From positions 24,429-88,428 of the forward strand of contig CAYWJR010000001.1 in assembly GCA_964458615.1 (NCBI GenBank): a DNA stretch of 64,000 nt. The letters run 5' to 3'. Shown one piece after another: positions 1 to 64,000 of the stretch. How positions within the stretch are numbered: the first letter of the stretch is position 1; each line of letters opens with the position of its first letter. Origin of the DNA: an uncultured Alphaproteobacteria bacterium (lineage in GTDB: Bacteria > Pseudomonadota > Alphaproteobacteria > SHNJ01). The translations under genes were made by a program, and so were the position numbers. The notes beneath the pieces are model-generated. The model worked only from the letters and a program-made list of their open reading frames with translations, was not told where the DNA came from and did not search any database.

Positions 1-591
1 GCTGCCGACCGCGAACATTTCCACTTTGTCCTTGTCGACGATTTGAATGCGCAATCCTTCGGGCGTTTTATCCATCAAAAGATTTTTGGCCAGATCCTTT
101 AATTCCGGATCGGATTCGATACTTTTGCGGATTTCTTCTTCGGCCGCTTTGAATTGCGCTTCTTCTTTTTTGGCGATCAATTCTTCCAACTTTTTATCTT
201 CGGTTTCTTCGGCTGAAGACGCCGGAAAATCGTTATCCGGGCCTTCGGTTACGTCTTGGGGCGGTGTCATGGATGGCGACACAGACATCGTCGTTGTGTT
301 TTGAGTCAAAGCGCCGTCAGGGCCTGCCGTCGTGCCGCCCAATACGCCACCGGAACCGGATATATTGACTTTGGTAACGGTCACGGGGTTAAAATAGTTT
401 GCGATACCCATGCGTTGTTCCTGGCTGGTCGCATTCAACAGCCACATCAGCAAAAAAAACGCCATCATCGCGGTAACGAAGTCGGCATAAGCGACTTTCC
501 ACGCGCCGCCGTGGTGGCCATGCCCATGGCCTTTTTTTACCTTTTTGATTATGGGTTGTTTTTCGCCGGATTTGTCTTTTTTATCGGCCAT
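1..591 (-). CDS. motB: Flagellar motor stator protein MotB. Only the N-terminal part is in the window; the gene continues past the left edge.
   Basis: Reverse-strand translation from the ATG at 591 gives MADKKDKSGEKQPIIKKVKKGHGHGHHGGAWKVAYADFVTAMMAFFLLMWLLN. This is the characteristic MotB N-terminus: positively charged, then the TM helix with the conserved Asp. It lies 10 nt downstream of the motA stop. It is not in the ORF track because it runs off the window. Confidence 0.85.
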   Translation of the reverse strand, partial: MADKKDKSGEKQPIIKKVKKGHGHGHHGGAWKVAYADFVTAMMAFFLLMWLLNATSQEQRMGIANYFNPVTVTKVNISGSGGVLGGTTAGPDGALTQNTTTMSVSPSMTPPQDVTEGPDNDFPASSAEETEDKKLEELIAKKEEAQFKAAEEEIRKSIESDPELKDLAKNLLMDKTPEGLRIQIVDKDKVEMFAVGS

Positions 592-600
592 TTTTTATGC

Positions 601-1464
601 CTATAAAGTGACTTTGGAACAGGCTTCTTCGACTTCGAAGAATGATGGGCGAACGATAGACGGCAATGATTTTCTGGCCATTTCCACCGAAACGGACGGC
701 GGATAACCCTGCATATGCGCTAACAAGGCTGCCTTGATGGCAAGAAAATATTTTCCATCCATCATATGAATATTTTTCAAATGTGCCGCCATAGGGCCGA
801 AAATCCCGTATGCCAAGAACACGCCCAAAAACGTACCGACCAACGCGCCGCCGATCATTCCGCCAAGCACAGGCGGCGGCTGATCGATGGAACCCATGGT
901 CTTAATAACACCCAAAACCGCGGCGACGATCCCGATTGCGGGCAAACCGTCGGCCAAATTCTGAATGGCGCCGGATACTTGTTCTTCTTCTTGGTGGTGG
1001 GTTTCCAACTCCAAATCGATGATAGATTCCATTTCATGAGGGTTGTCGGTGCCCAATGTCCACATGCGCAAATAATCGCATAAAAAGACTGGCGCATGAT
1101 GGTCGTGCAGAAAATGCGGGAATTTTTTGAAAAATTCGCTTTCTTCCGGTTTTTCGATGTGCTGCTCGATCGATAAAATACCTTTGGTTTTGACCAGCTT
1201 GAAGATGGAATACAACAAAGTCAAAAGTTCCAAAAAACTTTCTTTGTCGTGGTGCGCGCCTTTGATGATCGCGCCGATGCCGCCACCAAATTTTTTCAAC
1301 AAAAACGTCGGATTCGCAACAATTGTGGCGCCCAATGCGACGCCGCCGATCATCAGCATCTCTTTGGGCAAAGCGTGCGCGATAATGCCGATATTGCCCC
1401 CGAACAGCACATAGGCGCCGAAGGAACAGAATATAACAATGCCAAGGCCAACGAAAATGAACAT
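601..1464 (-). CDS. motA: Flagellar motor stator protein MotA (proton channel).
   Basis: 287 aa with four TM segments and an acidic cytoplasmic loop. Full-length similarity to MotA (e.g. ...LPAIGIVAAVLGVIKTMGSIDQPP..., ...GALVGTFLGVFLAYGIFGPMA...). Followed directly by motB. Confidence 0.9.
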   Translation of the reverse strand: MFIFVGLGIVIFCSFGAYVLFGGNIGIIAHALPKEMLMIGGVALGATIVANPTFLLKKFGGGIGAIIKGAHHDKESFLELLTLLYSIFKLVKTKGILSIEQHIEKPEESEFFKKFPHFLHDHHAPVFLCDYLRMWTLGTDNPHEMESIIDLELETHHQEEEQVSGAIQNLADGLPAIGIVAAVLGVIKTMGSIDQPPPVLGGMIGGALVGTFLGVFLAYGIFGPMAAHLKNIHMMDGKYFLAIKAALLAHMQGYPPSVSVEMARKSLPSIVRPSFFEVEEACSKVTL

Positions 1465-1654
1465 AGGACAAATATTTGGAAAATAAGGGTGGTACCAGTC
1501 TTGATTATGCGGGGTAAATGGTTAAGAGATAGTAACATCCAGGGGGGAATGAGAAAAAATCGCGGGGATATGGCGGATTATCCACTGGATGCGATAATTT
1601 CACATGCCATAATACGGTTTGGTAACAATTTTTTAATTAACGGTTTCGTGTCTG

Positions 1655-2509
1655 ATGCGGGAACAAAACTATAATTTTGTCTGGAATGGCCAGCCAATGT
1701 CGCTTGGATATTTGGAATGGGGCGCGTCCGATAATCCGAAAACACTGGTTTGCGTTCACGGCCTGACGCGCAACAGCCATGATTTCGATTTTCTGGCGGA
1801 AACATTATCGGCCGATTACCGCGTATTGTCGATCGATGTCGCCGGGCGGGGGCGCAGCGCGTGGCTTGACGATAAAATGCAATACCATATCGGCACATAT
1901 GCCGCGCACATCATTCAATTTTTGATGCAGCAAAATATTCAATCGGTCGATTGGATCGGCACATCCATGGGCGGTTTGACCGCGATGATGGCAAATACGT
2001 TGAATCCGTCATTGATCCGCAAATTAATTTTAAACGATGTAGGACCGCATTTGCCGCAATTATCGTTGCAACGCATCCGTGCCTATGCCAGCCAGCGGCC
2101 AAAATTCATGCATCTGGAACATGCCAAGGGATATTTCAAAAAAAATTATCTGGCGTTCGGCATTACCGATGAACGTCATTGGGACCATTTGGCGAAATAT
2201 TCGACCCGCCCGGATCCCACAGATTCAAATGGCGGGTTGATATTGCATTACGATCCGGACATCGCGGTTCCGTTTCAACAGGCCGCCGAAAAAGGCGATC
2301 TGGATCTGTGGCCGTTATGGGACGGTATTCAATGCCCCACATTGGTTATACGCGGCAAAACATCCGATGTATTGCCGCCCCAGACCTTGCAAAGAATGCT
2401 GCAAAAAGGCGGCTTTGTCGAAACAGTGGAAATAGAAAACGCCGGACACGCGCCAGCGTTGATGGACAAGGATCAAATCGCCATGATAAAAAACTGGCTG
2501 GGAAAATAA
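1655..2509 (+). CDS. Alpha/beta-fold hydrolase.
   Basis: 284 aa. HG motif (VCVHGLTRNSHDF), nucleophile elbow GTSMGG, and C-terminal His (ENAGHAPAL). Confidence 0.75.
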   Translation: MREQNYNFVWNGQPMSLGYLEWGASDNPKTLVCVHGLTRNSHDFDFLAETLSADYRVLSIDVAGRGRSAWLDDKMQYHIGTYAAHIIQFLMQQNIQSVDWIGTSMGGLTAMMANTLNPSLIRKLILNDVGPHLPQLSLQRIRAYASQRPKFMHLEHAKGYFKKNYLAFGITDERHWDHLAKYSTRPDPTDSNGGLILHYDPDIAVPFQQAAEKGDLDLWPLWDGIQCPTLVIRGKTSDVLPPQTLQRMLQKGGFVETVEIENAGHAPALMDKDQIAMIKNWLGK

Positions 2510-2520
2510 AAGGTTTCATC

Positions 2521-3675
2521 ATGAATTTTACATTGTCGCCCGAACAAACCGCATTGCAAGAAATGGCGCGGAAATTCGCGTCGGAAAAATTATTTCCTTT
2601 CGCCGGGCAATGGGACGAACAAGAACATTTCCCGATGGACGTTTTGCGCGACGCCGCCGCGCTTGGGTTTACGGGATTATATTTGCCGGAACAATATGGC
2701 GGATCGGCGTTAACACGCCTGGATGCAGCGATCATATTCGAATCCCTGGCGGCGGGATGTGTTTCAACGACGGCGTTTTTAACCGTGCATAACATGGTGT
2801 CTTGGATAATCGAACAATATGCGCAAACGGACGTCAAAAAACATTTCTTGCCGAAAATGGCCGGGCTTCAGGCGATGGGCAGTTATTGCTTGACCGAATC
2901 GGGATCTGGGTCGGATGCCGCATCGCTGAAAACAAAAGCAATCAAGGACGGCGGCGATTACATCATAACCGGGAACAAGGTTTTCATCACCGCCGGCGGG
3001 GTCAGCGACGTATACGTTGTCATGGCCAGAACCGGGGGCGACGGCGCCGGGGGAATTTCCGCGATCTTGGTTGAAAAAGGCGCCAAGGGATTGTCGTTCG
3101 GCAAACCGGAACAGAAAATGGGTTGGCGCAACCAAGCCACCAATTCCATGAATTTGGATGGTGTGCGCGTGCCGCAAACCAATTTATTGGGCAAAGAAGG
3201 CGATGGGTTCAAAATCGCCATGCGCGCATTGGATGGCGGGCGGATCAATATCGCCGCCTGTTCATTGGGCGGCGCGCAATCCGCGCTGGATCTGGCCGGG
3301 CGGTACGTGCATGAACGCAAACAGTTCGGTAAAAAATTATCGGAATTCCAGGCATTGCAATTCAAAATCGCCAATATGGCGATTCAATTGGATGCCGCGC
3401 GGTTATTGACTTATCGCGCCGCCCAAAGTTTGGACGACGCCGATCCAAACGCCGCATTGCATTCGGCGATGGCAAAAAAATTCGCGTCCGAAGCGGCCTT
3501 TGCCATTGCCGATGAATCGTTGCAATTGCACGGCGGATATGGATATGTGCGCGAATACCAAATCGAACGGATATTCCGCGATCTGCGCGTGAACAGGATT
3601 TTAGAAGGCACCAATGAAATCATGCAACTGATCGTTGCGCGTAAAATATTGGAACAATATGCGGACGCCGCATGA
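2521..3675 (+). CDS. Acyl-CoA dehydrogenase (short/branched-chain, isobutyryl-CoA dehydrogenase-like).
   Basis: 384 aa starting at MNFTLSPEQ. ACAD motifs: CLTESGSGSDAAS, and the C-terminal QLHGGYGY...RDLRVNRILEGTNEIM with the catalytic Glu. The track ORF 2179..3675 is an unlikely upstream extension. A start at 2521 leaves an 11-nt gap after the hydrolase stop. Confidence 0.85.
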   Translation: MNFTLSPEQTALQEMARKFASEKLFPFAGQWDEQEHFPMDVLRDAAALGFTGLYLPEQYGGSALTRLDAAIIFESLAAGCVSTTAFLTVHNMVSWIIEQYAQTDVKKHFLPKMAGLQAMGSYCLTESGSGSDAASLKTKAIKDGGDYIITGNKVFITAGGVSDVYVVMARTGGDGAGGISAILVEKGAKGLSFGKPEQKMGWRNQATNSMNLDGVRVPQTNLLGKEGDGFKIAMRALDGGRINIAACSLGGAQSALDLAGRYVHERKQFGKKLSEFQALQFKIANMAIQLDAARLLTYRAAQSLDDADPNAALHSAMAKKFASEAAFAIADESLQLHGGYGYVREYQIERIFRDLRVNRILEGTNEIMQLIVARKILEQYADAA

Positions 3676-4718
3676 CCGATCCCGTTATATTGCAACATAA
3701 TTCGCCCATCGGGCACATTATATTGAACCGTCCGAACAGTTTGAATTCGCTGAATCTGGAAATGATTCAAACCATTCATGCCGCATTGGATGAATGGCGC
3801 AACGATCCCAATATCGTGGCAATTTTGGTCGAAGGCGCGGGGGAACGCGCATTTTGCGCCGGCGGCGATATACGGTTGATGCACACCCGCCGGGGCGATT
3901 TTGATTTTGGTTACGATATTTTCAAAACCGAATATACGTTGAATCATAAAATCGACAATTATCCGAAACCATATATTTCCATTATGAATGGAATCGTAAT
4001 GGGCGGCGGTATCGGCATTTCGGTATATGGCAGCCACCGCATTATGACCGCCAGCACGAAATTCGCGATGCCGGAATGCGGAATCGGACTGTTTCCCGAT
4101 GTGGGCGGCAGTTATTTTCTGCCCAAGGCGCCTGGAAAAATCGGCATTTATCACGCCCTGACCGGAACGCCAATGGATGCGGCCGATGCGATTTACGCGG
4201 GCATGGGCACGCATTATTTGACACAAAAATCATTGCATACATTCAAACACAAATTATTTTCGATTCAATCCGCCGCAGATATTGACCGGTTATTGGATGA
4301 ATTGTCGTCCAAACCGGAATCGCCGTCCAAATTGCAAAAATTCCAACCGGAAATCGATCGGCATTTTTCACACTCCTCGCTTGATGAAATTTACCGCAAT
4401 TTAGAATCAAGCGAGTGGGGGCGGGATGTCAAACAAATCATCGATAAAAATTCCCCAACCAGCATGGGCATTACATTCGAAGCATTTCGCCGTTCCCGCG
4501 GGCAAACATTGGCGCAAGTGTTGCAAACCGAATTGTTGTTAAGCCAGCAATGCATTCGCCGCGATGAATTTTTCGAAGGCGTCCGCGCCGCGGTGATCGA
4601 CAAAGACCGAAACCCAAAATGGAATCCTGGCAACATTTTTCAAATCGATTGGGACATTGTGCTCGATCATTTCAAACCCTTGCCAGGCGTGAATTGCGAC
4701 ATATTTCACCCCCAATAG
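3672..4718 (+). CDS. 3-hydroxyisobutyryl-CoA hydrolase / enoyl-CoA hydratase-isomerase family.
   Basis: 348 aa. Crotonase fold motifs (AFCAGGDI, MNGIVMGGGIGIS...) and the C-terminal extension typical of HIBCH. ATGA overlap with the preceding dehydrogenase; together a valine-catabolism pair. Confidence 0.8.
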   Translation: MTDPVILQHNSPIGHIILNRPNSLNSLNLEMIQTIHAALDEWRNDPNIVAILVEGAGERAFCAGGDIRLMHTRRGDFDFGYDIFKTEYTLNHKIDNYPKPYISIMNGIVMGGGIGISVYGSHRIMTASTKFAMPECGIGLFPDVGGSYFLPKAPGKIGIYHALTGTPMDAADAIYAGMGTHYLTQKSLHTFKHKLFSIQSAADIDRLLDELSSKPESPSKLQKFQPEIDRHFSHSSLDEIYRNLESSEWGRDVKQIIDKNSPTSMGITFEAFRRSRGQTLAQVLQTELLLSQQCIRRDEFFEGVRAAVIDKDRNPKWNPGNIFQIDWDIVLDHFKPLPGVNCDIFHPQ

Positions 4719-4933
4719 GATCTTTTAAAAATATTATTGATTTTTTGAAAAAAAACGATTATTATACGATTATTACAAAATGACAACCAAGTATGTAATA
4801 TTTATTACAGCATTTAACGTTTTCTTTACCATTTTAGTATAAAAAGAGATACGCTATATGCTAATTTAGATACAAGGCGTCTTTAAATAACAACAGCCTT
4901 CAATAAAAATTACGCATACCGGGGGTCGCATAG

Positions 4934-5302
4934 ATGGTTACGATTATGATACGGGAAAACGAACACACATCACATGGAATGATTGCCGGATCGGGGCGGG
5001 TGAATTTCAACGCGCCATTCCGACTGCCTGCATTAAAAAGCCTGTCCAAGGATCAATTGGATGAACGCGTCGACCCATTATTAGAAGCCACTACCGAAGA
5101 ATTATTGATGATGCGCGAAAAAACCTATGCGGTTTTGGATCGCATGGACGAACTCGAGGCGTCGGGGCAAAAAATCCCTGTCGTTGAATTCGAAGAAATT
5201 TTACGCGGTGCGGCCGTTATCGAACAATTTTTGGCCGAACGGATGCAAGGCATTATGCGCAGCAAAGGCGGAAAAATAACAAACAAGGCGGAGGTACTGT
5301 AA
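4934..5302 (+). CDS. Hypothetical protein (122 aa).
   Basis: ORF after a roughly 215-bp AT-rich leader (4720..4930). No recognisable family. Start uncertain; alternative ATGs at 4946 and 4979. Confidence 0.4.
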   Translation: MVTIMIRENEHTSHGMIAGSGRVNFNAPFRLPALKSLSKDQLDERVDPLLEATTEELLMMREKTYAVLDRMDELEASGQKIPVVEFEEILRGAAVIEQFLAERMQGIMRSKGGKITNKAEVL

Positions 5303-5303
5303 A

Positions 5304-5477
5304 ATGGACAGAGCAAAATTCATGAACAAAGGCGCGGTTGATCCAAGCAAAGTTTTCGGCAGTATGGGCGTGCATGAAATGCATGCAGCCGTTCACAGCG
5401 GCAGACGCGAGCCATTATTAACAGCGACCACGACATTGAATCCATTGGCAATGGCAATGTCCCGCGGTTCGCGCTAG
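5304..5477 (+). CDS. Small hypothetical protein (57 aa).
   Basis: ATG one nt after the previous stop (translational coupling). Followed by a strong intrinsic terminator. Not in the ORF track (below the length cutoff). Confidence 0.3.
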   Translation: MDRAKFMNKGAVDPSKVFGSMGVHEMHAAVHSGRREPLLTATTTLNPLAMAMSRGSR

Positions 5478-5500
5478 TAACTTGTTTGAACGTTTATAAA

Positions 5501-5536
5501 ACGCCAAGCCACATCAGGTGGCTGGCGTTTTTTTAT
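5501..5536 (+). terminator. Rho-independent terminator.
   Basis: Hairpin acgccaagccac-atcag-gtggctggcgt followed by TTTTTTTATTT. Confidence 0.6.
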
Positions 5537-5592
5537 TTATGCGGCTACGATCCGTTAATCCTAATCGATTTAACTTTAACGATCGGAATCTT

Positions 5593-6123
5593 ATGATTCG
5601 CCTCGCAAACGCATTATTCATTTGTTTTGTATTTTTTAACGCACCCGCCGCCGATGCATCGTCTATTTATGCAAAACGTAAAAATCCGGCGCAACCAGCC
5701 GCGGCACCGGAAATATCCGATTCCACAGCAAACGAACAACTGGAATTGCCCGTATCTGCCGCGCCAAATGCGCCCATACCGTCCCCAACACCATCCAACG
5801 ATCAAATGATGCAAACGGCGGTGCAATCCACCATGTCGTCATTGACGGGCGATCAATTGCAATTATTGGCCGCGTGTTTGGAAAAACATATCGATTCGGA
5901 TACCGTCAATGCGATTGTGGGCGGGGGGGATTATTCCGGTGCGGGGCAGGCGATATCGCCCGGCAGTTATCAGAATGCGCAAAATTTTATTGCAACGCCC
6001 ATGGGCAAACAGGTGATGCAAAATTGCAATGCGGAAATACAGACATTGTTGCCGCAAGTGCAACAGCAATTTCAACAGGATTTATCACAAAAACCCGCAT
6101 TAGCCCCAGCGCCAGTCCAATAA
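5593..6123 (+). CDS. Secreted hypothetical protein.
   Basis: Start chosen at MIRLANALFICFVFFNAPAADA (signal peptide) because the upstream part of track ORF 5518..6123 overlaps the terminator hairpin. Pro/Ala/Gln-rich low-complexity body. Confidence 0.5.
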   Translation: MIRLANALFICFVFFNAPAADASSIYAKRKNPAQPAAAPEISDSTANEQLELPVSAAPNAPIPSPTPSNDQMMQTAVQSTMSSLTGDQLQLLAACLEKHIDSDTVNAIVGGGDYSGAGQAISPGSYQNAQNFIATPMGKQVMQNCNAEIQTLLPQVQQQFQQDLSQKPALAPAPVQ

Positions 6124-6207
6124 AGCTGTTATAATATTCCAATATGGATTAGAATTAATGTGTGGCTGGAACAAGCCATTTCATAATACCAAAGGCACAG
6201 GTTTATC

Positions 6208-7107
6208 ATGCGTCATTTCGTTCTTATTTTGGCTTTATCGATTGCCATTGCGCCGTTTGCCGCCAGCGCGCAAACCGGATATTTCGATCCGTTCCGCGAC
6301 AAAGGCAGCCATCCCGGGTCGGATTACAATCCCGAAGTCCGCGACAGCAGGCCGAGCGTGAAAAACGACGCCAAATCGCCGTCGGTTTCCGGCAACACCG
6401 GATCCATGCGCAGCGGATTGATGGATTTGAAATTGTCCGATTACGATCAGACCATGTTCGACAATTGTAGATCCGAAGCGTTAAGCGGCGGTTCGGACAT
6501 TATGCAAATTCGCAATGCCACCAGTTTTCTAAAGGCGCCGTACCGCAACCAATCTTGCGCGAAATTTGTGGTTGAAAAAATGCTGAACGGCATGGACACC
6601 GCGATGCGCAACAATCCCGAAGCTCTGCTTGAATTTCAACGCAGCAAAGATGCCCAAAGAAAATACGACGAATTGAAAAAAGCCTATATCATACTGGGTC
6701 GCGGCAATCCTGTTGCCGCGGATAATTCCGGCGATTTTTATCCGTTTTTGTCGAACAAAACAAAAACCGAATCCAGTACGGGCGGATTCAACAGCCTAAG
6801 CGCGAATCAGTTGCTTTCCAAACCGTTTTCGGTTCCTCCCGAAGAAAGTTACGATTTAACGCCTGCCGCAAAAACCTATGTGCCCCAAGATTGGTGGTCA
6901 AAAGATTATTTGCAGGTCGATATGGCGAAAATACAGGCGCAAATCGCCAGCCGCCAGGAACATAACAACCGTGTTCTAACCCCCGAGGCATCGGGGCCGA
7001 ACCCGCTCAAATCGATCATGATGGAAGCCGAACAAAAAGGCCAATCGCAATCGAATCGCGGACGGCGCCAGGGCGGAACATTGCCATCTTTCGAACATAC
7101 CCAATAA
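6208..7107 (+). CDS. Secreted hypothetical protein (299 aa).
   Basis: Clear signal peptide MRHFVLILALSIAIAPFAASAQ. No recognisable domain. Confidence 0.55.
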   Translation: MRHFVLILALSIAIAPFAASAQTGYFDPFRDKGSHPGSDYNPEVRDSRPSVKNDAKSPSVSGNTGSMRSGLMDLKLSDYDQTMFDNCRSEALSGGSDIMQIRNATSFLKAPYRNQSCAKFVVEKMLNGMDTAMRNNPEALLEFQRSKDAQRKYDELKKAYIILGRGNPVAADNSGDFYPFLSNKTKTESSTGGFNSLSANQLLSKPFSVPPEESYDLTPAAKTYVPQDWWSKDYLQVDMAKIQAQIASRQEHNNRVLTPEASGPNPLKSIMMEAEQKGQSQSNRGRRQGGTLPSFEHTQ

Positions 7108-7125
7108 CATCTCGGCGCAAATAAA

Positions 7126-7710
7126 ATGACATTACGGCGTATTTTGATCATCGCGGCGATATTGTTGGGCGCTTGTTTGGCGTTATTGTGGAATGGCCAG
7201 ACGCAAAAAACCGATTTGGTTGAAGTGAATTTCAATCCTGAATTCGCGTTAACCGGGCATGACGGCCGCGCCATGACCGAACGGGATTTCGCTGAAAAAT
7301 ACACAATTGCATATTTTGGATTCACATCGTGCCCGGACATTTGCCCGGTGGAATTGCAAAAATTGGCCGATGCCTATGCGGCCTTGCCGGCCGCAAAACA
7401 GAAAAAATTGGCGATGATATTTATTACCATCGACCCGTCCCGCGATACCGCGGATAAATTGAAAACTTATACGGCCATTTTCAATCCAGAAATCCAGGGG
7501 CTGACCGGCACGCAAAAGGCGATCGATGCGGCAACCAAAAATTACATGGTCTATGCCAAAAAATCGGATACGGACGAAGATGGTTATTACACAGTGAACC
7601 ATACGTCGATGTTTTATCTGACCATGCCGGGGCCGAAATCCATGGGCGTCTTAAAAACCGATCTAAATGCCCAGCAACTAGCCAAAAACCTGAATATATT
7701 GATCCCGTAA
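7126..7710 (+). CDS. SCO1/SenC family copper chaperone for cytochrome c oxidase assembly (thioredoxin fold).
   Basis: N-terminal TM anchor, CxxxC motif (FTSCPDICP), and the conserved His downstream (VNHTSMFYL). Confidence 0.85.
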   Translation: MTLRRILIIAAILLGACLALLWNGQTQKTDLVEVNFNPEFALTGHDGRAMTERDFAEKYTIAYFGFTSCPDICPVELQKLADAYAALPAAKQKKLAMIFITIDPSRDTADKLKTYTAIFNPEIQGLTGTQKAIDAATKNYMVYAKKSDTDEDGYYTVNHTSMFYLTMPGPKSMGVLKTDLNAQQLAKNLNILIP

Positions 7711-7740
7711 TTTTTCTTTTATTAACGGCTTGATTTTCAT

Positions 7741-7763
7741 GGTATGTTATATTATAACATTTC
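7741..7763. promoter_or_regulatory. Zur-box-like palindrome (candidate zinc uptake regulator operator) in front of znuCBA.
   Basis: Perfect 17-bp palindrome ATGTTATA-T-TATAACAT within ggtATGTTATATTATAACATttc. It resembles the proteobacterial Zur consensus GAAATGTTATANTATAACATTTC and overlaps the first in-frame ATG (7744) of the znuC ORF. Confidence 0.55.
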
Positions 7764-7764
7764 C

Positions 7765-8514
7765 ATGACGCAAATCCTATCGATGACGCCGCAATCCGGC
7801 GCAAAGCCGAAAAACCATGCCGCCGACGACTTGATCGCCATGGACGGCGCGCATATTCATTTCGATAAACGTTGCGTTCTGCATGCGATGAATTTGCGCA
7901 TTCAAAGACAAAGCATGGTCGCGATCATGGGGCCGAACGGTGCGGGTAAAACCAGCCTGCTGCGCGCGATTGTCGGCATTTTGCCGGTAACAACCGGATC
8001 CATCGCCATCGCAGGACGGCAGAAATTGACCATTGGCTATTTGCCGCAAATTTCCGATTTCGACCGGGATTTTCCATTGCGCGTTTCGGAATTGGTCGGC
8101 ATGGGTTTAATGAAAAAGAAATTGGCTAAAACGGCCCGCAAGGAAATCGTCGATAACGCGCTGGCCGATGTGCAATTATCGGATTACGCCGACAGTTTTA
8201 TTCAGGATCTGTCGGCCGGCCAATTGAAACGCGCATTTTTGGCGCGGATTTTGGCGCAGGATGCCGATATATTTTGTTTGGATGAACCGTTCGCGGAATT
8301 GGATCAATCCAGCACCGCGCAAATCATGTCATTGTTAAAACGCGCGCAAGCGCGGGGTAAAACAATTTTGGTTGTCATTCACGATCCCGCGCTGCTGAAT
8401 CAAGGATTCGATCAGATATTGAGAATTAGCAACCAAACCGCGACTTTGGATATAAATCCACATACTTACCCGCAATCGGCTTTGCGCGGATACAAACATG
8501 CTGAACCAGCCTAA
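7765..8514 (+). CDS. znuC: Metal (zinc/manganese) ABC transporter ATP-binding protein.
   Basis: Walker A GPNGAGKTS, ABC signature LSAGQLKR, Walker B IFCLDEP. Start placed at the first ATG downstream of the palindrome (MTQILS). 7744 or 7783 are alternatives. Confidence 0.8.
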   Translation: MTQILSMTPQSGAKPKNHAADDLIAMDGAHIHFDKRCVLHAMNLRIQRQSMVAIMGPNGAGKTSLLRAIVGILPVTTGSIAIAGRQKLTIGYLPQISDFDRDFPLRVSELVGMGLMKKKLAKTARKEIVDNALADVQLSDYADSFIQDLSAGQLKRAFLARILAQDADIFCLDEPFAELDQSSTAQIMSLLKRAQARGKTILVVIHDPALLNQGFDQILRISNQTATLDINPHTYPQSALRGYKHAEPA

Positions 8515-9367
8515 TTTCCAACAAATATTTATCGATCCATTTTTGAATTACGGATTTATGCAGGCCGCCTTGGCCGCGTTAGCGTTGTTGTGTTTATCCA
8601 GCATTCCAATCGGCGCGTTTGTGGTGTTGCGCCGGATCAGTTTGGTGGGTGATACTTTATCGCACGCCGTGTTGCCCGGTGTCGCGATTGCGTATGTATT
8701 ATTCGGCTTGTCCATAACCGCCCTGATATTCGGCGCGGTGATAACCGGATTGCTTGTGGCCTTGTTCGCGGGATTTGTATCGCGTAATACCAAATTAAAA
8801 GAAGATTCCAGTTTCGCGTCGTTTTATTTGATCTCGCTGTCTTTGGGGGTTTGCCTGATCAGCACGTTTGGCGGTAATACCGATTTGCTGCATTTTTTAT
8901 TCGGCGATTTATTGACCGTGCCGGATAATTATATTTATTGGCTGATGGGGCTTGTGGCGGCATCGACAACTTTATTTTTCTTGTGTTTCCGCGCATTTAT
9001 CGCCGAATCGTTCGATCCCAGTTTTATGCGCTTAAACGGCATGGGGGGCAGCAAATATTATTTCCTGTTTTTGGCCATGTTCGTCGTCAATATCGTATTT
9101 TCGTATTTTATCCTGGGCACATTATTGTCCATGGGTTTATTTATTCTGCCCGTGATCGCCGCGCGATTTTGGGTGCGCGGGATTATCCCATTGATTGGAT
9201 TGTCGATTGCGATCGGATTGGTATTTTCCTATCTAGGATTGGTTATATCCTATCATTTCAGTTTGCCGGCCGGCGCCAGCATCGTATTATGCCTTGGCGC
9301 CGTGTATGGCATTTCATTGATTGTGCATTTCGCCAACGCCGCCCGCGCCAAATTGTCATTTCAATAA
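8498..9367 (+). CDS. znuB: Metal ABC transporter permease (ZnuB/MntC family).
   Basis: 289 aa, about 8 TM segments, conserved ...RRISLVGDTLSHAVLPGVA... motif. Overlaps the znuC stop. Confidence 0.85.
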   Translation: MLNQPNFQQIFIDPFLNYGFMQAALAALALLCLSSIPIGAFVVLRRISLVGDTLSHAVLPGVAIAYVLFGLSITALIFGAVITGLLVALFAGFVSRNTKLKEDSSFASFYLISLSLGVCLISTFGGNTDLLHFLFGDLLTVPDNYIYWLMGLVAASTTLFFLCFRAFIAESFDPSFMRLNGMGGSKYYFLFLAMFVVNIVFSYFILGTLLSMGLFILPVIAARFWVRGIIPLIGLSIAIGLVFSYLGLVISYHFSLPAGASIVLCLGAVYGISLIVHFANAARAKLSFQ

Positions 9368-9402
9368 GACTGCCTAAAACCGCTTTTCACCAGGAGAACG
9401 CC

Positions 9403-10398
9403 ATGCGTAAAATTTTATCGGTAATTTTCATCCTTGCCATGTTTTTGGTATCCGCGCCGCATGCCATGGCGCAACAAGAAACCGATGCCCCCGGCAACGC
9501 CCCAAAGCGGCTGAAAATCGTTGCCACATTCAGCATTTTATACGACATAACAAAAAATATTATCGGCGATCGGGCCGATCTTTCCACCCTGGTAGGAACG
9601 GGGCAAGACGTGCACAATTACCAATTGACGCCTGCGGCAATGCAGCAAATATCCAATGCCGACGTCATTATCAGCAACGGGATGAATTTCGAACATTGGC
9701 TGGGACGGGCGATTAAATCGGCCGATTTCAAAGGCGAAAGAATTATCGCATCGAAATCTTCGGACAAAAGCACATTAACAAAAGAACAAAAAAGAATGCG
9801 CGACAGTTACGTCGGCGAACACCCGGAAATGGCCGCGGACGAAGGCCATAAACATGACGGCAATTTGGACCCGCACGCATTCCAAAGCATCAGCAACGCC
9901 CGATTTTACGCCGCATGGATAGCCAAAGAACTTGGCCGCCTGGATCCGCCAAACGCCGATTTTTACCGCATCAATTATGAATCTTACCGCACGCAGTTGA
10001 TCGAATTGGAAAACTGGGCGAAATCGGAATTCGCCAAGGTGCAAGAATCGAAACGCAAAATGGTGACAACGCACGATTCGATGCAATATTTCGCGCAGTT
10101 TTTTAAAATTAAATCCTATAGTGCCTATGGTTTCAACACCGACCACGAACCTTCGGCGCAAGACATCGCCCGTTTGATCGACATTATCAACCGCGAAAAA
10201 ATCAAGGCCGTATTTTTTGAAAATATGGTCAGCCCGAGCATTATTAAAAAAATCAGCGATGAAACCGGCGTTACTGTCGGCGGCACATTATACACCGACG
10301 CGCTGAATAGCAAAAAAGACGAAGCCGATACATATATCGGCATGTACCGCCACAACGTGCAAACGATTGTAAGCGCCATGACCAGGGCCGGGAGTTAG
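9403..10398 (+). CDS. znuA: Metal ABC transporter periplasmic substrate-binding protein (ZnuA/TroA family).
   Basis: Signal peptide MRKILSVIFILAMFLVSAPHAMA, then the TroA-like fold with a His/acidic loop (EHPEMAADEGHKHDGNLDPH). SD-like caggag 8 nt upstream. The upstream part of track ORF 8938..10398 overlaps znuB in another frame and is rejected. Confidence 0.85.
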   Translation: MRKILSVIFILAMFLVSAPHAMAQQETDAPGNAPKRLKIVATFSILYDITKNIIGDRADLSTLVGTGQDVHNYQLTPAAMQQISNADVIISNGMNFEHWLGRAIKSADFKGERIIASKSSDKSTLTKEQKRMRDSYVGEHPEMAADEGHKHDGNLDPHAFQSISNARFYAAWIAKELGRLDPPNADFYRINYESYRTQLIELENWAKSEFAKVQESKRKMVTTHDSMQYFAQFFKIKSYSAYGFNTDHEPSAQDIARLIDIINREKIKAVFFENMVSPSIIKKISDETGVTVGGTLYTDALNSKKDEADTYIGMYRHNVQTIVSAMTRAGS

Positions 10399-10424
10399 TA
10401 GGTCAAAAGATTCACAGAATAAAC

Positions 10425-10516
10425 TGGCGGATGGAGCGAGATTCGAACTCGCGAGGGACTTACGCCCCTGCCGGTTTTCAAGACCGGTGCTTTCAACCGC
10501 TCAGCCATCCATCCGC
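10425..10516 (-). tRNA. tRNA-Ser (anticodon TGA), class II tRNA with long variable arm, CCA encoded.
   Basis: Reverse complement reads GCGGATGGATGGCTGAGCGGTTGAAAGCACCGGTCTTGAAAACCGGCAGGGGCGTAAGTCCCTCGCGAGTTCGAATCTCGCTCCATCCGCCA. Acceptor stem pairs, anticodon loop CTTGAAA, T-loop GTTCGAATC. Confidence 0.85.
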
Positions 10517-10674
10517 ATGGTTTATGTGATACCAGACAATGCGGAACGCCGTCTATCCCCGATTTGGGGCTTTGTCACCGATTTTATCAAATATATGGCA
10601 ATATTCCGCTAATCCTTGTATCACTTGGGTTGAAAAATTATAATATGGTATCAATCGTCCTTATGGTGCTTCCT

Positions 10675-11745
10675 ATGTCAAAAAATCCCGTCACCCGCCG
10701 ACCTGCCTTTCATCTGCTTTATCGTGCGTTGTTTATTGCCTGCTTGATCGGTGTATCGGCGCAAAATGCCCGGGCTGACGAAGGCGAATTTTACGCCTGG
10801 CTGAGCAATTTCCGCACCGAAGCGTATAAACAAGGCATCAGCCCCGAAAGCATCAACGATCATTTCGCGGCAATCGAATACGTTCCAGATGTGATAACCA
10901 AAGACCGCAATCAACCGGAATTCAAATTATCGTTCAAAGATTACAAACAAAAAATCGTATCGGCCGAACGTATCGCCACGGGCAAAAAATCTTTGCGCGC
11001 CAACGAAAAATATTTGAACTGGGTGGAACAAAAATCCGGCGTGCCGAAATCGATTGTTGTCGCATTATGGGGCATCGAAACGCGTTTCGGACAGGTTACC
11101 GGCGGTTATGACATCCTAAGCGCGCTGGCGACATTGTCATATGACGGCAGACGGCGCGAATATTTTACCAAGGAATTTATCACCACGTTAAAATTGATGG
11201 ATAAACATCCGTATTTGACAAAACCGTTTATGGGATCATGGGCAGGGGCGATGGGACAATGCCAATTCATGCCCAGCACGTACTGGAATTTTGCGATCGA
11301 CGGCAACAATAATGGCCGCGTGGATTTGTGGAACGAACGCGAAGACGTATTCGCATCCGCCGCGAATTATTTGATGAAATCCGGCTGGAAAAAAGGCGAG
11401 CCATGGGGAACGCCCGTTAAACTAAGCAAGCCGGTGGACATCGAACTGGCGACGCTGAACGTGCAAAAAACCGTCGCGGAATGGGGTAAAATGGGTGTTA
11501 AAACATCCGCCGGCGGCGCTATGCCCAATTCCGGCGCCAAGGCATCGTTGATTATGCCCGATGGCAAAGACGGCCCGGCGTTTTTGGTATACCGCAATTA
11601 CCGCACTATTATGGCATGGAACCGGTCGCATCATTTCGCCATCAGCGTCGGCATGTTGTCCGACCGGATCGGCGGCGTGCAAAAGCATGCGGAACAACAA
11701 CCCGACAAACCATTATCATCCGCTGTTTCGGACGATATTTTATAA
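10675..11745 (+). CDS. mltB: Lytic murein transglycosylase (MltB family).
   Basis: Signal peptide MSKNPVTRRPAFHLLYRALFIACLIGVSAQNARA. Conserved MltB motifs (ALWGIETRFG, GAMGQCQFMPSTY). Start at 10675 preferred over 10564. Confidence 0.8.
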   Translation: MSKNPVTRRPAFHLLYRALFIACLIGVSAQNARADEGEFYAWLSNFRTEAYKQGISPESINDHFAAIEYVPDVITKDRNQPEFKLSFKDYKQKIVSAERIATGKKSLRANEKYLNWVEQKSGVPKSIVVALWGIETRFGQVTGGYDILSALATLSYDGRRREYFTKEFITTLKLMDKHPYLTKPFMGSWAGAMGQCQFMPSTYWNFAIDGNNNGRVDLWNEREDVFASAANYLMKSGWKKGEPWGTPVKLSKPVDIELATLNVQKTVAEWGKMGVKTSAGGAMPNSGAKASLIMPDGKDGPAFLVYRNYRTIMAWNRSHHFAISVGMLSDRIGGVQKHAEQQPDKPLSSAVSDDIL

Positions 11746-11754
11746 TTCGATTTT

Positions 11755-12879
11755 ATGAAACGGTTCATCCGCACCATTTGCGTTTCAATTGGGGTTGCCG
11801 TGGGGCTTTCGGGCTGCGCGGAAACGCAATTTATTACGCATGCCGGTAAAATATGGGGCGACGGTTCGACGCAACAACAAACCGCCGTCAATCCGAACGT
11901 GCAATACAAAGTCGGCAAACCATATCAAATCCAAGGACGTTGGTATTATCCCAAAGAAGATTGGGGTTACAGCGAAGAAGGTTTGGCGTCTTGGTACGGC
12001 GATGAATTTCATGGCCGCAAAACCGCTAATGGCGAATCGTTCGATAAATCCGCATTGACGGCGGCGCACCGCACCTTGCCTATGCCAAGCCTGGTTCGCG
12101 TGACGAATTTGGACAATGGCCGCATTGCGGTTTTGCGGGTCAACGACCGTGGGCCATTCAAAAAAGGCCGGATCATTGATGTCTCTCACGAAGCCGCCAG
12201 GGTGTTGGGATTTGAATCCCAAGGCATGGCGCGCGTGCGGGTTGAATTATTGACCGAAGAAAGCAAACGTTTGGCCATGGCGCACGGCGCCGATTTGCCC
12301 GACGATGTCGTCCAATCGATCCCTCGTTCCGGCGACCCGATTACCATGCAACAAACAAATGGCGGCATGGGCGCACCGCCTGGCGACGGCGATGTAACGG
12401 GGCAGGGATCGTCATTTCAATCTATCCAGACCGTGGAATTAACCCCGCCAGAACCGCTTGCCCCGCAAGGCGCCAAACGCCCACAGCCTTCTTTTACCCC
12501 GCCGCCCGCGCCATACGGTTCGGCGCAATCCCCTGGATTCGGCAACCAAGAATCGGAGCCAAATGTCGGGTTCAGCCGTTCCGATCAAACAAGCGATTTT
12601 GCGCCATCGCGCGCGCAACCCCAGGCCGCAGCGCCTGTCCCCGAAACCCAAGGCAATTTGTACCTGCAAGTCGGGGCATTTTCGAACCAGCAAAATGTGG
12701 AAAGACTGCAAAATCAGTTAAAAAACCTTGGCCAAGTCCAAGTCACCCCATTAGAAAGAAATGGCAGAACGTTGTTTCGCGTCCGCCTGGGGCCGATTTC
12801 CAGTTTCGACCAAGCAACCGTATTGCAATCCCGTGTCGCCGAATTCGGAATACAGGACGCAAAAATTATTTCGGAATAA
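11755..12879 (+). CDS. rlpA: Septal ring lytic transglycosylase RlpA (lipoprotein; DPBB domain plus C-terminal SPOR domain).
   Basis: Lipobox LSGC. DPBB region ([20 protein letters not shown]...RVTNLDNGR...VNDRGP). Pro-rich linker, then a SPOR-like C-terminus ([21 protein letters not shown]...FRVRLGP). Confidence 0.85.
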
Positions 12880-12905
12880 AACTTCAAAATAACAACAGGT
12901 GTTTA

Positions 12906-14042
12906 ATGACGATTCGTAAATTGACTGCGCTGATATGCGTTTTGGCCATATTCACCTGCTGGACGATAAATGCCGCATTGGCCATGGAAACCCCGGCTCG
13001 GCAGGCGATTGTTTTCGACGCGCAAACGGGCACCATTTTGTTTGAAAAAAACGCGGATGAAAAAATGCCGCCTTCGTCCATGAGCAAATTAATGACCGCG
13101 TATGTCGTTTTCGACATGTTGAAAAACGGCAAATTGAAATTGGAAGATACGTTCAAAGTCTCACAAAAGGCCTGGTCTACCCAAGGTTCCAAAATGTTCA
13201 TCGACATTAACACCGATGTCAAAATCGAAGATTTGCTGCGCGGTATGATCATTCAATCAGGCAACGACGCGTGCGTCGCATTGGCCGAAGGCGTATCGGG
13301 CAACGAAGAATCATTTTCGGATTTGTTGAATGAAACCGCCGCCAAAATCGGCCTGACATCCAGCCAATTCCGCAATTCAAACGGATGGCCGGATCCGAAT
13401 CATTATATGACTGCGCGCGATTTGTTGACATTGGGTTTGCACCTGATCAACGATTTCCCGGAATACATGCATTATTACAAAGAAACCGAATACACCTATC
13501 ACAAGATTAAACAAGGCAACCGCAATCCGTTATTGTACGGATTTCACGGCGCGGACGGTTTAAAAACCGGCCACACCGACGAAGCCGGCTATGGATTGGT
13601 TGGAACCGCCATTCGTGACGGCAGACGATTGATTATGGTCGTCAACGGATTGAAATCCATGCAAGAACGCGCCGACGAATCCAAACGGTTGTTGGAATGG
13701 GGTTTCCGCGAATTTAAAAATTATAAAATCGCGACGCCGGGTCAAACCATGGCCGATGTCCCGATTTGGATGGGCGAAAAAGACAAAGTCGCCGTCGCGG
13801 TCAAAGACCCCGTAATATTCACATTATCGAACGCGGACAGGGGCACGGTCAACGCCAAGGTTAAATTTACCCAGCCCGTTCATGCCCCCGTATCCAAAGA
13901 TACCGCCATTGCGGTTTTAACGGTCACTGGCGCAGGCGGATTCACCAAAGATTATCCGCTTTATCCCGTCGAAAATGTTGCTAAACTAGGGTTCATAAGC
14001 CGAACAATCAAAGGCATAACCTATATTTTAACGGGCAACTGA
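12906..14042 (+). CDS. dacC: D-alanyl-D-alanine carboxypeptidase (low-MW PBP, PBP5/6 family).
   Basis: Signal peptide. SMSK (SxxK), SGN and KTG motifs. C-terminal beta-sandwich domain. Confidence 0.85.
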   Translation: MTIRKLTALICVLAIFTCWTINAALAMETPARQAIVFDAQTGTILFEKNADEKMPPSSMSKLMTAYVVFDMLKNGKLKLEDTFKVSQKAWSTQGSKMFIDINTDVKIEDLLRGMIIQSGNDACVALAEGVSGNEESFSDLLNETAAKIGLTSSQFRNSNGWPDPNHYMTARDLLTLGLHLINDFPEYMHYYKETEYTYHKIKQGNRNPLLYGFHGADGLKTGHTDEAGYGLVGTAIRDGRRLIMVVNGLKSMQERADESKRLLEWGFREFKNYKIATPGQTMADVPIWMGEKDKVAVAVKDPVIFTLSNADRGTVNAKVKFTQPVHAPVSKDTAIAVLTVTGAGGFTKDYPLYPVENVAKLGFISRTIKGITYILTGN

Positions 14043-14045
14043 TAC

Positions 14046-14714
14046 ATGAATAAACCCGCTGCGGTACCGGGGCGTTTTATCACCCTTGAAGGTGGGGAAG
14101 GCGTCGGTAAATCCACCCAATGCAAACGCCTGGCTCTGGCTTTGCAATCGTGCGGCATTAATGCCATCACCACGCGTGAACCTGGCGGCGTGCCTCAGGC
14201 CGAAGAAATCAGAAAAACGTTATTGCAAGGCAAAGACGATAAATGGCACCCAATCAGCGAGGTGTTGTTGTTGAACGCCGCGCGCAAACAACATGTCGAA
14301 AATTTGATTAAACCGGCACTGGATGCCGGCAATTGGGTAATTTGCGACCGTTTTATGGATTCCACCATGGCGTATCAAGGATATGTCAAAGGTGTTGGGC
14401 GCGAAGCCGTGCAAACAATACACCGTATGGCGTTTGACGATTTTGAACCCGATTTGACATTGATTATCGATCTGCCGACCGAAACCACATTGGAACGCGT
14501 CGATAAACGCAAAGGCAAAAAAGACCGGATTGAGGCCAGTTATCACAAAACGCACCGCATACTTCGCGGCGCGTTTTTAGACATTGCGGGCAATGCCCCC
14601 GACCGCTGCTTGGTAATCGACGGCACCGGCGATTTAAACCAAGTCACCGCCCGTTTGATCAATGCGCTGAACGCCAGATTCCATTTGCAAATGGCCATGA
14701 AAAAAGCCGGATAG
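14046..14714 (+). CDS. tmk: Thymidylate (dTMP) kinase.
   Basis: P-loop EGGEGVGKST, DRF motif (CDRFMDST), LID region. Confidence 0.9.
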   Translation: MNKPAAVPGRFITLEGGEGVGKSTQCKRLALALQSCGINAITTREPGGVPQAEEIRKTLLQGKDDKWHPISEVLLLNAARKQHVENLIKPALDAGNWVICDRFMDSTMAYQGYVKGVGREAVQTIHRMAFDDFEPDLTLIIDLPTETTLERVDKRKGKKDRIEASYHKTHRILRGAFLDIAGNAPDRCLVIDGTGDLNQVTARLINALNARFHLQMAMKKAG

Positions 14715-14717
14715 GCC

Positions 14718-15776
14718 ATGACCAGCATTATCGGACAATCCGCCGCGATCGAAGAATTCTGGAATACTTGCCGTTCCGGTAAAATCCCGCAAAGCTGGAT
14801 TTTCACAGGCCCCAAAGGCATCGGAAAATCGACATTCGCATTATACGCGGCGCGCGAATTGCTGGCCGGAACGATCAGCGCCAAGGCGATTGAAATCGCC
14901 GAAACCAAACCCACCATGTTATTCGCGGAACCCGAAGCGCCAAAAGCGCCAACTCCGGATTCCATTCACGATCCCGATCATCCATTGTACCGCAAGGTCA
15001 TGGCCGGGACGCATCCGGATTTGTTGGTAATCGACGGAAAACCCAAAGACGGCGAAAAACAAAAAAGCGAGCTTGGCGTCGATTTCATCCGCGAAGTTCC
15101 CGCATTTTTGCGCAAAGCCGCCGCCGAAGGCAGTTGGCGGATCGTGATTATCGACGATGCGGAAATGATGAACCGCAACGCATCGAACGCCATTTTAAAA
15201 ATTCTCGAAGAACCGCCGGCCAAATCATTGATTATTCTGGTCGCATCCACGTTGGGGTATTTTCCGCCGACCATCCGGTCGCGTTGCCGCGTATTGCGGT
15301 TTGCGCCATTGTCGGATTCGGCGTTGCGGGAATATATGCAAAATTATTTCCCGGCCATTCACCGCGAATCGGATCAGAACGCCTATATCGACCTGTCATC
15401 TGGCAGCATCGGCCATTTAAAATTGCTGATCGAATCCGATGCGATGGCCATTTGCGGCGAAGTTAAAAGAATGCTGGAACACATCGCCGCCAAATCCCCG
15501 GAATGGCCGCGCATGCACGATTTGGCCGAAAAATTCGGCGCAAATCCTGTTGTGGCGCAAATAATCATGAATAAAATCTGCGAAAGCGCGATCAGGCCGC
15601 ACCAACCCGATTCCCCGCAGGAATCCGATTTAAGGCCGGTTTTATTGCAAATAAAGCCGCAACAGGCATGGTTGGAATATTATGACCACATGCAAGAGCT
15701 TGTTGGAAAGCAACAATTCCTGTATCTTGACGCCAAGCAAACATGGTTGAATTTGATGGCCAAAATGGCCGCCTAA
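14718..15776 (+). CDS. holB: DNA polymerase III subunit delta-prime.
   Basis: AAA+ clamp-loader fold: Walker A-like GPKGIGKST and the SRC motif (IRSRCRVLRF). Conserved tmk-holB-metG gene order. Confidence 0.85.
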   Translation: MTSIIGQSAAIEEFWNTCRSGKIPQSWIFTGPKGIGKSTFALYAARELLAGTISAKAIEIAETKPTMLFAEPEAPKAPTPDSIHDPDHPLYRKVMAGTHPDLLVIDGKPKDGEKQKSELGVDFIREVPAFLRKAAAEGSWRIVIIDDAEMMNRNASNAILKILEEPPAKSLIILVASTLGYFPPTIRSRCRVLRFAPLSDSALREYMQNYFPAIHRESDQNAYIDLSSGSIGHLKLLIESDAMAICGEVKRMLEHIAAKSPEWPRMHDLAEKFGANPVVAQIIMNKICESAIRPHQPDSPQESDLRPVLLQIKPQQAWLEYYDHMQELVGKQQFLYLDAKQTWLNLMAKMAA

Positions 15777-15797
15777 AATATAAGGCGAGGGGAAGAC

Positions 15798-17342
15798 ATG
15801 ACCGAAAAAAATTATTACATCACAACGCCGATATATTACGTCAATGACGCGCCGCATATCGGTCACGCATATACAACATTGGCTTGTGACGTATTGGCGC
15901 GGTTTAAACGGTTGGATGGATACAATGTCCGGTTTTTGACCGGCACCGACGAACACGGACAAAAAGTGGAAAAAGCAGCGGAAAAAGCGGGCATGTCGCC
16001 AAAGGCGTTTACCGACAAAGTATCGCAAAATTTCCGCGATCTGTGCCGCACCATGAATTTTTCCGAAGACGATTTTATCCGCACAACCGAAGATCGCCAT
16101 TTGAAATGCGCGCAAAGTTTCTGGAATAAATTGGTTGAAAAGGGCGACATTTATATCGGCAAATACGCCGGATGGTACGCCGTGCGCGACGAAGCATTTT
16201 ATGCCGAATCCGAATTGGTGAATGGCAAAGCGCCGACGGGCGCCGATGTCGAATGGGTCGAAGAGCCAAGTTATTTTTTCAAATTATCCGCCTGGCAAGA
16301 CCGGTTATTGAAATTCTACGAAGAAAATCCTGGTTTCATCGCGCCGGAATCGCGCCGCAATGAGATCCTCAGTTTCGTGCGCGGCGGATTGATGGATTTG
16401 TCGGTTTCCCGCACATCGTTCAAATGGGGCGTTCCAGTTCCCAATGACGATAAACACATCATGTATGTCTGGATCGAGGCATTAAGCAATTACATCACCG
16501 CAGTTGGATACCCAGAAACCGGCGGAGATTTCAAAAAATTCTGGCCAGCCGATTTACATATGGTGGGCAAGGATATTATTCGTTTTCATTGCGTGTATTG
16601 GCCCGCATTTTTAATGGCTGCCGATTTGCCGCCGCCAAAACGCGTTTTCGCCCATGGCTGGTGGACGAACGAAGGCCAGAAAATTTCCAAATCCCTTGGC
16701 AACGTAATCGATCCTGTTGGTTTGGTTAAAAAATACGGCCTCGATGCGGTGCGTTATTTCATGATGCGCGAAGTGCCATTCGGCAATGACGGCGATTTTT
16801 CGCACGCATCGATGTTGCGCCGGATGAACACTGAACTTGCGAACGATTTCGGCAATTTGGTGCAACGCGTTGTCGCGTTTATCCATAAAAATGCCGGGGG
16901 GATTGTGCCGAAAAACAACGGCTTGCAACCACCCGATCAGGAAATGTTGAATCAGGCCTATGGGCTTTTGGACAAAATGCGCAAGGAACTAGACGCCCAA
17001 GCGATCAGCAAATCTTTGGATGTTTTTCAATCGCTGATCAGCGCCGCAAACCAATATGTCGATACCGGCGCGCCGTGGACATTGCGCAAAACCGATCCTG
17101 ACCGGATGGAAACGGTATTGTACGTATTGCTCGAAGTGATTCGTCATTTGGCATTGGCATCGCAACCATTTATGCCGGAATCGGCCGCCAAGATTTTATA
17201 TATCTTGAACGTGCCTGAATCCAAACGCGATTTTTCGCATGCCGGCGCGGCGCATGCCCTGGTTTCTGGCAATGCGTTAAATCCTGCGGTGCCCGTGTTC
17301 CCAAGATTTGTCGAAGAAGACGCGGCAAAAACCGGAACCTAA
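15798..17342 (+). CDS. metG: Methionine--tRNA ligase (short form).
   Basis: HIGH motif (PHIGHAYT) and KMSKS motif (KISKSLGN), 514 aa. Confidence 0.95.
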   Translation: MTEKNYYITTPIYYVNDAPHIGHAYTTLACDVLARFKRLDGYNVRFLTGTDEHGQKVEKAAEKAGMSPKAFTDKVSQNFRDLCRTMNFSEDDFIRTTEDRHLKCAQSFWNKLVEKGDIYIGKYAGWYAVRDEAFYAESELVNGKAPTGADVEWVEEPSYFFKLSAWQDRLLKFYEENPGFIAPESRRNEILSFVRGGLMDLSVSRTSFKWGVPVPNDDKHIMYVWIEALSNYITAVGYPETGGDFKKFWPADLHMVGKDIIRFHCVYWPAFLMAADLPPPKRVFAHGWWTNEGQKISKSLGNVIDPVGLVKKYGLDAVRYFMMREVPFGNDGDFSHASMLRRMNTELANDFGNLVQRVVAFIHKNAGGIVPKNNGLQPPDQEMLNQAYGLLDKMRKELDAQAISKSLDVFQSLISAANQYVDTGAPWTLRKTDPDRMETVLYVLLEVIRHLALASQPFMPESAAKILYILNVPESKRDFSHAGAAHALVSGNALNPAVPVFPRFVEEDAAKTGT

Positions 17343-17343
17343 T

Positions 17344-18117
17344 ATGTTCATTGATTCGCATTGCCATTTGGATTATGAACCCCTGGCCGCGGATACGGCC
17401 GGGGTTTTGGCGCGGGCGAAAAACGCCGGCGTCGATAAAATGCTGACCATCAGCACGAAATTGACCGAATGGCCAAAGGTGCTGAAACTGGCCGAAATGC
17501 ATGCAAATGTATATTGTTCCATCGGCGTTCATCCGCACAATGCCGCAACGGAAACCATGTGGCCGCGCGAAGAATTTTTAAAATATTGCGCCCATCCAAA
17601 GGTAATTGGAATCGGCGAGGCGGGATTGGATTATTACTACGATCATGCGCCGCGCGACGTACAACATAAAATTTTCCGCGACCACATCGCGATTGCCCGC
17701 GAAACGCAATTGCCGATTATCATTCACACCCGCGACGCCGACGAAGACACAGAAATGATTTTGCGCGATGAATTCGCCCGTGGCGCGTTCCCAATTTTAC
17801 TTCATTGTTTTACGGCAGGTGAAAAATTGGCGCGGGCAGGGATCGAATTGGGCGGATATATTTCTTTTTCCGGTATTTTGACATACAAAACCGCGCAAAA
17901 TTTGCGCGATATTGCCGCGCAATTGCCAATCGACCGTATTTTGATTGAAACCGATTCCCCATATCTGGCGCCTGTTCCGATGCGCGGCAAATCGAACGAA
18001 CCTGCGTTTGTCGCTCACACAGCCCAGCAATTGGCGGATGTAAGAAATCTAACCGCTGCCGAAATCGGAAAAATAACCAGCGATAATTTCCATAATCTAT
18101 TCCGGAAGGCCGCATGA
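17344..18117 (+). CDS. tatD: TatD-family metal-dependent hydrolase/DNase.
   Basis: Starts MFIDSHCHLDY (first metal-binding HxH). GEAGLDYYY and HTRDAD motifs. The track ORF start at 17308 overlaps metG and is rejected. Confidence 0.9.
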   Translation: MFIDSHCHLDYEPLAADTAGVLARAKNAGVDKMLTISTKLTEWPKVLKLAEMHANVYCSIGVHPHNAATETMWPREEFLKYCAHPKVIGIGEAGLDYYYDHAPRDVQHKIFRDHIAIARETQLPIIIHTRDADEDTEMILRDEFARGAFPILLHCFTAGEKLARAGIELGGYISFSGILTYKTAQNLRDIAAQLPIDRILIETDSPYLAPVPMRGKSNEPAFVAHTAQQLADVRNLTAAEIGKITSDNFHNLFRKAA

Positions 18118-18884
18118 AGATTACGATATTGGGATGCGGCGGATCCGGCGGCGTGCCGTTGATTGGCAATAATTGGGGCAGATGCGATCCCGCAAATCCA
18201 AAAAATACCCGCACGCGGCCGTCTATATATATAGAAGACAATGGCGTCGGTATTTTAATCGACACATCGCCGGATTTACGCACACAATTATTGGCCAACA
18301 ATATATCGCGCGTTAATGCGGTGTTATACACCCATGCGCACGCCGATCATTTGCACGGTATCGACGATATGCGGGGCATGAATCGTGTCATGCAAAAAGT
18401 TATTCCAATTTATGCCGACCGGCCAACTATGGACGAAATCGAAAAATGTTTCGGTTACGTTTTAAAAATTTTGCCGGATGGTCATGGTTTTTACCGCCCG
18501 CAATTGCAACCCAATTTGATCCAAGCCTATCAGGAATTTCAATTCGAACATTTGAAAATCATGCCGATTTTGCAAAATCACGGCTATATAAACAGTCTTG
18601 GGTTCCGTATCGGCAATTTCGCATATTGCACCGATGTGGTCGATTTTCCAGCCGAATCGTTTGAATTGTTGCGCGGCGTCGATACATGGATTGTCGATTG
18701 TTTTATCAACGAACCACACCAAAGCCACGCGCATGTCGACAAGGTTCTAGCTTGGGCGAATCAATTAAAGCCGCGCAGAACCATTTTAACGCATCTAAGC
18801 GCGCAGTTGGATTACGACAAATTGTCGGCCAAATGTCTGCCGGGAATGGAACCGGGGTTCGATGGCATGGTTATCGACGTTTAA
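18114..18884 (+). CDS. MBL-fold metallo-hydrolase (PhnP/GumP-like).
   Basis: Metallo-beta-lactamase motif YTHAHADHLHG. ATGA overlap with tatD. Conserved position after metG-tatD in alphaproteobacteria. Confidence 0.8.
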   Translation: MKITILGCGGSGGVPLIGNNWGRCDPANPKNTRTRPSIYIEDNGVGILIDTSPDLRTQLLANNISRVNAVLYTHAHADHLHGIDDMRGMNRVMQKVIPIYADRPTMDEIEKCFGYVLKILPDGHGFYRPQLQPNLIQAYQEFQFEHLKIMPILQNHGYINSLGFRIGNFAYCTDVVDFPAESFELLRGVDTWIVDCFINEPHQSHAHVDKVLAWANQLKPRRTILTHLSAQLDYDKLSAKCLPGMEPGFDGMVIDV

Positions 18885-19117
18885 AGCCTGTTGGTAATTT
18901 ACAGTTGACGGGGCATCTAAGGCCGCTATTGTTATATTCGGAATCTAAAGACATACTGTTCAACGCGTCATTATTTTCCATAATATATATACCTTAATCA
19001 ATAAGGTTAGTTACAGCAGAGGAAAACGGCGGAAAACCAAGTCTGTTTAACCACAGGATGAAACCGCCCCACTTTGCCCCTTAAACTTTCCTTTTAACCC
19101 GGTATCCAGCTTATATC

Positions 19118-19909
19118 ATGACAAACACCGACCGGCTTTTGGCAATCATGGCGCGCTTGCGCGACCCGGTTGACGGGTGCCCATGGGACATTAAACAAAC
19201 ATTCGAATCTATCGCACCTTATACCCTAGAAGAAGTCCACGAAGTTCTAGACGCCATTCGACGCGGCAACATGGCCGATTTGCGTGACGAGCTGGGCGAT
19301 TTATTGCTCCAGGTTGTGTTTCATTCCAGAATCGCCGAAGAATCGGATTATTTCAATTTTGATGATGTTGCCGGATCGATTGCAAACAAACTGGAACGGC
19401 GGCATCCGCACGTATTTGAATCGCAAAAAATCACTTCGGATACGGAATTACACCAAAACTGGAACCAAAAGAAACAAGCCGAACGGGCGGCAAAGCAGGG
19501 CGCAGATGTATCGGTTTTATCCGATATTCCGCCTGCCCTGCCTGCCCTTATGTTGGCGGTGAAATTACAAGAACGGGCGGCATCGGTTGGATTCGATTGG
19601 CCGGATCGCAACGGCCCGATGGATAAAATTCACGAAGAATTGGTAGAATTGAAAACCGAAATTCATGCCGGGGATATGGAAAAAATGGCGGATGAATTGG
19701 GCGATTTGCTTTTTTCCATCTGCAATTTGGCAAGGCATTTAAAATTGTCGCCGGAAATATGTTTACTGAACGCCGCGCAAAAATTCAAAACCCGGTTTGA
19801 ATCCGTTGAAACAAACGTAAAACGGACTGGCAAATCCATGCAATCGATGACCATCGATGAATTGGAACATTTATGGCAAAACGCCAAAAAACAATTGGAT
19901 ACTATCTAG
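19118..19909 (+). CDS. mazG: Nucleoside triphosphate pyrophosphohydrolase MazG (tandem MazG domains).
   Basis: Two EExxE/D-containing MazG repeats (TLEEVHEVLDAI...LRDELGDLLLQV and IHEELVELKTE...MADELGDLLFSI). Confidence 0.9.
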   Translation: MTNTDRLLAIMARLRDPVDGCPWDIKQTFESIAPYTLEEVHEVLDAIRRGNMADLRDELGDLLLQVVFHSRIAEESDYFNFDDVAGSIANKLERRHPHVFESQKITSDTELHQNWNQKKQAERAAKQGADVSVLSDIPPALPALMLAVKLQERAASVGFDWPDRNGPMDKIHEELVELKTEIHAGDMEKMADELGDLLFSICNLARHLKLSPEICLLNAAQKFKTRFESVETNVKRTGKSMQSMTIDELEHLWQNAKKQLDTI

Positions 19910-20447
19910 AAGGACGTGCTGGCGGCTGAGACGGTGGTTTTGCCGCCGATGGCTTTGGTGGCGGCGCAACAGTGCTTGTTGCCGTATTCGCAGGCGGTGC
20001 AACCTTTGTTGTTGCACCAGCTGTTGTATTGGATGACGCAGCCGCTGTATTTTGCTTGCCAGGAATTTCGATGGTGATACGCCCTGGCTTATTGTTCGCA
20101 GCTTCGCTTTGCAATCGCAATTTCGTCGCCTCAATTTCTTTTTTCATTTTATGGGCTTTGATACAGGAAACCACGCCTGCTGCGGCCATAATTGGCATTA
20201 CGGCCAAAATTGCCCAACCGACATTAACACCAAACGCCGTCGCGGCGGATGCCGCCTTGCCCAATAAACCTATTTTAACAGCCCCGGCCCCAATTGCCAT
20301 CAGACCCGATAAAACACAGGCGATAACGCCGATTTTCAACGCCTCGAACCGTTCGATTTCCAATGAATCGATTTTTCCGGCGCGGTGCATGCGGTCACCG
20401 GCAATTGCTATGCTGTTACCGCTTAATCGTGGGGAAGGTCTTATCAT
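19902..20447 (-). CDS. Hypothetical membrane protein with Pro/Ala/Thr-rich C-terminal tail.
   Basis: Start at MIRPSPRLSG, because the upstream 23 codons of track ORF 19902..20516 overlap a terminator hairpin. Two predicted TM helices. Confidence 0.4.
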   Translation of the reverse strand: MIRPSPRLSGNSIAIAGDRMHRAGKIDSLEIERFEALKIGVIACVLSGLMAIGAGAVKIGLLGKAASAATAFGVNVGWAILAVMPIMAAAGVVSCIKAHKMKKEIEATKLRLQSEAANNKPGRITIEIPGKQNTAAASSNTTAGATTKVAPPANTATSTVAPPPKPSAAKPPSQPPARPSR

Positions 20448-20488
20448 GGAAAAAATAATAAAACGGCGGCGCCAATAAATCAACCCAC

Positions 20489-20520
20489 TAAAAAACAAAA
20501 AACCGCATAAAATCATGCGG
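20489..20520 (-). terminator. Rho-independent terminator for the upstream minus-strand gene.
   Basis: Hairpin ccgcat-aaaatc-atgcgg, followed on the minus strand by TTTTTTGTTTTT. Confidence 0.5.
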
Positions 20521-20546
20521 TTATTATTAAATTAAAACATATTGGT

Positions 20547-20972
20547 TTAATTCAATTTTTCAGCCGTTTTGCGTAATTCCGGCGGACAATGCCGGTTATT
20601 GCGCACATAATCGTCAATAACATACAGTGAACTGGCGATCCGTTCCAATTGGCTGAATTCATATGGATTTTGTTCATAAAGCCGCGCCGCAACTTCGGTC
20701 ATTAAATGCATCGCCCGCAACCACGCCGTCGCCCTGCGATCCGGGAAAACCGTGTCGATATCGCCTTCTTCTAAACGTTGGTAATTTGCGGTTATCACGC
20801 CCAACAAAGCCTGTGGGTTATGCGACATTTGTTCCAACAATCGCCGGGATTGTTTGTAAATTTCCGTGGCGCCTGGATCAGGCAATGGAATTGCCTTGAA
20901 TTCATTTTTGCCTTGGGCATGCGGCAACGATTCGATTATATCGTGTAAATTCCCTGTCCGGTAAGAACGCAT
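20547..20972 (-). CDS. Hypothetical protein (141 aa).
   Basis: ORF with a terminator downstream. No family recognised. Confidence 0.45.
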   Translation of the reverse strand: MRSYRTGNLHDIIESLPHAQGKNEFKAIPLPDPGATEIYKQSRRLLEQMSHNPQALLGVITANYQRLEEGDIDTVFPDRRATAWLRAMHLMTEVAARLYEQNPYEFSQLERIASSLYVIDDYVRNNRHCPPELRKTAEKLN

Positions 20973-21114
20973 GGGCTTAATTATCCCTAGTTGCTCTGTG
21001 CCGATTGTATTTTTTATTATCCTTTCAGCATGTCATGAAAGGAATAAGAAAAGGTTAATGAAAATTAACTTTTATGGCAATCATCGTGCGGATTTTTAAT
21101 TTAAATACAATGCG

Positions 21115-22458
21115 TTAAATGGCATCCGACATTGATTCGTCACTATCATCGTCTTGTGCGAACAAAGGAAACTTGGCCTTGAACCGCTGCCATTCGCCAT
21201 TATTGATCGACAATTCGAGTTTGCAGCCATCTTCGGTATCTTCGCGGTTCAATATTTGCGCATGGCGGTACAACCAAGCCATCTCCTCGCCCGCCTGCCC
21301 CGGCAATGTGATTGCCTGGCGGCGCATACCTTGGGCCAATTTAGTTTCAATTTGATCGAGCAATGCGCCAATCCCCTCGCCCGTAATGGCGGAAACGGGG
21401 GCAACAAAATCCGATTTTTGCCAATCCGAACGCACGCCGCCCGGATCCAGCAGGTCGATTTTATTCCATACCTCGATCATGCGGGAACGCCAATCCGATT
21501 CTTCGATACCAAGATCGGATAAAACTTTTTCGACATCGGATTTTTGCGCGTCGGTTTCTTCGGACGATAAATCGCGCACATGCAATATCAAATCCGCTTG
21601 GCGCACTTCTTCGAGTGTCGCGCGAAACGCCGCCACCAATTGTGTCGGCAAATCCGATATAAAACCGACCGTATCGGACAACAAAATTTTTCTGCCCGAC
21701 GGCAATTTCAATGGGCGGATTGTCGGATCCAAAGTCGCGAACAACATGTCCTTGGCCAACACCTGCGCATTCGTCAGATGGTTGAACAATGTCGATTTCC
21801 CGGCGTTGGTGTAACCGACCAGGGCGACCATGGGAATGTCGTTGCGCTGCCTGGATTTACGTTGCAATGCCCGCGTACGCACAACGCCGTCCAATTCGAT
21901 TTTGATTTTTTCGATTCTCGCCTCCAGCATGCGGCGATCCAATTCCAATTGTTTTTCACCGGGGCCGCCCAAAAATCCGCGTCCGCCGCGTTGCCGTTCC
22001 AAGTGCGTCCATGATCTGACCAAACGGCTGCGTTGGAATGTCAATGCCGCCAATTCCACCTGCAACCGGCCTTCGTGCGTTTGCGCGCGGGCGCCGAAAA
22101 TTTCCAAAATCATGCCGGTGCGGTCGATGACTTTTACTTTGCAGGCGTTTTCCAAATTGCGCTGTTGCCCGGGCGTCAATGCCGCATCGACAAACAACAA
22201 TTGCACTTTGTTGTTGGTTAAATAGGATTTTAATTCGTCCGCTTTGCCCGAACCGATATAAGTTGCCGGGGAAATTTTCGACAATGCGGTGACTTCGGAT
22301 CCAAATATTTCCAGATCAATCGCTTCGGCCAATCCAACCGCCTCGGCCAAACTGGATTCGGCCGAACGGGGCGATGCAAACCGATCCGTTTTCAGAATCG
22401 GATGCAACACAAAGACCTTCGTTGGCTGAAGATCGTTCATCAACGTTGGATCAGTCAT
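21115..22458 (-). CDS. hflX: GTPase HflX.
   Basis: G-domain motifs GYTNAGKST, DTVGF, NKID. N-terminal HflX domain. Directly downstream of hfq. Confidence 0.9.
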   Translation of the reverse strand: MTDPTLMNDLQPTKVFVLHPILKTDRFASPRSAESSLAEAVGLAEAIDLEIFGSEVTALSKISPATYIGSGKADELKSYLTNNKVQLLFVDAALTPGQQRNLENACKVKVIDRTGMILEIFGARAQTHEGRLQVELAALTFQRSRLVRSWTHLERQRGGRGFLGGPGEKQLELDRRMLEARIEKIKIELDGVVRTRALQRKSRQRNDIPMVALVGYTNAGKSTLFNHLTNAQVLAKDMLFATLDPTIRPLKLPSGRKILLSDTVGFISDLPTQLVAAFRATLEEVRQADLILHVRDLSSEETDAQKSDVEKVLSDLGIEESDWRSRMIEVWNKIDLLDPGGVRSDWQKSDFVAPVSAITGEGIGALLDQIETKLAQGMRRQAITLPGQAGEEMAWLYRHAQILNREDTEDGCKLELSINNGEWQRFKAKFPLFAQDDDSDESMSDAI

Positions 22459-22477
22459 ATATGGCTATGGCAGGCAA

Positions 22478-22762
22478 TTACGGTTTTACAGCCGCATCCA
22501 AAGTAGCGCCGGCTTCGATCGTTTCGTTTTCTTTCGGATCGTACAGCGATACAGGGCCGCCAGGCATAATGGTCGAAATGGCATGTTTGTATACCAATTG
22601 CGACATCGCATCCCGGCGCAGAAGGACGCAAAAATTATCAAACCAAGTTACGATTCCCTGTAATTTGACGCCGTTGACCAAAAATACGGTCACGGGCACT
22701 TTTTGTTTCCGGATGTTATTTAAAAATACATCTTGAACATTTTGGTTTTTTTCTTGGGCCAT
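22478..22762 (-). CDS. hfq: RNA chaperone Hfq.
   Basis: Sm1/Sm2 motifs: [27 protein letters not shown]...[11 protein letters not shown]. Confidence 0.95.
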
Positions 22763-22923
22763 GTAATTTTCTCTTTATTTTATTGAAATGACCAGTATGG
22801 ACGGACAACTACATAATCTAATTAATAGGTAATGTAAATAACCAATATCAACCAGGAATTGTAATATTATAACAAGTTAAAAAAATTTAAGCAAAGGCAA
22901 AAAATATGCAGCAACAAACTGGT

Positions 22924-24183
22924 TTAACGGGAATCTCTAGCCCCCCTTAATCGCATAAGTTGCACCACATTGTCGTAAAAGAACGATACGGCAATACCAG
23001 TCATTAGCCACATTGTGAATCCCATGGGATAATTAGACTTGTTGGTATTGATGGTTAAAGCGGATGCAATAGTCGCTGAGAAAGCGGTAACAAAAGCGCT
23101 ACTCCCTACCCCCAACCATGTAGCCATCACAGAAGGCGGATTCATAGCAAGGTCTAATTCAACAGGATCCGGAAGTTCGTATTTTACCGCTGTGCTAGAA
23201 CCTGTATTGGCGGGTTGATATTCCACGGTTGGCACTGGCTTGGGTTGTGGCTGCGGAATGTTGCGTGGATTGGGTGTTACACTCGGTCTGCCATTTTTGC
23301 CCCTGGGTTGACGAGGCGCGAATTTTCCGCTGCCTGCGCAGCGCACCGTAATTTGCGCAGTCGCAGTTTCGGTTTCAACCAAATCCGTATGAATTCGATC
23401 AGCCAGTTTATGTAATTTTCCGTCTTCCGACGCCGGTACAATTTGTGAAATATGCGATTGAATTAAACGGCTAACTTGCGCCTTGCCTTGAACAGAAAAA
23501 GGAATTGCGAAATAATTACGCATCCCATTATGGCCTAATGGCGGACAATTTTCCTCTATCTTCCACAAACGGCATAAAAACAACAAATCATTTTTGAAAT
23601 CCGGATTTTTATTTAACAAACTTTGCAACCGCTCTGCTGCTTGGGATTCGCTTTTAATCCCGTAAAAATTTACGGCAACCTGCGCAAGACGCAAACTCAA
23701 CGCCTTTCTTTGCGGAAATTCCAGTAATTCTAAATAGGAATTTGGCAAAACATAATCGCGCTTGTTAATTCTGTCATTATTCGAATCCGCGATTGCGGCA
23801 GTGCCCGAATTCACACCCTGTTCCGATTTTGCCTTATAGGAAGGATGCAGAGTAAATGACCCGCGCATGGCATCGGTAACAAACCCTTGCGATACCAATG
23901 TGCTGGCTATTTTGCGAACCGCTTGGGGGTCCAATTTCGTGTTGGCTGCCGACGAAACAGGGCTGCTAAACATAACCACAACCGGATCATGACCCCGGTT
24001 TGCAAAAGAAATTTTTCCGCCATGCGCGGTATCTTCTGCAGCAAGGCCAAAAAAATCCAACGCGATTGCCAGTTCCGATACGGTAAAATCCAGCGGTACC
24101 GGTTTATGGAAAAGCCTCTCCAGTGCGGAAATTTGCTTGCGGTTTAAATTGACAGTCCGATTTACTGTTGCCGTTTTACTCAT
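22924..24183 (-). CDS. Hypothetical protein (419 aa) with two C-terminal TM helices; lineage-specific insertion.
   Basis: No recognisable domain. Pro-rich segment (PNPRNIPQPQPKPVPT). Flanked by AT-rich spacers (22763..22923, 24184..24295). Occupies the slot between ntrX and hfq where trkA usually sits in alphaproteobacteria. Confidence 0.5.
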   Translation of the reverse strand: MSKTATVNRTVNLNRKQISALERLFHKPVPLDFTVSELAIALDFFGLAAEDTAHGGKISFANRGHDPVVVMFSSPVSSAANTKLDPQAVRKIASTLVSQGFVTDAMRGSFTLHPSYKAKSEQGVNSGTAAIADSNNDRINKRDYVLPNSYLELLEFPQRKALSLRLAQVAVNFYGIKSESQAAERLQSLLNKNPDFKNDLLFLCRLWKIEENCPPLGHNGMRNYFAIPFSVQGKAQVSRLIQSHISQIVPASEDGKLHKLADRIHTDLVETETATAQITVRCAGSGKFAPRQPRGKNGRPSVTPNPRNIPQPQPKPVPTVEYQPANTGSSTAVKYELPDPVELDLAMNPPSVMATWLGVGSSAFVTAFSATIASALTINTNKSNYPMGFTMWLMTGIAVSFFYDNVVQLMRLRGARDSR

Positions 24184-24295
24184 ACCCTTGCCTTTTATTT
24201 ATGTTTTTTGGCAAAGTATCTATACAGCACACAAACGTCAAGACCCATTCTGTTAAGAATGGGTCCTAAACATTTGTAATATAATTATATTAAAC

Positions 24296-25786
24296 TTAGC
24301 TCGCTTGCGCCTTCGTCTCCGGCAACAACTCCCCCGCTTCGTTCGCGGCTCCGGATGTGTTGACACCAAGCGACTTCAACTTGCGGTGCAAGGCCGAACG
24401 TTCCATCCCGATAAAGGCCGCCGTGCGGGAAATATTGCCGCCAAAACGCGTGACTTGCGCCAACAAATATTCGCGTTCGAATACTTCGCGCGCATCCCGC
24501 AACGGCAATGTCATAATTTCAGCCGAGCGATCATGACGCATAATATCCGGCGTTGCCTGGGAAATGTCTGGTGGCAATAAATCCGCGCCGATCGGTTCCG
24601 ATGTCGCGCCGCCAGCCATGATCAAAACCCATTCAATCACGTTACGCAATTGGCGAACGTTGCCCGGCCAATCATAGGCCTGCAATGCCGCCAATGCATC
24701 GTCCGACAAACGGCGGGATGGCAAACCGGATGTTTCAGCCGCCCGTTCCATAAACGCCTTGGCAAGATCCGGAATATCCTCGCGCCGCAACGACAATGGA
24801 GGCACCTGAATCGGCACGACATTCAAACGGTAATACAAATCCTGGCGGAAACGGCCCTGCGCCATCAAATCCTGCAAATTGCGGTTGGTCGACGCAATCA
24901 CCCGTAAATCGACGCGGATCGGCGTATTGCCGCCGACGCGTTGGAACGTTTGATCCTGTAGCGCGCGGACGATTTTGCCTTGGGTTTCCAGCGGCATATC
25001 GGCTACTTCGTCTAAAAACAACGTGCCGGAATGCGCCATTTCTAAAACGCCGACTTTGCGGCTGACCTGGCCGGTTTCGGAATCTTTGCGGACTTCGGAA
25101 CCGAACAATTCGACTTCCAATCTGTCGGGACGCATCGTTGCGCAATTCAAAGCCACAAATGGCCCTGTGGCGCGGCGCGATTTTTGATGCAACATGCGCG
25201 CAACGACTTCTTTACCGGACCCGGCGGGGCCAGTGATCAACACACGGCTGTTGGTTGGGGCAACGCGTTCGATCGTTTGGCGAACCGTTTGAATAGTTTG
25301 TGATTTACCGGTTAATTCCGATTCCTTGGTATTATACTGGCGCAATTCTTCGATTTCACGGGTCATTTGCGCCGCCTGCAAGGCGTTGCGCACAACCAAC
25401 GACAAACGATCGGAATTGAACGGTTTGGAAATGAAATCATATGCGCCGATTTTTGTCGAACGAACCGCAGCTTCAATCGATCCATGCCCGGAAATCATCA
25501 CCGCAGGCAATGTAGGGTGTTCGCGTTTAATTTGTTCCAGCAATTGAATACCGTCCAATTTGCTGCCCTGAAGCCAAATATCCAAAATAACCAAAGACGG
25601 GCGTTTTTCACGAATCGCCTTGATCGCGTCGGTGTCGGTGCCAACGGTTCTGACGATATATTTTTTGTCTTTCTCGTCTTCAAGAACGCCCTTGATGCTT
25701 TCGCGAATATCCGCTTCGTCATCCACCACCAAAATATCGGGTTGAATGCCGGAATTGTCGTTTACGAATTCTAAATCGTCGCTCAT
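24296..25786 (-). CDS. ntrX: Sigma-54-dependent response regulator NtrX (REC, AAA+, Fis-type HTH).
   Basis: Receiver (ILVVDDEADIRE...LDIWL). AAA+ with Walker A GPAGSGKE and the sigma-54 interaction region. C-terminal HTH (GNISRTAAFIGMERSALHRKLKSLGV). Confidence 0.85.
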   Translation of the reverse strand: MSDDLEFVNDNSGIQPDILVVDDEADIRESIKGVLEDEKDKKYIVRTVGTDTDAIKAIREKRPSLVILDIWLQGSKLDGIQLLEQIKREHPTLPAVMISGHGSIEAAVRSTKIGAYDFISKPFNSDRLSLVVRNALQAAQMTREIEELRQYNTKESELTGKSQTIQTVRQTIERVAPTNSRVLITGPAGSGKEVVARMLHQKSRRATGPFVALNCATMRPDRLEVELFGSEVRKDSETGQVSRKVGVLEMAHSGTLFLDEVADMPLETQGKIVRALQDQTFQRVGGNTPIRVDLRVIASTNRNLQDLMAQGRFRQDLYYRLNVVPIQVPPLSLRREDIPDLAKAFMERAAETSGLPSRRLSDDALAALQAYDWPGNVRQLRNVIEWVLIMAGGATSEPIGADLLPPDISQATPDIMRHDRSAEIMTLPLRDAREVFEREYLLAQVTRFGGNISRTAAFIGMERSALHRKLKSLGVNTSGAANEAGELLPETKAQAS

Positions 25787-25877
25787 GATTCACCACCTTG
25801 GGTCTGATCGTTCACATTAAGAAACGTTAATCTTTATAAAGCTTAATAGAGTTTAACGGTCTTACTTACTGTGTCTT

Positions 25878-28061
25878 TTACGCCGCGTCGGCGTGATTTT
25901 CTTGTCCTAAATTTACACCCTGTTGTGCAAAGAACACAAGAGTAACTTTTGCACCACCTGAAATACTATCCCCAAGAAATAATTCGCCATGATGGTCTTC
26001 GACGATTTTTTTTACGATCGCCAAACCCAATCCGGTTCCTTTGGCGCGCGTTGTAACATACGGTTCAATCAAGCGTTCCCGGCCTTCTTTGGGGAAACCT
26101 TTGCCGTTGTCCGACACGATCAATGTGGTTTTATTTTCATCCGCCAAAATTTCGATATTTATTTTACCAGGTTCAGGCGAAACATTATCCACAGAATCTT
26201 TTGCCTCGATTGCTTCGGCGGCATTCTTCAAAAGATTGTTCAACGCCTGGCGCATCAAACTGGCATCGCAAACCAACTGCGCGCTGGATAAATCATGCGC
26301 ATCGACTTGGAATTGAATATTTTGATGCGCATTTTTTTGCAACAGCACCGAATCGCGTATAATCGCCAGCAGATTTTCCGATTTCATAACCGGGGTAGGC
26401 ATGCGCGCAAAAGACGAAAATTCGTCCAGCATACGCCCCAAATCTTCGACATGGCGAACGATGGTATCGGTGCAACTGACGAATGTTTCCGGGTCTTCGG
26501 CAATCTGCTTTAAATACTTGCGTTTTAACCGTTCCGCCGACAATTGGATCGGCGTCAATGGGTTGCGGATTTCATGCGCCAAACGCCGCGCCACATCCGC
26601 CCAAGCCGAGCTACGCTGTGCGATCAGCAATTGGGTAATATCGTCGAATGTCACGACCATGCCGCGAATGTCGTTTTCCGCCGTATCCATGCTGACACGC
26701 AACAATAACGTTCTGGTTTGACCGTCGTCCAGCGTCAGTTGAATTTGTTTTTCAAACGGCTTGTCGCGCCTTGTATTGTGCAAAACGCTTTCCAACGCTT
26801 CGTCCCATTCCGGCAAAACCAAACTTAGATTTTCGCCGATGTTTTTTTCAAGATCTACGTTCAACAATTCCGATGCGCGTTTATTCGGATATTGAATCCG
26901 CCCTTCGGAATCAAGACCGATCACCCCGGCGCTGACGCCGGATAAAACGACTTCGGTAAAACGGCGGCGCGCGTCGATTTGCCGGTTCGCTTCGATCAAC
27001 TCTCGGCGCTGTGTATCCAATTGATTGGTCATGCGGTTAAACGCCTTGGACAACAAACCGATTTCGTTGCTGCCCGGGGTTGGTTCCACCCGGACCGATA
27101 AATCGCCGGCCGCCACGCGTTCCGAAGCTTCGATCAAATCGCCCACGGGTTTGACCAATTTATTGGCGATATTCAATCCAACGCCGATCGCGCCGAATAA
27201 TAACAATAATGCGACCACCAAATAAATAATGGCGAATAATGCCTGCAAATCGTTGCGTTGGCCCGATAATTGTTCGAACGATTCGGCCGCTTCGCGGGTT
27301 TTTTCCATATGGCTAAGCACTGCGGAATCGATCAATCGCCCGACATACAAATACGCGCCAGGAATATTTTCCAATCGTACGATAGCGCGAACGCGGTCTT
27401 CGGTGTCATTGGTGAAAATCGCGACATCGCCCTGCTCCGCCTTGTCGATTATGTCTTTTGGAATGGGTTCGAATTCCAGGGAAAAAGTCAACGAAGACCG
27501 GGCATATACCCGGCCATTCGGATCGAATACAATCGCTTCGGCCAACGAACGCAACGCCGCGTGCGTTTCCAGAAATTTATTGAAAAAGGCCGTGTCGCCC
27601 AACAATTCGGTCGCCTCGCGGTTGATGTCGCCAGCCATGGTTTGAATATCCGCGCGAATGACTTCTTGGTGTTCGCGCAAATACGCCTCGGCCACGCTGC
27701 GCGATTCCAAAAGCGCGGTGTTGACTCTTTCGCTGAACCAGGCTTCGACGCCAAGATTGAAAAACACGGCGGAAAATCCAGCGACAAAAATTGTCGGCAC
27801 GACCGCAAGAAATCCAAGCAGCACCACAAGACGGGTGTGCAAACGCGATCCGGCCGGGTTGCGGCGGCGCGCCACCATCAATGTGGCAAGGCCGCGATAA
27901 ACGAAAAATCCAAGCACCAACAATATGCCCGCATTGATGGTCATCAATACTTTTACTTTGTATGGGTCCGGGCCATATGGCGGATTGCTGGTCAATGTGA
28001 CATAGGTCAAAACGCCGCTGGCCAGGGCTGCGAACGCGACGATCCAGCTTAGTTTGCGCAT
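25878..28061 (-). CDS. ntrY: Sensor histidine kinase NtrY (TM, HAMP, PAS, HisKA, HATPase).
   Basis: N-terminal TM helices. H-box LAHEIRNPLTPIQLSAERL. N/G boxes (NLLKNAAEA, DNGKGFP, GTGLGLAIVKKIVEDHHG). Start placed at MRKLSW (28061); 28124 is possible. Confidence 0.85.
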   Translation of the reverse strand: MRKLSWIVAFAALASGVLTYVTLTSNPPYGPDPYKVKVLMTINAGILLVLGFFVYRGLATLMVARRRNPAGSRLHTRLVVLLGFLAVVPTIFVAGFSAVFFNLGVEAWFSERVNTALLESRSVAEAYLREHQEVIRADIQTMAGDINREATELLGDTAFFNKFLETHAALRSLAEAIVFDPNGRVYARSSLTFSLEFEPIPKDIIDKAEQGDVAIFTNDTEDRVRAIVRLENIPGAYLYVGRLIDSAVLSHMEKTREAAESFEQLSGQRNDLQALFAIIYLVVALLLLFGAIGVGLNIANKLVKPVGDLIEASERVAAGDLSVRVEPTPGSNEIGLLSKAFNRMTNQLDTQRRELIEANRQIDARRRFTEVVLSGVSAGVIGLDSEGRIQYPNKRASELLNVDLEKNIGENLSLVLPEWDEALESVLHNTRRDKPFEKQIQLTLDDGQTRTLLLRVSMDTAENDIRGMVVTFDDITQLLIAQRSSAWADVARRLAHEIRNPLTPIQLSAERLKRKYLKQIAEDPETFVSCTDTIVRHVEDLGRMLDEFSSFARMPTPVMKSENLLAIIRDSVLLQKNAHQNIQFQVDAHDLSSAQLVCDASLMRQALNNLLKNAAEAIEAKDSVDNVSPEPGKINIEILADENKTTLIVSDNGKGFPKEGRERLIEPYVTTRAKGTGLGLAIVKKIVEDHHGELFLGDSISGGAKVTLVFFAQQGVNLGQENHADAA

Positions 28062-28110
28062 GACGTTATTGCGGCGTACCCACAATAAAAAGGACAGGAA
28101 GGAGGATGTT

Positions 28111-28428
28111 TTATGAATGGCCATGGTTTTTCTTTCTGACCGGAATGTTTAAAGCTTTGATCTTTTTGTGCAAGGTGTTGCGATTGATCCCAAGCATTTT
28201 TGCGGCGCGAATCCGGTTGCCGCGGCATTCCCGCAACGCATACATAATCAGCGGGCGTTCCACCTGCTGGATAACTTGGTCATAAAGCCCGCCATTTTCC
28301 GCCGGCGTGTTTTGATTGCTGGCGCCGCGCACGAAAAATTCAATCATGTCCCGCCATTCGTTTTGGTGCAGGGATTTTATCCCGTCATCGGATTCTATCG
28401 CCATCGCAACGGTGCTGTCTTGGGTCAT
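28111..28428 (-). CDS. Small Fis-family DNA-binding protein (105 aa; Fis/NtrC-C-terminal-type HTH).
   Basis: C-terminus LYDQVIQQVERPLIMYALRECRGNRIRAAKMLGINRNTLHKKIKALNI aligns with Fis ([47 protein letters not shown]) and the NtrC C-terminus. The ATG overlaps the dusB stop as TAATG. The upstream 43 codons of track ORF 28111..28557 lie inside dusB and are rejected. Confidence 0.6.
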   Translation of the reverse strand: MTQDSTVAMAIESDDGIKSLHQNEWRDMIEFFVRGASNQNTPAENGGLYDQVIQQVERPLIMYALRECRGNRIRAAKMLGINRNTLHKKIKALNIPVRKKNHGHS

Positions 28429-29456
28429 TATGCGGCCTGTTTGGACAATAACGGTTCGAAGAAATCGTCGATCATTTGCAATACCGCGTCCGGATCGGCC
28501 GACACATTCACCTTTGCCCGGAAATCGGCGGAATCGGGCAATCCCTTGCTGTACCATCCCAAATGTTTGCGCGCGATTTTCAATCCCGTGCCGATGCCGT
28601 AATGCGACAACATATCCTGATAATGGGTTTTAATAATCGCATATTTTTCATGCAATGGCGGATCGGGCAGTTTTTCGCCAGTTCGCCAATAATGAATGAC
28701 CTGATTTAAAAACCATGGCCGCCCATACGCCCCCCGCCCGATCATAACGCCGTCCGCCCCCGACGCATTCAATGCATTGTCGACATCGTCGAACGTGCAA
28801 ATATCGCCGTTGGCGATGACCGGCAATTTGGTCGCGCTTTTGACGGTTTGAATAAATGGCCAGTTTGCCTCGCCATTATAAAATTGGCATCGCGTGCGGC
28901 CATGCACGGTTATCATTTTAATCCCGGACTCTTCGGCGATTTTTGCGAATTTGGGCGCATTCAAATTGGTATCGTCCCAACCCATGCGCATTTTCATCGT
29001 CACCGGCAATTTCACCGCCCGCACGGTTTCTTCCATAATTTTACCGGCCAAAACTTCGTCGCGCATCAAATGGGATCCGGCATATCCATTAACCACTTTT
29101 TTCGCCGGGCAACCGAAATTAATATCGATAATCGCCGCGCCCGAATCCTCGTTCAATTTGGCGGCATCGGCCATCACATCCGGTTCGCACCCCGCCAATT
29201 GAACGGACATCGGAAATTCTTCGGGCAGATTTTTTGCCATCAATTGCGATTTGCGGCATTCGCGGATCATCGCCTGGCTGGCGATCATTTCCGATACCAC
29301 AAGCCCCGCACCCTGGCGTTTTACCAATTTACGGAATGGCAGATCGGTAACGCCCGACATCGGCGCCAAAATGACCGGATTCGAAATTTGAACCGATCCT
29401 ATGTTGAACCCAGGTAATTTCGTGCCCGGATTGATATTGTTGGTTTTTTCAGTCAT
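28428..29456 (-). CDS. dusB: tRNA-dihydrouridine synthase B (NifR3 family).
   Basis: TIM-barrel Dus motifs (LAPMSGVTDLPFR, DINFGCPAKKV with the catalytic Cys, MITVHGRTR). Confidence 0.9.
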   Translation of the reverse strand: MTEKTNNINPGTKLPGFNIGSVQISNPVILAPMSGVTDLPFRKLVKRQGAGLVVSEMIASQAMIRECRKSQLMAKNLPEEFPMSVQLAGCEPDVMADAAKLNEDSGAAIIDINFGCPAKKVVNGYAGSHLMRDEVLAGKIMEETVRAVKLPVTMKMRMGWDDTNLNAPKFAKIAEESGIKMITVHGRTRCQFYNGEANWPFIQTVKSATKLPVIANGDICTFDDVDNALNASGADGVMIGRGAYGRPWFLNQVIHYWRTGEKLPDPPLHEKYAIIKTHYQDMLSHYGIGTGLKIARKHLGWYSKGLPDSADFRAKVNVSADPDAVLQMIDDFFEPLLSKQAA

Positions 29457-29530
29457 TAATTGCCCAATTTTTAGGCATAATAGATAATTATCGTTTATTT
29501 TGCAAGCATTTATGGTAAACCCCTAAATCT

Positions 29531-30697
29531 GTGAAAATGACCAAAAAATCAACCATAGCGGCCCTTATCGTGGCCGGTGGATCAAGCCAGCGTTTGGCCA
29601 CAGCCGTGCCCAAACCCTATCATGTCCTGGCTGGCAAACCGATATTGAATTGGGCATTGGCGCCCTTTACCGCAAACGATTCGATTGGCGTTATCATGGT
29701 CGTCATTCGCCCACAAGACGCGGCATTGGTTGCAAATTGCAAGTTGCCCAAAAATATTCGAACCTGTCACGGCGGCACAACGCGCCAGGAATCGGTTCGT
29801 TTGGGGCTTGATGCGTTACAATCGGCAAATCCGGATTTTGTATTAATTCATGACGCCGCGCGCGCCAATTTATCCGCAACCGATCTTGATGCGATCATAT
29901 CCGCCATGCTGGCAAACCCAACAAATGGTCATGCCTTGGGTAAGAAAATCACCGATACAATCCACCGCCAGAATGACAATGGAACAATCGATGTTTTGTC
30001 CCGCGACGGATTATGGGGCGTTGAAACACCCCAAGCCTTTTCTTTCAAAGCGATTAATAATGCGCATCAATCGCAAAAATCCCTTTCTGCCAGCGATGAT
30101 TTAACCATTGCCGCCGCATGCGGAATGACCGTAAAATTGATCGAAAGTACTAGCGATAATTTCAAAATCACCCATCCCCAAGACCTAACGAAATTTGCCC
30201 AAATGAAAACCGCATCGATTCCCCGCACCGGTTATGGATATGACGTTCACCAATTGGTTTCTGGAAATGAAATCGTTCTTGGCGGGGTGCGGATTCCGCA
30301 TGACCGGAAATTATCCGGCCATTCCGATGCGGACGTCGTTTTGCACGCCGTAACCGATGCGTTGCTGGGCACTTGCGGCGGCGGCGACATTGGCTTGCAT
30401 TTCCCGCCAACCGACGATCGCTGGAAAAATGCCCCGTCGGCAATTTTTGTCAAAAAAGCCCTGGATATTGTCGCCGAACGCGGCGGAACGATTTCCAATA
30501 TCGACATCACCATTTTGGCGGAAGAACCCAAAATCGCGCCGCACCGAACCGATATGCAATTTAATATCGCCGCCATTTTAAATATCGGCGCAGATTGCGT
30601 GAACATCAAGGCGACGACGTCTGAGAAAATGGGATTTGTCGGGCGCGGCGAAGGAATCGCCGCCCATGCCATAGCCACTGTATTGTATAAATCGTAA
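29531..30697 (+). CDS. ispDF: Bifunctional 2-C-methyl-D-erythritol 4-phosphate cytidylyltransferase / 2-C-methyl-D-erythritol 2,4-cyclodiphosphate synthase.
   Basis: N-terminal IspD (AALIVAGGSSQRL...). C-terminal IspF (GYGYDVHQLVSGNEIVLGGVRIPHDRKLSGHSDADVVLHAVTDALLG). The fusion is typical of alphaproteobacteria. Confidence 0.9.
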   Translation: MKMTKKSTIAALIVAGGSSQRLATAVPKPYHVLAGKPILNWALAPFTANDSIGVIMVVIRPQDAALVANCKLPKNIRTCHGGTTRQESVRLGLDALQSANPDFVLIHDAARANLSATDLDAIISAMLANPTNGHALGKKITDTIHRQNDNGTIDVLSRDGLWGVETPQAFSFKAINNAHQSQKSLSASDDLTIAAACGMTVKLIESTSDNFKITHPQDLTKFAQMKTASIPRTGYGYDVHQLVSGNEIVLGGVRIPHDRKLSGHSDADVVLHAVTDALLGTCGGGDIGLHFPPTDDRWKNAPSAIFVKKALDIVAERGGTISNIDITILAEEPKIAPHRTDMQFNIAAILNIGADCVNIKATTSEKMGFVGRGEGIAAHAIATVLYKS

Positions 30698-30713
30698 CAT
30701 CAAAGGAATAGTC

Positions 30714-31169
30714 ATGCAAAAATTGGCCACACAAATCGCAAGCGGTTTCGGCACGGGTTATTTGCCAAAGGCGCCTGGCACATGGGCGTCTTTATACACG
30801 GCTGCTATCGTATTTTTGCTGCAAATATATCTTGGACAAACCGCATTGTTTTTATTTTTCGCCGCCGCTTGCTTGCTGTCGATCTGGTCTGTCGATGTCA
30901 TTTTAAAAAGCGATTCATCGTCCAAAGATCCTTCGTGGATTGTAATCGACGAAGTCGCCGGACAAACATTGGTGTTTTTCTATGTATTCGATCATGAATT
31001 ATGGCTGGCGATTTTGGCGTTTTTGGCATTCCGCGCGTTCGACATCATCAAACCTTGGCCAATATCGTATGTCGAAAAAAGATTCCAAAATTCTTTTGGC
31101 GTATTGGCCGACGATATTTTGGCCGGAATCCTTGCGGGCGTAGTCGTATTCATCGCGCAAGCAATATAA
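30714..31169 (+). CDS. pgpA: Phosphatidylglycerophosphatase A.
   Basis: GFGTGYLPKAPGTWASL motif. 151 aa integral membrane protein. Confidence 0.85.
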   Translation: MQKLATQIASGFGTGYLPKAPGTWASLYTAAIVFLLQIYLGQTALFLFFAAACLLSIWSVDVILKSDSSSKDPSWIVIDEVAGQTLVFFYVFDHELWLAILAFLAFRAFDIIKPWPISYVEKRFQNSFGVLADDILAGILAGVVVFIAQAI

Positions 31170-31181
31170 ACAGGTTACATA

Positions 31182-31679
31182 ATGTTCGATCAAAAATCAT
31201 TATACCGCGCCCGATTATTGGTCGACGCCATGGCCAAATTGAAATTGCGCGTCGGCATTGCCGAATCATGCACAGGCGGGCTTTTATCCGCATTGATCAC
31301 CGCAATCCCGGGTTCGTCGGCGGTTTTGCAATTCGGACACGTCACTTATTCCAACGAATCCAAAATCGAATTTTTGGGCGTATTGCCCGAAACATTGGCA
31401 AACTTTGGCGCCGTATCCGGCGAAATCGCGGGCGAAATGTGCGCTGGATTGATTCAAAAACACGGCAATTTGGATTTTGCAATATCCATCACCGGAATCG
31501 CGGGTCCCAGCGGCGGCACCAAGGACAAACCCGTTGGTCTTGTTTATATCGGCATTGGGCGAAAGGATATGCCGCCCATGGTTACGCGAAACGTATACAG
31601 CGGTGAACGCCAATCGGTACGCATGCAAGCGGCCATCGACGCCATCGAATTGTTACTGCAAATATTGAATATAGAATAA
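31182..31679 (+). CDS. CinA-family protein (C-terminal domain; nicotinamide-nucleotide amidohydrolase PncC-like).
   Basis: GIAESCTGGLLSALIT motif. Conserved ispDF-pgpA-cinA order. Confidence 0.85.
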   Translation: MFDQKSLYRARLLVDAMAKLKLRVGIAESCTGGLLSALITAIPGSSAVLQFGHVTYSNESKIEFLGVLPETLANFGAVSGEIAGEMCAGLIQKHGNLDFAISITGIAGPSGGTKDKPVGLVYIGIGRKDMPPMVTRNVYSGERQSVRMQAAIDAIELLLQILNIE

Positions 31680-32363
31680 TTTCAACAGCGCCAAATGCGC
31701 CGGGTAAAAAGCATAATAAAAATATCTGGGCAATCGTTTGATCGATACGTTCCATGACGCCACAAGCCATATCAACGGATAAGACAAAAGCGCGAATATA
31801 GAAAAGAATTGAAAAAAATTGCCCGCCATCGTGGCCAGCAATACCGTGAATAAAATCAAATCATCTTTATGCCGCAACCACAACACGATACATGGAATTA
31901 AAATTATTCCCGCCTGATAATAATCGGCAAAATATCCAACCGCGCCGAATAACACAACGATCAGCAACCAAATCAACGCCCTGAAAATTGGATTGAACCG
32001 GCCAAATAATAATTGTCTTTTATCGTAAATCCAAATCGCCAGAACGCCTAAACCCAGGGTAAAAAAGACGTTCAATTGCATATTGTCCATTGCCCAGGAA
32101 TAAAATGGCTGGCTGACAATTCCGAATCCGAACAACAACATCAAATATTTTTTGATATGACGCACATGATATTCGTAATTATAGGCCGCAACAAAGCAGA
32201 ACAACGGAAATGCCATGCGCCCGATGCACATCATCCATAATAATTCACGGCCGTAAATGATCGAATTGATATGGTCGATCGCCATAAACGCAACCGCCAG
32301 CAATTTCAACAATTCGATTTGGCCTGGTTTCAATTGCAAAATCTGATCCGTTTCAGTCCGCAT
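31653..32363 (-). CDS. TraX-family membrane protein (putative acetyltransferase-like, conjugative TraX/TrbP family).
   Basis: About 7 TM helices. N-terminal ...LKLLAVAFMAIDHI... resembles the TraX family signature. Assigned by motif only. Confidence 0.45.
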   Translation of the reverse strand: MRTETDQILQLKPGQIELLKLLAVAFMAIDHINSIIYGRELLWMMCIGRMAFPLFCFVAAYNYEYHVRHIKKYLMLLFGFGIVSQPFYSWAMDNMQLNVFFTLGLGVLAIWIYDKRQLLFGRFNPIFRALIWLLIVVLFGAVGYFADYYQAGIILIPCIVLWLRHKDDLILFTVLLATMAGNFFQFFSIFALLSYPLIWLVASWNVSIKRLPRYFYYAFYPAHLALLKLFYIQYLQ

Positions 32364-32814
32364 ATAATTCCTTTGCCCGTTTTTCGAATGCGTGAATCAT
32401 CGATTTTACCGCGGGATTGAACAATGGCCCGATAATCGTTTCCATCACATGCGACCGGAATTCGAAATCCACCATAAAGTCGATCCGGGTTTTATTTTTG
32501 CCAACCGGCGTGAAACGCCATTCATTATGCAGATAACGGAACGGACCATCTTTGTATTCCACCGTGATCAAATCGTGCGGGTGCAGATGAACGTGGCTTG
32601 TGAAACTTTCGCGGATTACTTTCCATCCGATAATCAAATCCGCAACAATGTGATTGGCCGATTGATCGCGCAACCGCACGGCGATGCACCATGGCAAATA
32701 TTCGGGATATTTTGCAACGTCCGCAACCATGTCGTACATTTGCGTTTGCGAATAATTCGTGATGCGTGAATCGGTAAATTTCGGCATGCGCCAAAATTTA
32801 TCCAAACGCGGCAA
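32353..32814 (-). CDS. SRPBCC/START-domain protein (RatA / Coq10 ubiquinone-binding family).
   Basis: 153 aa polyketide-cyclase-like fold. Conserved N-terminal region (...ITNYSQTQMYDMVADVAKYPEYLPWC...). Confidence 0.7.
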   Translation of the reverse strand: MPRLDKFWRMPKFTDSRITNYSQTQMYDMVADVAKYPEYLPWCIAVRLRDQSANHIVADLIIGWKVIRESFTSHVHLHPHDLITVEYKDGPFRYLHNEWRFTPVGKNKTRIDFMVDFEFRSHVMETIIGPLFNPAVKSMIHAFEKRAKELYAD

Positions 32815-32825
32815 AAGTCAACAGA

Positions 32826-33398
32826 TTAATCGGAAATGACTTGCGGCGCCGCTCTCATAACGACTTGAGGCGGAGGTGGCGGCGGCGGTGGTGGCGGTGG
32901 AGGCGGTGAAGCAACAGCTGTTGTCACTTTTACAGTATGCGTGACAGTTGCCGTTTGGCTTGGTGTCGATGGTGCTGGCGCCGAATAACTAGGCGTAGGC
33001 GACGGAATTACGGGAGTTACAGAAGATACCGTTGTCGTTGGCGCCGAATTACCAGTGGTAGGTCTTGTCGCAGTAACAACTGGCCTTACTGGCCGAACCA
33101 CGGCTGCGGATGCGCGTTGTAAATTGTTGTTATATGCATATGACGATTTCGATGGCGCGATCTTGCTAAAAGATATATTGCGCCCCTGCACTTCGGATAC
33201 TGCGCCCGATTGGTCGCCTGTGCTTGAATTCATTAATCGGCGCAACGGGTTTTGCGCAGCCTGATTGACGCCCGAATTCCGGTTATTGCGGTAATTTGTT
33301 GAATAATAATTTTGATCTTGCTGTGCATAGGCATCGGCGATTGGCGATAAAATCAATACCGCCATAATCAAAATTAGATGTCTCATAACCCTGTTCAT
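32826..33398 (-). CDS. Secreted low-complexity protein with a poly-proline (~P13) tract.
   Basis: Signal peptide MRHLILIMAVLILSPIADAYA. Asn/Ser/Thr/Pro-rich. C-terminal ...ASPPPPPPPPPPPPPQVVM encoded by a GGN/CCN simple repeat at about 32868..32906. Confidence 0.6.
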   Translation of the reverse strand: MNRVMRHLILIMAVLILSPIADAYAQQDQNYYSTNYRNNRNSGVNQAAQNPLRRLMNSSTGDQSGAVSEVQGRNISFSKIAPSKSSYAYNNNLQRASAAVVRPVRPVVTATRPTTGNSAPTTTVSSVTPVIPSPTPSYSAPAPSTPSQTATVTHTVKVTTAVASPPPPPPPPPPPPPQVVMRAAPQVISD

Positions 33399-33647
33399 TG
33401 CATCTCTACTGATTTTTATGCGATTTAATCGCTGTTAGTAACTATCGTATCATAATATTATTATTTGTCAATATCTTATATAGTAATATTATGTCAACAC
33501 AGTGCAATTTTCTTTCTAATTATATTGTATCAACCAATTGTTCCAGTTTTCTTACAGTTTTTACAAATATTTAAAAACTAACAGGCAAAATAAAAAAATT
33601 GCCAAATAATCAATAGTTAGCGCACACCCCGGTATGGCCGGTATGGA

Positions 33648-36362
33648 ATGAGCAGATCCAGGCTTCCAGCAGCAATCGAAAAAAAAGATTGCGGTTTATT
33701 GCCGCCCCGAATTTTTGATAATTCCGGGATCGTTGCCGTTGTAACAGATTCCGAAAATATAATTACCGATTGCAATCAAGCCGCCACCGATTTTTTCTCG
33801 CAAAATCATAACGACTTAGCAGGGGAAAATTTGCTGGCTCTGATCGACAATGGCGACAGAATATTTATCGAAAGCCTGGCCGCCAAAATAATCGATGGAA
33901 GCAAAAAAAATATCCAGTTAGAAAAACCGGTAATGGTTATATCCGAATCCGGATTCCAGGAAAAATGGATCCGCATCGATTGCAATATTTATGGATCAGA
34001 CAATAAATATCTTATCTATTTAATTCAGGATATTACCGCGCAACAAAAATCCGCAATCAAAGAAAAACAAACGGAAAAGAATCTAAACAATATTTTGTCC
34101 GCCATGGCGGATGGTTTTTTATTATTCGACTCCAACGGCCAATTGTTGGATTTCAGCCCGTCTATACACGATCTGTTTCCGCAAGTGCAGCAAAGCCTGA
34201 TCCCCAAAATGCATATCGCCGAGGTGTATAGCAAAATTATATACTCGCAAAATATAATTGACGCGCTTGATAACGAACAAACTTATTTACAAGAATGGCA
34301 AACCAAACAGATAACCGGGTCGTACAAATTATTTTTCAAACATAAAAATCAGAAAAATTATCTGCTGCAATACCACCAATCTCCGAACCAATCTATTTTA
34401 ACATTTACCGACGTCACGATGATCCGGGAAAAAGAAACGTTGCTGGCCACATTGGCGTCGGAAAATTCGCATTTGTCCAAAGCGGTCGACGCCACCCAGG
34501 TCGGCATCGCCATTTGCGATGCGCGATTGCCGTTAAAACCAATTATATATTTCAACCACGCCTTTCATACAATCGTCGGGCACGCCGCCGAGAAAGTAAT
34601 CGGCGAGAATATCGGTGTTTTATTCAATGCCGAAAGCGACCAAACGGCGATACGGCAAATCGAATCAGCATTGGAAAACAACGCCGTCGCGGACGTTGAA
34701 ACGAAAGCGGTCGACGCAGGCCACCGGACATTTTGGTGCCATATTCAAATCAATCCGATTATCGACGTAACGGGAATTTGCACCCATTTTGTTTTGATGC
34801 TGACCGACATCAGCCGGCGCAAAAATCAAGAACAGGAATTGATTCAGGCAAAGCGCGCCGCCGATGAGGCAAACAAGGCGAAATCCCAATTCCTTGCGAT
34901 TATGAGCCATGAAATCAAAACACCTATCAATGGCGTTATGGGCATGGTCGATTTATTGATGACATCGAATCCAAATGAAAAGCAGCAGCAATTTTTATCC
35001 ACGGCGAAAGAATCAGCCGGAAAATTGCTTGGACTTGTAAACGATATTCTGGATTATTCGGATTTGGAATCGAACCATTTGGCCATAAAACCGAAACCGG
35101 TGGATTTAAACGAATTGATACGCCGGTCATTGGCCGACATCAAAGAAGACGCGTTTAAAAAGAATCTAAGCCTGCAATTTTTGCTGGATCCCAAAATACC
35201 CAAAAAATTGTATGGCGACCCGGATCGTATTGCCCAAATCGTGCGCAATATTGTCGGAAATTCAATTAAATTTACCGAACGCGGCCATATCGAAGTACAT
35301 CTAAATCTGCTTTCGGAAACAAACAAAACGGCAAAATTGCAATTGAAAATCATCGATACAGGAATTGGAATTGCGCCGGACAAACTAAATTCCATTTTCG
35401 ATCCGTTTCACCAAATCGATTTATCGTTTACCAGAAAATACAGCGGCACCGGTCTTGGGCTTGCGATCTGCAAAAAACTGCTACAATTGATGCACGGCGA
35501 CATCAGCGCCAAAAGCACGCTTGGATCAGGCACAACGATCAATTGCACGCTGTCCCTGCCCCTGCACCCGCCGGAACATAGTGTAAATGGAAATTCAGAA
35601 GGCAAAACAACCAATAAAAAGAAAATATTGATTGTCGACGACAGCATGACAAACCGTATGATCCCGGCCAGCTTGCTGCGACCTTATGGATTTGAAATTC
35701 ACGAAGCCGATGGCGGAAAAAAAGCCATCGATCTGGCATCGACCCACGATTACGATTTGATATTGATGGATATTGCCATGCCCGAAATCGACGGCATCGC
35801 GGCGACACGCGCCATTATATCCGCAAAACCTGGGCGCCAGGTAAAAATAATCGCCATTACCGCGCATTCGTCGGAACAGGAAAAAACCAAATGCATTCGC
35901 GCCGGGATGATCGATTATTTAACCAAACCGGTTGATAAAGAAAAGTTATTGGCGGCCTGTTTTAACGTTATGAATATTTCATTTAAAAACGGTGGTGTCA
36001 TGGAAAACAAAAATATGTTGGATGAAACGATATTGCACCAATTGGAAAACGATATTGGCGATAAAACATTGCGAACATTGCTGGATGCGTTTATCGAAGA
36101 AACCGTGGAGCGGTTAAAATTGATCCGCCAATTCAGCCGCGAACAAAAATGGGAATATTTGGGCCGCGAAGGCCACACGTTAAAATCCACCAGTGGCAGT
36201 TTCGGACTTATGACGTTATGCGATAAATCATCGCAATTGGATGAATTGTGCCGCACGCAAAATTACATCCAGGCTGAACTGACCGCGGCGGAAATCGCCA
36301 ATATGGGCGGCGAATGCATCGGAACATTGCGCAAATGGATGGTGGAAAAACTGCCTAATTAA
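33648..36362 (+). CDS. Hybrid sensor histidine kinase/response regulator with PAS domains, HisKA, HATPase, receiver and C-terminal Hpt domain (tripartite ArcB/BarA/TorS-like architecture).
   Basis: H-box LAIMSHEIKTPINGV. G boxes (DTGIGIA, GTGLGLAICKKL). REC (ILIVDDSMTNR...LILMDIAMPEIDG...TKP). Hpt (HTLKSTSGSFG). Confidence 0.85.
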   Translation: MSRSRLPAAIEKKDCGLLPPRIFDNSGIVAVVTDSENIITDCNQAATDFFSQNHNDLAGENLLALIDNGDRIFIESLAAKIIDGSKKNIQLEKPVMVISESGFQEKWIRIDCNIYGSDNKYLIYLIQDITAQQKSAIKEKQTEKNLNNILSAMADGFLLFDSNGQLLDFSPSIHDLFPQVQQSLIPKMHIAEVYSKIIYSQNIIDALDNEQTYLQEWQTKQITGSYKLFFKHKNQKNYLLQYHQSPNQSILTFTDVTMIREKETLLATLASENSHLSKAVDATQVGIAICDARLPLKPIIYFNHAFHTIVGHAAEKVIGENIGVLFNAESDQTAIRQIESALENNAVADVETKAVDAGHRTFWCHIQINPIIDVTGICTHFVLMLTDISRRKNQEQELIQAKRAADEANKAKSQFLAIMSHEIKTPINGVMGMVDLLMTSNPNEKQQQFLSTAKESAGKLLGLVNDILDYSDLESNHLAIKPKPVDLNELIRRSLADIKEDAFKKNLSLQFLLDPKIPKKLYGDPDRIAQIVRNIVGNSIKFTERGHIEVHLNLLSETNKTAKLQLKIIDTGIGIAPDKLNSIFDPFHQIDLSFTRKYSGTGLGLAICKKLLQLMHGDISAKSTLGSGTTINCTLSLPLHPPEHSVNGNSEGKTTNKKKILIVDDSMTNRMIPASLLRPYGFEIHEADGGKKAIDLASTHDYDLILMDIAMPEIDGIAATRAIISAKPGRQVKIIAITAHSSEQEKTKCIRAGMIDYLTKPVDKEKLLAACFNVMNISFKNGGVMENKNMLDETILHQLENDIGDKTLRTLLDAFIEETVERLKLIRQFSREQKWEYLGREGHTLKSTSGSFGLMTLCDKSSQLDELCRTQNYIQAELTAAEIANMGGECIGTLRKWMVEKLPN

Positions 36363-38488
36363 GGCGTTTGAACTATTGTTCGTTCTTTGGGCATGTGGAT
36401 CGTAACCTTGGTTCCTTGATTCAGTCCGCTTTCCAAAATAATCGTGCCGCCGTGCATTTCCACCAGCGATTTGGTAATCGGCAACCCAAGCCCTGTTCCT
36501 TTGTATCTGCGGCTAATTTGGCTGTCGACTTGAATGAACGGCTCCATGGCGCGCGCAATGCTGTCGGGTTCCATGCCCACGCCATGATCCTGTATCGAAA
36601 CCGAAATCCCCATATCTTCGCGCAGCCAAAATTTAATTTCTATGCTGCCGCCGTCGCTGCTGAATTTTACCGCATTCGATACCAAATTGGTGAATATTTG
36701 CGTCATCGCGCGTTCATCCGCGTTCAATTTCGGCAAATTCTGCGGCATATCGATAAACAACTGAATGCCCGCGTTTTGCATTTCAATTTCAACGAAACTT
36801 TGTACCCGCGCCAATATATCGCTTAGAACCAATGGCGTGCTATTCAAATCCAGCTTGCCTTCTTCCATTTTGGACAGATCCAGAATGTCTTTGATCAAAT
36901 TCAACAAATGCTGACCGCTTTTGAAAATATGTTCCGAATATTCGACATATTTCGCATTGCCCAATGCGCCTAAAATTTGCGTTTGCATCGCTTCGGAAAA
37001 ACCCATAATGGCGTTTAACGGCGTGCGCAATTCATGGCTTACATTGGCCAGAAACCGGGATTTCGTCTTACTGGCCATCAACGCCGCATCTTTGGCCGTA
37101 CGCATTTCCTTGACCGCCTTTTCCCGTTTTTGGGTTTCGGAATTGAATTTATCAAGGATCATATTGTATTGCATGGCGATCGTGCCCGCCTCTGTTTCCT
37201 GCTCGACATCGACAGGGCGAGTAAAATCGCCCTCTTGGCGTTGGCGTTCCATTTCCTGCAATAATTTAAACAACGACGTATTCGCGCCATGTTCCGCCAC
37301 GTTTAATCCGATGCGTTCGGATTCGGGGTCGACGCGCAGCGCGAAAAACCGGTCGATTACCGCCAAACAAATGAATCCGACGGTGAAAGAATATGCACCG
37401 ATACTGACGATACCCAAAAATTGTACGCCCAATTGTTCCATGCGGGTAAGGCCGGAATCGAATGCCGTTGTCGGCGCGAATAACGCAACCGCCAACGTAC
37501 CCCAAATCCCCGCGAATAAATGCGCGGGAACGGCATTGATAACATCGTCGATTTGCAATTTTAACAATAATTCGCAGCCCGCATAACACACCATCGCGCC
37601 GATCATGCCGATAATGATCGCTGCATATGGCGTAATAACATGCGCGCATGCCGATATACTAACCAATCCAGCGACAACGCAACTGATCGATCGGATGACG
37701 TTTGGCCGGCCTTTAAAATGCCAAGATAACGCCAATGCGGTCAAACCGCCAATCGCGCCGCCCAATGCCGTATTCAAAATAACCAATGGCACATCGCCGG
37801 TGAATTGGGGCAACGACCCGCCGGTAAATCCGAACCAGCCCACCCACAACAACATCAATCCCAATGTCGCTTTGGGTAAATCGCTGCCTTCGATTTCGGT
37901 GCCTTGCGGGCCGAACCGGCCGATGCGCGGCCCGATAATAATCAATGCCGCCAGCGCCATCCAGCCGCCGACCGAGTGAACCACGGTCGATCCCGCGAAA
38001 TCGATGAATCCCAAACTGACCAGCCAGCCGGAACTGGTATCCGGAATCGACCCCCCCCACGCCCAATGGCCGGCGACGGGATAAATCAATCCTGATAAGA
38101 TGCAGGAACAAAACACATAACCGGTAAAACGGATCCGTTCGGCCACAGCGCCCGAAACGATGGTGGTGGCAATGGCGCAAAACGCCATCTGGAAAAGAAA
38201 GAAAGAATACAGCCACGAAGATGCGGTATCGCCGAATACAAAATAACTTCCGCCTATTATGCCGTTTTGGCTGGCGCCAAACATAATGCCAAACCCAAAC
38301 AGCCAGAATAACAAAGACGCGATACAAAAATCGACGACGTTCTTACCGGCGACATGGATGCTGTTTTTCGCGCGCACCAATCCGCTTTCAAGGCAAGTAA
38401 AACCCGCCTGCATCATGATGACCAGAATGGCGCAGAAAACCAGCCAGAAAATATCGAAATATTCGGATAAACCTTCTACCAAAATCAA
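36359..38488 (-). CDS. Ammonium transporter (Amt) domain fused to a histidine kinase (Amt-HK sensor).
   Basis: N-terminal ~400 aa is a typical Amt/MEP channel (about 11 TM helices; ...DFAGSTVVHSVGGWMALAALIIIGPRIGRF...). This is followed by an H-box (LANVSHELRTPLNAIMGFSE) and an HATPase_c domain (GTGLGLPITKSLVEMHGG). No receiver domain. 4-nt convergent overlap with the hybrid kinase. Confidence 0.8.
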   Translation of the reverse strand: MILVEGLSEYFDIFWLVFCAILVIMMQAGFTCLESGLVRAKNSIHVAGKNVVDFCIASLLFWLFGFGIMFGASQNGIIGGSYFVFGDTASSWLYSFFLFQMAFCAIATTIVSGAVAERIRFTGYVFCSCILSGLIYPVAGHWAWGGSIPDTSSGWLVSLGFIDFAGSTVVHSVGGWMALAALIIIGPRIGRFGPQGTEIEGSDLPKATLGLMLLWVGWFGFTGGSLPQFTGDVPLVILNTALGGAIGGLTALALSWHFKGRPNVIRSISCVVAGLVSISACAHVITPYAAIIIGMIGAMVCYAGCELLLKLQIDDVINAVPAHLFAGIWGTLAVALFAPTTAFDSGLTRMEQLGVQFLGIVSIGAYSFTVGFICLAVIDRFFALRVDPESERIGLNVAEHGANTSLFKLLQEMERQRQEGDFTRPVDVEQETEAGTIAMQYNMILDKFNSETQKREKAVKEMRTAKDAALMASKTKSRFLANVSHELRTPLNAIMGFSEAMQTQILGALGNAKYVEYSEHIFKSGQHLLNLIKDILDLSKMEEGKLDLNSTPLVLSDILARVQSFVEIEMQNAGIQLFIDMPQNLPKLNADERAMTQIFTNLVSNAVKFSSDGGSIEIKFWLREDMGISVSIQDHGVGMEPDSIARAMEPFIQVDSQISRRYKGTGLGLPITKSLVEMHGGTIILESGLNQGTKVTIHMPKERTIVQTP

Positions 38489-38546
38489 CTCTCCCGTGAT
38501 TGGTATTATATTGGCTTTTTACATCCGGGTCGCGCAAATAACGGTT

Positions 38547-39533
38547 TTAAGCCGTTTTTTTAAATTTTTCATTCCTGGCTTGTTGCAGTTTAACAAAATC
38601 GTCGCCAGCATGGTACGAAGAACGGGTCAATGGCGACGATGAAATCATCAAAAATCCTTTGCCCCTGCCCGCTTGCGCCAGCGATTCGAATTCATCCGGC
38701 GTGACAAAACGGTCAACGGCAATATGTTTTACGGTCGGTTGCAAATATTGCCCGATCGTCATGAAATCGACATCGGCGGCGCGCAAATCGTCCATCACCT
38801 GGCCGACTTCTTCCTTGGTTTCACCCAACCCGACCATGATGCCGGATTTGGTGAATATCGTCGGATCGATTTCTTTTACCCGCGACAGCAATTGCAAGCT
38901 GGCGAAATACCGCGCGCCGGGACGAACGGTTGGGTATAAGCGCGGCACGGTTTCCAAATTATGGTTGAACACATCGGGTTTGGCGCGGGCGACAATTTCA
39001 ATCGCTCCTTCTTTGCGCAAAAAATCGGGCGTTAAGATTTCAATCGTGGTTTTAGGCGACAACATGCGGATTTTGCGGATCGTTTGGGCAAAATGTTCCG
39101 CGCCGCCATCATCCAAATCGTCGCGATCCACAGATGTTACCACCACATGGCTAAGCCCCAGTTTTTGAACAGCCAACGCGACATTGTCCGGTTCATGCGG
39201 ATCCAATTTATCCGGCCGGCCAGTCGCCACGTTGCAAAATGAACAAGCACGCGTGCAAACCGATCCCAAAATCATAAACGTCGCATGTTTTTGCGACCAG
39301 CATTCGCCGATATTCGGGCACGCGGCTTCTTCGCAAACGGTGCGCAAATTCAAATCGCGCATCAATTCCTTGGTTTCATGATAAGTTTTCGATGTCGGCG
39401 CCTTTACACGGATCCAATCGGGTTTGCGTTGGATCGGATTGTCCGGGCGATGCGCTTTTTCTGGATGGCGCAGTGCAGCCTTGTTTGGCTCGGATTCAGG
39501 ACTGGAATCGGTAATTTTATTGTCAAATGTCAT
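38547..39533 (-). CDS. lipA: Lipoyl synthase.
   Basis: Radical-SAM CxxxCxxC (CTRACSFC) plus the N-terminal auxiliary cluster cysteines ([12 protein letters not shown]). Confidence 0.95.
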
Positions 39534-39644
39534 GCAGGTAATTTAGCACCCAACCACGATTAGAACAAGGGGACAGTGTTTTAAAAATGATTGGAAATTA
39601 ATGGGTTGGGCGCGCAAAAACCGCTAACGCCTTATTATCCCCTG

Positions 39645-40166
39645 TTATCTTAATAAGAAATAATGCCCGGCGATGAATCCAATCGGCGCACCGATCAACG
39701 GCCACCCCAAAATGACCCCCGCCCAAAGATCGCTTAGGAAAAATGCAAACCATTGTTGGGGCAACAACAAACTGAATATCAAGGCGAAGGATGCGATAAT
39801 TGCCGGGCAAAACGCAACCATCATCGTACTGATGGATAATGTGCGTATAATTTCACGTATTGGTTTGTGGCGCGTCACATATACAGATGGAATTAAAAAT
39901 ACCGCCACAACAAAAACACCGACGAAAAAACCGCCCACGAACCACATCAAATTGGATTCCATCAATTTCCAAGTCGCGCTTAGCGTTCCATAAAAACCGG
40001 GTTCAATCGATATAGATGGATCGAATATTTCCGCAATCGCGCTGCCCAGCGTATAAGGAACATACGCGATAAACCCGGCCAAAAACGATCCCCAAACCAA
40101 TCCAACAATGTAACGGCCAATATATTTTTTGGCGTCAGCGATTGTAATGTTGGGATTAATTGACAT
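39645..40166 (-). CDS. Hypothetical membrane protein (about 4 TM).
   Basis: Hydrophobic 173-aa ORF between lipA and lpdA. No family recognised. Confidence 0.45.
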   Translation of the reverse strand: MSINPNITIADAKKYIGRYIVGLVWGSFLAGFIAYVPYTLGSAIAEIFDPSISIEPGFYGTLSATWKLMESNLMWFVGGFFVGVFVVAVFLIPSVYVTRHKPIREIIRTLSISTMMVAFCPAIIASFALIFSLLLPQQWFAFFLSDLWAGVILGWPLIGAPIGFIAGHYFLLR

Positions 40167-40168
40167 TG

Positions 40169-41572
40169 TTAAAAATGAATCACCTTGCCGAATGCGTCCA
40201 ATGTCGATTCATGCATCATTTCCGACAATGTCGGATGCGGGAATATGGTGTGCATCAATTCGGCTTCGGTCAACTCGCCGGTCTTGGCGATGCCGAATCC
40301 TTGGATCATTTCGGTTACTTCGGCGCCGATCATGTGCGCGCCCAGCAATTCGCCGCTTTTTGCATCAAAAATAGTTTTCACCAAACCTTCGGGTTCGCCC
40401 AATGCAATCGCCTTGCCGTTACCCATGAACGGGAATCGCCCGACGCGTATTTCACGGCCCGATTCTTTGGCTTTTTTCTCGGTCCACCCGATGCTGGCGA
40501 TTTGCGGCATCGAATAGGTACAGCCCGGAATATTTTGTACATTCAACGGATGCACATCGTTCAGTCCGGCAATTTTTTCAACGCAAATTACGCCTTCGTG
40601 GCTGGCTTTGTGCGCAAGCCATGGCGCGCCGGTCAAATCGCCGATGGCGTATACGCCGGCCTCGGCGGTTTGCGCCCATTCATTGACGACGATATGAGTT
40701 TTTTCGACCTTGATTTTGGTATTTTCAATGCCCAAATTTTCGACATTCCCGACAATCCCGACGGCGGAAATCAAACGTTCCGCTTTTATTTCTTGGGATT
40801 TTCCGCCGACATCGACAGTCACGGAAACATCGTTTGTGGATTTTTTAACGCCCTTAACCGCAGCGCCCGTTAAAATCTTGATGCCTTGCTTTTCAAATTG
40901 CTTGCGCGCCATTTGGCTGATTTCTTCGTCTTCGGCCGGCAAAATCCGATCGACCATTTCAACCACTGTTACATCGCAACCAAGATTGCGGTAAAAACTG
41001 GCGAATTCGATACCAATCGCACCAGACCCGACGACCACAATCGATTTCGGCAAAGTTGTTGGCACCATCGCCTCGCGATACGACCAAATCAATTTTCCAT
41101 CCGGTTCCATTCCCGGAATGACCCGCGCCCGCGCGCCGGTCGCCAAAATGATGTGTTTTGCCTGCAAAGTCGCAACCGGTTTATTATCTTTGGAAACGGC
41201 CACAACTCCCTTGCCGGCCAATTTGCCGAATCCGTCAAAAACGGTTACTTTATTTTTTTTCAGCAAATGACCGATACCGCCGGATAATTTTTTCGCAACA
41301 TCGCGCGAACGGGCGACGATTTTTGTTATATCGACGGAAATTTTGCCCTCGATCTTGATGCCAAAATCGGCCGCATGCTGAATCATATGATGGGCTTCGG
41401 AACTGCGTAACAGTGCCTTGGTCGGGATACAGCCCCAGTTCAAACAAATGCCACCCAGGTGATTGGCCTCTACCAATGCGACTTTCATTTTCAGCTGGCT
41501 GGCGCGAATCGCCGCCACATACCCGCCGGGTCCGCCGCCAATTACAATCAGATCGAAATTATGTTCAGCCAT
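40169..41572 (-). CDS. lpdA: Dihydrolipoyl dehydrogenase (E3).
   Basis: FAD motif GGGPGGYVAA. Redox-active disulfide GGICLNWGCIPTK. NAD-binding GSGAIGIE. C-terminal HPTLSE. Confidence 0.9.
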   Translation of the reverse strand: MAEHNFDLIVIGGGPGGYVAAIRASQLKMKVALVEANHLGGICLNWGCIPTKALLRSSEAHHMIQHAADFGIKIEGKISVDITKIVARSRDVAKKLSGGIGHLLKKNKVTVFDGFGKLAGKGVVAVSKDNKPVATLQAKHIILATGARARVIPGMEPDGKLIWSYREAMVPTTLPKSIVVVGSGAIGIEFASFYRNLGCDVTVVEMVDRILPAEDEEISQMARKQFEKQGIKILTGAAVKGVKKSTNDVSVTVDVGGKSQEIKAERLISAVGIVGNVENLGIENTKIKVEKTHIVVNEWAQTAEAGVYAIGDLTGAPWLAHKASHEGVICVEKIAGLNDVHPLNVQNIPGCTYSMPQIASIGWTEKKAKESGREIRVGRFPFMGNGKAIALGEPEGLVKTIFDAKSGELLGAHMIGAEVTEMIQGFGIAKTGELTEAELMHTIFPHPTLSEMMHESTLDAFGKVIHF

Positions 41573-41575
41573 AGA

Positions 41576-42730
41576 TTACATCGCCCCTGTTAAATATTCG
41601 TATTTGCCGTTATTCCATTGATACATTTTGAAAAACGGAAATTTTAAATCGCCTTTTTCGTCGAATTCGATTTGTCCCAAAACGGTTTTAAATTTACCAT
41701 CCCGCAAAGCCGCGATAATTTTCGCGCTGTCCGATGCATTCGCCGATTTTGCAATCGCCTGCGCCGCCAATTGCACATTCGCATAAGAATATAATGTGAA
41801 TATTTCAGGCTTTATTTTACGGGACTGAAGCGATTTTATAACCGCGCCAGATGCCTTATCCTTGGTTGGATCCAAAGGCCCGGACATGACAAATCCATTG
41901 GCCGTTTTATTCGCAACCGACCAAAATTCCTGAACCATTGCGGCATCGCCGCCAATAAATTTTATTTTTAATTTGGCGTCCGCCGACTGACGGATGATCG
42001 AACCCGCCTCGATGGGGAATGTCGCGATCAACGCAACCGTGATTCCCTTGGATTTCAATTTGGTAACAAGCGATGAAAAATCTTTTTCGCCGGTCGAAAT
42101 CGTATCGTAAATGACTTCTTTGATTCCAGCCGCAGCCAGGTGTCCGCGCACGGCATCCGCCAATCCTTTGCCCCATGTCGTTTTATCGTGAATGATCGCG
42201 ATTTTTTCATCGGTCGTGTATTTACCCACGTAATCTTTGCCCGCATGCGATTCGCCCGGGGTTGCGAATTTTTTCAATATATAGGCGGCCAAAACCTCGC
42301 CTTGCTGATCGTCGCGGCCATAGGGGCGAAAAATATTTTTCATGCCGCGCTCGGTAATTTCCGGGTTGCTGGCAGTGGGTGTAATATTGGCGATGCCTTC
42401 ATCCGCTGTAACGCCCGAAGCCGCCATAAACGCGCCGGAACATGCAGGCCCGATGATTAACGCAGGCGATGCGCCAACCAACCGGTTGATGGCCAAAACC
42501 GCCTGTTTTGGATCGCACGCATCGTCTTCCAATTTGATGGCCAATTTTTCGCCCAAAACGCCACCCGATGCATTGATGTCGTCAACCGCGGCCTTGATCC
42601 CAGCCAAACTTTGTTCGCCCAAACTGGCGGCTGGCCCTGTCATGGGCAATGATACGCCGATTGTAATATCGGCGTGTGCGGAACAGACAAAAGCAAAAGA
42701 TAAAATTACGCCGATAATAAATTTTTTCAT
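41576..42730 (-). CDS. Branched-chain amino acid ABC transporter substrate-binding protein (LivJ/LivK family); orphan.
   Basis: Signal peptide MKKFIIGVILSFAFVCSAHA. PBP type-I fold motifs (GVSLPMTGPAASLG...IGPACSG). Start at 42730 chosen (TAATG junction with the upstream paralog). No cognate permease or ATPase genes nearby. Confidence 0.8.
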   Translation of the reverse strand: MKKFIIGVILSFAFVCSAHADITIGVSLPMTGPAASLGEQSLAGIKAAVDDINASGGVLGEKLAIKLEDDACDPKQAVLAINRLVGASPALIIGPACSGAFMAASGVTADEGIANITPTASNPEITERGMKNIFRPYGRDDQQGEVLAAYILKKFATPGESHAGKDYVGKYTTDEKIAIIHDKTTWGKGLADAVRGHLAAAGIKEVIYDTISTGEKDFSSLVTKLKSKGITVALIATFPIEAGSIIRQSADAKLKIKFIGGDAAMVQEFWSVANKTANGFVMSGPLDPTKDKASGAVIKSLQSRKIKPEIFTLYSYANVQLAAQAIAKSANASDSAKIIAALRDGKFKTVLGQIEFDEKGDLKFPFFKMYQWNNGKYEYLTGAM

Positions 42731-43827
42731 TACAACCCGCCATTCATCAATTGATAATCGCCGTCGATCCATTGATAAAATTTCCACAAAGGTTTAGTCA
42801 TATCGCCGTTTTTATCGAACGACACGGGACCAATCAAAGTATCGAATTCGGATGAATGCAGCGCAGCTACGATTTTAGACGATTCCGCCGACCCCGCCTT
42901 TTCTATGGCTTGTGCCATAACCTGCATCGAAGCGTACATATATAGCGTATATAATTCTGCCTTGCCTTTTTGCGCTTCGATTTGCTCGACCGCCTTGCGT
43001 CCGGCGTCATTTTGCCGTGGATCGAAAGGGCCGCTGAACACAACGCCCTCACCCAGTTTTCCAGCGACTTTCCAGAAATCGGCGTTTAGCAACGCATCGC
43101 CACCAATAAAAGCCGATTGCAGTTTTTGTTCCCGCGCCTGGCGCACCATCAATCCGGCTTCGACCGGAAACAGGCCCATGACCACCACGTCGATTTTTTC
43201 TTTTTTCATCCGGCTGATAGTGGCGCTGAAATCCTTGTCACCCAAATTCACGCTGTCGATCAAAACCGGTTTCACGCCGGATTTGACCAGCGCTGCGCGC
43301 ACATTATCGGTTAGGCTTTTGCCCCAGGCCTGTTTATCGTGCAATAGCGCGATACGTTTACCGGGATGGGTTTTCTGGATATATTGGTAGATAAATTCCG
43401 CCTGCTGGCTATCGCGGCCGTTCAATCTGGCCAGATTTTTCAACCCCCGCCCTGTCACGTCGGAATGGGTGGAAATCGTTACCTCGGGCAAGCCTTCCTC
43501 GGCGAAAATTTCCGATGCCGGGATTGTCGCCATGGAACATAGTGGCCCCAAAATCCCAGTCACGCCTAAAGACACCAAACGGTTCGCCGCTGCTACGCCT
43601 TGCTTGGCGTCGCACGCATCGTCTTCGTATACGACCTTGATTTTTTGGCCGCCTAGAACACCGGTTTTGTTGATTTCGGCAAGCGCGGCTTTGATCCCTT
43701 CCCGCGATTGTTCCCCAAATGCCGCCGCGCTTCCGGTCAATGGCGTGGAAACGCCGATCAAAATATCGGCTGAGGCTGGCGTGCATAGAAGAGAGAGCAA
43801 TAAGGTGGCGAATAGAATCTTTTTCAT
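42730..43827 (-). CDS. Branched-chain amino acid ABC transporter substrate-binding protein (LivJ/LivK family); paralog of the previous gene.
   Basis: Signal peptide MKKILFATLLLSLLCTPASA. Same family motifs (GVSTPLTGSAAAFG...LGPLCS). Tandem paralog. Confidence 0.8.
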   Translation of the reverse strand: MKKILFATLLLSLLCTPASADILIGVSTPLTGSAAAFGEQSREGIKAALAEINKTGVLGGQKIKVVYEDDACDAKQGVAAANRLVSLGVTGILGPLCSMATIPASEIFAEEGLPEVTISTHSDVTGRGLKNLARLNGRDSQQAEFIYQYIQKTHPGKRIALLHDKQAWGKSLTDNVRAALVKSGVKPVLIDSVNLGDKDFSATISRMKKEKIDVVVMGLFPVEAGLMVRQAREQKLQSAFIGGDALLNADFWKVAGKLGEGVVFSGPFDPRQNDAGRKAVEQIEAQKGKAELYTLYMYASMQVMAQAIEKAGSAESSKIVAALHSSEFDTLIGPVSFDKNGDMTKPLWKFYQWIDGDYQLMNGGL

Positions 43828-43857
43828 AAACAGCTCCTTGTCCGTGACAGTGAACGG

Positions 43858-44754
43858 TTAAACCATCATCAAAAACGGCTCTTCGATAAAGCCTTTGAAT
43901 GCTTGCAACCATTCCGCGCCAACCGAACCGTCAATCGCCCTGTGGTCAACCGACAACGTGCATGTCATTACCGTCGCAACGGTCAATTCGCCATCGCGCA
44001 CGATTGGGCGTTGTTCGCCCTGCCCAACGGCCAAAATTGCAGCCTGCGGCGGATTGATGATCGCGGCAAAATCCTTGATGCCGAACATGCCCAAATTCGA
44101 AATGCTGAATGAACCGCCGGTATATTCTTCGGGCATCAATTTTCCGGCCTTGGCGCGTTCAGCCAGGGATTTCATTTCTACCGAAATATCCTTGAATCCC
44201 TTGCGGTCTGCGGCGCGAATAATCGGCGTGATCAGGCCGCCGGGAATTGCCACCGCAACCGAAATATCGGCCTGATTATATTTCAACATGCCTTCGTCCG
44301 ACCAGGACACATTGGCATTCGGCACCTTGATCAACGCGCTGGCGCAGGCCTTGATGATCAAATCGTTGACCGATAATTTGACGCCGTCGGATTCCAGTTT
44401 TTTATTCAAACGCACGCGCATGTCCAGCAACGCATCCAATTGACAATCCACGGTCAGATAAAAATGCGGTACGGTTTGTTTCGATTCGGTCAGGCGTTTG
44501 GCAATCACCTTGCGCATCATCGAATGCGGTTCAACGGTAAATGCCGCCTGCGGCAAATTACCGGGCGCGGACATTACCAGCGATTTATTTTGCGCGATTG
44601 GCGATGCGCCGCCGCGCGCGGATTCGACATCATGGCGCACAATGCGCCCGCGCGGACCCGTGCCGGTGATGCCGGATAAATCCACGCCCATTTGTTTGGC
44701 CAAACGTTTGGCCAGGGGCGATGCGATGATGCGTTGTTGGTTGGAATGCAACAT
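43858..44754 (-). CDS. pdhC: Dihydrolipoamide acyltransferase E2 core of the pyruvate dehydrogenase complex, apparently lacking an N-terminal lipoyl domain.
   Basis: Begins directly with the peripheral subunit-binding domain (IIASPLAKRLAKQMGVDLSGITGTGPRGRIVRHDVE), then the 2-oxoacid dehydrogenase acyltransferase catalytic domain (...SVDHRAIDGS...). The ATG is 1 nt after the pdhB stop, so no room for a lipoyl domain. Confidence 0.75.
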   Translation of the reverse strand: MLHSNQQRIIASPLAKRLAKQMGVDLSGITGTGPRGRIVRHDVESARGGASPIAQNKSLVMSAPGNLPQAAFTVEPHSMMRKVIAKRLTESKQTVPHFYLTVDCQLDALLDMRVRLNKKLESDGVKLSVNDLIIKACASALIKVPNANVSWSDEGMLKYNQADISVAVAIPGGLITPIIRAADRKGFKDISVEMKSLAERAKAGKLMPEEYTGGSFSISNLGMFGIKDFAAIINPPQAAILAVGQGEQRPIVRDGELTVATVMTCTLSVDHRAIDGSVGAEWLQAFKGFIEEPFLMMV

Positions 44755-44755
44755 G

Positions 44756-46135
44756 TTATTTCCCCAAAACTTGTTTCACGGCGTCGATTACATCCGAAAC
44801 TTGCGGCAGGCTCATCGCCTCTAAATTCGCGGCATATGGCAATGGCACATCCTTGCCCGTCACACGAATCAATGGCGCGTCCAGTTCATCGAACGCTTGT
44901 TCCATAATCACGGCGGCGATTTCGGAACCGATCCCGGCATATGGCCAGCCTTCTTCCAATGAAATAATATGATTGGTTTTACGCACCGATTCGATAATCG
45001 TCGCGGTATCCAGCGGACGCAACGTGCGCAGATTGATAACTTCGCAACTAATCCCTTCGGATTCCAATTGCTCGGCGGCTTTTAATGCCAAACCGACGGG
45101 ACGCGAGAATGCAATGATGGTTACATGTTGACCCACGCGTTCGATTTTCGCCTGGCCGATTGGAACAGTGAAATCCTTGTCGGTAGGGCATGGGAATGAT
45201 TGGCCGTACATAATTTCGTTTTCCAAAACCACAACCGGATTCGGATCGCGGATGGCCGATTTCATCAAACCTTTCGCGTCTTCGGCGGAATAAGGCGCGA
45301 CGACTTTTAATCCTGGGCAATGCGCATACCATGACGCATAACATTGCGAATGCTGCGCCCCCACGCGCGCGGCGGCGCCATTTGGGCCGCGAAACACAAT
45401 CGGGCAACCCAATTGGCCGCCCGACATATATAACGTTTTCGCAGCGGAGTTAATGATTTGATCGATCGCCTGCATCGAAAAATTCATGGTCATGAATTCG
45501 ACAATCGGTTTCAATCCCAAAAAGGCCGAGCCGACCGCAAGACCCGCGAATCCATGTTCGGTGATTGGCGTGTCGATCACGCGTTTTGCGCCGAATTCAT
45601 CCAACAATCCTTGGGATACTTTGTACGCGCCATTATATTCCGCGACTTCCTCGCCCATCAAAAATACTTTTTCATCGGCACGCATTTCCTCCGCCATCGC
45701 TTCGCGCAATGCCTCTCGCACGGTTTTGATTTCGGTCGGGCCGGTATAGGCGCTTGGCGCCGGTGCGGCGGCAACCGTTTGTTTCGGCGCGGATGATGCG
45801 GATTTATTCACAACAATATCGGATTTTGGCGCCTGGGTAGCCGGTTTTGGCGCGGCATGCGTGCCATTGGTTTTAATCGCGCCGGCGTCTTCGCCTTCTT
45901 CCAATAACACCGCAATAGGCGTGTTCACCGCAACGCCTTGGGATCCGGCATTGATCAGGATTTTACCGATTACGCCTTCATCGACTGCCTCGACTTCCAT
46001 AGTCGCTTTGTCGGTTTCGATTTCCGCGATCACTTCGCCGGGCTTTACCTTGTCGCCCTCTTTTTTATGCCATTTGGCCAGGTTTCCCTCGGTCATGGTT
46101 GGCGATAATGCAGGCATTAAAATTTGGATGGGCAT
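44756..46135 (-). CDS. pdhB: Pyruvate dehydrogenase E1 beta subunit with N-terminal lipoyl domain (alphaproteobacterial type).
   Basis: N-terminal lipoyl domain ([22 protein letters not shown]...[10 protein letters not shown]), Ala/Pro linker, then the transketolase-like E1-beta body. Confidence 0.9.
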
Positions 46136-46147
46136 TTATTATTTTCC

Positions 46148-46585
46148 TTATCTTGCTAAATAATTTCTGCTGGCGTCTGGTGTTAAAAAACTGAGGCGTA
46201 CAATTTTTTCATCAGGATTAGGCACACGAGCAAATTTAATCGCGGTTGTTGCAACAACAGGCGGCGCTATGATTGCTACGCCGCCTCCCGAATCCTCATG
46301 GGCTTCATCCGGGCACTCAGTTATTATATGCTCATCTTGATCATCTAAATCGGCTAAAAACTGACCTATGGGAACGTGACTAATATCGAAGTCTGCCTCT
46401 GCCAATTCTACCCATACCGTTACTTTTTGCCCGTTATCACGGTTCAAAAAAGATAATGAGCCGGGAAAACTACTTGCGAATTTAGCCGCGTCTGGAAACA
46501 ATTCCGCATGAAGATGAAATACGGTTTTTGATCCAGCCGCAATCGAATCGAATATTTCTCTTCCTACGGAAAAAGCCACTGCCAT
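46148..46585 (-). CDS. Hypothetical acidic protein (145 aa) inserted between pdhA and pdhB.
   Basis: ORF tightly packed in the operon (start 4 nt before the pdhA stop). No family recognised. Confidence 0.45.
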   Translation of the reverse strand: MAVAFSVGREIFDSIAAGSKTVFHLHAELFPDAAKFASSFPGSLSFLNRDNGQKVTVWVELAEADFDISHVPIGQFLADLDDQDEHIITECPDEAHEDSGGGVAIIAPPVVATTAIKFARVPNPDEKIVRLSFLTPDASRNYLAR

Positions 46586-46588
46586 ATG

Positions 46589-47617
46589 TTACGCAGCCTC
46601 CACTAAAATATCGGTATATAATTCGCTGGCATCCGGTTCCGGCGAAGTTTGCGCGAAATCGGCGGCATCGTTGACGATGATTTTGATCTCCGCTTCGATT
46701 TTTTTGAAATCGGCTTCGGTCGCCATTTTATTTTTTTCCAGATAATTACGCAAATTGCCGATCGGATCGTTTTTGTCACGATAAGATTCGACTTCTTCTT
46801 TGCTGCGGTATTTTCCGGGATCCGACATCGAATGGCCGCGGTAACGGTATGTGACCATTTCCATCAAATATGGCCCCTTGCCGCTGCGCACATGTTCGAC
46901 TGCCTTTAATCCCGCTTCGCGCACGGCCATAACATTCATACCATCGACCGACACGCCGGGAATTCCGTATCCATAACCGCGTTGCGCCAACCCCGGCCCC
47001 GCCGCCGCGCGAGCGCACGACGTGCCCATGCCATATTTATTATTTTCGATAATATACAAAACCGGCAATTTCCAAAGTGCGGCCATATTGAATGCCTCGT
47101 ACACCTGCCCTTGGTTTGCGGCGCCATCGCCCATGTAACAAACATTGATGCCGCCATCGTCGTTATATTTATGCGCGAACGCCAAACCGGTACCCAGCGG
47201 CACTTGTGCCCCAACGATACCGTGGCCGCCGTAAAATCCTTTTTCTTTCGAAAACATATGCATCGATCCGCCCTTGCCCTTGGAATAACCGCCGATGCGC
47301 CCGGTTAATTCTGCCATCACGCCGCGCGATTCCATACCGCAAGCCAACATGTGACCATGATCGCGGTACGCGGTAATCACTGTGTCTTGCGGTTTCTGAC
47401 AAGATTGCAAACCGACCACCACGGCTTCTTGGCCAATATATAAATGACAGAAACCGCCGATTAAACCCATGCCGTATAACTGGCCGGATTTTTCTTCGAA
47501 CCGCCGGATCAACAACATGTCGCGGTAAAATTGCATTAACATTTTTTTGTCCGGCGTTTTGGACGAAACGGATGCCGGTTTGGAATTGGTTTTGGATTTA
47601 TTTTTATTCTTAGCCAT
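46589..47617 (-). CDS. pdhA: Pyruvate dehydrogenase E1 alpha subunit.
   Basis: TPP-binding fold (GDGAANQG). Phosphorylation-loop-like YRYRGHSMSDPG motif. Confidence 0.9.
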   Translation of the reverse strand: MAKNKNKSKTNSKPASVSSKTPDKKMLMQFYRDMLLIRRFEEKSGQLYGMGLIGGFCHLYIGQEAVVVGLQSCQKPQDTVITAYRDHGHMLACGMESRGVMAELTGRIGGYSKGKGGSMHMFSKEKGFYGGHGIVGAQVPLGTGLAFAHKYNDDGGINVCYMGDGAANQGQVYEAFNMAALWKLPVLYIIENNKYGMGTSCARAAAGPGLAQRGYGYGIPGVSVDGMNVMAVREAGLKAVEHVRSGKGPYLMEMVTYRYRGHSMSDPGKYRSKEEVESYRDKNDPIGNLRNYLEKNKMATEADFKKIEAEIKIIVNDAADFAQTSPEPDASELYTDILVEAA

Positions 47618-47769
47618 TGGAAACCTTGGATAAAGGGATAATTCGGAACGACAATTACTAGCCCAAAACCGGCGAAATGTAAAAATAATTTCTATTGTTG
47701 CGGGTGCGAACTGTTATGGCTTGTGAAAGAATAATATGGTTTTACAGGGATTTCAGGCGAAATCCCATT

Positions 47770-48582
47770 TTATCCGAATAACCGAACGCGATCATGCGGG
47801 TTATCGGATCTTCCGGCAATTGGCTGTCTTGTTTGAAACATTGCCAAACAATCCCATTTTGCGTAATCGGCGTCTATTGGCGCGCTCAAGACATCGTGGA
47901 TCTTAATGATGTCTTGCAACGATTCGAACGCCGCATAACACAATGCCTTTATTCCCGCTGGCGCGATTGTATTTTCAACCTGCCAAATCGATTTTAATTC
48001 GCCGGATCTTTTATTCAAACTGACCGAATCCAAAGCAGGCGGGCGGTATTCCGTGATTGGGTCCAGTATTTTCCAGCTATCGGCGTAATCACCCGCCCTG
48101 CCAGTCATGCAATGACGATACAAATCCGCCTGAATCTGCTTTATTGATGCAATTCTTTGCCCTGCCAAATCGAATGTATCTATCCATTTCGGTACAACCG
48201 CATCGACCAATTCAGAATCTTTGGCCGAGGTTTTGGACAAAGTATTATCATGATCCGACAGATATTCCGCCCCAACCATGACATAACGCACGGCGCGATT
48301 CATAAAATTGATCATTTCCGGCGAATATGCCGCGCCGGTTTGCGTATGGCGTTGCCGCAGATGCAAAATAGTTGCGGCGCAAGCGGAAATCAATTGACCA
48401 TGTTCGTAGTCATGCAAGGCCGACGATTCAAAATCAGTAATTAAATTTTCAAGATTCGCGAAAATAATCGGCGGAACATCATTTTTAGAAAACAATTGGG
48501 CATAAGCCAATTGAAATGAAAATCCCAAATTGTTGTACGCTTGGTCGATTGTTTCAGATGGTGTGCGCGCCCGCCCGGTCAT
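47770..48582 (-). CDS. Hypothetical protein (270 aa).
   Basis: ORF; second gene of a two-gene minus-strand unit. No family recognised. Confidence 0.5.
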   Translation of the reverse strand: MTGRARTPSETIDQAYNNLGFSFQLAYAQLFSKNDVPPIIFANLENLITDFESSALHDYEHGQLISACAATILHLRQRHTQTGAAYSPEMINFMNRAVRYVMVGAEYLSDHDNTLSKTSAKDSELVDAVVPKWIDTFDLAGQRIASIKQIQADLYRHCMTGRAGDYADSWKILDPITEYRPPALDSVSLNKRSGELKSIWQVENTIAPAGIKALCYAAFESLQDIIKIHDVLSAPIDADYAKWDCLAMFQTRQPIAGRSDNPHDRVRLFG

Positions 48583-48594
48583 CGGCCAAATCCT

Positions 48595-49368
48595 TTATGC
48601 GGCGCGGCGGCGCCATGATGGTTTGATTTCCAGCAATACAACAGGCGGCAATTGCAATTCAGCGCGCTGTAAATTTTTTGGCAACGGCGATGCAACCGAT
48701 TGTTCCATGCGCAATACCGCTCCCGCCGCCTCGGTGACATAATAAGCCACCAAACGAAACGGTTCCGCCGCCGCGTTTTCAATTGGAAAAATATTTTTTG
48801 CCGATTGCATCAATTCAACAAAATCATTGTTCTTGGCCGCGTCCGACAATGTCACAGATCCCATATACCGCATATGTTCAACAGTTTGAAATTCCGCGTC
48901 ATTCAATCGCGCCACAATCGATGTGCCGACGCCGTTGGCCGCCTTTAATGCCAAATCCAGACGGAAAAACGTACCGCGTTGCGGCCAGTCGGGCAAGGAT
49001 TCGGAAATTTGTTTCATCGCGCGGTCGATTTTCAATTGATGTTTGGTCGGCATATGTCCGTTTTGACTGGCGCGTTCGGCAATCGATTCCACCATGGCAT
49101 AGGCCGCATCCATCAAAACCAAGGATCGAAAACTGACTGGTTTGGCATTGCGGCGGCGCGCCAAAATAAATTCCGAACACGCCTGCGCCAGATTACCCAT
49201 GGATGCCGCCGAAAATTGATCCGGGAATTCTTCGGCGCGTTGCGTAATATCGCGTATGGTCTTTAAATGACGGCTTGCGGGCGGGCTAAAACTGCCTGGA
49301 TTGGTTTTTCCTGCCTGTTCGGTTAAAAACATCAATGCGTTTTCAAATATTTCCATCTTGCCCCTCAA
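48595..49368 (-). CDS. Hypothetical protein (257 aa).
   Basis: ORF; first gene of a two-gene minus-strand unit, 12-nt gap to the next gene. No family recognised. Confidence 0.5.
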   Translation of the reverse strand: MRGKMEIFENALMFLTEQAGKTNPGSFSPPASRHLKTIRDITQRAEEFPDQFSAASMGNLAQACSEFILARRRNAKPVSFRSLVLMDAAYAMVESIAERASQNGHMPTKHQLKIDRAMKQISESLPDWPQRGTFFRLDLALKAANGVGTSIVARLNDAEFQTVEHMRYMGSVTLSDAAKNNDFVELMQSAKNIFPIENAAAEPFRLVAYYVTEAAGAVLRMEQSVASPLPKNLQRAELQLPPVVLLEIKPSWRRRAA

Positions 49369-49495
49369 ATATCGGATCCATTATGGATAAATTTTTACTA
49401 AAATCAAGCTTTTTCAAAAGCAATAAAATTTCAATTAACGCTGAATAATCAATAAATTAGCTGATTATATTGACAAATTACTTTATTGAATTAGG

Positions 49496-50149
49496 GTGCG
49501 TAAAATCAGAAAACAGAGGGATTCATACATGTTTGAACCAAATACAAAATTTGAATTGGCCACATATAACACAGTAAAAAATGAATGGGAGAAAATGCCA
49601 CCCGAGGTCAATGGCGGCAAAATTGAATTTTCAGATCCCATAGAGGCAACAAGCGCATTAACCAATCATTACACTAGTTGCGATCGGACATTTCAATTAA
49701 TCGACCCGGTTTTATTTCTTCCAAAAAACGAAACGGAAACTCCATTAAACGGTGCTATGACATTATTAATCTGCGCGCCAGGCGGGGAAAAGCGCCCGAT
49801 ATCGGAACAAGAATACAATGCACTACATGCTCTAACATTAACCTATGAATTTGCAATCGCAACCCCAAACGGCAATTTGGTGCCTTGCAATGAATTGGCA
49901 ACAGACAATCATGATCCAAGCCCCTTAAGCGCATCGGCAATGTCAACGATACTGCAACAACCACTGGGGCGGTCATGGATACCGGAACATCCTCCGCGTC
50001 AATTAGCCAATACATCAACAGCAACCAGATTTCATGGTGTATCAGCGATGCCAATGACGATTTTGGTAAATCAACCCGGCAAAAAAACTGCCCCGATCTC
50101 GCCTGATCAATTGGCGGCGTTACGGGCATTGTGCCGCGCTAGCGCCTAA
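49496..50149 (+). CDS. Hypothetical protein (217 aa) with an internal sequence repeat.
   Basis: Divergent from the two-gene unit across a 127-bp AT-rich spacer. Internal repeat: GGEKRPISEQEYNALHALTLTY versus PGKKTAPISPDQLAALRALCRA. Confidence 0.5.
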   Translation: MRKIRKQRDSYMFEPNTKFELATYNTVKNEWEKMPPEVNGGKIEFSDPIEATSALTNHYTSCDRTFQLIDPVLFLPKNETETPLNGAMTLLICAPGGEKRPISEQEYNALHALTLTYEFAIATPNGNLVPCNELATDNHDPSPLSASAMSTILQQPLGRSWIPEHPPRQLANTSTATRFHGVSAMPMTILVNQPGKKTAPISPDQLAALRALCRASA

Positions 50150-50171
50150 TAAATACGCGTGATAAATACAA

Positions 50172-50217
50172 GGCGGCTTGGATCAAACACGTATTGAATC
50201 TAAGCCGCCAATTTTTC
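50172..50217. terminator. Convergent (bidirectional) intrinsic terminator between the hypothetical gene and mfd.
   Basis: Stem ggcggctt...aagccgcc with an extended imperfect lower stem, followed by ATTTTTC on the plus strand. Overlaps the last codons of mfd. Confidence 0.5.
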
Positions 50218-53200
50218 AATGTCGTTCATAAATGTTTTGACGCCTTGGATTTTCGCCTGGCTGTCGCCCCATCCACGCATTAAAACCAATTTTTGATCGG
50301 GACGGATTTTGACCGTTCCGGATTGCGATTGAATATACCGGATCAATGATTCAGGGTTGGTGAATTTATTCTGATAGAACGATATTACCGCGCCTTTTGG
50401 CCCGGCGTCGATTTTTTCAATTCCCACGCGCAGGCACATATTTTTAATCGATACCACGGTCAACAAATTTTCAACCGGCTGCGGCAATGGGCCAAACCGG
50501 TCTACCATTTCCGCCGCCAGCGATTCCAATTCCTGATCTTGCTTCAAATTGCTGATACGGCGGTAAAAATTCATCCGCGTACCCAGATCCTGGATATAGT
50601 CTTCTGGAATCAATACCGGGATGCCTAAATTGATTTGCGGGCTGAATGCCGCGGTGATGCCGCCCGATGTCTTATTGGCGGATGCGCCATCGCGCGCCGC
50701 CATTACCGCCTCTTGCAATAAATGTTGATACAGTTCGATACCGACCTCGCGCACATGGCCGGATTGTTCTTCGCCCAACAAATTACCGGCGCCGCGAATA
50801 TCCATATCGTGGCTGGCCACCGAAAACCCGGCGCCCAAATGATCCAATGTTTGCATGACTTGCAAACGTTTTTGCGCGATTTCAGTCGGAACGCGCCGTT
50901 CAGGTATCGTTAAATACGCATAAGCGCGGATTTTGGTGCGCCCCACCCGGCCACGCAATTGATATAATTGCGCCAAACCGAACATATCCGAACGGTGAAT
51001 AATAATGGTATTGGCCGACGGAATATCCAAACCCGATTCGATAATATTGGTCGAAACCAAAATATCGTATTTCTGATCGACGAAATCGGTCATTATTTGT
51101 TCAAGCGAAGTCGGCGGCAATTGTCCATGCGCGACCGCCAGGCGTATATCGGGGATCAATTGGCGCAATTGCGTTGAAATTTCGGTTAAATCCTCGATTC
51201 TTGGACAGACATAAAAACTTTGTCCGCCACGGTGGCGTTCGCGCAAAATCGCCTCGCGGATAATCATCGGATCGTACGGCATAACGTGGGTTTGCACCGC
51301 ATGCCGGTCGACAGGCGGCGTTGCGATAATCGACAAATCCCGCACGCCGGTTAACGACATTTGCAACGTGCGCGGGATCGGCGTTGCCGACAATGTCAAC
51401 ACATGCACATTCGATTGTAATTCTTTCAATCTTTCTTTTTGCGCGACGCCGAAATGTTGTTCTTCGTCCACGATCACCAACCCCAGATTGGCGAATTGAA
51501 TATTTTTCGACAACAACGCATGCGTTCCAACAGCGATTCCAACCCGGCCATCGGCCAAATCGGCTTTTGTCTTTGCCGCATCCACAGATGAGACCATGCG
51601 CGATAATTGCGCGATATTGATGCCGAATCCTTGGAATCTTCGGGAAAAATTGTGAAAATGCTGGCGCGCCAACAATGTCGTCGGCGTCACAACCGCGACT
51701 TGCGCGCCGTGGCTGGCGGCGATAAACGCCGCGCGCAACGCTACCTCGGTTTTGCCGAACCCGACATCGCCGCATACCAAACGATCCATTGGCCGCCCGA
51801 TCGATAAATCGCGTATTGTATCGTCGATTGCGCGCATCTGATCGCCCGTTTCGACATATGGAAACGCGGAACAAAAACGATGATATGATTCCGGTTTTTC
51901 GAAAACATCGCCTTGTTTTGTTTGGCGCACCGCCGCCAAACGGATCAATTGTTCGGCAATTTCGCGAATACGTTCTTTGACCCGCGCCTTGCGCGATTGC
52001 CACCCGATACCGCCCAATTTATCCAAACTGACGATGGAATCCGATGCGCCATAACGCGACAGCAATTCAATATTTTCAACCGGAACGTATAATTTATCGC
52101 CGCCGGAATATTCCAGGCACAAACAATCATGATCGGCTCCCGCCGCTTGAATTTTCTCAAGCCCCAGAAACCGGCCAACGCCATGGTCGATATGCACGAC
52201 ATAATCGCCCGCATTCAAACTGGATGCTTCGAATAAAACATCTTCGGCTTTGCGTTCTTTTTTCGCCGTCCTGGATAAACGGTCGCCCAATAAATCTTGT
52301 TCCGACACAATCGCGTAATCGGACGTGGAAAATCCATGTTCGATTGGCAAAACAAATGTAAAAACGCGGTTGCCGCTGGATTCGATAAAATCTTGGTATG
52401 AATCTACTTGGTGGGATTCAATTCCAAAATCTTTCAATAGTTTTTTAATGCGATCCAACGATCCATCGGAATAACACGCTATGCCGGCCAATTTTTTATC
52501 CAAATTCAGTTGATGGATAAAATTTTTGAATTCTTCGAACAATTTTTCCGACATGCCCAATTTGGCGTATGCCTTGCTTTCAATCAGGCGGGCAAGCGGT
52601 TTGGCGCCGATATCGATTGATATTTCGTGACCGGGCGGCGTGCTTGGGGAAATTTTAATGCGATTTTTTCCGGTTACGATTTCTTTCCATATATCGGAAC
52701 TGAAATACAATTGTTCTTTGGGAACTGGACGGTAACTGCCTAAATCCTTGGCGGCTTTGGATCCTAAAAATTCAACCCTGGCGTTGTAATAATCGTCGAC
52801 TTCTTGTTGGCGCGCGGTAAAGGCCAAATCGATTCCCGCGCCTTCGATAATTACGGCATCCGGCATATAATCGAAAATAGTCGAAAGTTCGCCATAAAAG
52901 AACGGCAGGAAATGTTCCATTCCCGCATGGCGCCGCCCGGCGGTTACAGATTCATAAATTGCGTCATTCATAGCGTCCGCGCCGAACGATTCGCGGTAAA
53001 ATGAACGAAAACGGGAAATCGACGATTGATCCAGCAATATTTCCTGTGCCGGGCACAATTCGATTTTGCGCGTGATGGGCGAACCGTTTTTACGTTGGGT
53101 TACTGGGTCGAAATAATGAACCGATTCGACATTATCGCCAAACAGATCGATCCGAATTGGGTTTTCGGATTGCGGCGGAAACAAATCGATCAAATGCCCG

Positions 53201-53688
53201 CGAATCGCATAATCGCCCACCTCGCGCACTGTGCCGACGCGCTGATACCCGTTCAAATTTAAATATGCGGTCAATTGATCGATATTCAATGATTTCCCGG
53301 CGACAAAATCCTGATGCTGTTTGGATATAATATCGGGCGGCATCAATTTTTGCGTCACCGCCGCGACGCTTGCCAAAACAAAAACTTTTTCATTGGGCGA
53401 CAATATCCGCGCCAACGCGGATAAACGCTGCGCCATTACATCGCTGCTGGGCGAAATGCGGTCATATGGCAAACAATCCCATGCGGGCAAAACGATCAAC
53501 GGCAAGTCGGGGGCAAAAAATCGAATCGACGCGGCCGCCTGATCCAGCAAAAAATCATCGGCTACTACATATAAAAAATTCCGCGCGGTCTTTTTAAAAT
53601 AATGCGCAAGCGCAAGCCCATCCGCGCCAGGCGGGCAATGCGCGAACGTTACGTGGGAATTTTGATTGAAATCGATCGGCGGGAACAT
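50200..53688 (-). CDS. mfd: Transcription-repair coupling factor.
   Basis: 1162 aa. UvrB-homology N-terminus, RNAP-interaction domain, superfamily-2 helicase motifs (GDVGFGKTEVALRAA, DEEQHFGV), TRG motif and C-terminal domain. Confidence 0.95.
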   Translation of the reverse strand: MFPPIDFNQNSHVTFAHCPPGADGLALAHYFKKTARNFLYVVADDFLLDQAAASIRFFAPDLPLIVLPAWDCLPYDRISPSSDVMAQRLSALARILSPNEKVFVLASVAAVTQKLMPPDIISKQHQDFVAGKSLNIDQLTAYLNLNGYQRVGTVREVGDYAIRGHLIDLFPPQSENPIRIDLFGDNVESVHYFDPVTQRKNGSPITRKIELCPAQEILLDQSSISRFRSFYRESFGADAMNDAIYESVTAGRRHAGMEHFLPFFYGELSTIFDYMPDAVIIEGAGIDLAFTARQQEVDDYYNARVEFLGSKAAKDLGSYRPVPKEQLYFSSDIWKEIVTGKNRIKISPSTPPGHEISIDIGAKPLARLIESKAYAKLGMSEKLFEEFKNFIHQLNLDKKLAGIACYSDGSLDRIKKLLKDFGIESHQVDSYQDFIESSGNRVFTFVLPIEHGFSTSDYAIVSEQDLLGDRLSRTAKKERKAEDVLFEASSLNAGDYVVHIDHGVGRFLGLEKIQAAGADHDCLCLEYSGGDKLYVPVENIELLSRYGASDSIVSLDKLGGIGWQSRKARVKERIREIAEQLIRLAAVRQTKQGDVFEKPESYHRFCSAFPYVETGDQMRAIDDTIRDLSIGRPMDRLVCGDVGFGKTEVALRAAFIAASHGAQVAVVTPTTLLARQHFHNFSRRFQGFGINIAQLSRMVSSVDAAKTKADLADGRVGIAVGTHALLSKNIQFANLGLVIVDEEQHFGVAQKERLKELQSNVHVLTLSATPIPRTLQMSLTGVRDLSIIATPPVDRHAVQTHVMPYDPMIIREAILRERHRGGQSFYVCPRIEDLTEISTQLRQLIPDIRLAVAHGQLPPTSLEQIMTDFVDQKYDILVSTNIIESGLDIPSANTIIIHRSDMFGLAQLYQLRGRVGRTKIRAYAYLTIPERRVPTEIAQKRLQVMQTLDHLGAGFSVASHDMDIRGAGNLLGEEQSGHVREVGIELYQHLLQEAVMAARDGASANKTSGGITAAFSPQINLGIPVLIPEDYIQDLGTRMNFYRRISNLKQDQELESLAAEMVDRFGPLPQPVENLLTVVSIKNMCLRVGIEKIDAGPKGAVISFYQNKFTNPESLIRYIQSQSGTVKIRPDQKLVLMRGWGDSQAKIQGVKTFMNDIEKLAA

Positions 53689-53694
53689 TGAATA

Positions 53695-53964
53695 TTAAAA
53701 ACAACCTTTGATATTTTTGACCAAATCGGCATATTTTTCTGGATAATCGGTTTCACCCCGCACCAACCAGGCATACATATCCTGATCCGTTTCGTTTAAA
53801 AACGCGTTATACAAATCCATATCCGCCGCATCCATATTATCAAGGTATTTTTGGGCAAAACGGGTCAACATAATATCGTTTTCCTTGGTGCCGCGGTGGG
53901 CGCTTTGGAAATATAGTTTTTTACGCAATAACGGCAAATCGGACATAATCGGATACTCTTTCAC
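53695..53964 (-). CDS. sdhE: Succinate dehydrogenase flavinylation assembly factor SdhE (DUF339 family).
   Basis: 89 aa with the RGxxE motif (SAHRGTKENDIML) and the conserved ...DLY..FL... region. Conserved neighbourhood with mfd/recG. Confidence 0.75.
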   Translation of the reverse strand: MKEYPIMSDLPLLRKKLYFQSAHRGTKENDIMLTRFAQKYLDNMDAADMDLYNAFLNETDQDMYAWLVRGETDYPEKYADLVKNIKGCF

Positions 53965-54007
53965 TTTTTTATTCCATTAGCAGATTTTTACGGCACAATA
54001 CAGCCCC

Positions 54008-56113
54008 ATGCTGTCTAAAAAATCGCCATTGCAGCCCATTTTCGCGCCGATTTCCTCGATCAAGGGAATCGGGCCGCGTTATGCCGCACTGTTGGCCAAT
54101 TTAACCGGCCCGCTGATTAGGGATTTATTATGGCACCTGCCCGCAGGCATTATCGACCGCCGCAATCAGCCCAAAATAGCAGAACTTAGTAAATTTCACG
54201 GCCAAACGGTAACGTTGGATGTGCTTGTGGTCAAACACATCAAATCCGGCCGGCGCGGATTGCCGTTCAAGGTGACGGTTCAAGACGCAACCGGAACGAT
54301 GGACATCGTATTTTTCAAAGGCAAAGAGCAATTTTGGCAAAAATCCCTGCCAATCGCGACCCAAAAAATCATCAGCGGCAAGGTCGAATTTTTTAAAAAC
54401 ACCGCGCAAATGGTTCACCCCGATTACATCGGCAACCCGCAAGATGTAAATGCCATTCGCGGGATAGAGGCTGTGTACCCGCTGACCTATGGCGTTACCA
54501 ATAAATTTTTGCGCAAAATGACCGCCATCGCGCTTGGCGTTGTATCGAAAATGCAACCCTGGCCTGATTGGATAGACGCGAATTTGTGTAAAACCCGCAA
54601 TTGGCCGGATTGGGGGGACGCCATGATCGCGGTTCACAATCCCACACAAGAATCCGATTTTTCACCCGCCCAACCGGCGCGGCAACGATTGGCGTATGAC
54701 GAAATATTATCACATCAATTGGCATTAACGTTGGTGCGTAATATTCAGCGCGCAAAACGCACCAATCGCAATATCAAACCGGATTTCACCCTGCGCCGCA
54801 AATTGCTGGATGCATTGCCATTCCAACTAACCGATGCGCAGTTGCAAACATTGGATGAAATCGACGCCGACATGCAATCCAATCAACCGATGTTGCGGTT
54901 ATTACAAGGCGATGTCGGCAGCGGTAAAACCATTGTCGCCATGCTTGCAATGATAAATGCCATCGAATCCGGCGGCCAGGCCGCGATTATGGCGCCAACC
55001 GAAATACTGGCGCGGCAGCACGAACACACAATCCGGCCATTGGCCGAAAAAATCGGCTTGAAAACCGTCACATTGACCGGCCGGGACAAAGGAAAATCCC
55101 GCGCGGAATTGATCCGTCAAATCAAAGACGGCGAAGCCCAAATCGTAATCGGCACGCACGCAATATTAGAAGACAATATCGAATTCCGCCGCCTAGGTTG
55201 CGTTGTTATCGACGAACAACACCGTTTTGGCGTCGAACAACGCCTTGGGTTAATGCACAAAGGCGAAATGGTCGATACATTGGTGATGACCGCAACCCCT
55301 ATTCCACGCAGTCTTTTTCTGGCGCTTTATGGCGATTTGGACACGTCCCGCATTACGCAAAAACCGCCCGGACGGAAACCGATCGATACCCGCACAATCG
55401 CAACCGACCGCATCGACGAAGTGATTGACGGGCTTGCCCGCGCAGTTGCCGAAGGGCGGCAAATTTATTGGGTTTGTCCATTGGTTGCGGAATCCGAAAT
55501 ACTGGATTTAGCCGCAGCCGAAGAACGATACGAAAAATTGAAAAAAATATTCGGGGCAAAAACAGGAATTGTGCATGGCAAAATGAAGGCTGCGGACAAA
55601 GACCGCGTCATGCAATCATTCGCCAAGGATGAAATAAAGATACTGGTATCCACCACAGTCATCGAAGTCGGCGTGAATGTGCCCAACGCCAGCATTATGG
55701 TCATCGACCACGCCGAAAGGTTTGGATTGTCGCAATTGCACCAATTGCGCGGGCGCGTCGGGCGGGGTGAAAAGCAATCCACGTGCCTGTTGTTGTTTTC
55801 AGCCAATTTATCGCAAACCGCCAAATCGCGGTTGGCGATCATGCGGGAAACCGAAGATGGATTCCGTATCGCCGAAGAAGATTTGAAATTGCGCGGCGCC
55901 GGTGAAATTTTAGGCACACGCCAAAGCGGATTGCCCGATTTTAAATTGGCCAATTTTTTCGCGCACCAGGATTTATTTAAAATCGCCCAGGCCGATGTAA
56001 AATTGATTTTGGAAAAAGACCCGCATTTAATGAATTCGCGCGGCCAGTCGTTGCGGATATTGCTGGAATTGTTCAGCCGAGATCAAGCAATTGAATATTT
56101 AGGCAGCGGTTGA
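54008..56113 (+). CDS. recG: ATP-dependent DNA helicase RecG.
   Basis: Wedge domain. Helicase motifs (GDVGSGKTIVA, DEQHRFGV, TATPIPRS) and TRG motif. Confidence 0.95.
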   Translation: MLSKKSPLQPIFAPISSIKGIGPRYAALLANLTGPLIRDLLWHLPAGIIDRRNQPKIAELSKFHGQTVTLDVLVVKHIKSGRRGLPFKVTVQDATGTMDIVFFKGKEQFWQKSLPIATQKIISGKVEFFKNTAQMVHPDYIGNPQDVNAIRGIEAVYPLTYGVTNKFLRKMTAIALGVVSKMQPWPDWIDANLCKTRNWPDWGDAMIAVHNPTQESDFSPAQPARQRLAYDEILSHQLALTLVRNIQRAKRTNRNIKPDFTLRRKLLDALPFQLTDAQLQTLDEIDADMQSNQPMLRLLQGDVGSGKTIVAMLAMINAIESGGQAAIMAPTEILARQHEHTIRPLAEKIGLKTVTLTGRDKGKSRAELIRQIKDGEAQIVIGTHAILEDNIEFRRLGCVVIDEQHRFGVEQRLGLMHKGEMVDTLVMTATPIPRSLFLALYGDLDTSRITQKPPGRKPIDTRTIATDRIDEVIDGLARAVAEGRQIYWVCPLVAESEILDLAAAEERYEKLKKIFGAKTGIVHGKMKAADKDRVMQSFAKDEIKILVSTTVIEVGVNVPNASIMVIDHAERFGLSQLHQLRGRVGRGEKQSTCLLLFSANLSQTAKSRLAIMRETEDGFRIAEEDLKLRGAGEILGTRQSGLPDFKLANFFAHQDLFKIAQADVKLILEKDPHLMNSRGQSLRILLELFSRDQAIEYLGSG

Positions 56114-56740
56114 TTGCGTGTTGTTGCTGATAAGGCCGCTGGACAAAATCAATTTCCACGCGTCTTCGACCGGTAAATCGACATATCTTACATCCGAAGA
56201 CGGGTAATACATCAACAATCCCGCCGTGGGCACGGGCGATAAGGGAACTAAAACCGCCACCATGTCTTTGCCCAAAGATTTTTCAATCGATTTATGAGGG
56301 GTTTCAGATACAAACCCGATAACCCAACTGGTTTTATGCGGATAAGGCACCATCACAACCTGACGGAACGCCTGGGTTTTTTCGCCGAACAGCATTTTCG
56401 CGGTCTGTTTGATTGGCGTATATAATCCGCGAATAATCGGCATCCGGCCCAATATCGCATCGCCAAGCCCAACGAAAAATTGCCCCAAATAATTGGCCGT
56501 AATCGCGCCCAACAAGGTTAACATAACCAATAAAAAAATCAAACCGAATCCGGGGAAATCGGTCGGCAATATCGGGATCAACGGCGCGACTTGTTCATCC
56601 GCGTACCGAATAACCGACCAGGCGATATAAATCGTAACGCCAATCGGCGCCGCCACCAAAACGCCCGCGAAAAAGTAATTCCGCAATTTGCGCCCGGCGC
56701 GGTCCAGCAATCCAATATTCTGCTGTTTATTGTCTGTCAT
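56099..56740 (-). CDS. DUF502-family membrane protein.
   Basis: 213 aa. N-terminal RKLRNYFFAGVLVAAPIGVTIYIAWSV signature and a second TM helix. 15-nt convergent overlap with recG. Confidence 0.65.
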   Translation of the reverse strand: MTDNKQQNIGLLDRAGRKLRNYFFAGVLVAAPIGVTIYIAWSVIRYADEQVAPLIPILPTDFPGFGLIFLLVMLTLLGAITANYLGQFFVGLGDAILGRMPIIRGLYTPIKQTAKMLFGEKTQAFRQVVMVPYPHKTSWVIGFVSETPHKSIEKSLGKDMVAVLVPLSPVPTAGLLMYYPSSDVRYVDLPVEDAWKLILSSGLISNNTQSTAA

Positions 56741-56747
56741 AAATTAT

Positions 56748-58094
56748 TTACCGTTCCGTCAGGGCATTATGTTTTGCTTTGAAAAACGGTTTCAACAAAT
56801 AATCCAAAACCGTTTTCGATCCCGTCAACACGTCCACCTGGGCGGTCATGCCGGGAATAATAGGCAGGCTTTTGGTGTTGCCCTTGAACGTGTTGCCATA
56901 GGTACGCAATTTTACCAGATAAAAACTTTCCCCGCGTTCGTCGACGATAGTATCGGGGGAAATATGTTCTACTTTTGCTTTTAAACCGCCATAAATCGAA
57001 AAATCATAAGCGGTAATTTTCACCATGGCTTCTTGATCCGGGCGGATAAAGGCGATGTCGGATGGGCGGATTTTCGCCTCGACCAGCAAATTATCTTCGA
57101 TCGGAACGACCTCGACCAAATCTTCGCCGGGCTTTATGACGCCGCCGACGGTGTTAATTTTGATTTGTTTAACGGTTCCTTTTAATGGGGAACGCACTTC
57201 GGTTCTGGCCACCCGGTCGCGCGATGCCGTTATGCTTTGGGTCAATGCGTTTAACTCGCCGCGCTTTTGATTCAATTCATTCGATACTTCGGAACGGAAA
57301 GTTTGTTTTTTATCCTCTACCCTTTGGCGCGCTTCTTCCATCGCAACGCGGGCGCGCGGTTGCGCTGCCTTGGCCTGGTTCATGCGCGATTCCAATTCGG
57401 TAATTTCGCGTTCGATGCTTAGCAGTTCCATACGCGATGTAACGCCTTGTTGCACGCCCTTGCTGGCGATTTCTTTTTGTTGATACGCAACATCCAGGGA
57501 TTTTTTGGTGCTCTCGGCGCTGGTGTATAATTCGGACAATTCCTGTTGTTTCTGTGAAACCTGCGATTGGAAAATATCCAACTGGCCGCGCAATTGCGAT
57601 TGGCGCGATTGGTAAAGCGCCATTTCGCTTTTTACCGCATCGGATGCTTCGTCAATAACTTCTTTTGGGAATGCCAATGGCTTGCCTTCGTATTCCGCGT
57701 TCAGGCGCGATATAGTCGCAATCAACGACAAATATTTGCTGCGCGCCGTTTTATAATCCGCCTGCGCATAGGTATTGTCGATGATCAGCATCACTTCGTC
57801 TTTTTCGACCATCTGGCCTTCGCGAACCAGGATTTTGTTGATAATGCCGCCCTCCAGGTTCGATACGACCTGAATATGGCTCGAGGTGATGATTTTCCCC
57901 TGCCCGCGCGTTACTTCGTCGACGCTGGCAAAAGCAGCCCACAGCAAGAACACCACAAAGAATAAACTGATACACAAAAGCAATATATGCGAAGCCATGC
58001 GCGCGCCGCGATGCGATGCCGCGAATCTCTCCGGCATAAAATCGGTTTCTTCTTCGTGCACCCGCAAATATTCTTTGGCAATTTCTTTTAACAT
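56748..58094 (-). CDS. hlyD: Type I secretion system membrane fusion protein (HlyD family).
   Basis: N-terminal TM anchor, long coiled-coil, lipoyl-like and beta-barrel regions typical of HlyD. Immediately downstream of the ABC exporter. Confidence 0.85.
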   Translation of the reverse strand: MLKEIAKEYLRVHEEETDFMPERFAASHRGARMASHILLLCISLFFVVFLLWAAFASVDEVTRGQGKIITSSHIQVVSNLEGGIINKILVREGQMVEKDEVMLIIDNTYAQADYKTARSKYLSLIATISRLNAEYEGKPLAFPKEVIDEASDAVKSEMALYQSRQSQLRGQLDIFQSQVSQKQQELSELYTSAESTKKSLDVAYQQKEIASKGVQQGVTSRMELLSIEREITELESRMNQAKAAQPRARVAMEEARQRVEDKKQTFRSEVSNELNQKRGELNALTQSITASRDRVARTEVRSPLKGTVKQIKINTVGGVIKPGEDLVEVVPIEDNLLVEAKIRPSDIAFIRPDQEAMVKITAYDFSIYGGLKAKVEHISPDTIVDERGESFYLVKLRTYGNTFKGNTKSLPIIPGMTAQVDVLTGSKTVLDYLLKPFFKAKHNALTER

Positions 58095-58116
58095 TCTATT
58101 CCTCGGTTTCCGACCG

Positions 58117-60339
58117 TTAGGTGGACTTTACTTCGCCGTCTTTAAGGGAATTCAAAACTTGGTCGCGCGGCCCGTCGGCAACGACCTTGCCATCGCTCAT
58201 CACAATCAACCGATCGACAATCGATAACATCGATGCGCGGTGTGTGACCACAATGACTGTTTTATCTTTCATAACCTGCGCCAAACGCGCCTTGAAACGA
58301 TTTTCCGAACCGGGATCCATGGAACTGGTCGGTTCATCCAAAACCAAAATCGGCGGATCCAGCAACAAAGAACGCGCCAAGGCAATCGATTGGCGTTGAC
58401 CACCCGAAAGCCCTTCACCGCGCTCGCCGATATTCAAATCATAACCCAACGGATGATGGCGCAGGAAATCGGTAACACCGGCCATTGTTCCCGCGGTCAA
58501 TAACGCGCGGTCATCGGCGCCCGTTCGGCCCATGATGATATTTTCCTTTACCGTGCCGTAAAATAAAAATACGTCCTGCGGGCAAATGCCGATATTACGC
58601 CGTAAATCCGCCGGATCGATTTGGCGAACATCGGTGCCGTCGATCGTTACAGAACCTTCTTGGGGTTCGTACAAAGCCATCATCAATTTTTCAAGCGTGG
58701 TTTTACCCGATCCAATCGGCCCGATAATGCCGACTTTTTCACCCGGTTCGATCCGGAAATTGCATTGGTTCAGCGCCTTTGTCCGTTGGCCTGGATACGC
58801 AAACGTGACGTTACGGAATTCGATTTGGCCGCGCAAATGCGGACGGCTTAGGAATGCTTTGCCAGCCGGGCGTTCGACCGGCAATTGCATAAATTCATCC
58901 AATGTTTCAAGCGCCGATTCGCTTTGGTGAAAACGGGTCAATAATCCGGCGATTTGCCCCAAAGGCGCAGTTGCGCGCCCCGCCAAAATAACCGCCGCGA
59001 TCAGGGCGCCGGTTGTAATCGACCCAGCCGCAACCAAATATGCGCCGACAATAACGATCATGACCGTTACCATGTAGTTGGCAAACACGGTGAAATTCAA
59101 AACCGCCGAAGACAGGCTGTGCGCATGCATGGCGGATTTGGATGTTTTACCGACGAAACTTTCCCATAAACGCTGCATATATCCTTCGGCACCCATCTTT
59201 TTAATCGTTTCAAGGCCGGTAATGGATTCCACAAGCAACGCGCTTTTTTGCGACGATTCACGGAAAGTTTCTTTGACGATGCGATTCAGTGGACGTTGCA
59301 TGTAAAACGCGACGCCCATAATGATCGGAATGGCGATCAACGGAACCAATGCCAGCCATCCGCCGATTAATGCGATTACCAAAATATACAAAAACAAAAA
59401 TGGCAAATCGACCAATGTGACCAATGTGGCCGAAGTATAAAATTCCCGCAAATGTTCGAATTCGCGCAAATGCCCGGCCAATGCGCCGGCCGATGGCGGG
59501 CGCGATTCCATTTTCATGCCCAGCAATTGTTCGAACAGTTTACTGGAAATCAATGTGTCCGCACCGCGTCCGGTTAAATCCAAAAAATATGCGCGCAGCG
59601 ATCGGATAATAAAATCGAAAACAAATACGATCATCACGCCAACCGCCAAAACCCACAACGTTTCCATGGCATTGTTGGGGATAACGCGGTCATACACGTT
59701 CATCGTGAATAATGGTGCCGCCAGCGCGAATAAATTGATCATCAATGCCGCAAAGGCGACTTCGACATACATGCTTTTGAAACGGCGCAAGGTGCCCCAG
59801 AACCAGCCCGCTTTTTCCGGTTCTTCCAAACCTTGTGCGCGCGGGTCGTAACGGAATTCGGGTTTGGCAAAAATGGCGTATCCTGTGAACGAAGATTCCA
59901 AATCGCGCATGGCGATTTGCTGAACCCCGCCGGTTTCAGGCAAAATAATTTCCGCCTTATCGCCGATAACGCCAACATAAACGCATGAACGGCGATCTTT
60001 TAACAACAATATGCACGGCAGCAACATCGGATTAATATCCGGCAAATTGCGCACCATCAGCCGCGCGGAAATACCTGCGCGTTGTGCCGAACGGATAAAC
60101 AACGCGGGCGACATGCCCATTTCCGAAATCGGCAATCCGGCCGCCAACGCCTCGCGCGATTGCGGGCGATCCAGCAATTTACAAATAATATGCAGACAAT
60201 TTAGCAGAACGTCTTCGGCATTGCTGACCGACGGGGTAACGCGCCAAACTTGGCGCGCCGAATCGCCGCTGTCTTTGGATTGATCGGACGGCTGGTTGCC
60301 GGAAAAAGATGGGTCTTTATTTGAATCGCCAGATTGCAC
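58117..60339 (-). CDS. hlyB: Type I secretion system permease/ATPase (HlyB family) with N-terminal C39-like domain.
   Basis: C39-like domain (CLHIICKLLDRP...). Six TM helices. ABC module with Walker A GPIGSGKTT, signature LSGGQRQ, Walker B ILVLDEPTS. Confidence 0.9.
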   Translation of the reverse strand: MQSGDSNKDPSFSGNQPSDQSKDSGDSARQVWRVTPSVSNAEDVLLNCLHIICKLLDRPQSREALAAGLPISEMGMSPALFIRSAQRAGISARLMVRNLPDINPMLLPCILLLKDRRSCVYVGVIGDKAEIILPETGGVQQIAMRDLESSFTGYAIFAKPEFRYDPRAQGLEEPEKAGWFWGTLRRFKSMYVEVAFAALMINLFALAAPLFTMNVYDRVIPNNAMETLWVLAVGVMIVFVFDFIIRSLRAYFLDLTGRGADTLISSKLFEQLLGMKMESRPPSAGALAGHLREFEHLREFYTSATLVTLVDLPFLFLYILVIALIGGWLALVPLIAIPIIMGVAFYMQRPLNRIVKETFRESSQKSALLVESITGLETIKKMGAEGYMQRLWESFVGKTSKSAMHAHSLSSAVLNFTVFANYMVTVMIVIVGAYLVAAGSITTGALIAAVILAGRATAPLGQIAGLLTRFHQSESALETLDEFMQLPVERPAGKAFLSRPHLRGQIEFRNVTFAYPGQRTKALNQCNFRIEPGEKVGIIGPIGSGKTTLEKLMMALYEPQEGSVTIDGTDVRQIDPADLRRNIGICPQDVFLFYGTVKENIIMGRTGADDRALLTAGTMAGVTDFLRHHPLGYDLNIGERGEGLSGGQRQSIALARSLLLDPPILVLDEPTSSMDPGSENRFKARLAQVMKDKTVIVVTHRASMLSIVDRLIVMSDGKVVADGPRDQVLNSLKDGEVKST

Positions 60340-60446
60340 GTAATTCTCCCTATCCTATTGAATATAGAGAAAACACCCCAAATTGGTAAGAAGGAAGTAG
60401 CAATTGGGTGCAATAGCCAAAATATAGTTTCCTAATTGCTACTGAA

Positions 60447-60480
60447 CAATACAAAGAAAGAGCACCGCTTTCGCGGTGCT
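60447..60480 (-). terminator. Intrinsic terminator downstream of the RTX gene.
   Basis: Hairpin agcaccgc-tttc-gcggtgct, followed on the minus strand by CTTTCTTTGTATTG. Confidence 0.45.
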
Positions 60481-60508
60481 GAGGTAGGTTCGGTAGAGAA
60501 AACTTGGA

Positions 60509-63421
60509 TTACGCAATCACAACATCGTTCATGGTTACGCCGCCGCCCGCAAAGGTGACGTTGTTCAATTGCGCCATATTGACGAAATTCGATCCGTTTG
60601 CCAAACCGTCAATATCGACTTGCATCATGGTAAATCCGCCGCCATCCACAAAACGGACGAAATCCGACAATGGGGTGGTTCCGGAAACATAACCGCTTAA
60701 TACATCTTCCAATCGAATCGTATCCGATCCGGTTTGGAAATCTTGAATGACTTCGGATGCCGAACCTTCGCTGACATCGCGATAAACAAAAGCATCCGCG
60801 CCCGCGCCGCCGACCAAATGATCGTTGCCGGCGCCGCCGTAAATGACATCATTGCCGTTTTCGCCGTACAATCTGTCGTTGCCACTGCCACCGTCAAGAT
60901 TGTCGTTGCCGTCACGCGAGTAAATGACATCGTCTCCGGCGCCACCTAAAATCGTATCGTTGCCTGCGTTGGTGAAAACATAATCGTTGCCATTGCCAGC
61001 ATCGACATCGACGTCGACATTGTATGAAAAACGGCTGCTCAACAAATGCAACACGTCATTGCCGTCGCCAAGATCGAAATGTTCGACGTCTTTGATCAAC
61101 TGTGTATCCAAAATTGACGCATCGATTTGCGGTGTTTCGATACCTGCGATAATAGATACCGCCCGGCCATCAATGATAAACACATCCGCACCGGCGGTTC
61201 CAAGAACCGAATCGTAACCGTCGCCGCCATCGTAAACGTCTTGATATATAATCTTTCCTTGGATAGGCGCGTTGTGCCCATACGAATTTAAAACGTTGCC
61301 AACGGTCGCAGCAGGCGACAACCATGTGCCGTCGCCTTGATCGTTAAAGAACATATCGTTGCCAGCGCCGCCGCGGATAACATCAATACCCAAGCCACCG
61401 GTTAAAATGTCATGGCCATCGCCACCATCGATTAAATCGTTGCCAGTGCCGCCATAAACCAAATCGTCGCCCGCGCCCGAAGAAATAACGTCGCGTCCCG
61501 CGCCGCCATCTATCGAATCATGGCCGTCTTGTGTCCAAATCACGTCGTTGCCGTTGCCCGCATCGACAATAACGTCGTCGAACGAAACCGTCGCACTGCG
61601 CATGTCTAAAATATCGTTGCCATCGCCCAGAACAAATTCTTCGATGCCAAGCAATCTGGATTCACCAGGAACCGGAGATGGATTGACGTTATCATCCGCC
61701 AAAATCCAATCATTGCCGGATGTCGCGGTCAAAGTATCGAAACCGTTGCCGCCCAAATAAATGTCATGCGACATATTCATGGTGGTGTTCACCATGCTGC
61801 GCACGGCATATGCGTCCAACGATGCGATATTTTCAATCGCAGTCGGCAACAACCATGTGCCCGGAGGCGTGATCGAACCCGAATTGGTCCAAACCGCATC
61901 GACACTGTAACGCAACGTATCGTTGCCGTCGCCGCCGAACAATAAATCCACGCCGGTGCCGCCATCCAAAATATCGTTGCCCGCGCCGCCATTGATAATG
62001 TCGTCGCCTGCATTGCCGTTCAATACATCGTCGCCGTCTTCGGCATCGTCGCCGATAATATCGTCGCCGTCGCCGCCGTTAATCACATCATTGCCGGCAT
62101 CGCCGAATAAATAATCGTCGCCGGAATCGCCATCGATATTGTCGTTGCCCAGGCCGCCTTCGATTAAATCGCTGCCTGCGCCGCCGGAAATATTATCGTT
62201 GCCATCGTTACCGGCAATATCGTCGTCGCCGTCGTCGCCGAACAACATATCGTCGCCAGCGCCGCCGAATACAACGTCGTTACCCGAACCGCCACGAATG
62301 GTATCGTTACCATCATTGCCTTCGATGTAATCGTTGCCATCGTCACCGTTAATGGTGTCGTTACCGGCATCGCCGTATAAATTGTCATCGTCCGCGCCGC
62401 CGGAAATATTGTCGTTGCCGTCGCCGCCGGAAATTGTATCCATGCCGCCGTTGCCGGACAATTGATCGTTGCCAGCATCGCCGTCGATTAAATCGTTCAA
62501 GCTGCCGCCAACGACCGTGTCATTGCCAGCGCCTGCGTGGAATGTGAATGTTGGATCAAAACCCGCAGCAGTAGCGGCGGCCAAACTGTCGGCCAAAATT
62601 ACCACGTCATCGCCGTTCAATGCGTCATATTGAGTACCAGCCAAATAAGTACCGGCCACAACGTTATTGAAATTCACCGTGTCGTTTTGCTCCGTAAACA
62701 AGCCGTTTGGTGGCGGCGGCGGAGGTGGCGGCGGAGGTGGCGGCGGCGGAGGTGGCGGCGGTGGCGGCGGCGGAGGTGGTGGTGGCGGTGGCGGAGGTGG
62801 TGGTGGCGGCGGTGGCGGTGGTGGTGGTGCCACATCTCCGGCTTGAGCTACAACCAAAACCGAACGCTCCAATCTGTCGCCTGCTCCCGCAGATCCCAAA
62901 CCGTCGTCTTGTGCCAATCCAATCGCACGAACGCCTGGCAATGTGCCAGCATCTTCAAAACGCGAAAAAGCCGAACCGCTATTTGCTTCGGATCCGCCTT
63001 CTGCTGTTTGGATTAAACCGATTCTGTTCAATAATGCTTCTAAATCTGGGCCGGATATATCGCCGTTATCGGCCAATTTCAAATGCGGAGGATTCGATTC
63101 TTTCGATGTCTTAAAGAAATCGACCAAAACCGTTTCTTTGCCGCTTGCGTCTTTGATGATTAAATTTTGTCCATCAACCGTCATTTTGGAATCCGACAAG
63201 TTGATCTTGCTTAGATCGATATTTTTGTTGGTGTTGGTATCGATTAAGGTTTTTTCAGGAATAGCGGCCAGTTTAGGCGATACTTTTTGTGCGGTATCGA
63301 CAACTTTTTTCGCTTGTTTGTGAGAGGCATCGACAGATTTGTCGGCGACAACTTTGGCTTTTGCAGTGGATTTAACCGCTGATTTTTTGATGCCGGTGTC
63401 GCATTTTGGATCTACAGCCAT
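60509..63421 (-). CDS. Large RTX-type calcium-binding repeat protein (T1SS substrate), 970 aa, with a ~40-residue homopolymeric proline tract.
   Basis: Dozens of GGxGxDxUx nonapeptide repeats (e.g. GGAGNDILDGGTGVDLLFGGDGNDTL) arranged in two duplicated modules. Lys-rich N-terminal region. Pro tract encoded at 62707..62826. C-terminus ...GGGVTMNDVVIA fits an uncleaved T1SS signal. Lies between tolC and hlyB. Confidence 0.85.
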   Translation of the reverse strand: MAVDPKCDTGIKKSAVKSTAKAKVVADKSVDASHKQAKKVVDTAQKVSPKLAAIPEKTLIDTNTNKNIDLSKINLSDSKMTVDGQNLIIKDASGKETVLVDFFKTSKESNPPHLKLADNGDISGPDLEALLNRIGLIQTAEGGSEANSGSAFSRFEDAGTLPGVRAIGLAQDDGLGSAGAGDRLERSVLVVAQAGDVAPPPPPPPPPPPPPPPPPPPPPPPPPPPPPPPPPPPPPPPPNGLFTEQNDTVNFNNVVAGTYLAGTQYDALNGDDVVILADSLAAATAAGFDPTFTFHAGAGNDTVVGGSLNDLIDGDAGNDQLSGNGGMDTISGGDGNDNISGGADDDNLYGDAGNDTINGDDGNDYIEGNDGNDTIRGGSGNDVVFGGAGDDMLFGDDGDDDIAGNDGNDNISGGAGSDLIEGGLGNDNIDGDSGDDYLFGDAGNDVINGGDGDDIIGDDAEDGDDVLNGNAGDDIINGGAGNDILDGGTGVDLLFGGDGNDTLRYSVDAVWTNSGSITPPGTWLLPTAIENIASLDAYAVRSMVNTTMNMSHDIYLGGNGFDTLTATSGNDWILADDNVNPSPVPGESRLLGIEEFVLGDGNDILDMRSATVSFDDVIVDAGNGNDVIWTQDGHDSIDGGAGRDVISSGAGDDLVYGGTGNDLIDGGDGHDILTGGLGIDVIRGGAGNDMFFNDQGDGTWLSPAATVGNVLNSYGHNAPIQGKIIYQDVYDGGDGYDSVLGTAGADVFIIDGRAVSIIAGIETPQIDASILDTQLIKDVEHFDLGDGNDVLHLLSSRFSYNVDVDVDAGNGNDYVFTNAGNDTILGGAGDDVIYSRDGNDNLDGGSGNDRLYGENGNDVIYGGAGNDHLVGGAGADAFVYRDVSEGSASEVIQDFQTGSDTIRLEDVLSGYVSGTTPLSDFVRFVDGGGFTMMQVDIDGLANGSNFVNMAQLNNVTFAGGGVTMNDVVIA
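62707..62826. repeat. 120-bp GGN/CCN trinucleotide simple-sequence repeat encoding the poly-Pro tract.
   Basis: 40 consecutive NGG triplets on the plus strand (ggtggcggcggcggaggt...). The antisense frames give spurious Arg/Trp-rich and Ala/Val-rich ORFs (62537..63016, 62707..63114). Confidence 0.9.
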
Positions 63422-63545
63422 ATTCTACCTCTACCTAGTTCGAACAATTATTAACTTTTTATTTGCATTTATTAATGCTTGTTTAATGATCGTAACTTAA
63501 AAAGAGACGATTTGCAACAAGAAAATTTGTAATTTGTTAATAACT

Positions 63546-63592
63546 AAGGGCTCTTATCTTGAATGATAAGAGCCCTTTAACTAATTGTTTTT
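63546..63592. terminator. Perfect 13-bp inverted repeat hairpin (bidirectional terminator) between tolC and the RTX gene.
   Basis: AAGGGCTCTTATC-ttgaat-GATAAGAGCCCTT, followed by taactaattgttttt. Confidence 0.5.
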
Positions 63593-63602
63593 AATAGTAT
63601 TT

Positions 63603-64000
63603 TTAGTAAGAAGCGACTTTTTGAATCTCTGGAACTTTAACCCCAAGATTGCTGTTCAAAACGCCCATAACCGACATTAACCGGTAAGCGCCGAACAAAG
63701 CCGTATATTCCGCAGTGACCAAATCGCTGCGAGCCAAGAACAATTCGTTTTCCGAATCCAACAAATCCAGCAAGCTGCGTTGACCCAATTCGAATTGTTT
63801 CAGGTACGCATCGCGAACGCGTTCGTTCGCCCCGGTAACGTTACGCAAAGTAACAACCCGTTCCCGCGCCGACGCCATAGCGTTCCAGGCAAAACGGGCT
63901 TGTTCCGATTGAATTCTTTCAACGCGCGATACGACATCGCGGGCGCGCGAACGGCGCAACAATGCGCTTTCTTTGCGCGCATCGTCGGATCCGCCCTTGA
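63603..64000 (-). CDS. tolC: TolC-family outer membrane efflux protein. Only the C-terminal part is in the window; the gene continues past the right edge.
   Basis: C-terminal TolC helices (YLKQFELGQRSLLDLLDSENELFLARSDLVTAEY). The reading frame stays open to the window edge (…KGGSDDARKESALLRRSR…). The 'M' in the track ORF is an internal TTG. Confidence 0.75.
   Translation of the reverse strand, partial: KGGSDDARKESALLRRSRARDVVSRVERIQSEQARFAWNAMASARERVVTLRNVTGANERVRDAYLKQFELGQRSLLDLLDSENELFLARSDLVTAEYTALFGAYRLMSVMGVLNSNLGVKVPEIQKVASY

Follow-up and report, generated by a model that had tools for sequence, protein, structure and literature searches.

What takes the place of ntrB and ntrC in an alphaproteobacterial dusB operon that lacks both genes, and where did it come from? 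Fis (factor for inversion stimulation), an abundant DNA-bending protein under growth-phase control, has a central place in the nucleoid of enterobacteria, and Alphaproteobacteria are usually said to lack it. In the window, that is, the whole stretch of 64,000 nucleotides analysed here, a small gene directly follows dusB, and a preliminary description offered two readings of it: a captured Fis-like gene or a remnant of ntrC. The canonical order that it assumed for the class, dusB-ntrB-ntrC-ntrY-ntrX, is documented (PMC13001219) and mostly holds in the best 80 genome loci of our own survey, where the matches are mostly C-termini of full-length NtrC in that order and the small ORF sits in the same slot. 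The accompanying idea that Fis arose from NtrC is also present in the literature, as a proposal of Morett & Bork (1998) cited in PMC2831072 and PMC7482072.

The operon runs on the minus strand and comprises the following features (window coordinates):

29477..29505, minus strand: sigma-70-like promoter match in the divergent ispDF/dusB spacer, upstream of dusB (TTGCAA-17-TATTAT, 9/12; weak)
28428..29456, minus strand: dusB (nifR3), tRNA-dihydrouridine synthase B, 342 aa, first gene of the operon
28426..28430, minus strand: TAATG, dusB stop and small-ORF start with a 1-nt overlap, read from the sequence; translational coupling site
28111..28428, minus strand: small HTH_8 gene downstream of dusB, 105 codons plus TAA
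28153..28269, minus strand: HTH_8 helix-turn-helix core of the small protein (Pfam), residues 54-92, ...RPLIMYALRECRGNRIRAAKMLGINRNTLHKKIKA
28111..28124, minus strand: 14-nt overlap between the 3' end of the small ORF and the longest ntrY frame, counted from its first ATG (28124)
25878..28124, minus strand: ntrY sensor histidine kinase (NtrY_N 2.4e-43, HAMP, PAS, HisKA, HATPase_c)
24296..25786, minus strand: ntrX response regulator (REC, AAA+ and HTH_8; NF051870 NtrX 682 bits, cut-off 600)
24238..24269, minus strand: terminator-like hairpin with a 14-bp stem, just past the ntrX stop (weak)
Beyond ntrX: hfq and hflX

The first gene is a clear dusB: its product matches Pfam Dus at 9e-100 and TIGR00737 (nifR3_yhdG) at 403 bits (cut-off 293), and its identity is 66% with DusB of Dongia soli and 44% with that of E. 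coli. Read on the minus strand, the junction is GCA TAA TG ACC, with the dusB TAA at 28430..28428 and the ATG of the small ORF at 28428..28426. The preliminary description had reported this overlap and a 105-aa product, and both its coordinates and its quoted peptide are identical to ours. A longer ORF of 148 aa, starting at an ATG at 28557, was rejected as the gene, because 130 nt of it would lie within dusB, gene callers predict the 105-aa form, and the starts of homologues coincide with the dusB stop. At the other end, a gene caller run on an identical contig places the ntrY start at an internal Met22 (about 28061), which gives a 49-nt spacer after the small ORF in place of the overlap. The hairpin past ntrX likely marks the end of the operon, although it and the promoter match are positional suggestions, as a scan of the region for promoters and terminators gave no more total matches than shuffled sequences.

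ORFs, domains and tblastn searches within the 64 kb agree with the earlier view that ntrY and ntrX are intact and that ntrB and ntrC are gone from the locus. With Dongia soli NtrB and NtrC as tblastn queries, no other NtrB/NtrC-like sequence was found in the window, the matches being NtrY, NtrX, another kinase and the small ORF only. No rRNA was found within the window, and its placement goes no finer than an alphaproteobacterium close to MAG GCA_004295055.1. Misassembly does not account for the arrangement, since identical locus DNA is present on two independent Logan assemblies and the dusB-small-ntrY order recurs in ten others, including the complete chromosome of Zymomonas. The identical protein (P0001) is present in both NCBI and Logan.

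The arrangement is not confined to this genome. In a profile search, all of the top 120 matches were HTH_8-only proteins of 85-123 aa. The small gene thus belongs to a large, poorly annotated family borne by many uncultured Alphaproteobacteria and by Zymomonas mobilis. Many members carry the JGI label ‘GlnG’, though without receiver and ATPase domains, and the other label in use is ‘helix-turn-helix domain-containing protein’. The dusB-linked family is apparently unnamed in Alphaproteobacteria, and we found no published description of such a Fis-like gene in the class, a result that, with incomplete literature coverage, is absence of evidence only. Synteny in relatives is constant: dusB, the small gene and ntrY recur in this order in every small-homologue locus examined, namely all 10 distinct clusters and one further locus (L057) from the genome scan.

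This constancy invites the explanation that the small protein is an accessory of NtrYX, which might, for example, form a heterodimer with the HTH_8 domain of NtrX or compete at NtrX sites, thereby adjusting NtrYX output. The next gene is ntrY in all alphaproteobacterial loci seen (with ntrX after it wherever the contig continues), and in relatives it often overlaps the small gene by 4 or 8 nt. NtrX also has a domain of this family. This linkage, however, is inherited from the ancestral operon and so need not be functional, and the NtrX C-terminus is distant from the small protein (28-38 bits), so that a mixed dimer is less probable. On balance, we think it unlikely that tuning of NtrYX is what the protein does.

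The product itself was described as a free-standing helix-turn-helix domain of the kind found in Fis and at the C-terminus of NtrC, and this holds. HTH_8 is the sole domain detected, and its match (E=1.2e-15, 57 bits; cut-off 22) is far above chance, which also settles the question of whether the alignment exceeds random expectation. The protein is colinear with both candidates. Its residues 12-93 align with positions 386-463 of the 463-position ntrC model and its residues 13-93 with positions 15-95 of the 98-position Fis model; in tblastn, residues 418-499 of Dongia NtrC align with the small ORF at 48% identity. Across 13 small homologues the motifs VERPL, GN, AA and LGINRNTL-K are invariant, while the first ~45 residues show little conservation from clade to clade. 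Most family members carry ECRGNQ or QCRGNQ, a (E/Q)C(R/Q)GNQ-type signature before helix C that reads RECRGNR in the window protein and is absent from the Zymomonas copy. The AF2 model (mean pLDDT 78.5) places helices at residues 14-38, 48-67, 72-79 and 83-93, with pLDDT of 90-96 over residues 51-90 and low confidence for the first 13 residues and for the C-terminal tail.

In this model the 105-aa protein matches the four-helix A-D fold of Fis (~98 aa) with its C-terminal helix-turn-helix. The best Foldseek matches are E. coli Fis (target-normalised TM 0.75-0.78 over 71-72 residues; for 1ETY, 0.78 with an rmsd of 1.9 A over 72 columns), followed by the DNA-binding domains of NtrC4 and NtrX. 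The likeness to Fis of Gamma- and Betaproteobacteria extends to size (~100 aa), a basic pI and a position directly after dusB in one operon, although the genes overlap here at TAATG and the E. coli dusB-fis spacer is 25 nt. Equivalents of Fis R85, T87, K90 and K91 are kept (GINRNTLHKK). The differences are that identity to Fis is about 33-38%, that ntrYX lies downstream, that the protein is nearer to NtrC DNA-binding domains, and that the model has no N-terminal beta-hairpin, the arm that Fis needs to stimulate the Hin/Gin invertases: it contains no strand, and the stretch that aligns with the hairpin of Fis is modelled as coil or as the first part of helix A, with a pLDDT there of only ~53.

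Could the gene then be a true fis orthologue, gained horizontally from a beta- or gammaproteobacterium, either alone or as dusB-fis, and replacing ntrBC? In favour of this, the nearest solved structures by sequence and fold are Fis, the position resembles that in E. coli, and the NCBIfam models for Fis do as well as the one for ntrC: 55.1 bits for NF001659 (PRK00430) and 54.9 for the beta-type NF002517, against 54.5 for TIGR01818. Both Fis equivalog cut-offs (99 and 122 bits, respectively) are nonetheless widely missed, as is the NtrC cut-off of 558.6, and Fis is the best structural match because the PDB lacks an alphaproteobacterial NtrC DNA-binding domain. By pairwise bit scores, the nearest relatives are not Fis orthologues. 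The window protein scores a median of 74 bits against the alphaproteobacterial small family and 63-73 against 69 NtrC C-termini, compared with 53 against E. coli Fis and 56 against beta/gamma-type Fis-like proteins. Moreover, DusB, NtrY and NtrX of the window group with Alphaproteobacteria, and the Zymomonas copy carries a Sphingomonadales NtrC signature (YFA.FG.LPPDG). A captured fis is therefore highly improbable. E. coli Fis itself scores alike against small ORFs and NtrC C-termini (median 63 and 64 bits), and on these comparisons nothing ties the small ORFs specifically to the Fis lineage.

The likeness to the C-terminal domain of alphaproteobacterial NtrC is closer. The last ~80 residues are colinear at 40-66% identity, and the small ORF has both the C-terminal Fis-type DNA-binding domain of NtrC and its chromosomal slot upstream of ntrY. 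It differs from full NtrC in having neither the receiver nor the AAA+ sigma-54 interaction domain, and there is no partner kinase gene, ntrB, at the locus. Family members also have a longer and more basic C-terminal tail than NtrC (median net charge +6 versus +3), and a Cys where NtrC and Fis carry Thr (ECRGN versus ATRGN/YTRGN). The preliminary description had proposed a phylogeny to separate Fis from NtrC. Our neighbour-joining tree of 88 helix-turn-helix columns (small ORFs, NtrC C-termini, Fis and NtrX) has deep bootstraps below 50 and leaves remnant versus Fis undecided, so that descent from the local NtrC cannot be proved by sequence alone; it is the pairwise bit scores that favour NtrC. 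We assessed origin by synteny, marker trees and pairwise scores in place of the domain tree.

The dusB junction adds to this picture. In 36 of the 52 canonical loci the ntrB start lies on the dusB stop as GCATGA or GCGTGA, and in 7 of 11 small-ORF loci the small gene, often beginning ‘MS...’, starts on the dusB stop in the same way. Relatives and canonical loci share the junction GC(G/C)GCATGA, whereas the window has TAATG and not ATGA. The shared ATGA could be due partly to a conserved DusB C-terminus (Ala-Ala-stop) rather than to inheritance of the ntrB start. Taken together, the position in the ntrC slot, the ntrB start site, the alphaproteobacterial DusB, NtrY and NtrX and the closeness to NtrC C-termini favour derivation from ntrC in situ.

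In marker trees the bearers of the small gene fall into three groups. Two MAGs with full ntrBC form the sister group of the window clade (78% bootstrap), and Zymomonas, with the small ORF, is sister to the Sphingosinicellaceae (Sphingomonadales), which have full ntrBC (99-100%). Because Zymomonas stands beside a Sphingomonadales lineage with intact ntrBC, the truncation must have occurred at least twice. The Zymomonas mobilis gene (CP002865, between nifR3 and ntrY; presumed to be ZMO1126 in strain ZM4) encodes a 104-aa HTH_8 protein with the operon position and domain of the window protein but only about 34% overall identity, and it lies 11 nt after dusB and about 140 nt before ntrY. It apparently arose on its own from a Sphingomonadales NtrC. 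In the proteome tables of PMC8600466 the presumed ZM4 orthologue (ZMO1126/Q5NNG0, assigned from accession-number order) is absent. Two ZM4 proteins labelled ‘Fis family’, ZMO1124 and ZMO1816, were considered as the small gene and rejected, being NtrX and NifA.

Among the small genes, synonymous sites are saturated (pS 0.63-0.78) and pN is low (0.18-0.33; dN/dS 0.15-0.25 where computable), which indicates purifying selection. That the gene is a non-functional leftover, a 3' fragment of a deleted ntrC still open by chance and without a role, is hardly credible: despite its variable N-terminal region and the one proteome in which the presumed ZM4 orthologue went undetected, it stays open at 87-123 aa in every locus examined in the face of this saturation, pN/pS is about 0.3, the DNA-contact motif is invariant, the start-codon coupling to dusB is maintained and the family has a signature of its own (ECRGNQ). 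Of the two original readings, origin from ntrC, in situ, is the favoured one, but ‘remnant’ is a misleading word for what is a conserved gene under purifying selection.

We consider it likely that the 105-aa ORF is the product of a ntrB'-'ntrC deletion and is predicted to be functional, as a parallel Fis-like protein, rather than being a captured fis or a remnant in decay. An internal deletion in an ancestral dusB-ntrB-ntrC-ntrY-ntrX operon would have taken out nearly the whole of ntrB and roughly 385-415 codons from the start of ntrC. Retention of the ntrB start site overlapping the dusB stop would have produced a ntrB'-'ntrC fusion coupled to dusB, with ntrYX directly after it. Without a receiver or an AAA+ sigma-54 domain, the protein would neither be phosphorylated by NtrB nor remodel the sigma-54 holoenzyme. 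Instead, a small basic homodimer (pI about 9.7) may bind and bend DNA at NtrC/Fis-like sites; in Caulobacter, the motif obtained for NtrC by ChIP-seq is similar to that of E. coli Fis (bioRxiv 10.1101/2023.06.06.543975). Co-expressed with DusB and NtrYX, it could repress passively, serve as an architectural factor or regulate globally in the manner of Fis.

How does this relate to the birth of Fis? The window locus has the architecture needed as an intermediate in the NtrC-to-Fis model, dusB followed by the NtrC C-terminus only. In that model, however, the truncated gene arose in a gammaproteobacterial ancestor after lateral transfer, whereas here it is found in extant Alphaproteobacteria and joined to ntrYX; the small protein is apparently an independent, parallel Fis-like derivation within the class. 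The 1998 proposal of Morett and Bork reportedly rested on sequence similarity and the dusB/nifR3 neighbour alone. The present loci, which occur in the proposed donor class, show the step that it requires: ntrB is lost, NtrC is stripped of its receiver and ATPase regions, and a free DNA-binding domain is left after dusB. We suggest tentatively, and with more doubt than confidence, that deletions at dusB which removed ntrB and the 5' portion of ntrC have repeatedly given Alphaproteobacteria a Fis-like protein of their own, that these proteins are Fis-equivalent global DNA-bending regulators, and that one such truncated dusB-'ntrC operon could have been the source of beta/gamma Fis. The truncation step has in any case been fixed, and kept under selection, more than once. 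This raises the questions of whether a freed enhancer-binding-protein domain works as a nucleoid protein, whether NtrC sites are still occupied and what has replaced nitrogen control by NtrBC. An Amt-histidine kinase fusion encoded at 36359-38488 of the window is a candidate stand-in for PII/NtrB sensing. Since Zymomonas mobilis, which is cultured and genetically tractable, carries the small gene, the functional consequences are testable by genetics.

In the window, dusB is followed by a 105-aa ORF (the small ORF; its product is the window protein) in the place where ntrB and ntrC are expected. The locus reads as follows:

29456..28428, minus strand: dusB, with ispDF divergent from it
28428..28111, minus strand: small ORF, 105 aa, stop codon TAA at 28113..28111
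28124..25878, minus strand: ntrY, longest frame
25786..24296, minus strand: ntrX
22924-24183, minus strand: 419-aa ORF without Pfam or NCBIfam match, between ntrX and hfq
3' of the 419-aa ORF, minus strand: hfq, then hflX

The dusB stop codon TAA (28430..28428) and the small-ORF ATG (28428..28426) have one base in common (GCA-TAA-TG-ACC on the minus strand). At its 3' end, the small ORF overlaps the longest ntrY frame by 14 nt; an alternative ntrY start, Met22, called on an identical contig, leaves a 49-nt spacer. Reading the TAATG junction and ascertaining the gene order confirmed the dusB-coupled ORF of the preliminary description. Its claim that ntrYX were kept while ntrB and ntrC were lost from the locus was borne out by tblastn with Dongia soli NtrB and NtrC: across the 64 kb, these matched only NtrY, NtrX, another kinase and the small ORF, which aligns with NtrC residues 418-499 at 48% identity. 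In Pfam scans, 20 further large ORFs of the window proved to be housekeeping genes apart from two sensor kinases and a secretion cluster. A promoter-like site lies 5' of dusB and a hairpin 3' of ntrX, with such sites no commoner in the scan than in shuffles. The 419-aa ORF is also found on the identical Logan contig; the close relative L003 lacks it, hfq directly following ntrX there.

Judged by profile comparison, the window protein is a stand-alone copy of the domain common to NtrC and Fis. Its sole Pfam match is HTH_8 (E=1.2e-15, residues 54-92), and it is colinear with positions 386-463 of 463 in the NCBIfam ntrC equivalog (54.5 bits) and 15-95 of 98 in the enterobacterial Fis model (55.1 bits vs a cut-off of 99), so the proposed Fis/NtrC match of the HTH holds in alignment. 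It is these near-equal scores that point to a free copy of the shared domain. The short beta-type Fis model gives 54.9 bits (cut-off 122), and the protein falls below the threshold of both the NtrC and Fis families. AlphaFold2, with 46 homologues as input, predicts four helices (14-38, 48-67, 72-79 and 83-93) and no strands, with a mean pLDDT of 78.5 (90-96 across residues 51-90; residues 1-13 are low-confidence). The top Foldseek PDB match is E. coli Fis (target-normalised TM 0.75-0.78, rmsd ~2-3 A, 71-72 columns, 35-37% identity), followed by NtrC4, P. aeruginosa Fis and NtrX DNA-binding domains. Sequence comparison likewise puts Fis closest among solved proteins (E=2.6e-10), then Salmonella NtrC 1NTC (E=0.004). 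As alphaproteobacterial NtrC DNA-binding domains are missing from the PDB, this ranking does not imply orthology to Fis.

Proteins of this kind are widespread. A single-sequence search returned 68 relatives, mostly HTH_8-only proteins of 75-125 aa, and a profile built from 13 of them matched 7940 proteins (E<=1e-8), of which the top 120 were all HTH_8-only and 85-123 aa long, and were unnamed or labelled 'helix-turn-helix domain-containing protein' or 'GlnG' (JGI). The order dusB - small ORF - ntrY was found in 10/10 distinct clusters looked up (the window's own protein, GCA_004295055.1, ERZ1758447, GCA_049653105.1, GCA_964494535.1, Zymomonas mobilis subsp. pomaceae CP002865, GCA_964786265.1, GCA_037975565.1, JGI 3300035696 and ERZ12293692), with ntrX next wherever the contig continues and overlaps of usually 4 or 8 nt at both small-ORF ends. 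Synteny with relatives is conserved, also in L057, a Rhodospirillaceae MAG from the genome scan; in locus L040, dusB lies 5' of the small ORF and the contig stops short of ntrY. In GCA_037975565.1 (L094, 7369-9594), gene calling splits ntrY into three ORFs in a row (NtrY_N; HAMP-PAS; HATPase_c), which suggests frameshifts or sequencing errors; its ntrX is intact, as is its small ORF (123 aa). A second set of free HTH_8 proteins (~95-145 aa) comprises those of two Bdellovibrionales MAGs (L012, L038) and P0013, P0016, P0020 and P0037, one of the set being annotated 'site-specific DNA inversion stimulation factor'. The 6 kb around the HTH_8 gene in L012 and L038 showed no dusB, ntrY or ntrX; the dusB context is therefore not the only one in which free NtrC/Fis-type domains occur. 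Four proteins of 146-160 aa (P0030, P0038, P0048 and P0054, one from a 35-kb contig of a Candidatus Binatia MAG) carry an AAA+ lid domain plus HTH_8, and could be milder truncations of enhancer-binding proteins or contig-end fragments.

Where did the small ORF come from? We took the best 80 matches to the small-protein profile in contigs representing one genome per species. Most were the C-termini of full-length NtrC in ispDF<>dusB-ntrB-ntrC-ntrY-ntrX-(hfq-hflX) loci from Acetobacteraceae, Caulobacterales, Rhodobacterales, Sphingomonadales and others, in agreement with the order reported in nine alphaproteobacteria (PMC13001219) and assumed in the preliminary description. As the profile match in canonical loci is the 3' end of ntrC, the small ORF occupies exactly that place. 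The 5' junction is also shared: ntrB starts on the dusB stop in the motif GC(G/C)GC-ATGA or -GTGA in 36/52 canonical loci, and the small ORF begins on the same motif in 7/11 loci, often with the same Met-Ser beginning (variants are TAATG in the window and TAAAATG in L003). The conserved Ala-Ala-stop end of DusB could be an independent cause of this motif. Derivation from ntrC is supported, and the simplest account would be a deletion that began just past the ntrB start and ended at about ntrC codon 385-415, leaving an ntrB'-'ntrC fusion that kept its coupling to dusB.

The other origin proposed earlier, capture of an independent Fis, fares poorly. All 69/69 NtrC C-termini score 63-73 bits against the window protein (small-family median 74 bits), vs 53 bits for E. 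coli Fis, 56 bits for two beta/gamma-type Fis-like proteins and 28-38 bits for NtrX C-termini; DusB (66% identity to Dongia soli, 44% to E. coli), NtrY and NtrX place the window among Alphaproteobacteria. E. coli Fis scores a median of 63 bits against the small ORFs and 64 bits against alphaproteobacterial NtrC C-termini, equally near to both, which leaves nothing to link the small family to the Fis lineage in particular. A neighbour-joining (NJ) domain tree on 88 alignable columns did not resolve the branching. Debris is countered by the substitution pattern: between genomes bearing the ORF, pN (0.18-0.33) is well under a saturated pS (0.63-0.78), dN/dS is 0.15-0.25 where dS is correctable, and residues invariant in 46 sequences include E57, P59, L60, N71, A76 and LG-NRNTL-K. 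On these sequence comparisons, the small ORF is a gene under selection.

Truncation appears to have recurred. Midpoint-rooted NJ trees of tblastn-derived segments (DusB+NtrY+NtrX, 1416 columns; DusB+NtrY, 968 columns) contain three groups of bearers (bootstrap values in per cent). The first is the window with GCA_004295055.1 (100%), whose sister at 78% is L054 and L065, MAGs with full ntrBC; the second is seven MAG loci, 7/7 with the small ORF (100%); the third is Zymomonas, whose sister is a Sphingosinicellaceae genome that has full ntrBC (99-100%). The Zymomonas small protein further shows YFA.FG.LPPDG, the helix-A signature of Sphingomonadales NtrC. This grouping and signature make at least two independent truncations well supported, the separation of the first two groups being moderately supported only. 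Of the earlier ntrC-remnant reading, the derivation stands; 'remnant' does not suit a widespread, selected gene that arose repeatedly.

The first two groups have in common a Cys in (E/Q)C(R/Q)GNQ directly ahead of helix C, present in nearly all dusB-linked small proteins (residue 68, about 28225-28227 in the window; also L003, L057, L084, L086, L088, L093-L096); at this position NtrC (ATRGNQ) and Fis (YTRGNQ) carry Thr. The Cys may reflect common ancestry of these groups or a selected trait of the free-standing form; it is missing from the Zymomonas copy, which arose independently. Of the Fis DNA contacts, R85, T87 and K90 are kept, with R89 a His in the window clade. The tail past the recognition helix has medians of 21 residues and net +6 vs 16 and +3 in NtrC, and the pI is 10.1 (small-family median; 9.7 in the window protein).

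Lacking receiver and AAA+ domains, the small protein would neither respond to NtrB nor activate sigma-54 promoters. What is left would be the NtrC dimerisation helix and HTH, the parts that also make up Fis. Caulobacter NtrC has dozens of binding sites with a motif like that of E. coli Fis, and >70% of its sites overlap those of the nucleoid protein GapR (bioRxiv 10.1101/2023.06.06.543975). From these parts and this precedent, we would expect the protein to form a basic homodimer, to bind and bend DNA at NtrC/Fis-like sites and to act as a repressor, architectural factor or Fis-like global regulator, its gene being transcribed together with dusB and ntrYX. A role as partner or competitor of NtrX is possible. 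Fis-type invertase stimulation would not be expected if the predicted model, which has no beta-hairpin but is of low confidence in that region, is right.

Other genes of the window deserve mention. A 709-aa fusion protein (36359-38488, minus strand) joins an ammonium transporter (Ammonium_transp, 3.7e-113) to a HisKA/HATPase_c histidine kinase; its gene is convergent with that of a 904-aa PAS/HisKA/REC/Hpt hybrid kinase (33648-36362, plus strand), and L003 has this pair near the locus too. For a lineage whose dusB locus lacks ntrBC, this could provide another way to sense nitrogen. A 190-aa ORF (32826-33398, minus strand), without Pfam match from the gene callers, has a signal-peptide-like N-terminal hydrophobic stretch and a Ser/Thr/Pro-rich body with 12 prolines in an unbroken run. 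The type I secretion cluster (56748-63421, minus strand) comprises an HlyD-family adaptor, a C39-peptidase ABC exporter and a 970-aa protein with seven RTX nonapeptide-repeat stretches.

An incomplete literature search found no publication on the dusB-linked small family. Z. mobilis is described as having NtrXY in place of NtrBC (PMC8600466). In strain ZM4, the accession order (nifR3 Q5NNF9, ntrY Q5NNG1, ZMO1124/NtrX Q5NNG2) presumably makes the small gene Q5NNG0, ZMO1126, of which we found no mention in the literature or in one proteome. The 'Fis family transcriptional regulators' of Zymomonas papers, ZMO1124 and ZMO1816, are NtrX and NifA, not Fis-like proteins (supplement of PMC8600466), and ZM4 also has, elsewhere than at the dusB locus, a sigma-54 activator/bEBP named ntrC (Q5NP86). 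The dusB - small ORF - ntrY loci are living alphaproteobacterial instances of the truncation required by the NtrC-to-Fis model (Morett & Bork 1998), and Zymomonas opens the function of the small family to experiment.

Follow-up and report, generated by a model that had tools for sequence, protein, structure and literature searches.

An AmR-type Amt histidine kinase beside a histidine phosphotransfer domain: a candidate ammonium-sensing relay in an uncultured alphaproteobacterium

Through which partner does a histidine kinase that is fused to an ammonium-transporter module, and that carries no receiver domain, pass on its signal? This question is raised by two convergent genes within the analysed stretch of 64,000 nucleotides (64 kb, the window) from an uncultured member of the Alphaproteobacteria. 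The minus-strand gene amtHK (36359..38488) encodes a 709-aa kinase of the architecture Amt–HAMP-like–HisKA–HATPase, and the plus-strand gene (33648..36362) encodes a 904-aa tripartite hybrid kinase of the order PAS-HisKA-HATPase-REC-Hpt. The model proposed here comprises an AmR-type AmtHK that signals into a relay through the adjacent histidine phosphotransfer (Hpt) domain, in this genome via the receiver (REC) of the hybrid kinase; a probability of roughly 0.5 is assigned to the model as a whole. Literature searches returned no paper tying an Amt kinase to an Hpt and no experiment on any member of the clade to which the window's AmtHK belongs.

The gene pair and its ammonium-sensor kinase

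Based on the ORF list, both genes occupy the positions assigned to them in a previous sequence-only reading of this DNA, and the 4-nt overlap of their 3' ends described there was found as TTAA at 36359..36362, within the hexamer AATTAA (36357-36362) common to the stop codons of both genes. Promoter and terminator scans of the locus gave counts equal to those of shuffled sequence, and no terminator above this background was detected between the two genes. The lipA gene encoding lipoyl synthase (38547..39533, minus strand, assigned by Pfam) is located 58 nt upstream of amtHK. The N-terminus of AmtHK appears uncertain by about two residues, since the listed TTG start at 38488 is separated by only 2 nt from the Shine-Dalgarno-like motif GGGAG (38495-38491), whereas the TTG at 38482, two codons on, is better spaced.

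The N-terminal part of AmtHK (residues 15-403; 37280..38446, minus strand) represents an Amt/Rh sensor module. Pfam Ammonium_transp matches it with an E-value of 3.7e-113 over profile positions 2-397 of 399, the NCBIfam model TIGR00836 ('amt') scores 391.8 bits and thus above its cutoff of 343.3, and the AF2 model (mean pLDDT 85) features 11 long membrane helices before residue 381, confirming the full channel-type module of about 11 transmembrane segments that had been read from the sequence. Moreover, the pore residues W144/S225 of the vestibule, F103/F221 of the Phe gate and the twin-His pair H171/H323 are present, align to W139/S225, F98/F221 and H169/H323 of Sd-Amt1 and are conserved in 69-70 of 70 AmtHK homologues. 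This intact set rules out that the Amt part serves as a generic polytopic anchor, a reading that had been considered at the outset.

The closest solved structures are Sd-Amt1 (8qj3, E 5e-123) and, at a greater distance, Ks-Amt5 (6eu6, E 2e-93). Sd-Amt1 of Shewanella denitrificans (Amt-HAMP-GGDEF; PDB 8QJ3, 8QJ4, 8QPF; PMC11152129) is 49% identical to AmtHK over the Amt module (190/389 aligned residues), and the alignment extends across the HAMP region to AmtHK residue 459; its output is a diguanylate cyclase, whereas that of AmtHK is a histidine kinase. All six AmtHK residues corresponding to ligands of the N1/N2 site (Q27, E34, N50, D53, T109, S112) are identical to their Sd-Amt1 counterparts (Q22, E29, N45, D48, T104, S107). 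The same holds for F30, which equals Sd-Amt1 F25 and is a Phe where transporters have Tyr; each of these seven residues recurs in 68-70 of the 70 family members (invariant or conserved to at least 97%). Ks-Amt5 of 'Candidatus Kuenenia stuttgartiensis' (kuste_3690, PDB 6EU6), for which a crystal structure and ammonium-dependent autophosphorylation, raised by NH4+, were reported (PMC5764959), shares with AmtHK the Amt module followed by C-terminal HisKA and HATPase domains without a receiver, the pore motifs, the N1/N2 positions (Q24, E31, N47, D50, T109, T112) and the lack of an adjacent glnK gene. Unlike the AmtHK family with its HAMP-like helix-loop-helix, Ks-Amt5 was described as having no linker domain, HAMP or otherwise.

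In 2024, ammonium receptors were defined as a class (AmR) with the N1/N2 ligands as their signature (PMC11152129). The C-terminally fused cytoplasmic transducer that further characterizes this class is represented in AmtHK by the HisKA and HATPase_c domains encoded in the same ORF as the Amt module. Because the pore residues and all six N1/N2 ligands are kept, with Sd-Amt1 and Ks-Amt5 as closest structures, AmtHK is classified, as judged from its sequence, as a new member of the characterized AmR class, and it very probably acts as an AmR-type ammonium sensor. The view that Amt-kinase fusions are rare and largely uncharacterized did not hold, the class being common in Alphaproteobacteria. The 120 best database matches to AmtHK all possess the same three domains and originate mostly from Alphaproteobacteria, the family-specific linker is encoded in 296 metagenome stretches, and Ks-Amt5 (PMC5764959) as well as the AmR class (PMC11152129) have been described. 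For locus retrieval, a profile search of metagenome contigs with a linker-only alignment provided 80 loci, while a genome contig search with the full-length alignment was keyed on the generic motifs TVVHSxGGW and SHELRTPL, none of its 80 loci being a true Amt-kinase fusion.

AmtHK could instead be chiefly a working transporter, i.e., a 'transceptor' like plant AMT1 or yeast Mep2, whose kinase reports transport flux. The wholly intact pore is compatible with this explanation, and position 269 carries the Ser found in the exit funnel of the assimilatory transporter Af-Amt1 instead of the exit-narrowing Asn present in Sd-Amt1 and 48/70 relatives. Likewise, Leu (L33 and L37) occupies the positions of the bulky Ks-Amt5 residues Y30 and F34, which occlude the pore. 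The obstructed cytoplasmic exit (Asn-269 in Sd-Amt1; F27/Y30/F34 in Ks-Amt5) is accordingly absent from AmtHK by residue mapping, this exit being a supporting feature of the AmR class and not a signature. Since Ser-269 is shared with transporters, AmtHK may transport ammonium. Furthermore, the N1/N2-bearing cluster 2 also includes true transporters (PMC11152129). The window encodes neither a second Amt protein nor a PII protein; this observation is, however, uninformative on the rest of the genome. Against a primary transport function, both characterized fused-domain members bind NH4+ without translocating it (PMC5764959, PMC11152129), and the complete N1/N2 set including F30 is conserved in AmtHK. 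A transceptor is hence regarded as unlikely.

The Amt module is connected to the kinase core by a linker (residues 405-470; 37079..37276, minus strand) delimited by alignment to the Sd-Amt1 HAMP region and AF2 secondary structure. The latter comprises a helix (405-419), a loop (420-432) and a continuous helix (433-502) that runs into the DHp domain and through H485; the connector sequence is GDFTRPVDVEQET. HAMP domains consist of two amphipathic helices joined by a connector of roughly 14 residues and are recognized by Pfam PF00672. This profile remained sub-threshold on the AmtHK linker (E 0.14; 12.9 bits vs. a cutoff of 25), for which reason the linker is termed HAMP-like and not HAMP. The best match among nine family members reached E 7e-4, and only 11 of 51 residues are identical to the Sd-Amt1 HAMP region.

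The kinase core consists of HisKA/DHp (residues 476-544; 36857..37063; E 2.7e-19) and HATPase_c (591-702; 36383..36718; E 1.4e-26), both on the minus strand, and the Pfam search gave no Response_reg match, in agreement with the receiver-less kinase described earlier. H485 (37034..37036) is part of the motif SHELRTPLN, which includes the phosphatase motif HExxT, and is invariant together with T489 in 70/70 homologues. N605, D634xGxG and G664TGLGL (G664-L669) form invariant columns in alignments of 16 and 70 sequences. With its H, N, G1 and G2 boxes all invariant, AmtHK is predicted to be an active kinase.

The neighbouring hybrid kinase

Pfam matches above gathering scores were obtained on the 904-aa protein for PAS (best 277-388), HisKA, HATPase_c, Response_reg (660-770) and Hpt (811-873), so that the domain architectures of both proteins are as previously claimed. 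An identical protein of 887 aa (P0121) exists in the database. The third PAS domain (residues 276-396; 34473..34835, plus strand, as all features of this gene) is LOV-like, its best PDB matches being LOV domains and LOV kinases (E 1.6e-12 to 1e-8); the adduct-forming Cys is missing (NIGVLF in place of NCRFLQ). It is followed by the kinase core (34878..35558) with HisKA (411-475; H421 at 34908..34910) and HATPase_c (523-637), the receiver (660-770; 35625..35957; E 5.4e-30) with D664/D665, the phospho-acceptor D708 (35769..35771) and K760, and the Hpt (790-898; 36015..36341), delimited by Pfam and by homology to stand-alone Hpt genes, with H843 (36174..36176) in REGHTLKS. The H1, D1 and H2 residues of a phosphorelay (H421, D708, H843) are thus combined in one chain. 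According to a scan of all window ORFs, this receiver is the only one within 8 kb and, besides that of NtrX, the only one in the 64-kb window.

The hybrid kinase is predicted to be cytoplasmic, since no 19-residue segment is hydrophobic enough to represent a membrane segment (maximum Kyte-Doolittle value 1.46). Its HisKA-HATPase-REC-Hpt order corresponds to that of the 'unorthodox' tripartite kinases ArcB, TorS, BarA/GacS and EvgS. TorS, BarA and ArcB were also the best NCBIfam matches, with scores far below the equivalog cutoffs (361.8 vs. 676.5, 352.7 vs. 890 and 287.1 vs. 838, respectively), and no equivalog was assigned from NCBIfam. In contrast to these kinases, the window protein is soluble, carries several PAS domains instead of a membrane or periplasmic sensor, and has an apparently recently fused Hpt. 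The DHp motif SHE(L/I)(R/K)TP(L/I)N is common to AmtHK and the hybrid kinase, and tethered receivers relax phosphotransfer specificity; a comparison of DHp specificity residues is therefore non-decisive.

Gene neighbourhood in relatives

An Hpt gene or domain convergent to amtHK, at -26 to +12 nt from the amtHK stop codon, is encoded both in loci with the fused form and in loci with a stand-alone Hpt. The fused form is that of the window, L001 and L087. In five relatives (L089, L091/L092, L168, L169), whose AmtHK is 75–78% identical to that of the window, a stand-alone Hpt gene of 116-124 aa occupies the same convergent position within the same synteny. Moreover, the pair recurs in the same orientation among unrelated gene neighbours in L006/L093 (AmtHK 58% identical). 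In total, Hpt adjoins amtHK in nine distinct loci of one clade, of which only L006/L093 provides an independent context; most of the shared adjacency lies in one synteny block and may partly reflect inheritance instead of selection. In the AmtHK neighbour-joining tree, the Hpt-paired loci group in a single clade whose basal member is L006, which is why the pairing looks ancestral. The whole PAS-HK-REC-Hpt kinase adjoins amtHK only in the window, L001 and L087. Compared with the window, the hybrid kinase of L001/L087 is only 53% identical as against 86% for AmtHK, suggesting that it diverges much faster, a point against the model. Adjacency to amtHK extends, for the Hpt, to relatives down to 58% AmtHK identity and, for the complete kinase, to the closest relatives only; as the comparative data suggest, the conserved neighbour of amtHK is the Hpt and not the hybrid kinase.

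The Hpt of the window kinase appears to be a formerly separate gene that was fused recently. In L167, PAS-HK-REC (798 aa) and Hpt (113 aa, starting with MLDESVL) are two overlapping genes at the same locus, and the window protein retains such a start as Met790 (MLDETIL), matching that of the separate Hpt gene in relatives. The fused Hpt is homologous to the stand-alone Hpt genes of L089, L091, L092, L006 and L167. In the genome represented by L003/L167, lipA–amtHK has moved away, leaving the Hpt next to the PAS kinase; the relocated pair in L003 is located near glnA and an alanine dehydrogenase gene, which fits a nitrogen role. The lipA–amtHK adjacency itself is kept in L001, L003 and L005 and, by tblastn, also in L087, L089, L090 and L091.

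An alternative explanation is that of independent pathways, in which AmtHK addresses an orphan response regulator encoded elsewhere, the Hpt serves hybrid kinases only, and the adjacency is inherited synteny. The separation in L003/L167 is in line with this explanation and argues against a relay, since the pair thereby seems separable and the L167 Hpt still overlaps PAS-HK-REC in operon-like fashion despite the departure of amtHK. Likewise, Hpt adjacency is absent or unlinked in L003/L167, L005, L170 and all examined orthologues of at most 53% identity. No Hpt was found beside amtHK in L005 (66%), L170 (56%) and Parvibaculum-type orthologues (about 50%), and neither Hpt nor REC within 5 kb in L004, L005, L170 and a dozen Parvibaculum-type loci; the Hpt HMM was built from nine close sequences and may miss divergent Hpt genes beside distant orthologues, L004 being negative also by Pfam labels and the other distant loci by the HMM alone. 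Moreover, DHp residues around H485 are nearly equal in clades with and without an Hpt neighbour, pointing to a single cognate regulator conserved throughout the AmtHK family. Convergent genes are not co-transcribed, and the canonical scheme leaves a kinase without a receiver no direct way to phosphorylate an Hpt; both points likewise count against the relay. On the other hand, at least five lineages with no hybrid kinase nearby retain a stand-alone Hpt exactly at the 3' end of amtHK, and the same-orientation pair recurs among the unrelated neighbours of L006/L093. Stand-alone Hpt genes are few per genome, so repeated chance adjacency is unlikely. Independent pathways are thus a serious but rather doubtful explanation; should they apply, the locus would represent an ordinary new AmR kinase beside an ordinary hybrid kinase.

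The link between both genes could also be established at the RNA level, through transcriptional interference or antisense pairing at the convergent 3' ends, each gene lowering expression of the other without phosphotransfer. The stop-codon overlap without a terminator-like site between the genes and the maintained close spacing (-26 nt in L091, +3 in L089, 4-nt overlap in L001) agree with such a mechanism. However, the scan counts, being equal to those of shuffled controls, are uninformative in this respect, and what relatives share is a coding sequence for an Hpt whose phospho-His motif is intact; interference alone would not require it. This explanation is considered extremely improbable. 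The functional link between AmtHK and its neighbour that the sequence-only reading had postulated gains comparative support through the Hpt, while the complete hybrid kinase is absent or unlinked beyond L001 and L087.

A proposed two-input relay and its meaning

In the proposed relay, periplasmic NH4+ would pass the Trp/Ser vestibule, the Phe gate and the twin-His pair of AmtHK and would then be bound at the lateral N1/N2 site. A resulting shift at the end of TM11 would be transmitted via the HAMP-like helix-loop-helix to the DHp helix and alter, in one direction or the other, autophosphorylation of H485 by the catalytic domain. Phosphate would then be handed on through a multi-step relay in which the Hpt, encoded tail-to-tail with amtHK, acts as the histidine station; chances that AmtHK signals through this Hpt are judged to be about even. 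Because the receiver-less AmtHK cannot feed an Hpt canonically, we infer a REC step in between, and the most economical route would lead from AmtHK H485 to D708 of the neighbouring receiver, to H843 and finally to a response regulator as output. The role of D708 as intermediate receiver for AmtHK is tentative, falling somewhat short of an even chance. The PAS kinase would add a second, intracellular signal to the same D708/H843 pair. In the five stand-alone-Hpt lineages, the sequenced flanks encode no REC gene other than NtrX; a REC donor would have to come from another locus, making any connection with the Hpt indirect at best, which counts against the model.

Relays sharing one Hpt are known from Vibrio (LuxN/LuxQ/CqsS to LuxU) and from Pseudomonas (LadS to the Hpt domain of GacS). 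They resemble the proposed relay in that two differing sensor inputs converge on one histidine phosphotransfer station, which in LadS/GacS is also a domain within one of the kinases. To our knowledge, every input kinase of these relays carries its own receiver, whereas AmtHK has none and would need a receiver in trans. Among other Amt sensors, Amt-PAS-HK-REC-REC and Amt-GAF-HK-REC proteins were observed, so relay-type outputs and PAS co-sensing recur in the Amt-sensor superfamily. Small co-directional ORFs behind the Amt-PAS-HK-REC-REC genes of L152, L154 and L164 gave no Pfam match and hence no Hpt.

A further reading dispenses with the receiver. The receiver-less Amt kinase and the stand-alone Hpt would form an ancestral two-gene module without a dedicated receiver between them, PAS-HK-REC may have been inserted upstream of hpt later, and gene fusion may have followed. 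As one possibility within this reading, the Hpt would dock on AmtHK and be phosphorylated by its CA domain in the manner of CheA P1, for example on the third kinase protomer that may be left unpaired when an Amt trimer meets a dimeric DHp. This combination is judged very unlikely; if true, the relay would have a non-canonical topology, and an output route would be defined for the first time for any Amt-type receptor.

The relay through the Hpt has also to be viewed in its genomic context, for which loss of NtrB/NtrC had been claimed. This claim is borne out only in part. In the 64-kb window, ntrB and ntrC are missing from their usual alphaproteobacterial slot between dusB and ntrY, which contains, in order, dus (28428..29456), a gene for a 105-aa HTH_8 protein, ntrY and ntrX (NtrX equivalog, 682 bits). 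For the HTH_8 protein, the NtrC C-terminus (8.5e-15) and Fis (9.8e-15) are equally good matches. The absence does not appear to be a recent loss, since a gene of roughly 90-105 aa, Fis/NtrC-C-terminal-like, fills the dus–ntrYX slot across the whole clade; the Paracoccus locus tags Pden_4131 (nifR3), Pden_4128 (ntrY) and Pden_4127 (ntrX) leave room for a canonical ntrBC. Given that the usual ntrBC slot of this lineage contains no more than a remnant of Fis size, Amt-based ammonium sensing would be physiologically meaningful.

The authors of the two structural studies stated that the place of Amt receptors in signalling networks still has to be worked out (PMC11152129). The amtHK locus and its relatives offer a first testable guess at the signal output of Amt-type ammonium receptors: the candidate downstream component is a small Hpt, fused in this genome to a PAS hybrid kinase, which makes the output pathway testable with few purified domains. 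Furthermore, the locus would record the stepwise assembly of a two-input phosphorelay, from a stand-alone Hpt via an operon with a hybrid kinase to a gene fusion.

The Amt sensor and kinase modules of AmtHK

An ammonium-sensing phosphorelay had been proposed for two convergent open reading frames, and both were present in the ORF list exactly where the sequence-only reading had located them, namely the Amt-kinase fusion gene amtHK (36359..38488, minus strand, 709 aa) and a hybrid kinase gene (33648..36362, plus strand, 904 aa). The interpretation attached to this pair was supported in part. Pfam assigned the domains Ammonium_transp (residues 15-403, E 3.7e-113), HisKA (476-544) and HATPase_c (591-702) to AmtHK, and no receiver domain was detected over the 709-aa ORF. 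Furthermore, the protein scored above the curated cutoff of the NCBIfam model TIGR00836 'ammonium transporter'. The annotated TTG start codon of amtHK abuts a Shine-Dalgarno-like GGGAG, and the spacing favours a second TTG located two codons further downstream.

The solved structure nearest to AmtHK is that of the ammonium receptor Sd-Amt1 (8QJ3, E 5e-123, residues 13-459 aligned); Ks-Amt5 (6EU6, E 2e-93) was also matched. Functional residues published in PMC5764959 and PMC11152129 were mapped to AmtHK via HMMER alignment. The vestibule residues (W144/S225), the Phe gate (F103/F221) and the twin-His pair (H171/H323) were recovered, as were all six ligands of the lateral N1/N2 ammonium-sensing site (Q27, E34, N50, D53, T109, S112), while F30 replaces the Tyr of transporters. 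These positions are kept in 68-70 of 70 aligned homologues. Retention of the pore residues and of all N1/N2 ligands indicates a complete, sensor-type Amt module, as the earlier description of a full channel implied, and not a generic membrane anchor. In Sd-Amt1, the cytoplasmic exit is narrowed by the Asn residue N269 (PMC11152129). The equivalent position is Asn in 48 of the 70 homologues and Ser in AmtHK and its nearest relatives; moreover, the bulky residues Y30 and F34 of Ks-Amt5 are changed to Leu in AmtHK. Judged from these substitutions, residual transport by AmtHK is conceivable.

The linker (residues 405-470, containing LLQEMERQRQEGDFTRPVDVEQETEAGTIAMQYNMILDKFN) aligns with the HAMP region of Sd-Amt1. 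It is termed HAMP-like here, since Pfam HAMP scored below threshold (E 0.14; best relative 7e-4). An AlphaFold2 model (70-sequence alignment as input, mean pLDDT 85) predicted 11 membrane helices followed by a helix (405-419), a loop (420-432), one long helix (433-502) passing through H485, a further helix (512-542) and a terminal alpha/beta ATP-binding domain. No variation was seen across the homologue alignments in the N, G1 and G2 boxes or in the H box SHELRTPLN, which contains the HExxT phosphatase motif. Based on the Amt module, the HAMP-like linker and the intact kinase boxes, AmtHK is an Amt-HAMP-like-DHp-CA kinase, whose sensor and linker are as in Sd-Amt1, whereas the output type is as in Ks-Amt5.

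Amt-kinase fusions had been regarded as rare and largely uncharacterised, a view that does not hold. The best 120 database matches to AmtHK (47-86% identity), with Parvibaculum, Pyruvatibacter, Rhodobiaceae, Dongiaceae, Algihabitans and Arenibaculum among the named sources, all feature the same three Pfam domains at approximately 700-760 aa, and a metagenome scan confirmed 296 stretches encoding the family-specific linker; such fusions are therefore widespread. Moreover, two members of the class have solved structures. AmtHK is a new addition to an already recognised class, the ammonium receptor (AmR) kinases. The architecture survey covered 80 metagenome loci retrieved out of the 296 stretches. 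Among them, L152 encodes an Amt-PAS-HisKA-HATPase-REC-REC protein of 1253 aa and L135 an Amt-GAF-HK-REC protein. In these and further marine relatives (L152, L154, L157 and L164, ~1190-1250 aa; L135 and L146, ~1235 aa), the entire relay front end resides in a single chain, organised as Amt-(HAMP-like)-PAS-HisKA-HATPase-REC-REC or Amt-GAF-HK-REC. Further Amt fusions, 1100-1700 aa long, are encoded by additional loci of the retrieved set.

Genomic surroundings of amtHK

In Alphaproteobacteria, ntrB and ntrC normally occupy the slot between dus and ntrY. The absence of both from this interval was confirmed for the window, but their supposed loss is not a local event. A gene for an HTH_8 protein of about 105 aa (28111..28428, minus strand) lies between dus (28428..29456) and ntrY (25878..28124), its ATG overlapping the dus stop; a 148-aa version in the mechanical ORF list was rejected as an over-extension. 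The order dus-HTH_8-ntrY-ntrX recurs in seven related loci (L001, L005, L087, L089, L167, L168, L169); it dates far back in the clade and has been conserved there, and does not reflect a local deletion or pseudogene. For NtrX of the window, equivalog status is clear (682 bits). Similarity of the HTH_8 protein to Fis and to the NtrC C-terminus is equally strong (E ~1e-14 each), and the arrangement of its gene with dus resembles the dusB-fis operon of Gammaproteobacteria. This calls to mind an old proposal, reportedly made by Morett and Bork in 1998, that Fis derived from the C-terminal domain of NtrC.

On the other side of amtHK, lipA (38547..39533, minus strand) lies 58 nt upstream on the same strand. 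The two genes remain neighbours in every close relative, including at a relocated site near glnA and alanine dehydrogenase (L003). A TATAAT-like hexamer (38510..38505) is located between them, so that amtHK may be transcribed together with lipA or on its own. The pyruvate dehydrogenase E2 (43858..44754, minus strand) comprises just 298 aa with E3_binding and catalytic domains and no lipoyl domain; in this stretch of the cluster, a lipoyl domain was detected only in the N-terminal part of E1 beta (44756..46135, minus strand). Both proteins have the same sizes in L001, L005 and L167. The PDH cluster is interrupted between E2 and lpd by two tandem genes for LivJ-like Peripla_BP_6 solute-binding proteins (41576..43827, minus strand); at this position, these three loci have a single copy. 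Divergent from the hybrid kinase, a gene (32826..33398, minus strand) encodes a secreted, low-complexity, Pro-rich protein of 190 aa. Its N-terminus resembles a signal peptide, and the sequence includes a PPPPPPPPPPPP run and the conserved motif NPLQRLM; no Pfam match was obtained, and positional homologues occur in L005, L089, L091 and L167.

The convergent hybrid kinase and its Hpt domain

Pfam identified PAS domains (best stretch residues 277-388), HisKA (411-475), HATPase_c (523-637), Response_reg (660-770) and Hpt (811-873) in the hybrid kinase, with all four of H421, D708, K760 and H843 in place. No hydrophobic segment was found across its sequence, and it is accordingly a soluble, cytoplasmic protein. 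The third PAS domain (34473..34835, plus strand; residues 276-396) is LOV-like, its best PDB matches being blue-light-activated histidine kinases and YtvA. In place of the flavin-adduct motif NCRFLQ it has NIGVLF, lacking both Cys and Arg; a photoreceptor role is therefore improbable, and flavin may not be bound.

The stop codons of amtHK and the hybrid kinase gene share AATTAA, a 4-nt overlap. Against the three histidine kinases encoded in the window, namely NtrY, AmtHK and the hybrid kinase, there are just two receivers, NtrX and the REC of the hybrid kinase; neither a second Amt gene nor a PII gene was found within the 64 kb.

In L001 (GCA_004295055.1) and L087, AmtHK is 86% identical to the window protein and the convergent PAS-HK-REC-Hpt gene is kept (4-nt stop overlap in L001), its product being just 53% identical. 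Further loci (L089, L091/L092, L168, L169; AmtHK 75-78%) have in common the gene order PDH genes, lpd, lipA, amtHK, X, Pro-rich protein gene, RatA-like gene, traX, cinA, pgpA, ispDF, dus, HTH_8 gene and ntrY, where X is a convergent stand-alone Hpt gene (116-124 aa) abutting or overlapping the amtHK stop. In L090 (79%), the Hpt ORF at X is truncated by the contig end. L006/L093 (58%) carry a 125-aa Hpt gene in the same convergent position among wholly different neighbours (a HK-REC-REC hybrid, ompA, pmbA and others). The Hpt sequences have the motif RE(G/A)H(T/S)(L/M)KS with the phospho-accepting His in common.

One genome, represented by L003 and L167 (AmtHK 78%), retains the components as separate genes. 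Its ancestral locus (L167) encodes a PAS-HK-REC protein of 798 aa, which shares 45% identity with window residues 14-775 and is followed immediately, with an 11-nt overlap, by an Hpt gene (113 aa, starting MLDESVLNQLE) whose product is 50% identical to residues 790-898 of the window hybrid kinase. The latter retains Met790 in MLDETILHQLE as a trace of gene fusion. Given the AmtHK neighbour-joining tree, (L006,(L005,(L091,((L089,L090),(L003,(WIN,(L001,L087))))))), where WIN is the window locus, the most parsimonious history would start from an ancestral convergent amtHK-hpt pair; a PAS-HK-REC gene would have been inserted upstream of hpt before the L003 and WIN group diversified, and fused with hpt in the WIN/L001/L087 lineage.

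Proposed signalling from AmtHK

For its sensing half, the proposed system is backed by strong homology to two receptors that have been characterised by experiment. For the output half, the gene neighbourhood provides moderate evidence that AmtHK signals through the adjoining Hpt. Stand-alone Hpt genes are rare, and one is kept at the amtHK 3' end in loci without a hybrid kinase and also where the genomic context of the pair has completely changed once. Independent pathways for AmtHK and Hpt are the less probable reading, though one to be taken seriously: the two genes are separated in the L003/L167 genome, where lipA-amtHK has moved near glnA and alanine dehydrogenase, and many AmtHK orthologues have no partner nearby. 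No Hpt adjoins amtHK in L005 (66%), L170 (56%) or L004 (Parvibaculum lavamentivorans, 50%), nor in the other distant loci examined. In divergent orientation ~0.3-1.4 kb upstream, L170 (P0015) carries a NarL/FixJ-type REC-GerE regulator and an HTH_3 protein, and this regulator is a possible cognate partner of AmtHK in that lineage.

If AmtHK signals through Hpt, a receiver would be needed between them, since AmtHK has none of its own. D708 of the fused hybrid kinase would be the obvious candidate in the window lineage; in the stand-alone-Hpt lineages, the intermediate receiver would be encoded elsewhere, as only NtrX was seen in the flanks. No description of the AmtHK-Hpt partnership, or of the Hpt fusion to a PAS hybrid kinase, was found in the searchable literature. 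Both represent a testable variation on a known type of system.

Follow-up and report, generated by a model that had tools for sequence, protein, structure and literature searches.

A pyruvate dehydrogenase operon of Alphaproteobacteria with a lipoyl domain on E1-beta and none on E2

Gene content of the pdh operon

We analyzed a 64-kb stretch of DNA from an uncultured alphaproteobacterium (hereafter the window), whose minus strand carries the genes of a pyruvate dehydrogenase (PDH) complex. The series opens with pdhA (46589..47617), which encodes a 342-aa E1-alpha (Pfam E1_dh, E = 5.6e-102; NCBIfam TIGR03182, 499 bits vs a cut-off of 394), and continues, beyond a 145-aa ORF (46148..46585), with pdhB (44756..46135), which encodes a 459-aa E1-beta with an N-terminal lipoyl domain (LD) preceding the enzyme core (Pfam Biotin_lipoyl, Transket_pyr and Transketolase_C). 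The following gene, here denoted pdhC' (43858..44754), encodes a 298-aa E2 acetyltransferase in which Pfam recognizes E3_binding and 2-oxoacid_dh only. Two genes for LivJ-like periplasmic binding proteins (42730-43827 and 41576-42787, spanning 41576..43827; Pfam Peripla_BP_6) lie between pdhC' and lpd (40169..41572), the gene for the 467-aa E3 dihydrolipoyl dehydrogenase (Pfam Pyr_redox_2 and Pyr_redox_dim; TIGR01350, 556 bits vs a cut-off of 409). The latter matched TIGR01350 end to end, and its Pfam domains are those of a pyridine-nucleotide oxidoreductase, without an LD. The operon is adjoined by lipA (38547..39533), encoding a 328-aa lipoyl synthase (NCBIfam TIGR00510, 388 bits vs a cut-off of 310; Pfam LIAS_N and Radical_SAM), and synteny places lipA downstream of lpd in relatives as well. 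The short E2 therefore occupies the pdhC slot of the canonical pdhA-pdhB-pdhC-lpd(-lipA) order.

Two kinds of additional gene interrupt this arrangement. Binding-protein genes within a pdh operon were seen only in this clade, at varying positions. The 145-aa ORF between pdhA and pdhB had no Pfam match even at E<=0.1 and no tblastn homologue in any other locus (0 found), and relatives carry either unrelated ORFs of 80-237 aa in the same interval or none. Being unconserved and different in every relative, it was ruled out as a hidden subunit or LD, and it is probably not part of the complex.

An E2 that begins at the subunit-binding domain

[quoted passage not shown] Compared with full-length E2s, the residues R8, P13, L14, A15, R17, G33, P34, G36, R37 and I38 of the PSBD are invariant, as are H271, D275 and the SISNLG motif of the catalytic domain, and across both domains the protein is 59-63% identical to full-length alphaproteobacterial E2p. 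The score against the E2p model TIGR01349 (409.3 bits) falls below the cut-off of 445 because 135 profile positions are missing, the match being confined to positions 136-437. The protein thus combines the catalytic domain with DHRxxDG, the PSBD and the operon position of the E2p family with the lack of an N-terminal LD and a score short of the whole-protein equivalog threshold. Such E2s are under-called by automatic annotation: their scores fall below the equivalog cut-off, and one relative is labelled 'hypothetical protein'.

The first-pass annotation of the locus had proposed that the E2 ORF begins 1 nt after the pdhB stop, that it opens directly at the PSBD, and that there is no coding room for an LD. 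All three statements hold. The junction reads TAA-C-ATG (44752..44758), with a GGGGA Shine-Dalgarno-like motif upstream, and the E2 frame preceding the ATG meets a stop after 7 codons and five more within 50 codons, while another frame is filled by the intact pdhB. A tblastn search with an LD query (E<1e-3) gave exactly one LD in the whole window, that of PdhB. These six stops in ~50 codons and the single LD rule out a frameshift or a hidden LD at the E2 start. A read-through fusion of PdhB and E2 was likewise ruled out, given that in relatives the two ORFs are separated by 28 nt, ~100 nt or entire genes. Each relative has its own Shine-Dalgarno-like motif before the E2 ATG.

The LD-less layout is conserved across independent assemblies

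The layout is an observation on domain architecture and not a statistical one, for which the relevant test is conservation across independent assemblies; this test was passed. Thirteen E2 protein clusters of 295-302 aa, drawn from independent NCBI, JGI, ENA and Logan assemblies and 66-100% identical, share the LD-less architecture. Three further short library matches (P0298, P0302 and P0391) are uninformative, as their contigs span 1.0-1.7 kb and provide little or no upstream sequence, P0302 and P0391 lying at the very end of a contig. All seven loci examined (L001, L081, L083, L084, L085, L086 and L087) encode the short E2, and every one of them whose PdhB N-terminus is visible has an LD on PdhB. 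The pdhB/E2 junctions of the clade range from 1 nt, 3 nt, 28 nt and ~100 nt to an intervening GIY-YIG gene or binding-protein gene. Neighbor-joining trees recover this group (clade 1) as monophyletic in 200/200 bootstraps for E1-beta and 154/200 for E2, and these sequences suggest that the E2 LD was lost once, in the clade 1 ancestor.

An artefact of assembly, sequencing or gene calling, for instance through a frameshift or the collapse of a repeat, has to be considered, since a normal operon contains two LD-coding segments whose similarity might mislead an assembler. Frameshifted E2s also occur in metagenome-assembled genomes, and in one nanopore assembly (L060) the LD and the rest of the E2 lie in different frames. 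L060, however, still has the LD-coding DNA, whereas here there is none and pdhB ends 1 nt before the E2 ATG. Furthermore, over 10 independent assemblies, from four different sources, show the layout with differing junctions, leaving an artefact with a negligible probability. The sequencing error or frameshift near 44755 that the first-pass annotation had envisaged is excluded by the presence of the LD-less E2 in at least 13 clusters from independent assemblies with differing junctions. The LD-less E2 is real.

PdhB carries an intact, constrained lipoyl domain

The LD of PdhB spans residues 1-80 (45896..46135), with the Pfam Biotin_lipoyl match at residues 4-77 (E = 2.8e-19). PdhB as a whole matches NF008854 (PRK11892), the model for LD-bearing E1-beta, over profile positions 1-462 of 464 (786 bits vs a cut-off of 454), in line with the N-terminal alphaproteobacterial LD that had been noted at first reading. 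K43 in the motif ETDKATME (codon AAA, 46007..46009) is inferred from the sequence to be the lipoyl-lysine; its conservation, singled out for checking in the initial annotation, is complete, with D42, K43 and A44 all invariant in 36 aligned sequences. PF00364 is present in 13/13 PdhB clusters of the clade. In the AF2 model of PdhB, the LD is folded and is joined by a disordered linker to the E1-beta core. The LD is predicted to adopt an all-beta fold (pLDDT 78-91), in which K43 sits in the turn between strands 35-40 and 45-49. The Ala/Pro-rich, putatively flexible linker (residues 81-134, 45734..45895) has pLDDT <50 at residues 88-127.

The LD is 65-86% identical to alphaproteobacterial E2p and PdhB LDs, no clade-specific substitutions were found at its conserved positions, and its conservation in the clade is marginally higher than elsewhere, within 1 SD. 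A log-odds classifier of PdhB-type vs E2-type LDs, which draws on only 3 weakly discriminating columns, placed the clade LD in between. A lengthened linker as compensation for the missing E2 arm was considered and rejected: linkers measure 53-68 aa in the clade vs a median of 57 (range 42-81) in other Alphaproteobacteria, and those of the second clade described below are shorter (PdhB ~438 aa).

Selection on both genes was evaluated by pairwise comparison. For the PdhB LD, the comparison with the nearest relative (L001) showed 20 synonymous and 0 non-synonymous differences, and that with L081 gave a dN/dS of 0.06. Values for the E2 catalytic domain lie at 0.05-0.17, so that strong purifying selection acts on the PdhB LD and on the short E2. 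These values bear on the notion that the operon no longer yields a working PDH, with the short E2 having taken on another role or the system being in decay. The organisms are uncultured, and we found no direct support for such a scenario; none of pdhA, pdhB, the E2 gene, lpd and lipA is disrupted, purifying selection acts on all five, the catalytic motifs do not vary, and in two clades the arrangement has been stable over deep divergence. We therefore regard a defunct complex as very unlikely.

A second origin of the layout

Across the other alphaproteobacterial loci compared, the prevailing state is an LD on both PdhB and E2 (~118 loci; 67 + 51), and a few loci have an LD on E2 only. Outside the two clades, none of the loci compared has its LD on PdhB only, and an LD-less E2 was never seen among them at a locus with an LD-less PdhB. 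The PdhB LD and the E2 LD of the same genome are 65-98% identical (mean 81%), and they evolve at an equal rate, which implies that the PdhB LD is everywhere as constrained as the E2 LD.

The second clade with the layout of clade 1 is a low-GC (31-36%), Bartonellaceae-related lineage represented by L167, L170 and L171, with the gene order eno-ftsB-pdhA-pdhB(LD)-short E2-lpd-lipA. It comprises 6 protein clusters, and its dN/dS values are 0.04-0.19. Joint monophyly of clades 1 and 2 was recovered in 0/200 (E1-beta) and 3/200 (E2) bootstraps; judged by these phylogenies, the loss of the E2 LD in clade 2 is independent of that in clade 1. Convergent substitutions common to both LD-less clades numbered one in E2, vs 0.5 expected by chance, and there were none in the E1-beta core or LD. 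In terms of convergent compensatory substitutions, we found no sequence sign of a changed role in either clade.

The first-pass annotation had left a choice between an arm borne by E1-beta and a truncated E2 whose full-length counterpart is encoded elsewhere. In the broader form of the second option, the arm would come from a full-length E2p, from an LD gene that has split off or from an E3BP-like protein, and the short E2 would be a paralogue or a mixed-core partner. The sequence viewed comprises 64 kb here and up to ~20 kb per relative, which leaves room for such a gene. Within this range, neither the window nor the flanks of the relatives contain a second LD (tblastn, E<1e-3), and in both clades the short E2 is found at the position orthologous to pdhC. 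In addition, a redundant truncated copy would be unlikely to keep its PSBD and catalytic motifs with dN/dS of 0.05-0.19 over divergence to 66% identity. We consider an arm encoded elsewhere improbable. Of the two options, the arm on E1-beta is favored on four counts. The short E2 lies where pdhC is expected in the canonical pdhA-pdhB-pdhC-lpd-lipA order; purifying selection is strong on this E2 and on the PdhB LD alike; the layout has been kept through deep divergence within the clade; and it has a second, independent origin.

Comparison with known systems

The closest known relative of this arrangement is the alphaproteobacterial PDH of the Zymomonas mobilis type, described as having an LD on E1-beta and another on E2 (Neveling et al. 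1998/1999, as cited in PMC7873978). It shares the operon and an E1-beta in which an Ala/Pro linker joins an N-terminal LD to the enzyme core, but there the E2 keeps its own LD, whereas here the operon encodes no LD other than that of E1-beta. A mirror-image loss is seen in Candidatus Endolissoclinum faulkneri (L045), whose pdh operon likewise keeps one of two redundant LDs, in this case that of E2. Its PdhB (338 aa) has lost the LD, and a non-coding gap of ~480 nt lies where LD-coding DNA would be expected.

Heterotetrameric-E1 PDHs (Geobacillus stearothermophilus and mitochondria; PDB 3duf, 1w85, 7uom and 6ct0) have homologous E1-alpha and E1-beta subunits, PSBD and catalytic core. The best PDB matches were mitochondrial 60-mer cores for E2 (E ~1e-83) and human E1-beta for PdhB (E ~1e-139). 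These complexes differ in having 1-2 LDs on E2 and none on E1-beta, and no solved E1-beta chain among the PDB matches covers PdhB residues 1-123.

Relocation of the lipoyl arm to a peripheral subunit has a precedent in an unrelated lineage, the Mollicutes. The PdhC of Mycoplasma hyopneumoniae is itself reportedly devoid of an LD. In this organism, the E3 subunit PdhD was the only lipoylated protein detected (Jin et al. 2021, PMC7873978). By analogy, this suggests that an LD on a peripheral subunit can serve an LD-less E2, although the carrier there is E3 and not E1-beta, and the Lpd encoded in the window, with Pyr_redox domains only, does not have the N-terminal LD of the M. hyopneumoniae type. 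LD-less E2s are also represented by two NCBIfam models whose profiles start at the subunit-binding region, NF008815 (PRK11857) and NF011416 (PRK14843). The short E2 scores far below their cut-offs (128.6 bits vs 378 and 203.6 bits vs 429, respectively), and the LD loss described here is therefore independent of those families.

In the hybrid PDH/ODH complex of Corynebacterium glutamicum, an E2-type catalytic domain works with LDs on a different polypeptide: the E2o domain of OdhA, which has no LD, is described as relying on the lipoyl residues of AceF (PMC7568260, citing Hoffelder 2010; PMC10415282). The two systems differ in that the OdhA catalytic domain is fused to E1o, has no PSBD and uses LDs from another E2, whereas the protein studied here is a free-standing PSBD-catalytic E2 with a candidate LD on its own E1. 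It is a separate ORF with its own start, Shine-Dalgarno-like motif and PSBD, and it reaches 60 bits vs a cut-off of 878 for NF008907.

The Corynebacterium case nevertheless raises the question of whether the short E2 might borrow LDs in trans from another E2, SucB or BkdB, with the E1-beta LD being accessory or regulatory, and SucB is very likely present in these genomes. Set against this, E1p enzymes are known to be selective for their cognate LD, and the LD encoded here belongs to the E2p type and is under strong purifying selection. The short E2, moreover, has its own PSBD and its own operon with E1 and E3. The loss also occurred twice, both times in a lineage with a PdhB LD, and an LD-less E2 was never seen at a locus, among those compared, where PdhB has none. 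On this evidence borrowing in trans is unlikely, if the most plausible of the alternatives considered.

Proposed mechanism

Based on the sequences, we consider it likely that the LD of E1-beta serves this complex as its acyl-carrying arm. That it is the sole channelling arm, tethered to E1-beta instead of the E2 core, and that this state arose from one with two LDs on at least two occasions, through loss of the E2 LD, is on balance our preferred reading. The ancestral operon would have encoded near-identical LDs on E1-beta and E2, of which the E2 copy would have been lost once here and independently in the Bartonellaceae-related lineage.

In the proposed scheme, the swinging lipoyl arm would have shifted from the E2 core to the peripheral E1-beta, leaving E2 reduced to the PSBD and the catalytic, core-forming domain, with one LD (K43) per E1-beta on a disordered Ala/Pro-rich linker of ~55 residues. 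The E1 alpha2-beta2 tetramer would dock on the PSBD of the LD-less E2 core, and the lipoyl-lysine of the E1-beta arm would be reductively acetylated at an E1 active site. The arm would then swing to the catalytic site of E2, where the acetyl group would pass to CoA, and on to E3 bound to a neighboring PSBD, where it would be re-oxidized. Points against this scheme are the intermediate placement of the clade LD by the classifier and the lack of convergent compensatory substitutions in the two clades. In addition, each complex would have only as many arms as its E1 occupancy provides, and this may limit the catalytic rate.

Implications

The textbook model of 2-oxoacid dehydrogenases places the lipoyl arm on the E2 core. 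The LD on E1-beta was reportedly found in Zymomonas in the late 1990s, and the reason for a second LD is said to have been unclear since. The first-pass annotation, too, had called its function unclear, which agrees with the searchable literature, where we found no experimental work on the alphaproteobacterial E1-beta LD. Nor did a full-text search of this literature return a description of an LD-less E2p paired with an LD-bearing E1-beta. The precedents known to us are the LD borne by E3 in M. hyopneumoniae and the sharing between OdhA and AceF in Corynebacterium.

Two independent lineages dropped the E2 arm, while strong selection preserved the one on E1-beta. This amounts to an experiment in which nature has made the knockout, and it is an argument for the E1-beta arm being both functional and sufficient. 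With the same layout in a second, unrelated lineage, the E2-borne arm of the textbook model looks dispensable. If this interpretation is correct, an E2-borne arm would be no requirement of the 2-oxoacid dehydrogenase mechanism, and E1 occupancy would determine how many arms a complex carries, with two per E1 tetramer, calling for a rethinking of stoichiometry and arm reach. The arrangement would also be relevant to the engineering of minimal PDH complexes. By extension, the E1-beta LD throughout the Alphaproteobacteria would be a fully competent swinging arm.

The pdh operon encodes an E2 without a lipoyl domain

All genes of the pdh operon in the window lie on the minus strand, in the order pdhA (46589-47617), a variable 145-aa ORF (46148-46585), pdhB (44756-46135), the 298-aa E2 (43858-44754), two LivJ-like binding-protein genes (42730-43827 and 41576-42787), lpd (40169-41572), a 173-aa ORF (39645-40166) and lipA (38547-39533). 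In Pfam, residues 4-77 of PdhB (E1-beta) match Biotin_lipoyl, followed by two transketolase-like domains; the E2 comprises E3_binding (9-44), the peripheral subunit-binding domain (PSBD), and 2-oxoacid_dh (71-297) and nothing else, and no lipoyl domain (LD) was detected on Lpd (E3). At the pdhB/E2 junction (TAA-C-ATG), a single nucleotide separates the pdhB stop from the E2 start codon. Upstream of this ATG the E2 frame meets a stop at 7 codons and five further stops within 50 codons, the other frame is filled by intact pdhB, and a tblastn search with an LD query located a single LD across all 64 kb of the window. The first-pass annotation had described exactly this, an E2 opening at the PSBD immediately after pdhB, with no coding space for an LD and with an N-terminal LD on PdhB, and it is right in every detail.

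Of the NCBIfam models, the E2p equivalog TIGR01349 fits the short E2 best, with a match confined to profile positions 136-437; at 409 bits the score stays slightly under the cut-off of 445 bits, since the initial 135 positions of the profile are missing. The protein lies outside the LD-less E2 families modelled by NCBI, NF008815 and NF011416.

The short E2 is conserved among relatives

A search with the short E2 as query returned 13 protein clusters (66-100% identity, all 295-302 aa), each consisting of PSBD and catalytic domain only, from NCBI, JGI, ENA and Logan assemblies with contigs of up to 651 kb. The next-best matches (≤63% identity) were full-length E2s with an LD. We inspected seven related loci, which belong with the window to clade 1. 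The junction of L001 (E2 87% identical to the window) is the same as in the window, with a 1-nt gap, while the gap is 28 nt in L081 (82%), 3 nt in L085 (76%), about 100 nt in L086 (83%) and 6 nt in L087 (76%), where the PdhB N-terminus lies beyond the short contig. A GIY-YIG gene separates pdhB from E2 in L084 (86%) and a binding-protein gene does so in L083 (66%). At every locus, a Shine-Dalgarno-like motif of its own precedes the E2 ATG.

As a control for the look of an artefact we used L060, a nanopore MAG in which LD-coding DNA is retained out of frame with the remaining E2 (L060:7607-8882; LD in ORF 7607-8062, PSBD and catalytic part in ORF 7713-8882), probably because sequencing introduced a frameshift within the Ala/Pro-rich linker. 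Unlike L060, the window holds no E2 LD-coding DNA at all. The sequencing error or frameshift that the first-pass annotation had allowed for is contradicted by the recurrence of the short form in 13 clusters from four assembly sources, with junctions differing among relatives, and the short E2 is not an artefact.

In neighbour-joining trees (Kimura distances) the short-E2 loci were monophyletic (bootstraps 200/200 for E1-beta and 154/200 for E2), which points to one ancestral loss of the E2 LD in clade 1 followed by divergence, now reaching 66% (E2) and 79% (E1-beta) identity. Between the window and L001 the PdhB LD differs at 20 synonymous and 0 non-synonymous sites; dN/dS was 0.06 for the LD against L081 and 0.05-0.17 for the E2 catalytic domain (pairwise Nei-Gojobori estimates, which reach saturation in the most distant pairs). 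The catalytic DHRxxDG motif, the SISNLG motif and the conserved arginines and glycines of the PSBD are the same in short as in full-length E2s. These patterns indicate that the PdhB LD and the short E2 are both kept by selection.

Variable genes in and around the operon

LivJ-like genes (Peripla_BP_6) without transporter genes beside them occur inside the pdh operon in clade 1 only (window 41576-43827; L083:3130-4227; L084:10992-12092; L085:3748-4848; L001:8924-11135) and in 0 of about 155 other loci. They precede E2 in L083, follow it elsewhere and are missing in L081 and L086; they are also hypervariable, the first window copy being 49% identical to its L001 counterpart, against 98% for E1-beta. 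The pdhA-pdhB spacer carries unrelated ORFs of 80-237 aa (window 46148-46585; L001:5880-6593; L084:6800-8094; L081:8316-8588; L083:1484-1729; none in L085 or L086), with no Pfam match and no detectable homology to one another; pdhA and pdhB abut in other alphaproteobacteria, e.g. L060. The GIY-YIG endonuclease gene of L084 (L084:9557-9874, 105 aa) is inserted precisely at the junction of pdhB and the short E2. Upstream of pdhA, two ORFs without a Pfam family (window 47770-49368; 270 and 257 aa) share 37% and 58% identity with their L001 counterparts, compared with 87-98% for the flanking pdh genes, and appear to be evolving fast. Adjoining lipA is a 709-aa AmtB-histidine kinase fusion (window 36359-38488; Ammonium_transp, HisKA and HATPase_c), kept at the same position in L081, L083 and L085. 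The window also contains a type I secretion cluster (56748-63421) encoding an HlyD-family protein (56748-58094), an ABC exporter with a C39 peptidase domain (58117-60339) and a 970-aa RTX protein with 13 HemolysinCabind stretches (60509-63421).

A second, independent loss

A scan of 1.84 billion representative proteins yielded a further E2 beginning at the PSBD, P0333 (307 aa, 53% identical). Its contig and two relatives (L167, L170 and L171; GC 31-36%) show the canonical Rhizobiales order eno-ftsB-pdhA-pdhB(LD)-short E2-lpd-lipA, with the LD-bearing PdhB and LD-less E2 at L167:1017-3268, L170:8667-10921 and L171:8670-10924 and one LD per 20-kb locus. This layout is common to six protein clusters (74-100% identical, 302-312 aa), which make up a Bartonellaceae-related clade, clade 2. 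The nearest full-length relatives of this clade 2 E2 (57-63%) are those of Bartonella and Ca. Tokpelaia, and its E1-beta is 72-75% identical to Phyllobacteriaceae-like sequences and only 58-61% to clade 1. The two clades came out as one monophyletic group in 0/200 (E1-beta) and 3/200 (E2) bootstraps. LD and E2 are again under purifying selection (dN/dS 0.04-0.19). Because clade 2 is phylogenetically separate from clade 1, the trees indicate two or more losses of the E2 LD, each in a lineage whose PdhB bears an LD.

The E1-beta arm as the probable acyl carrier

An AlphaFold2 model of PdhB from a 36-sequence alignment (mean pLDDT 78) predicted an all-beta LD at residues 1-80 (pLDDT 78-91), with the putative lipoyl-lysine K43 in the turn that joins strands 35-40 and 45-49, a disordered linker (residues 88-127, pLDDT below 50) and an E1-beta core beginning at residue 134. 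Clade 1 linkers are not longer than those of relatives with two LDs (53-68 aa versus a median of 57, range 42-81). The lysine noted in the first-pass annotation is conserved, ETDKATME occurring in 114 of 117 other PdhB LDs. We found no clade-specific changes at conserved LD positions in either LD-less clade, and no convergent substitutions between them beyond chance in E2 or E1-beta.

We consider it fairly probable that the E1-beta LD is the acyl-carrying arm of a complex with an LD-less E2. The E1 alpha2-beta2 tetramer would bind the PSBD of the LD-less core, contributing two LDs, each tethered by a flexible linker about 55 residues long; each LD would be reductively acetylated at the E1 active site, carry the acetyl group to the E2 catalytic site and then be re-oxidised by E3 on a neighbouring PSBD. 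Among solved structures, the E2 cores closest to this one are the mitochondrial 60-mers, and none of the E1-beta chains includes an LD. The adjoining lipA is consistent with a lipoyl-dependent complex. Alternatively, the short E2 could depend on the LD of another protein: SucB almost certainly exists in the genomes of both clades, and a second E2p or free LD may be encoded elsewhere in them. Three points speak against such borrowing, though they fall short of proof: the LD encoded in the operon is an E2p-type one, it is under selection, and the loss has recurred only in lineages whose PdhB bears an LD.

Published work describes partial parallels. For Zymomonas mobilis an LD is reported on E1-beta (Neveling et al. 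1999, cited in PMC7873978); its E2 has an LD as well, whereas the window E2 has none. In Mycoplasma hyopneumoniae the LD is on the E3 subunit PdhD, the sole lipoylated protein detected (PMC7873978; Matic et al. 2003), and the E2 catalytic domain of Corynebacterium glutamicum OdhA, without an LD of its own, is described as relying on the AceF LDs (PMC7568260). Searches of openly available full-text literature turned up no description of an E1-beta-only arrangement.

Distribution and possible redundancy of the two LDs

Of the other alphaproteobacterial loci in which both genes are complete, 67 in the genome collection and 51 in the metagenome collection (a few contigs are present in both) have LDs on PdhB and E2 alike, and PF00364 is found on 120 of the 120 PdhB homologues listed, including the 13 clusters of clade 1. 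Outside the two short-E2 clades, none of the loci compared has an LD on PdhB alone. Four other alphaproteobacterial loci lack an intact PdhB LD and keep the E2 LD alone. One of these four, in the complete genome of Ca. Endolissoclinum faulkneri L5 (L045), presents the mirror image of the window: its 338-aa PdhB has no LD, and a non-coding gap of about 480 nt (L045:6117-6600) lies before PdhB at the lost LD-coding segment. The PdhB LD is also absent from L063, and in L016 and L050 the region upstream of the E1-beta core gives no more than partial LD matches.

In two-LD genomes the PdhB and E2 LDs are 65-98% identical (mean 81%) and evolve at an equal rate relative to the E1-beta core, and about three alignment columns weakly separate the two types (loci L002-L165). 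This within-genome similarity and the scarcity of distinguishing columns suggest concerted evolution or gene conversion between the copies. On the simplest reading, the PdhB LD of all these bacteria would be a normal E2p-type LD under full constraint, and large redundancy between the two copies would allow the loss of either.
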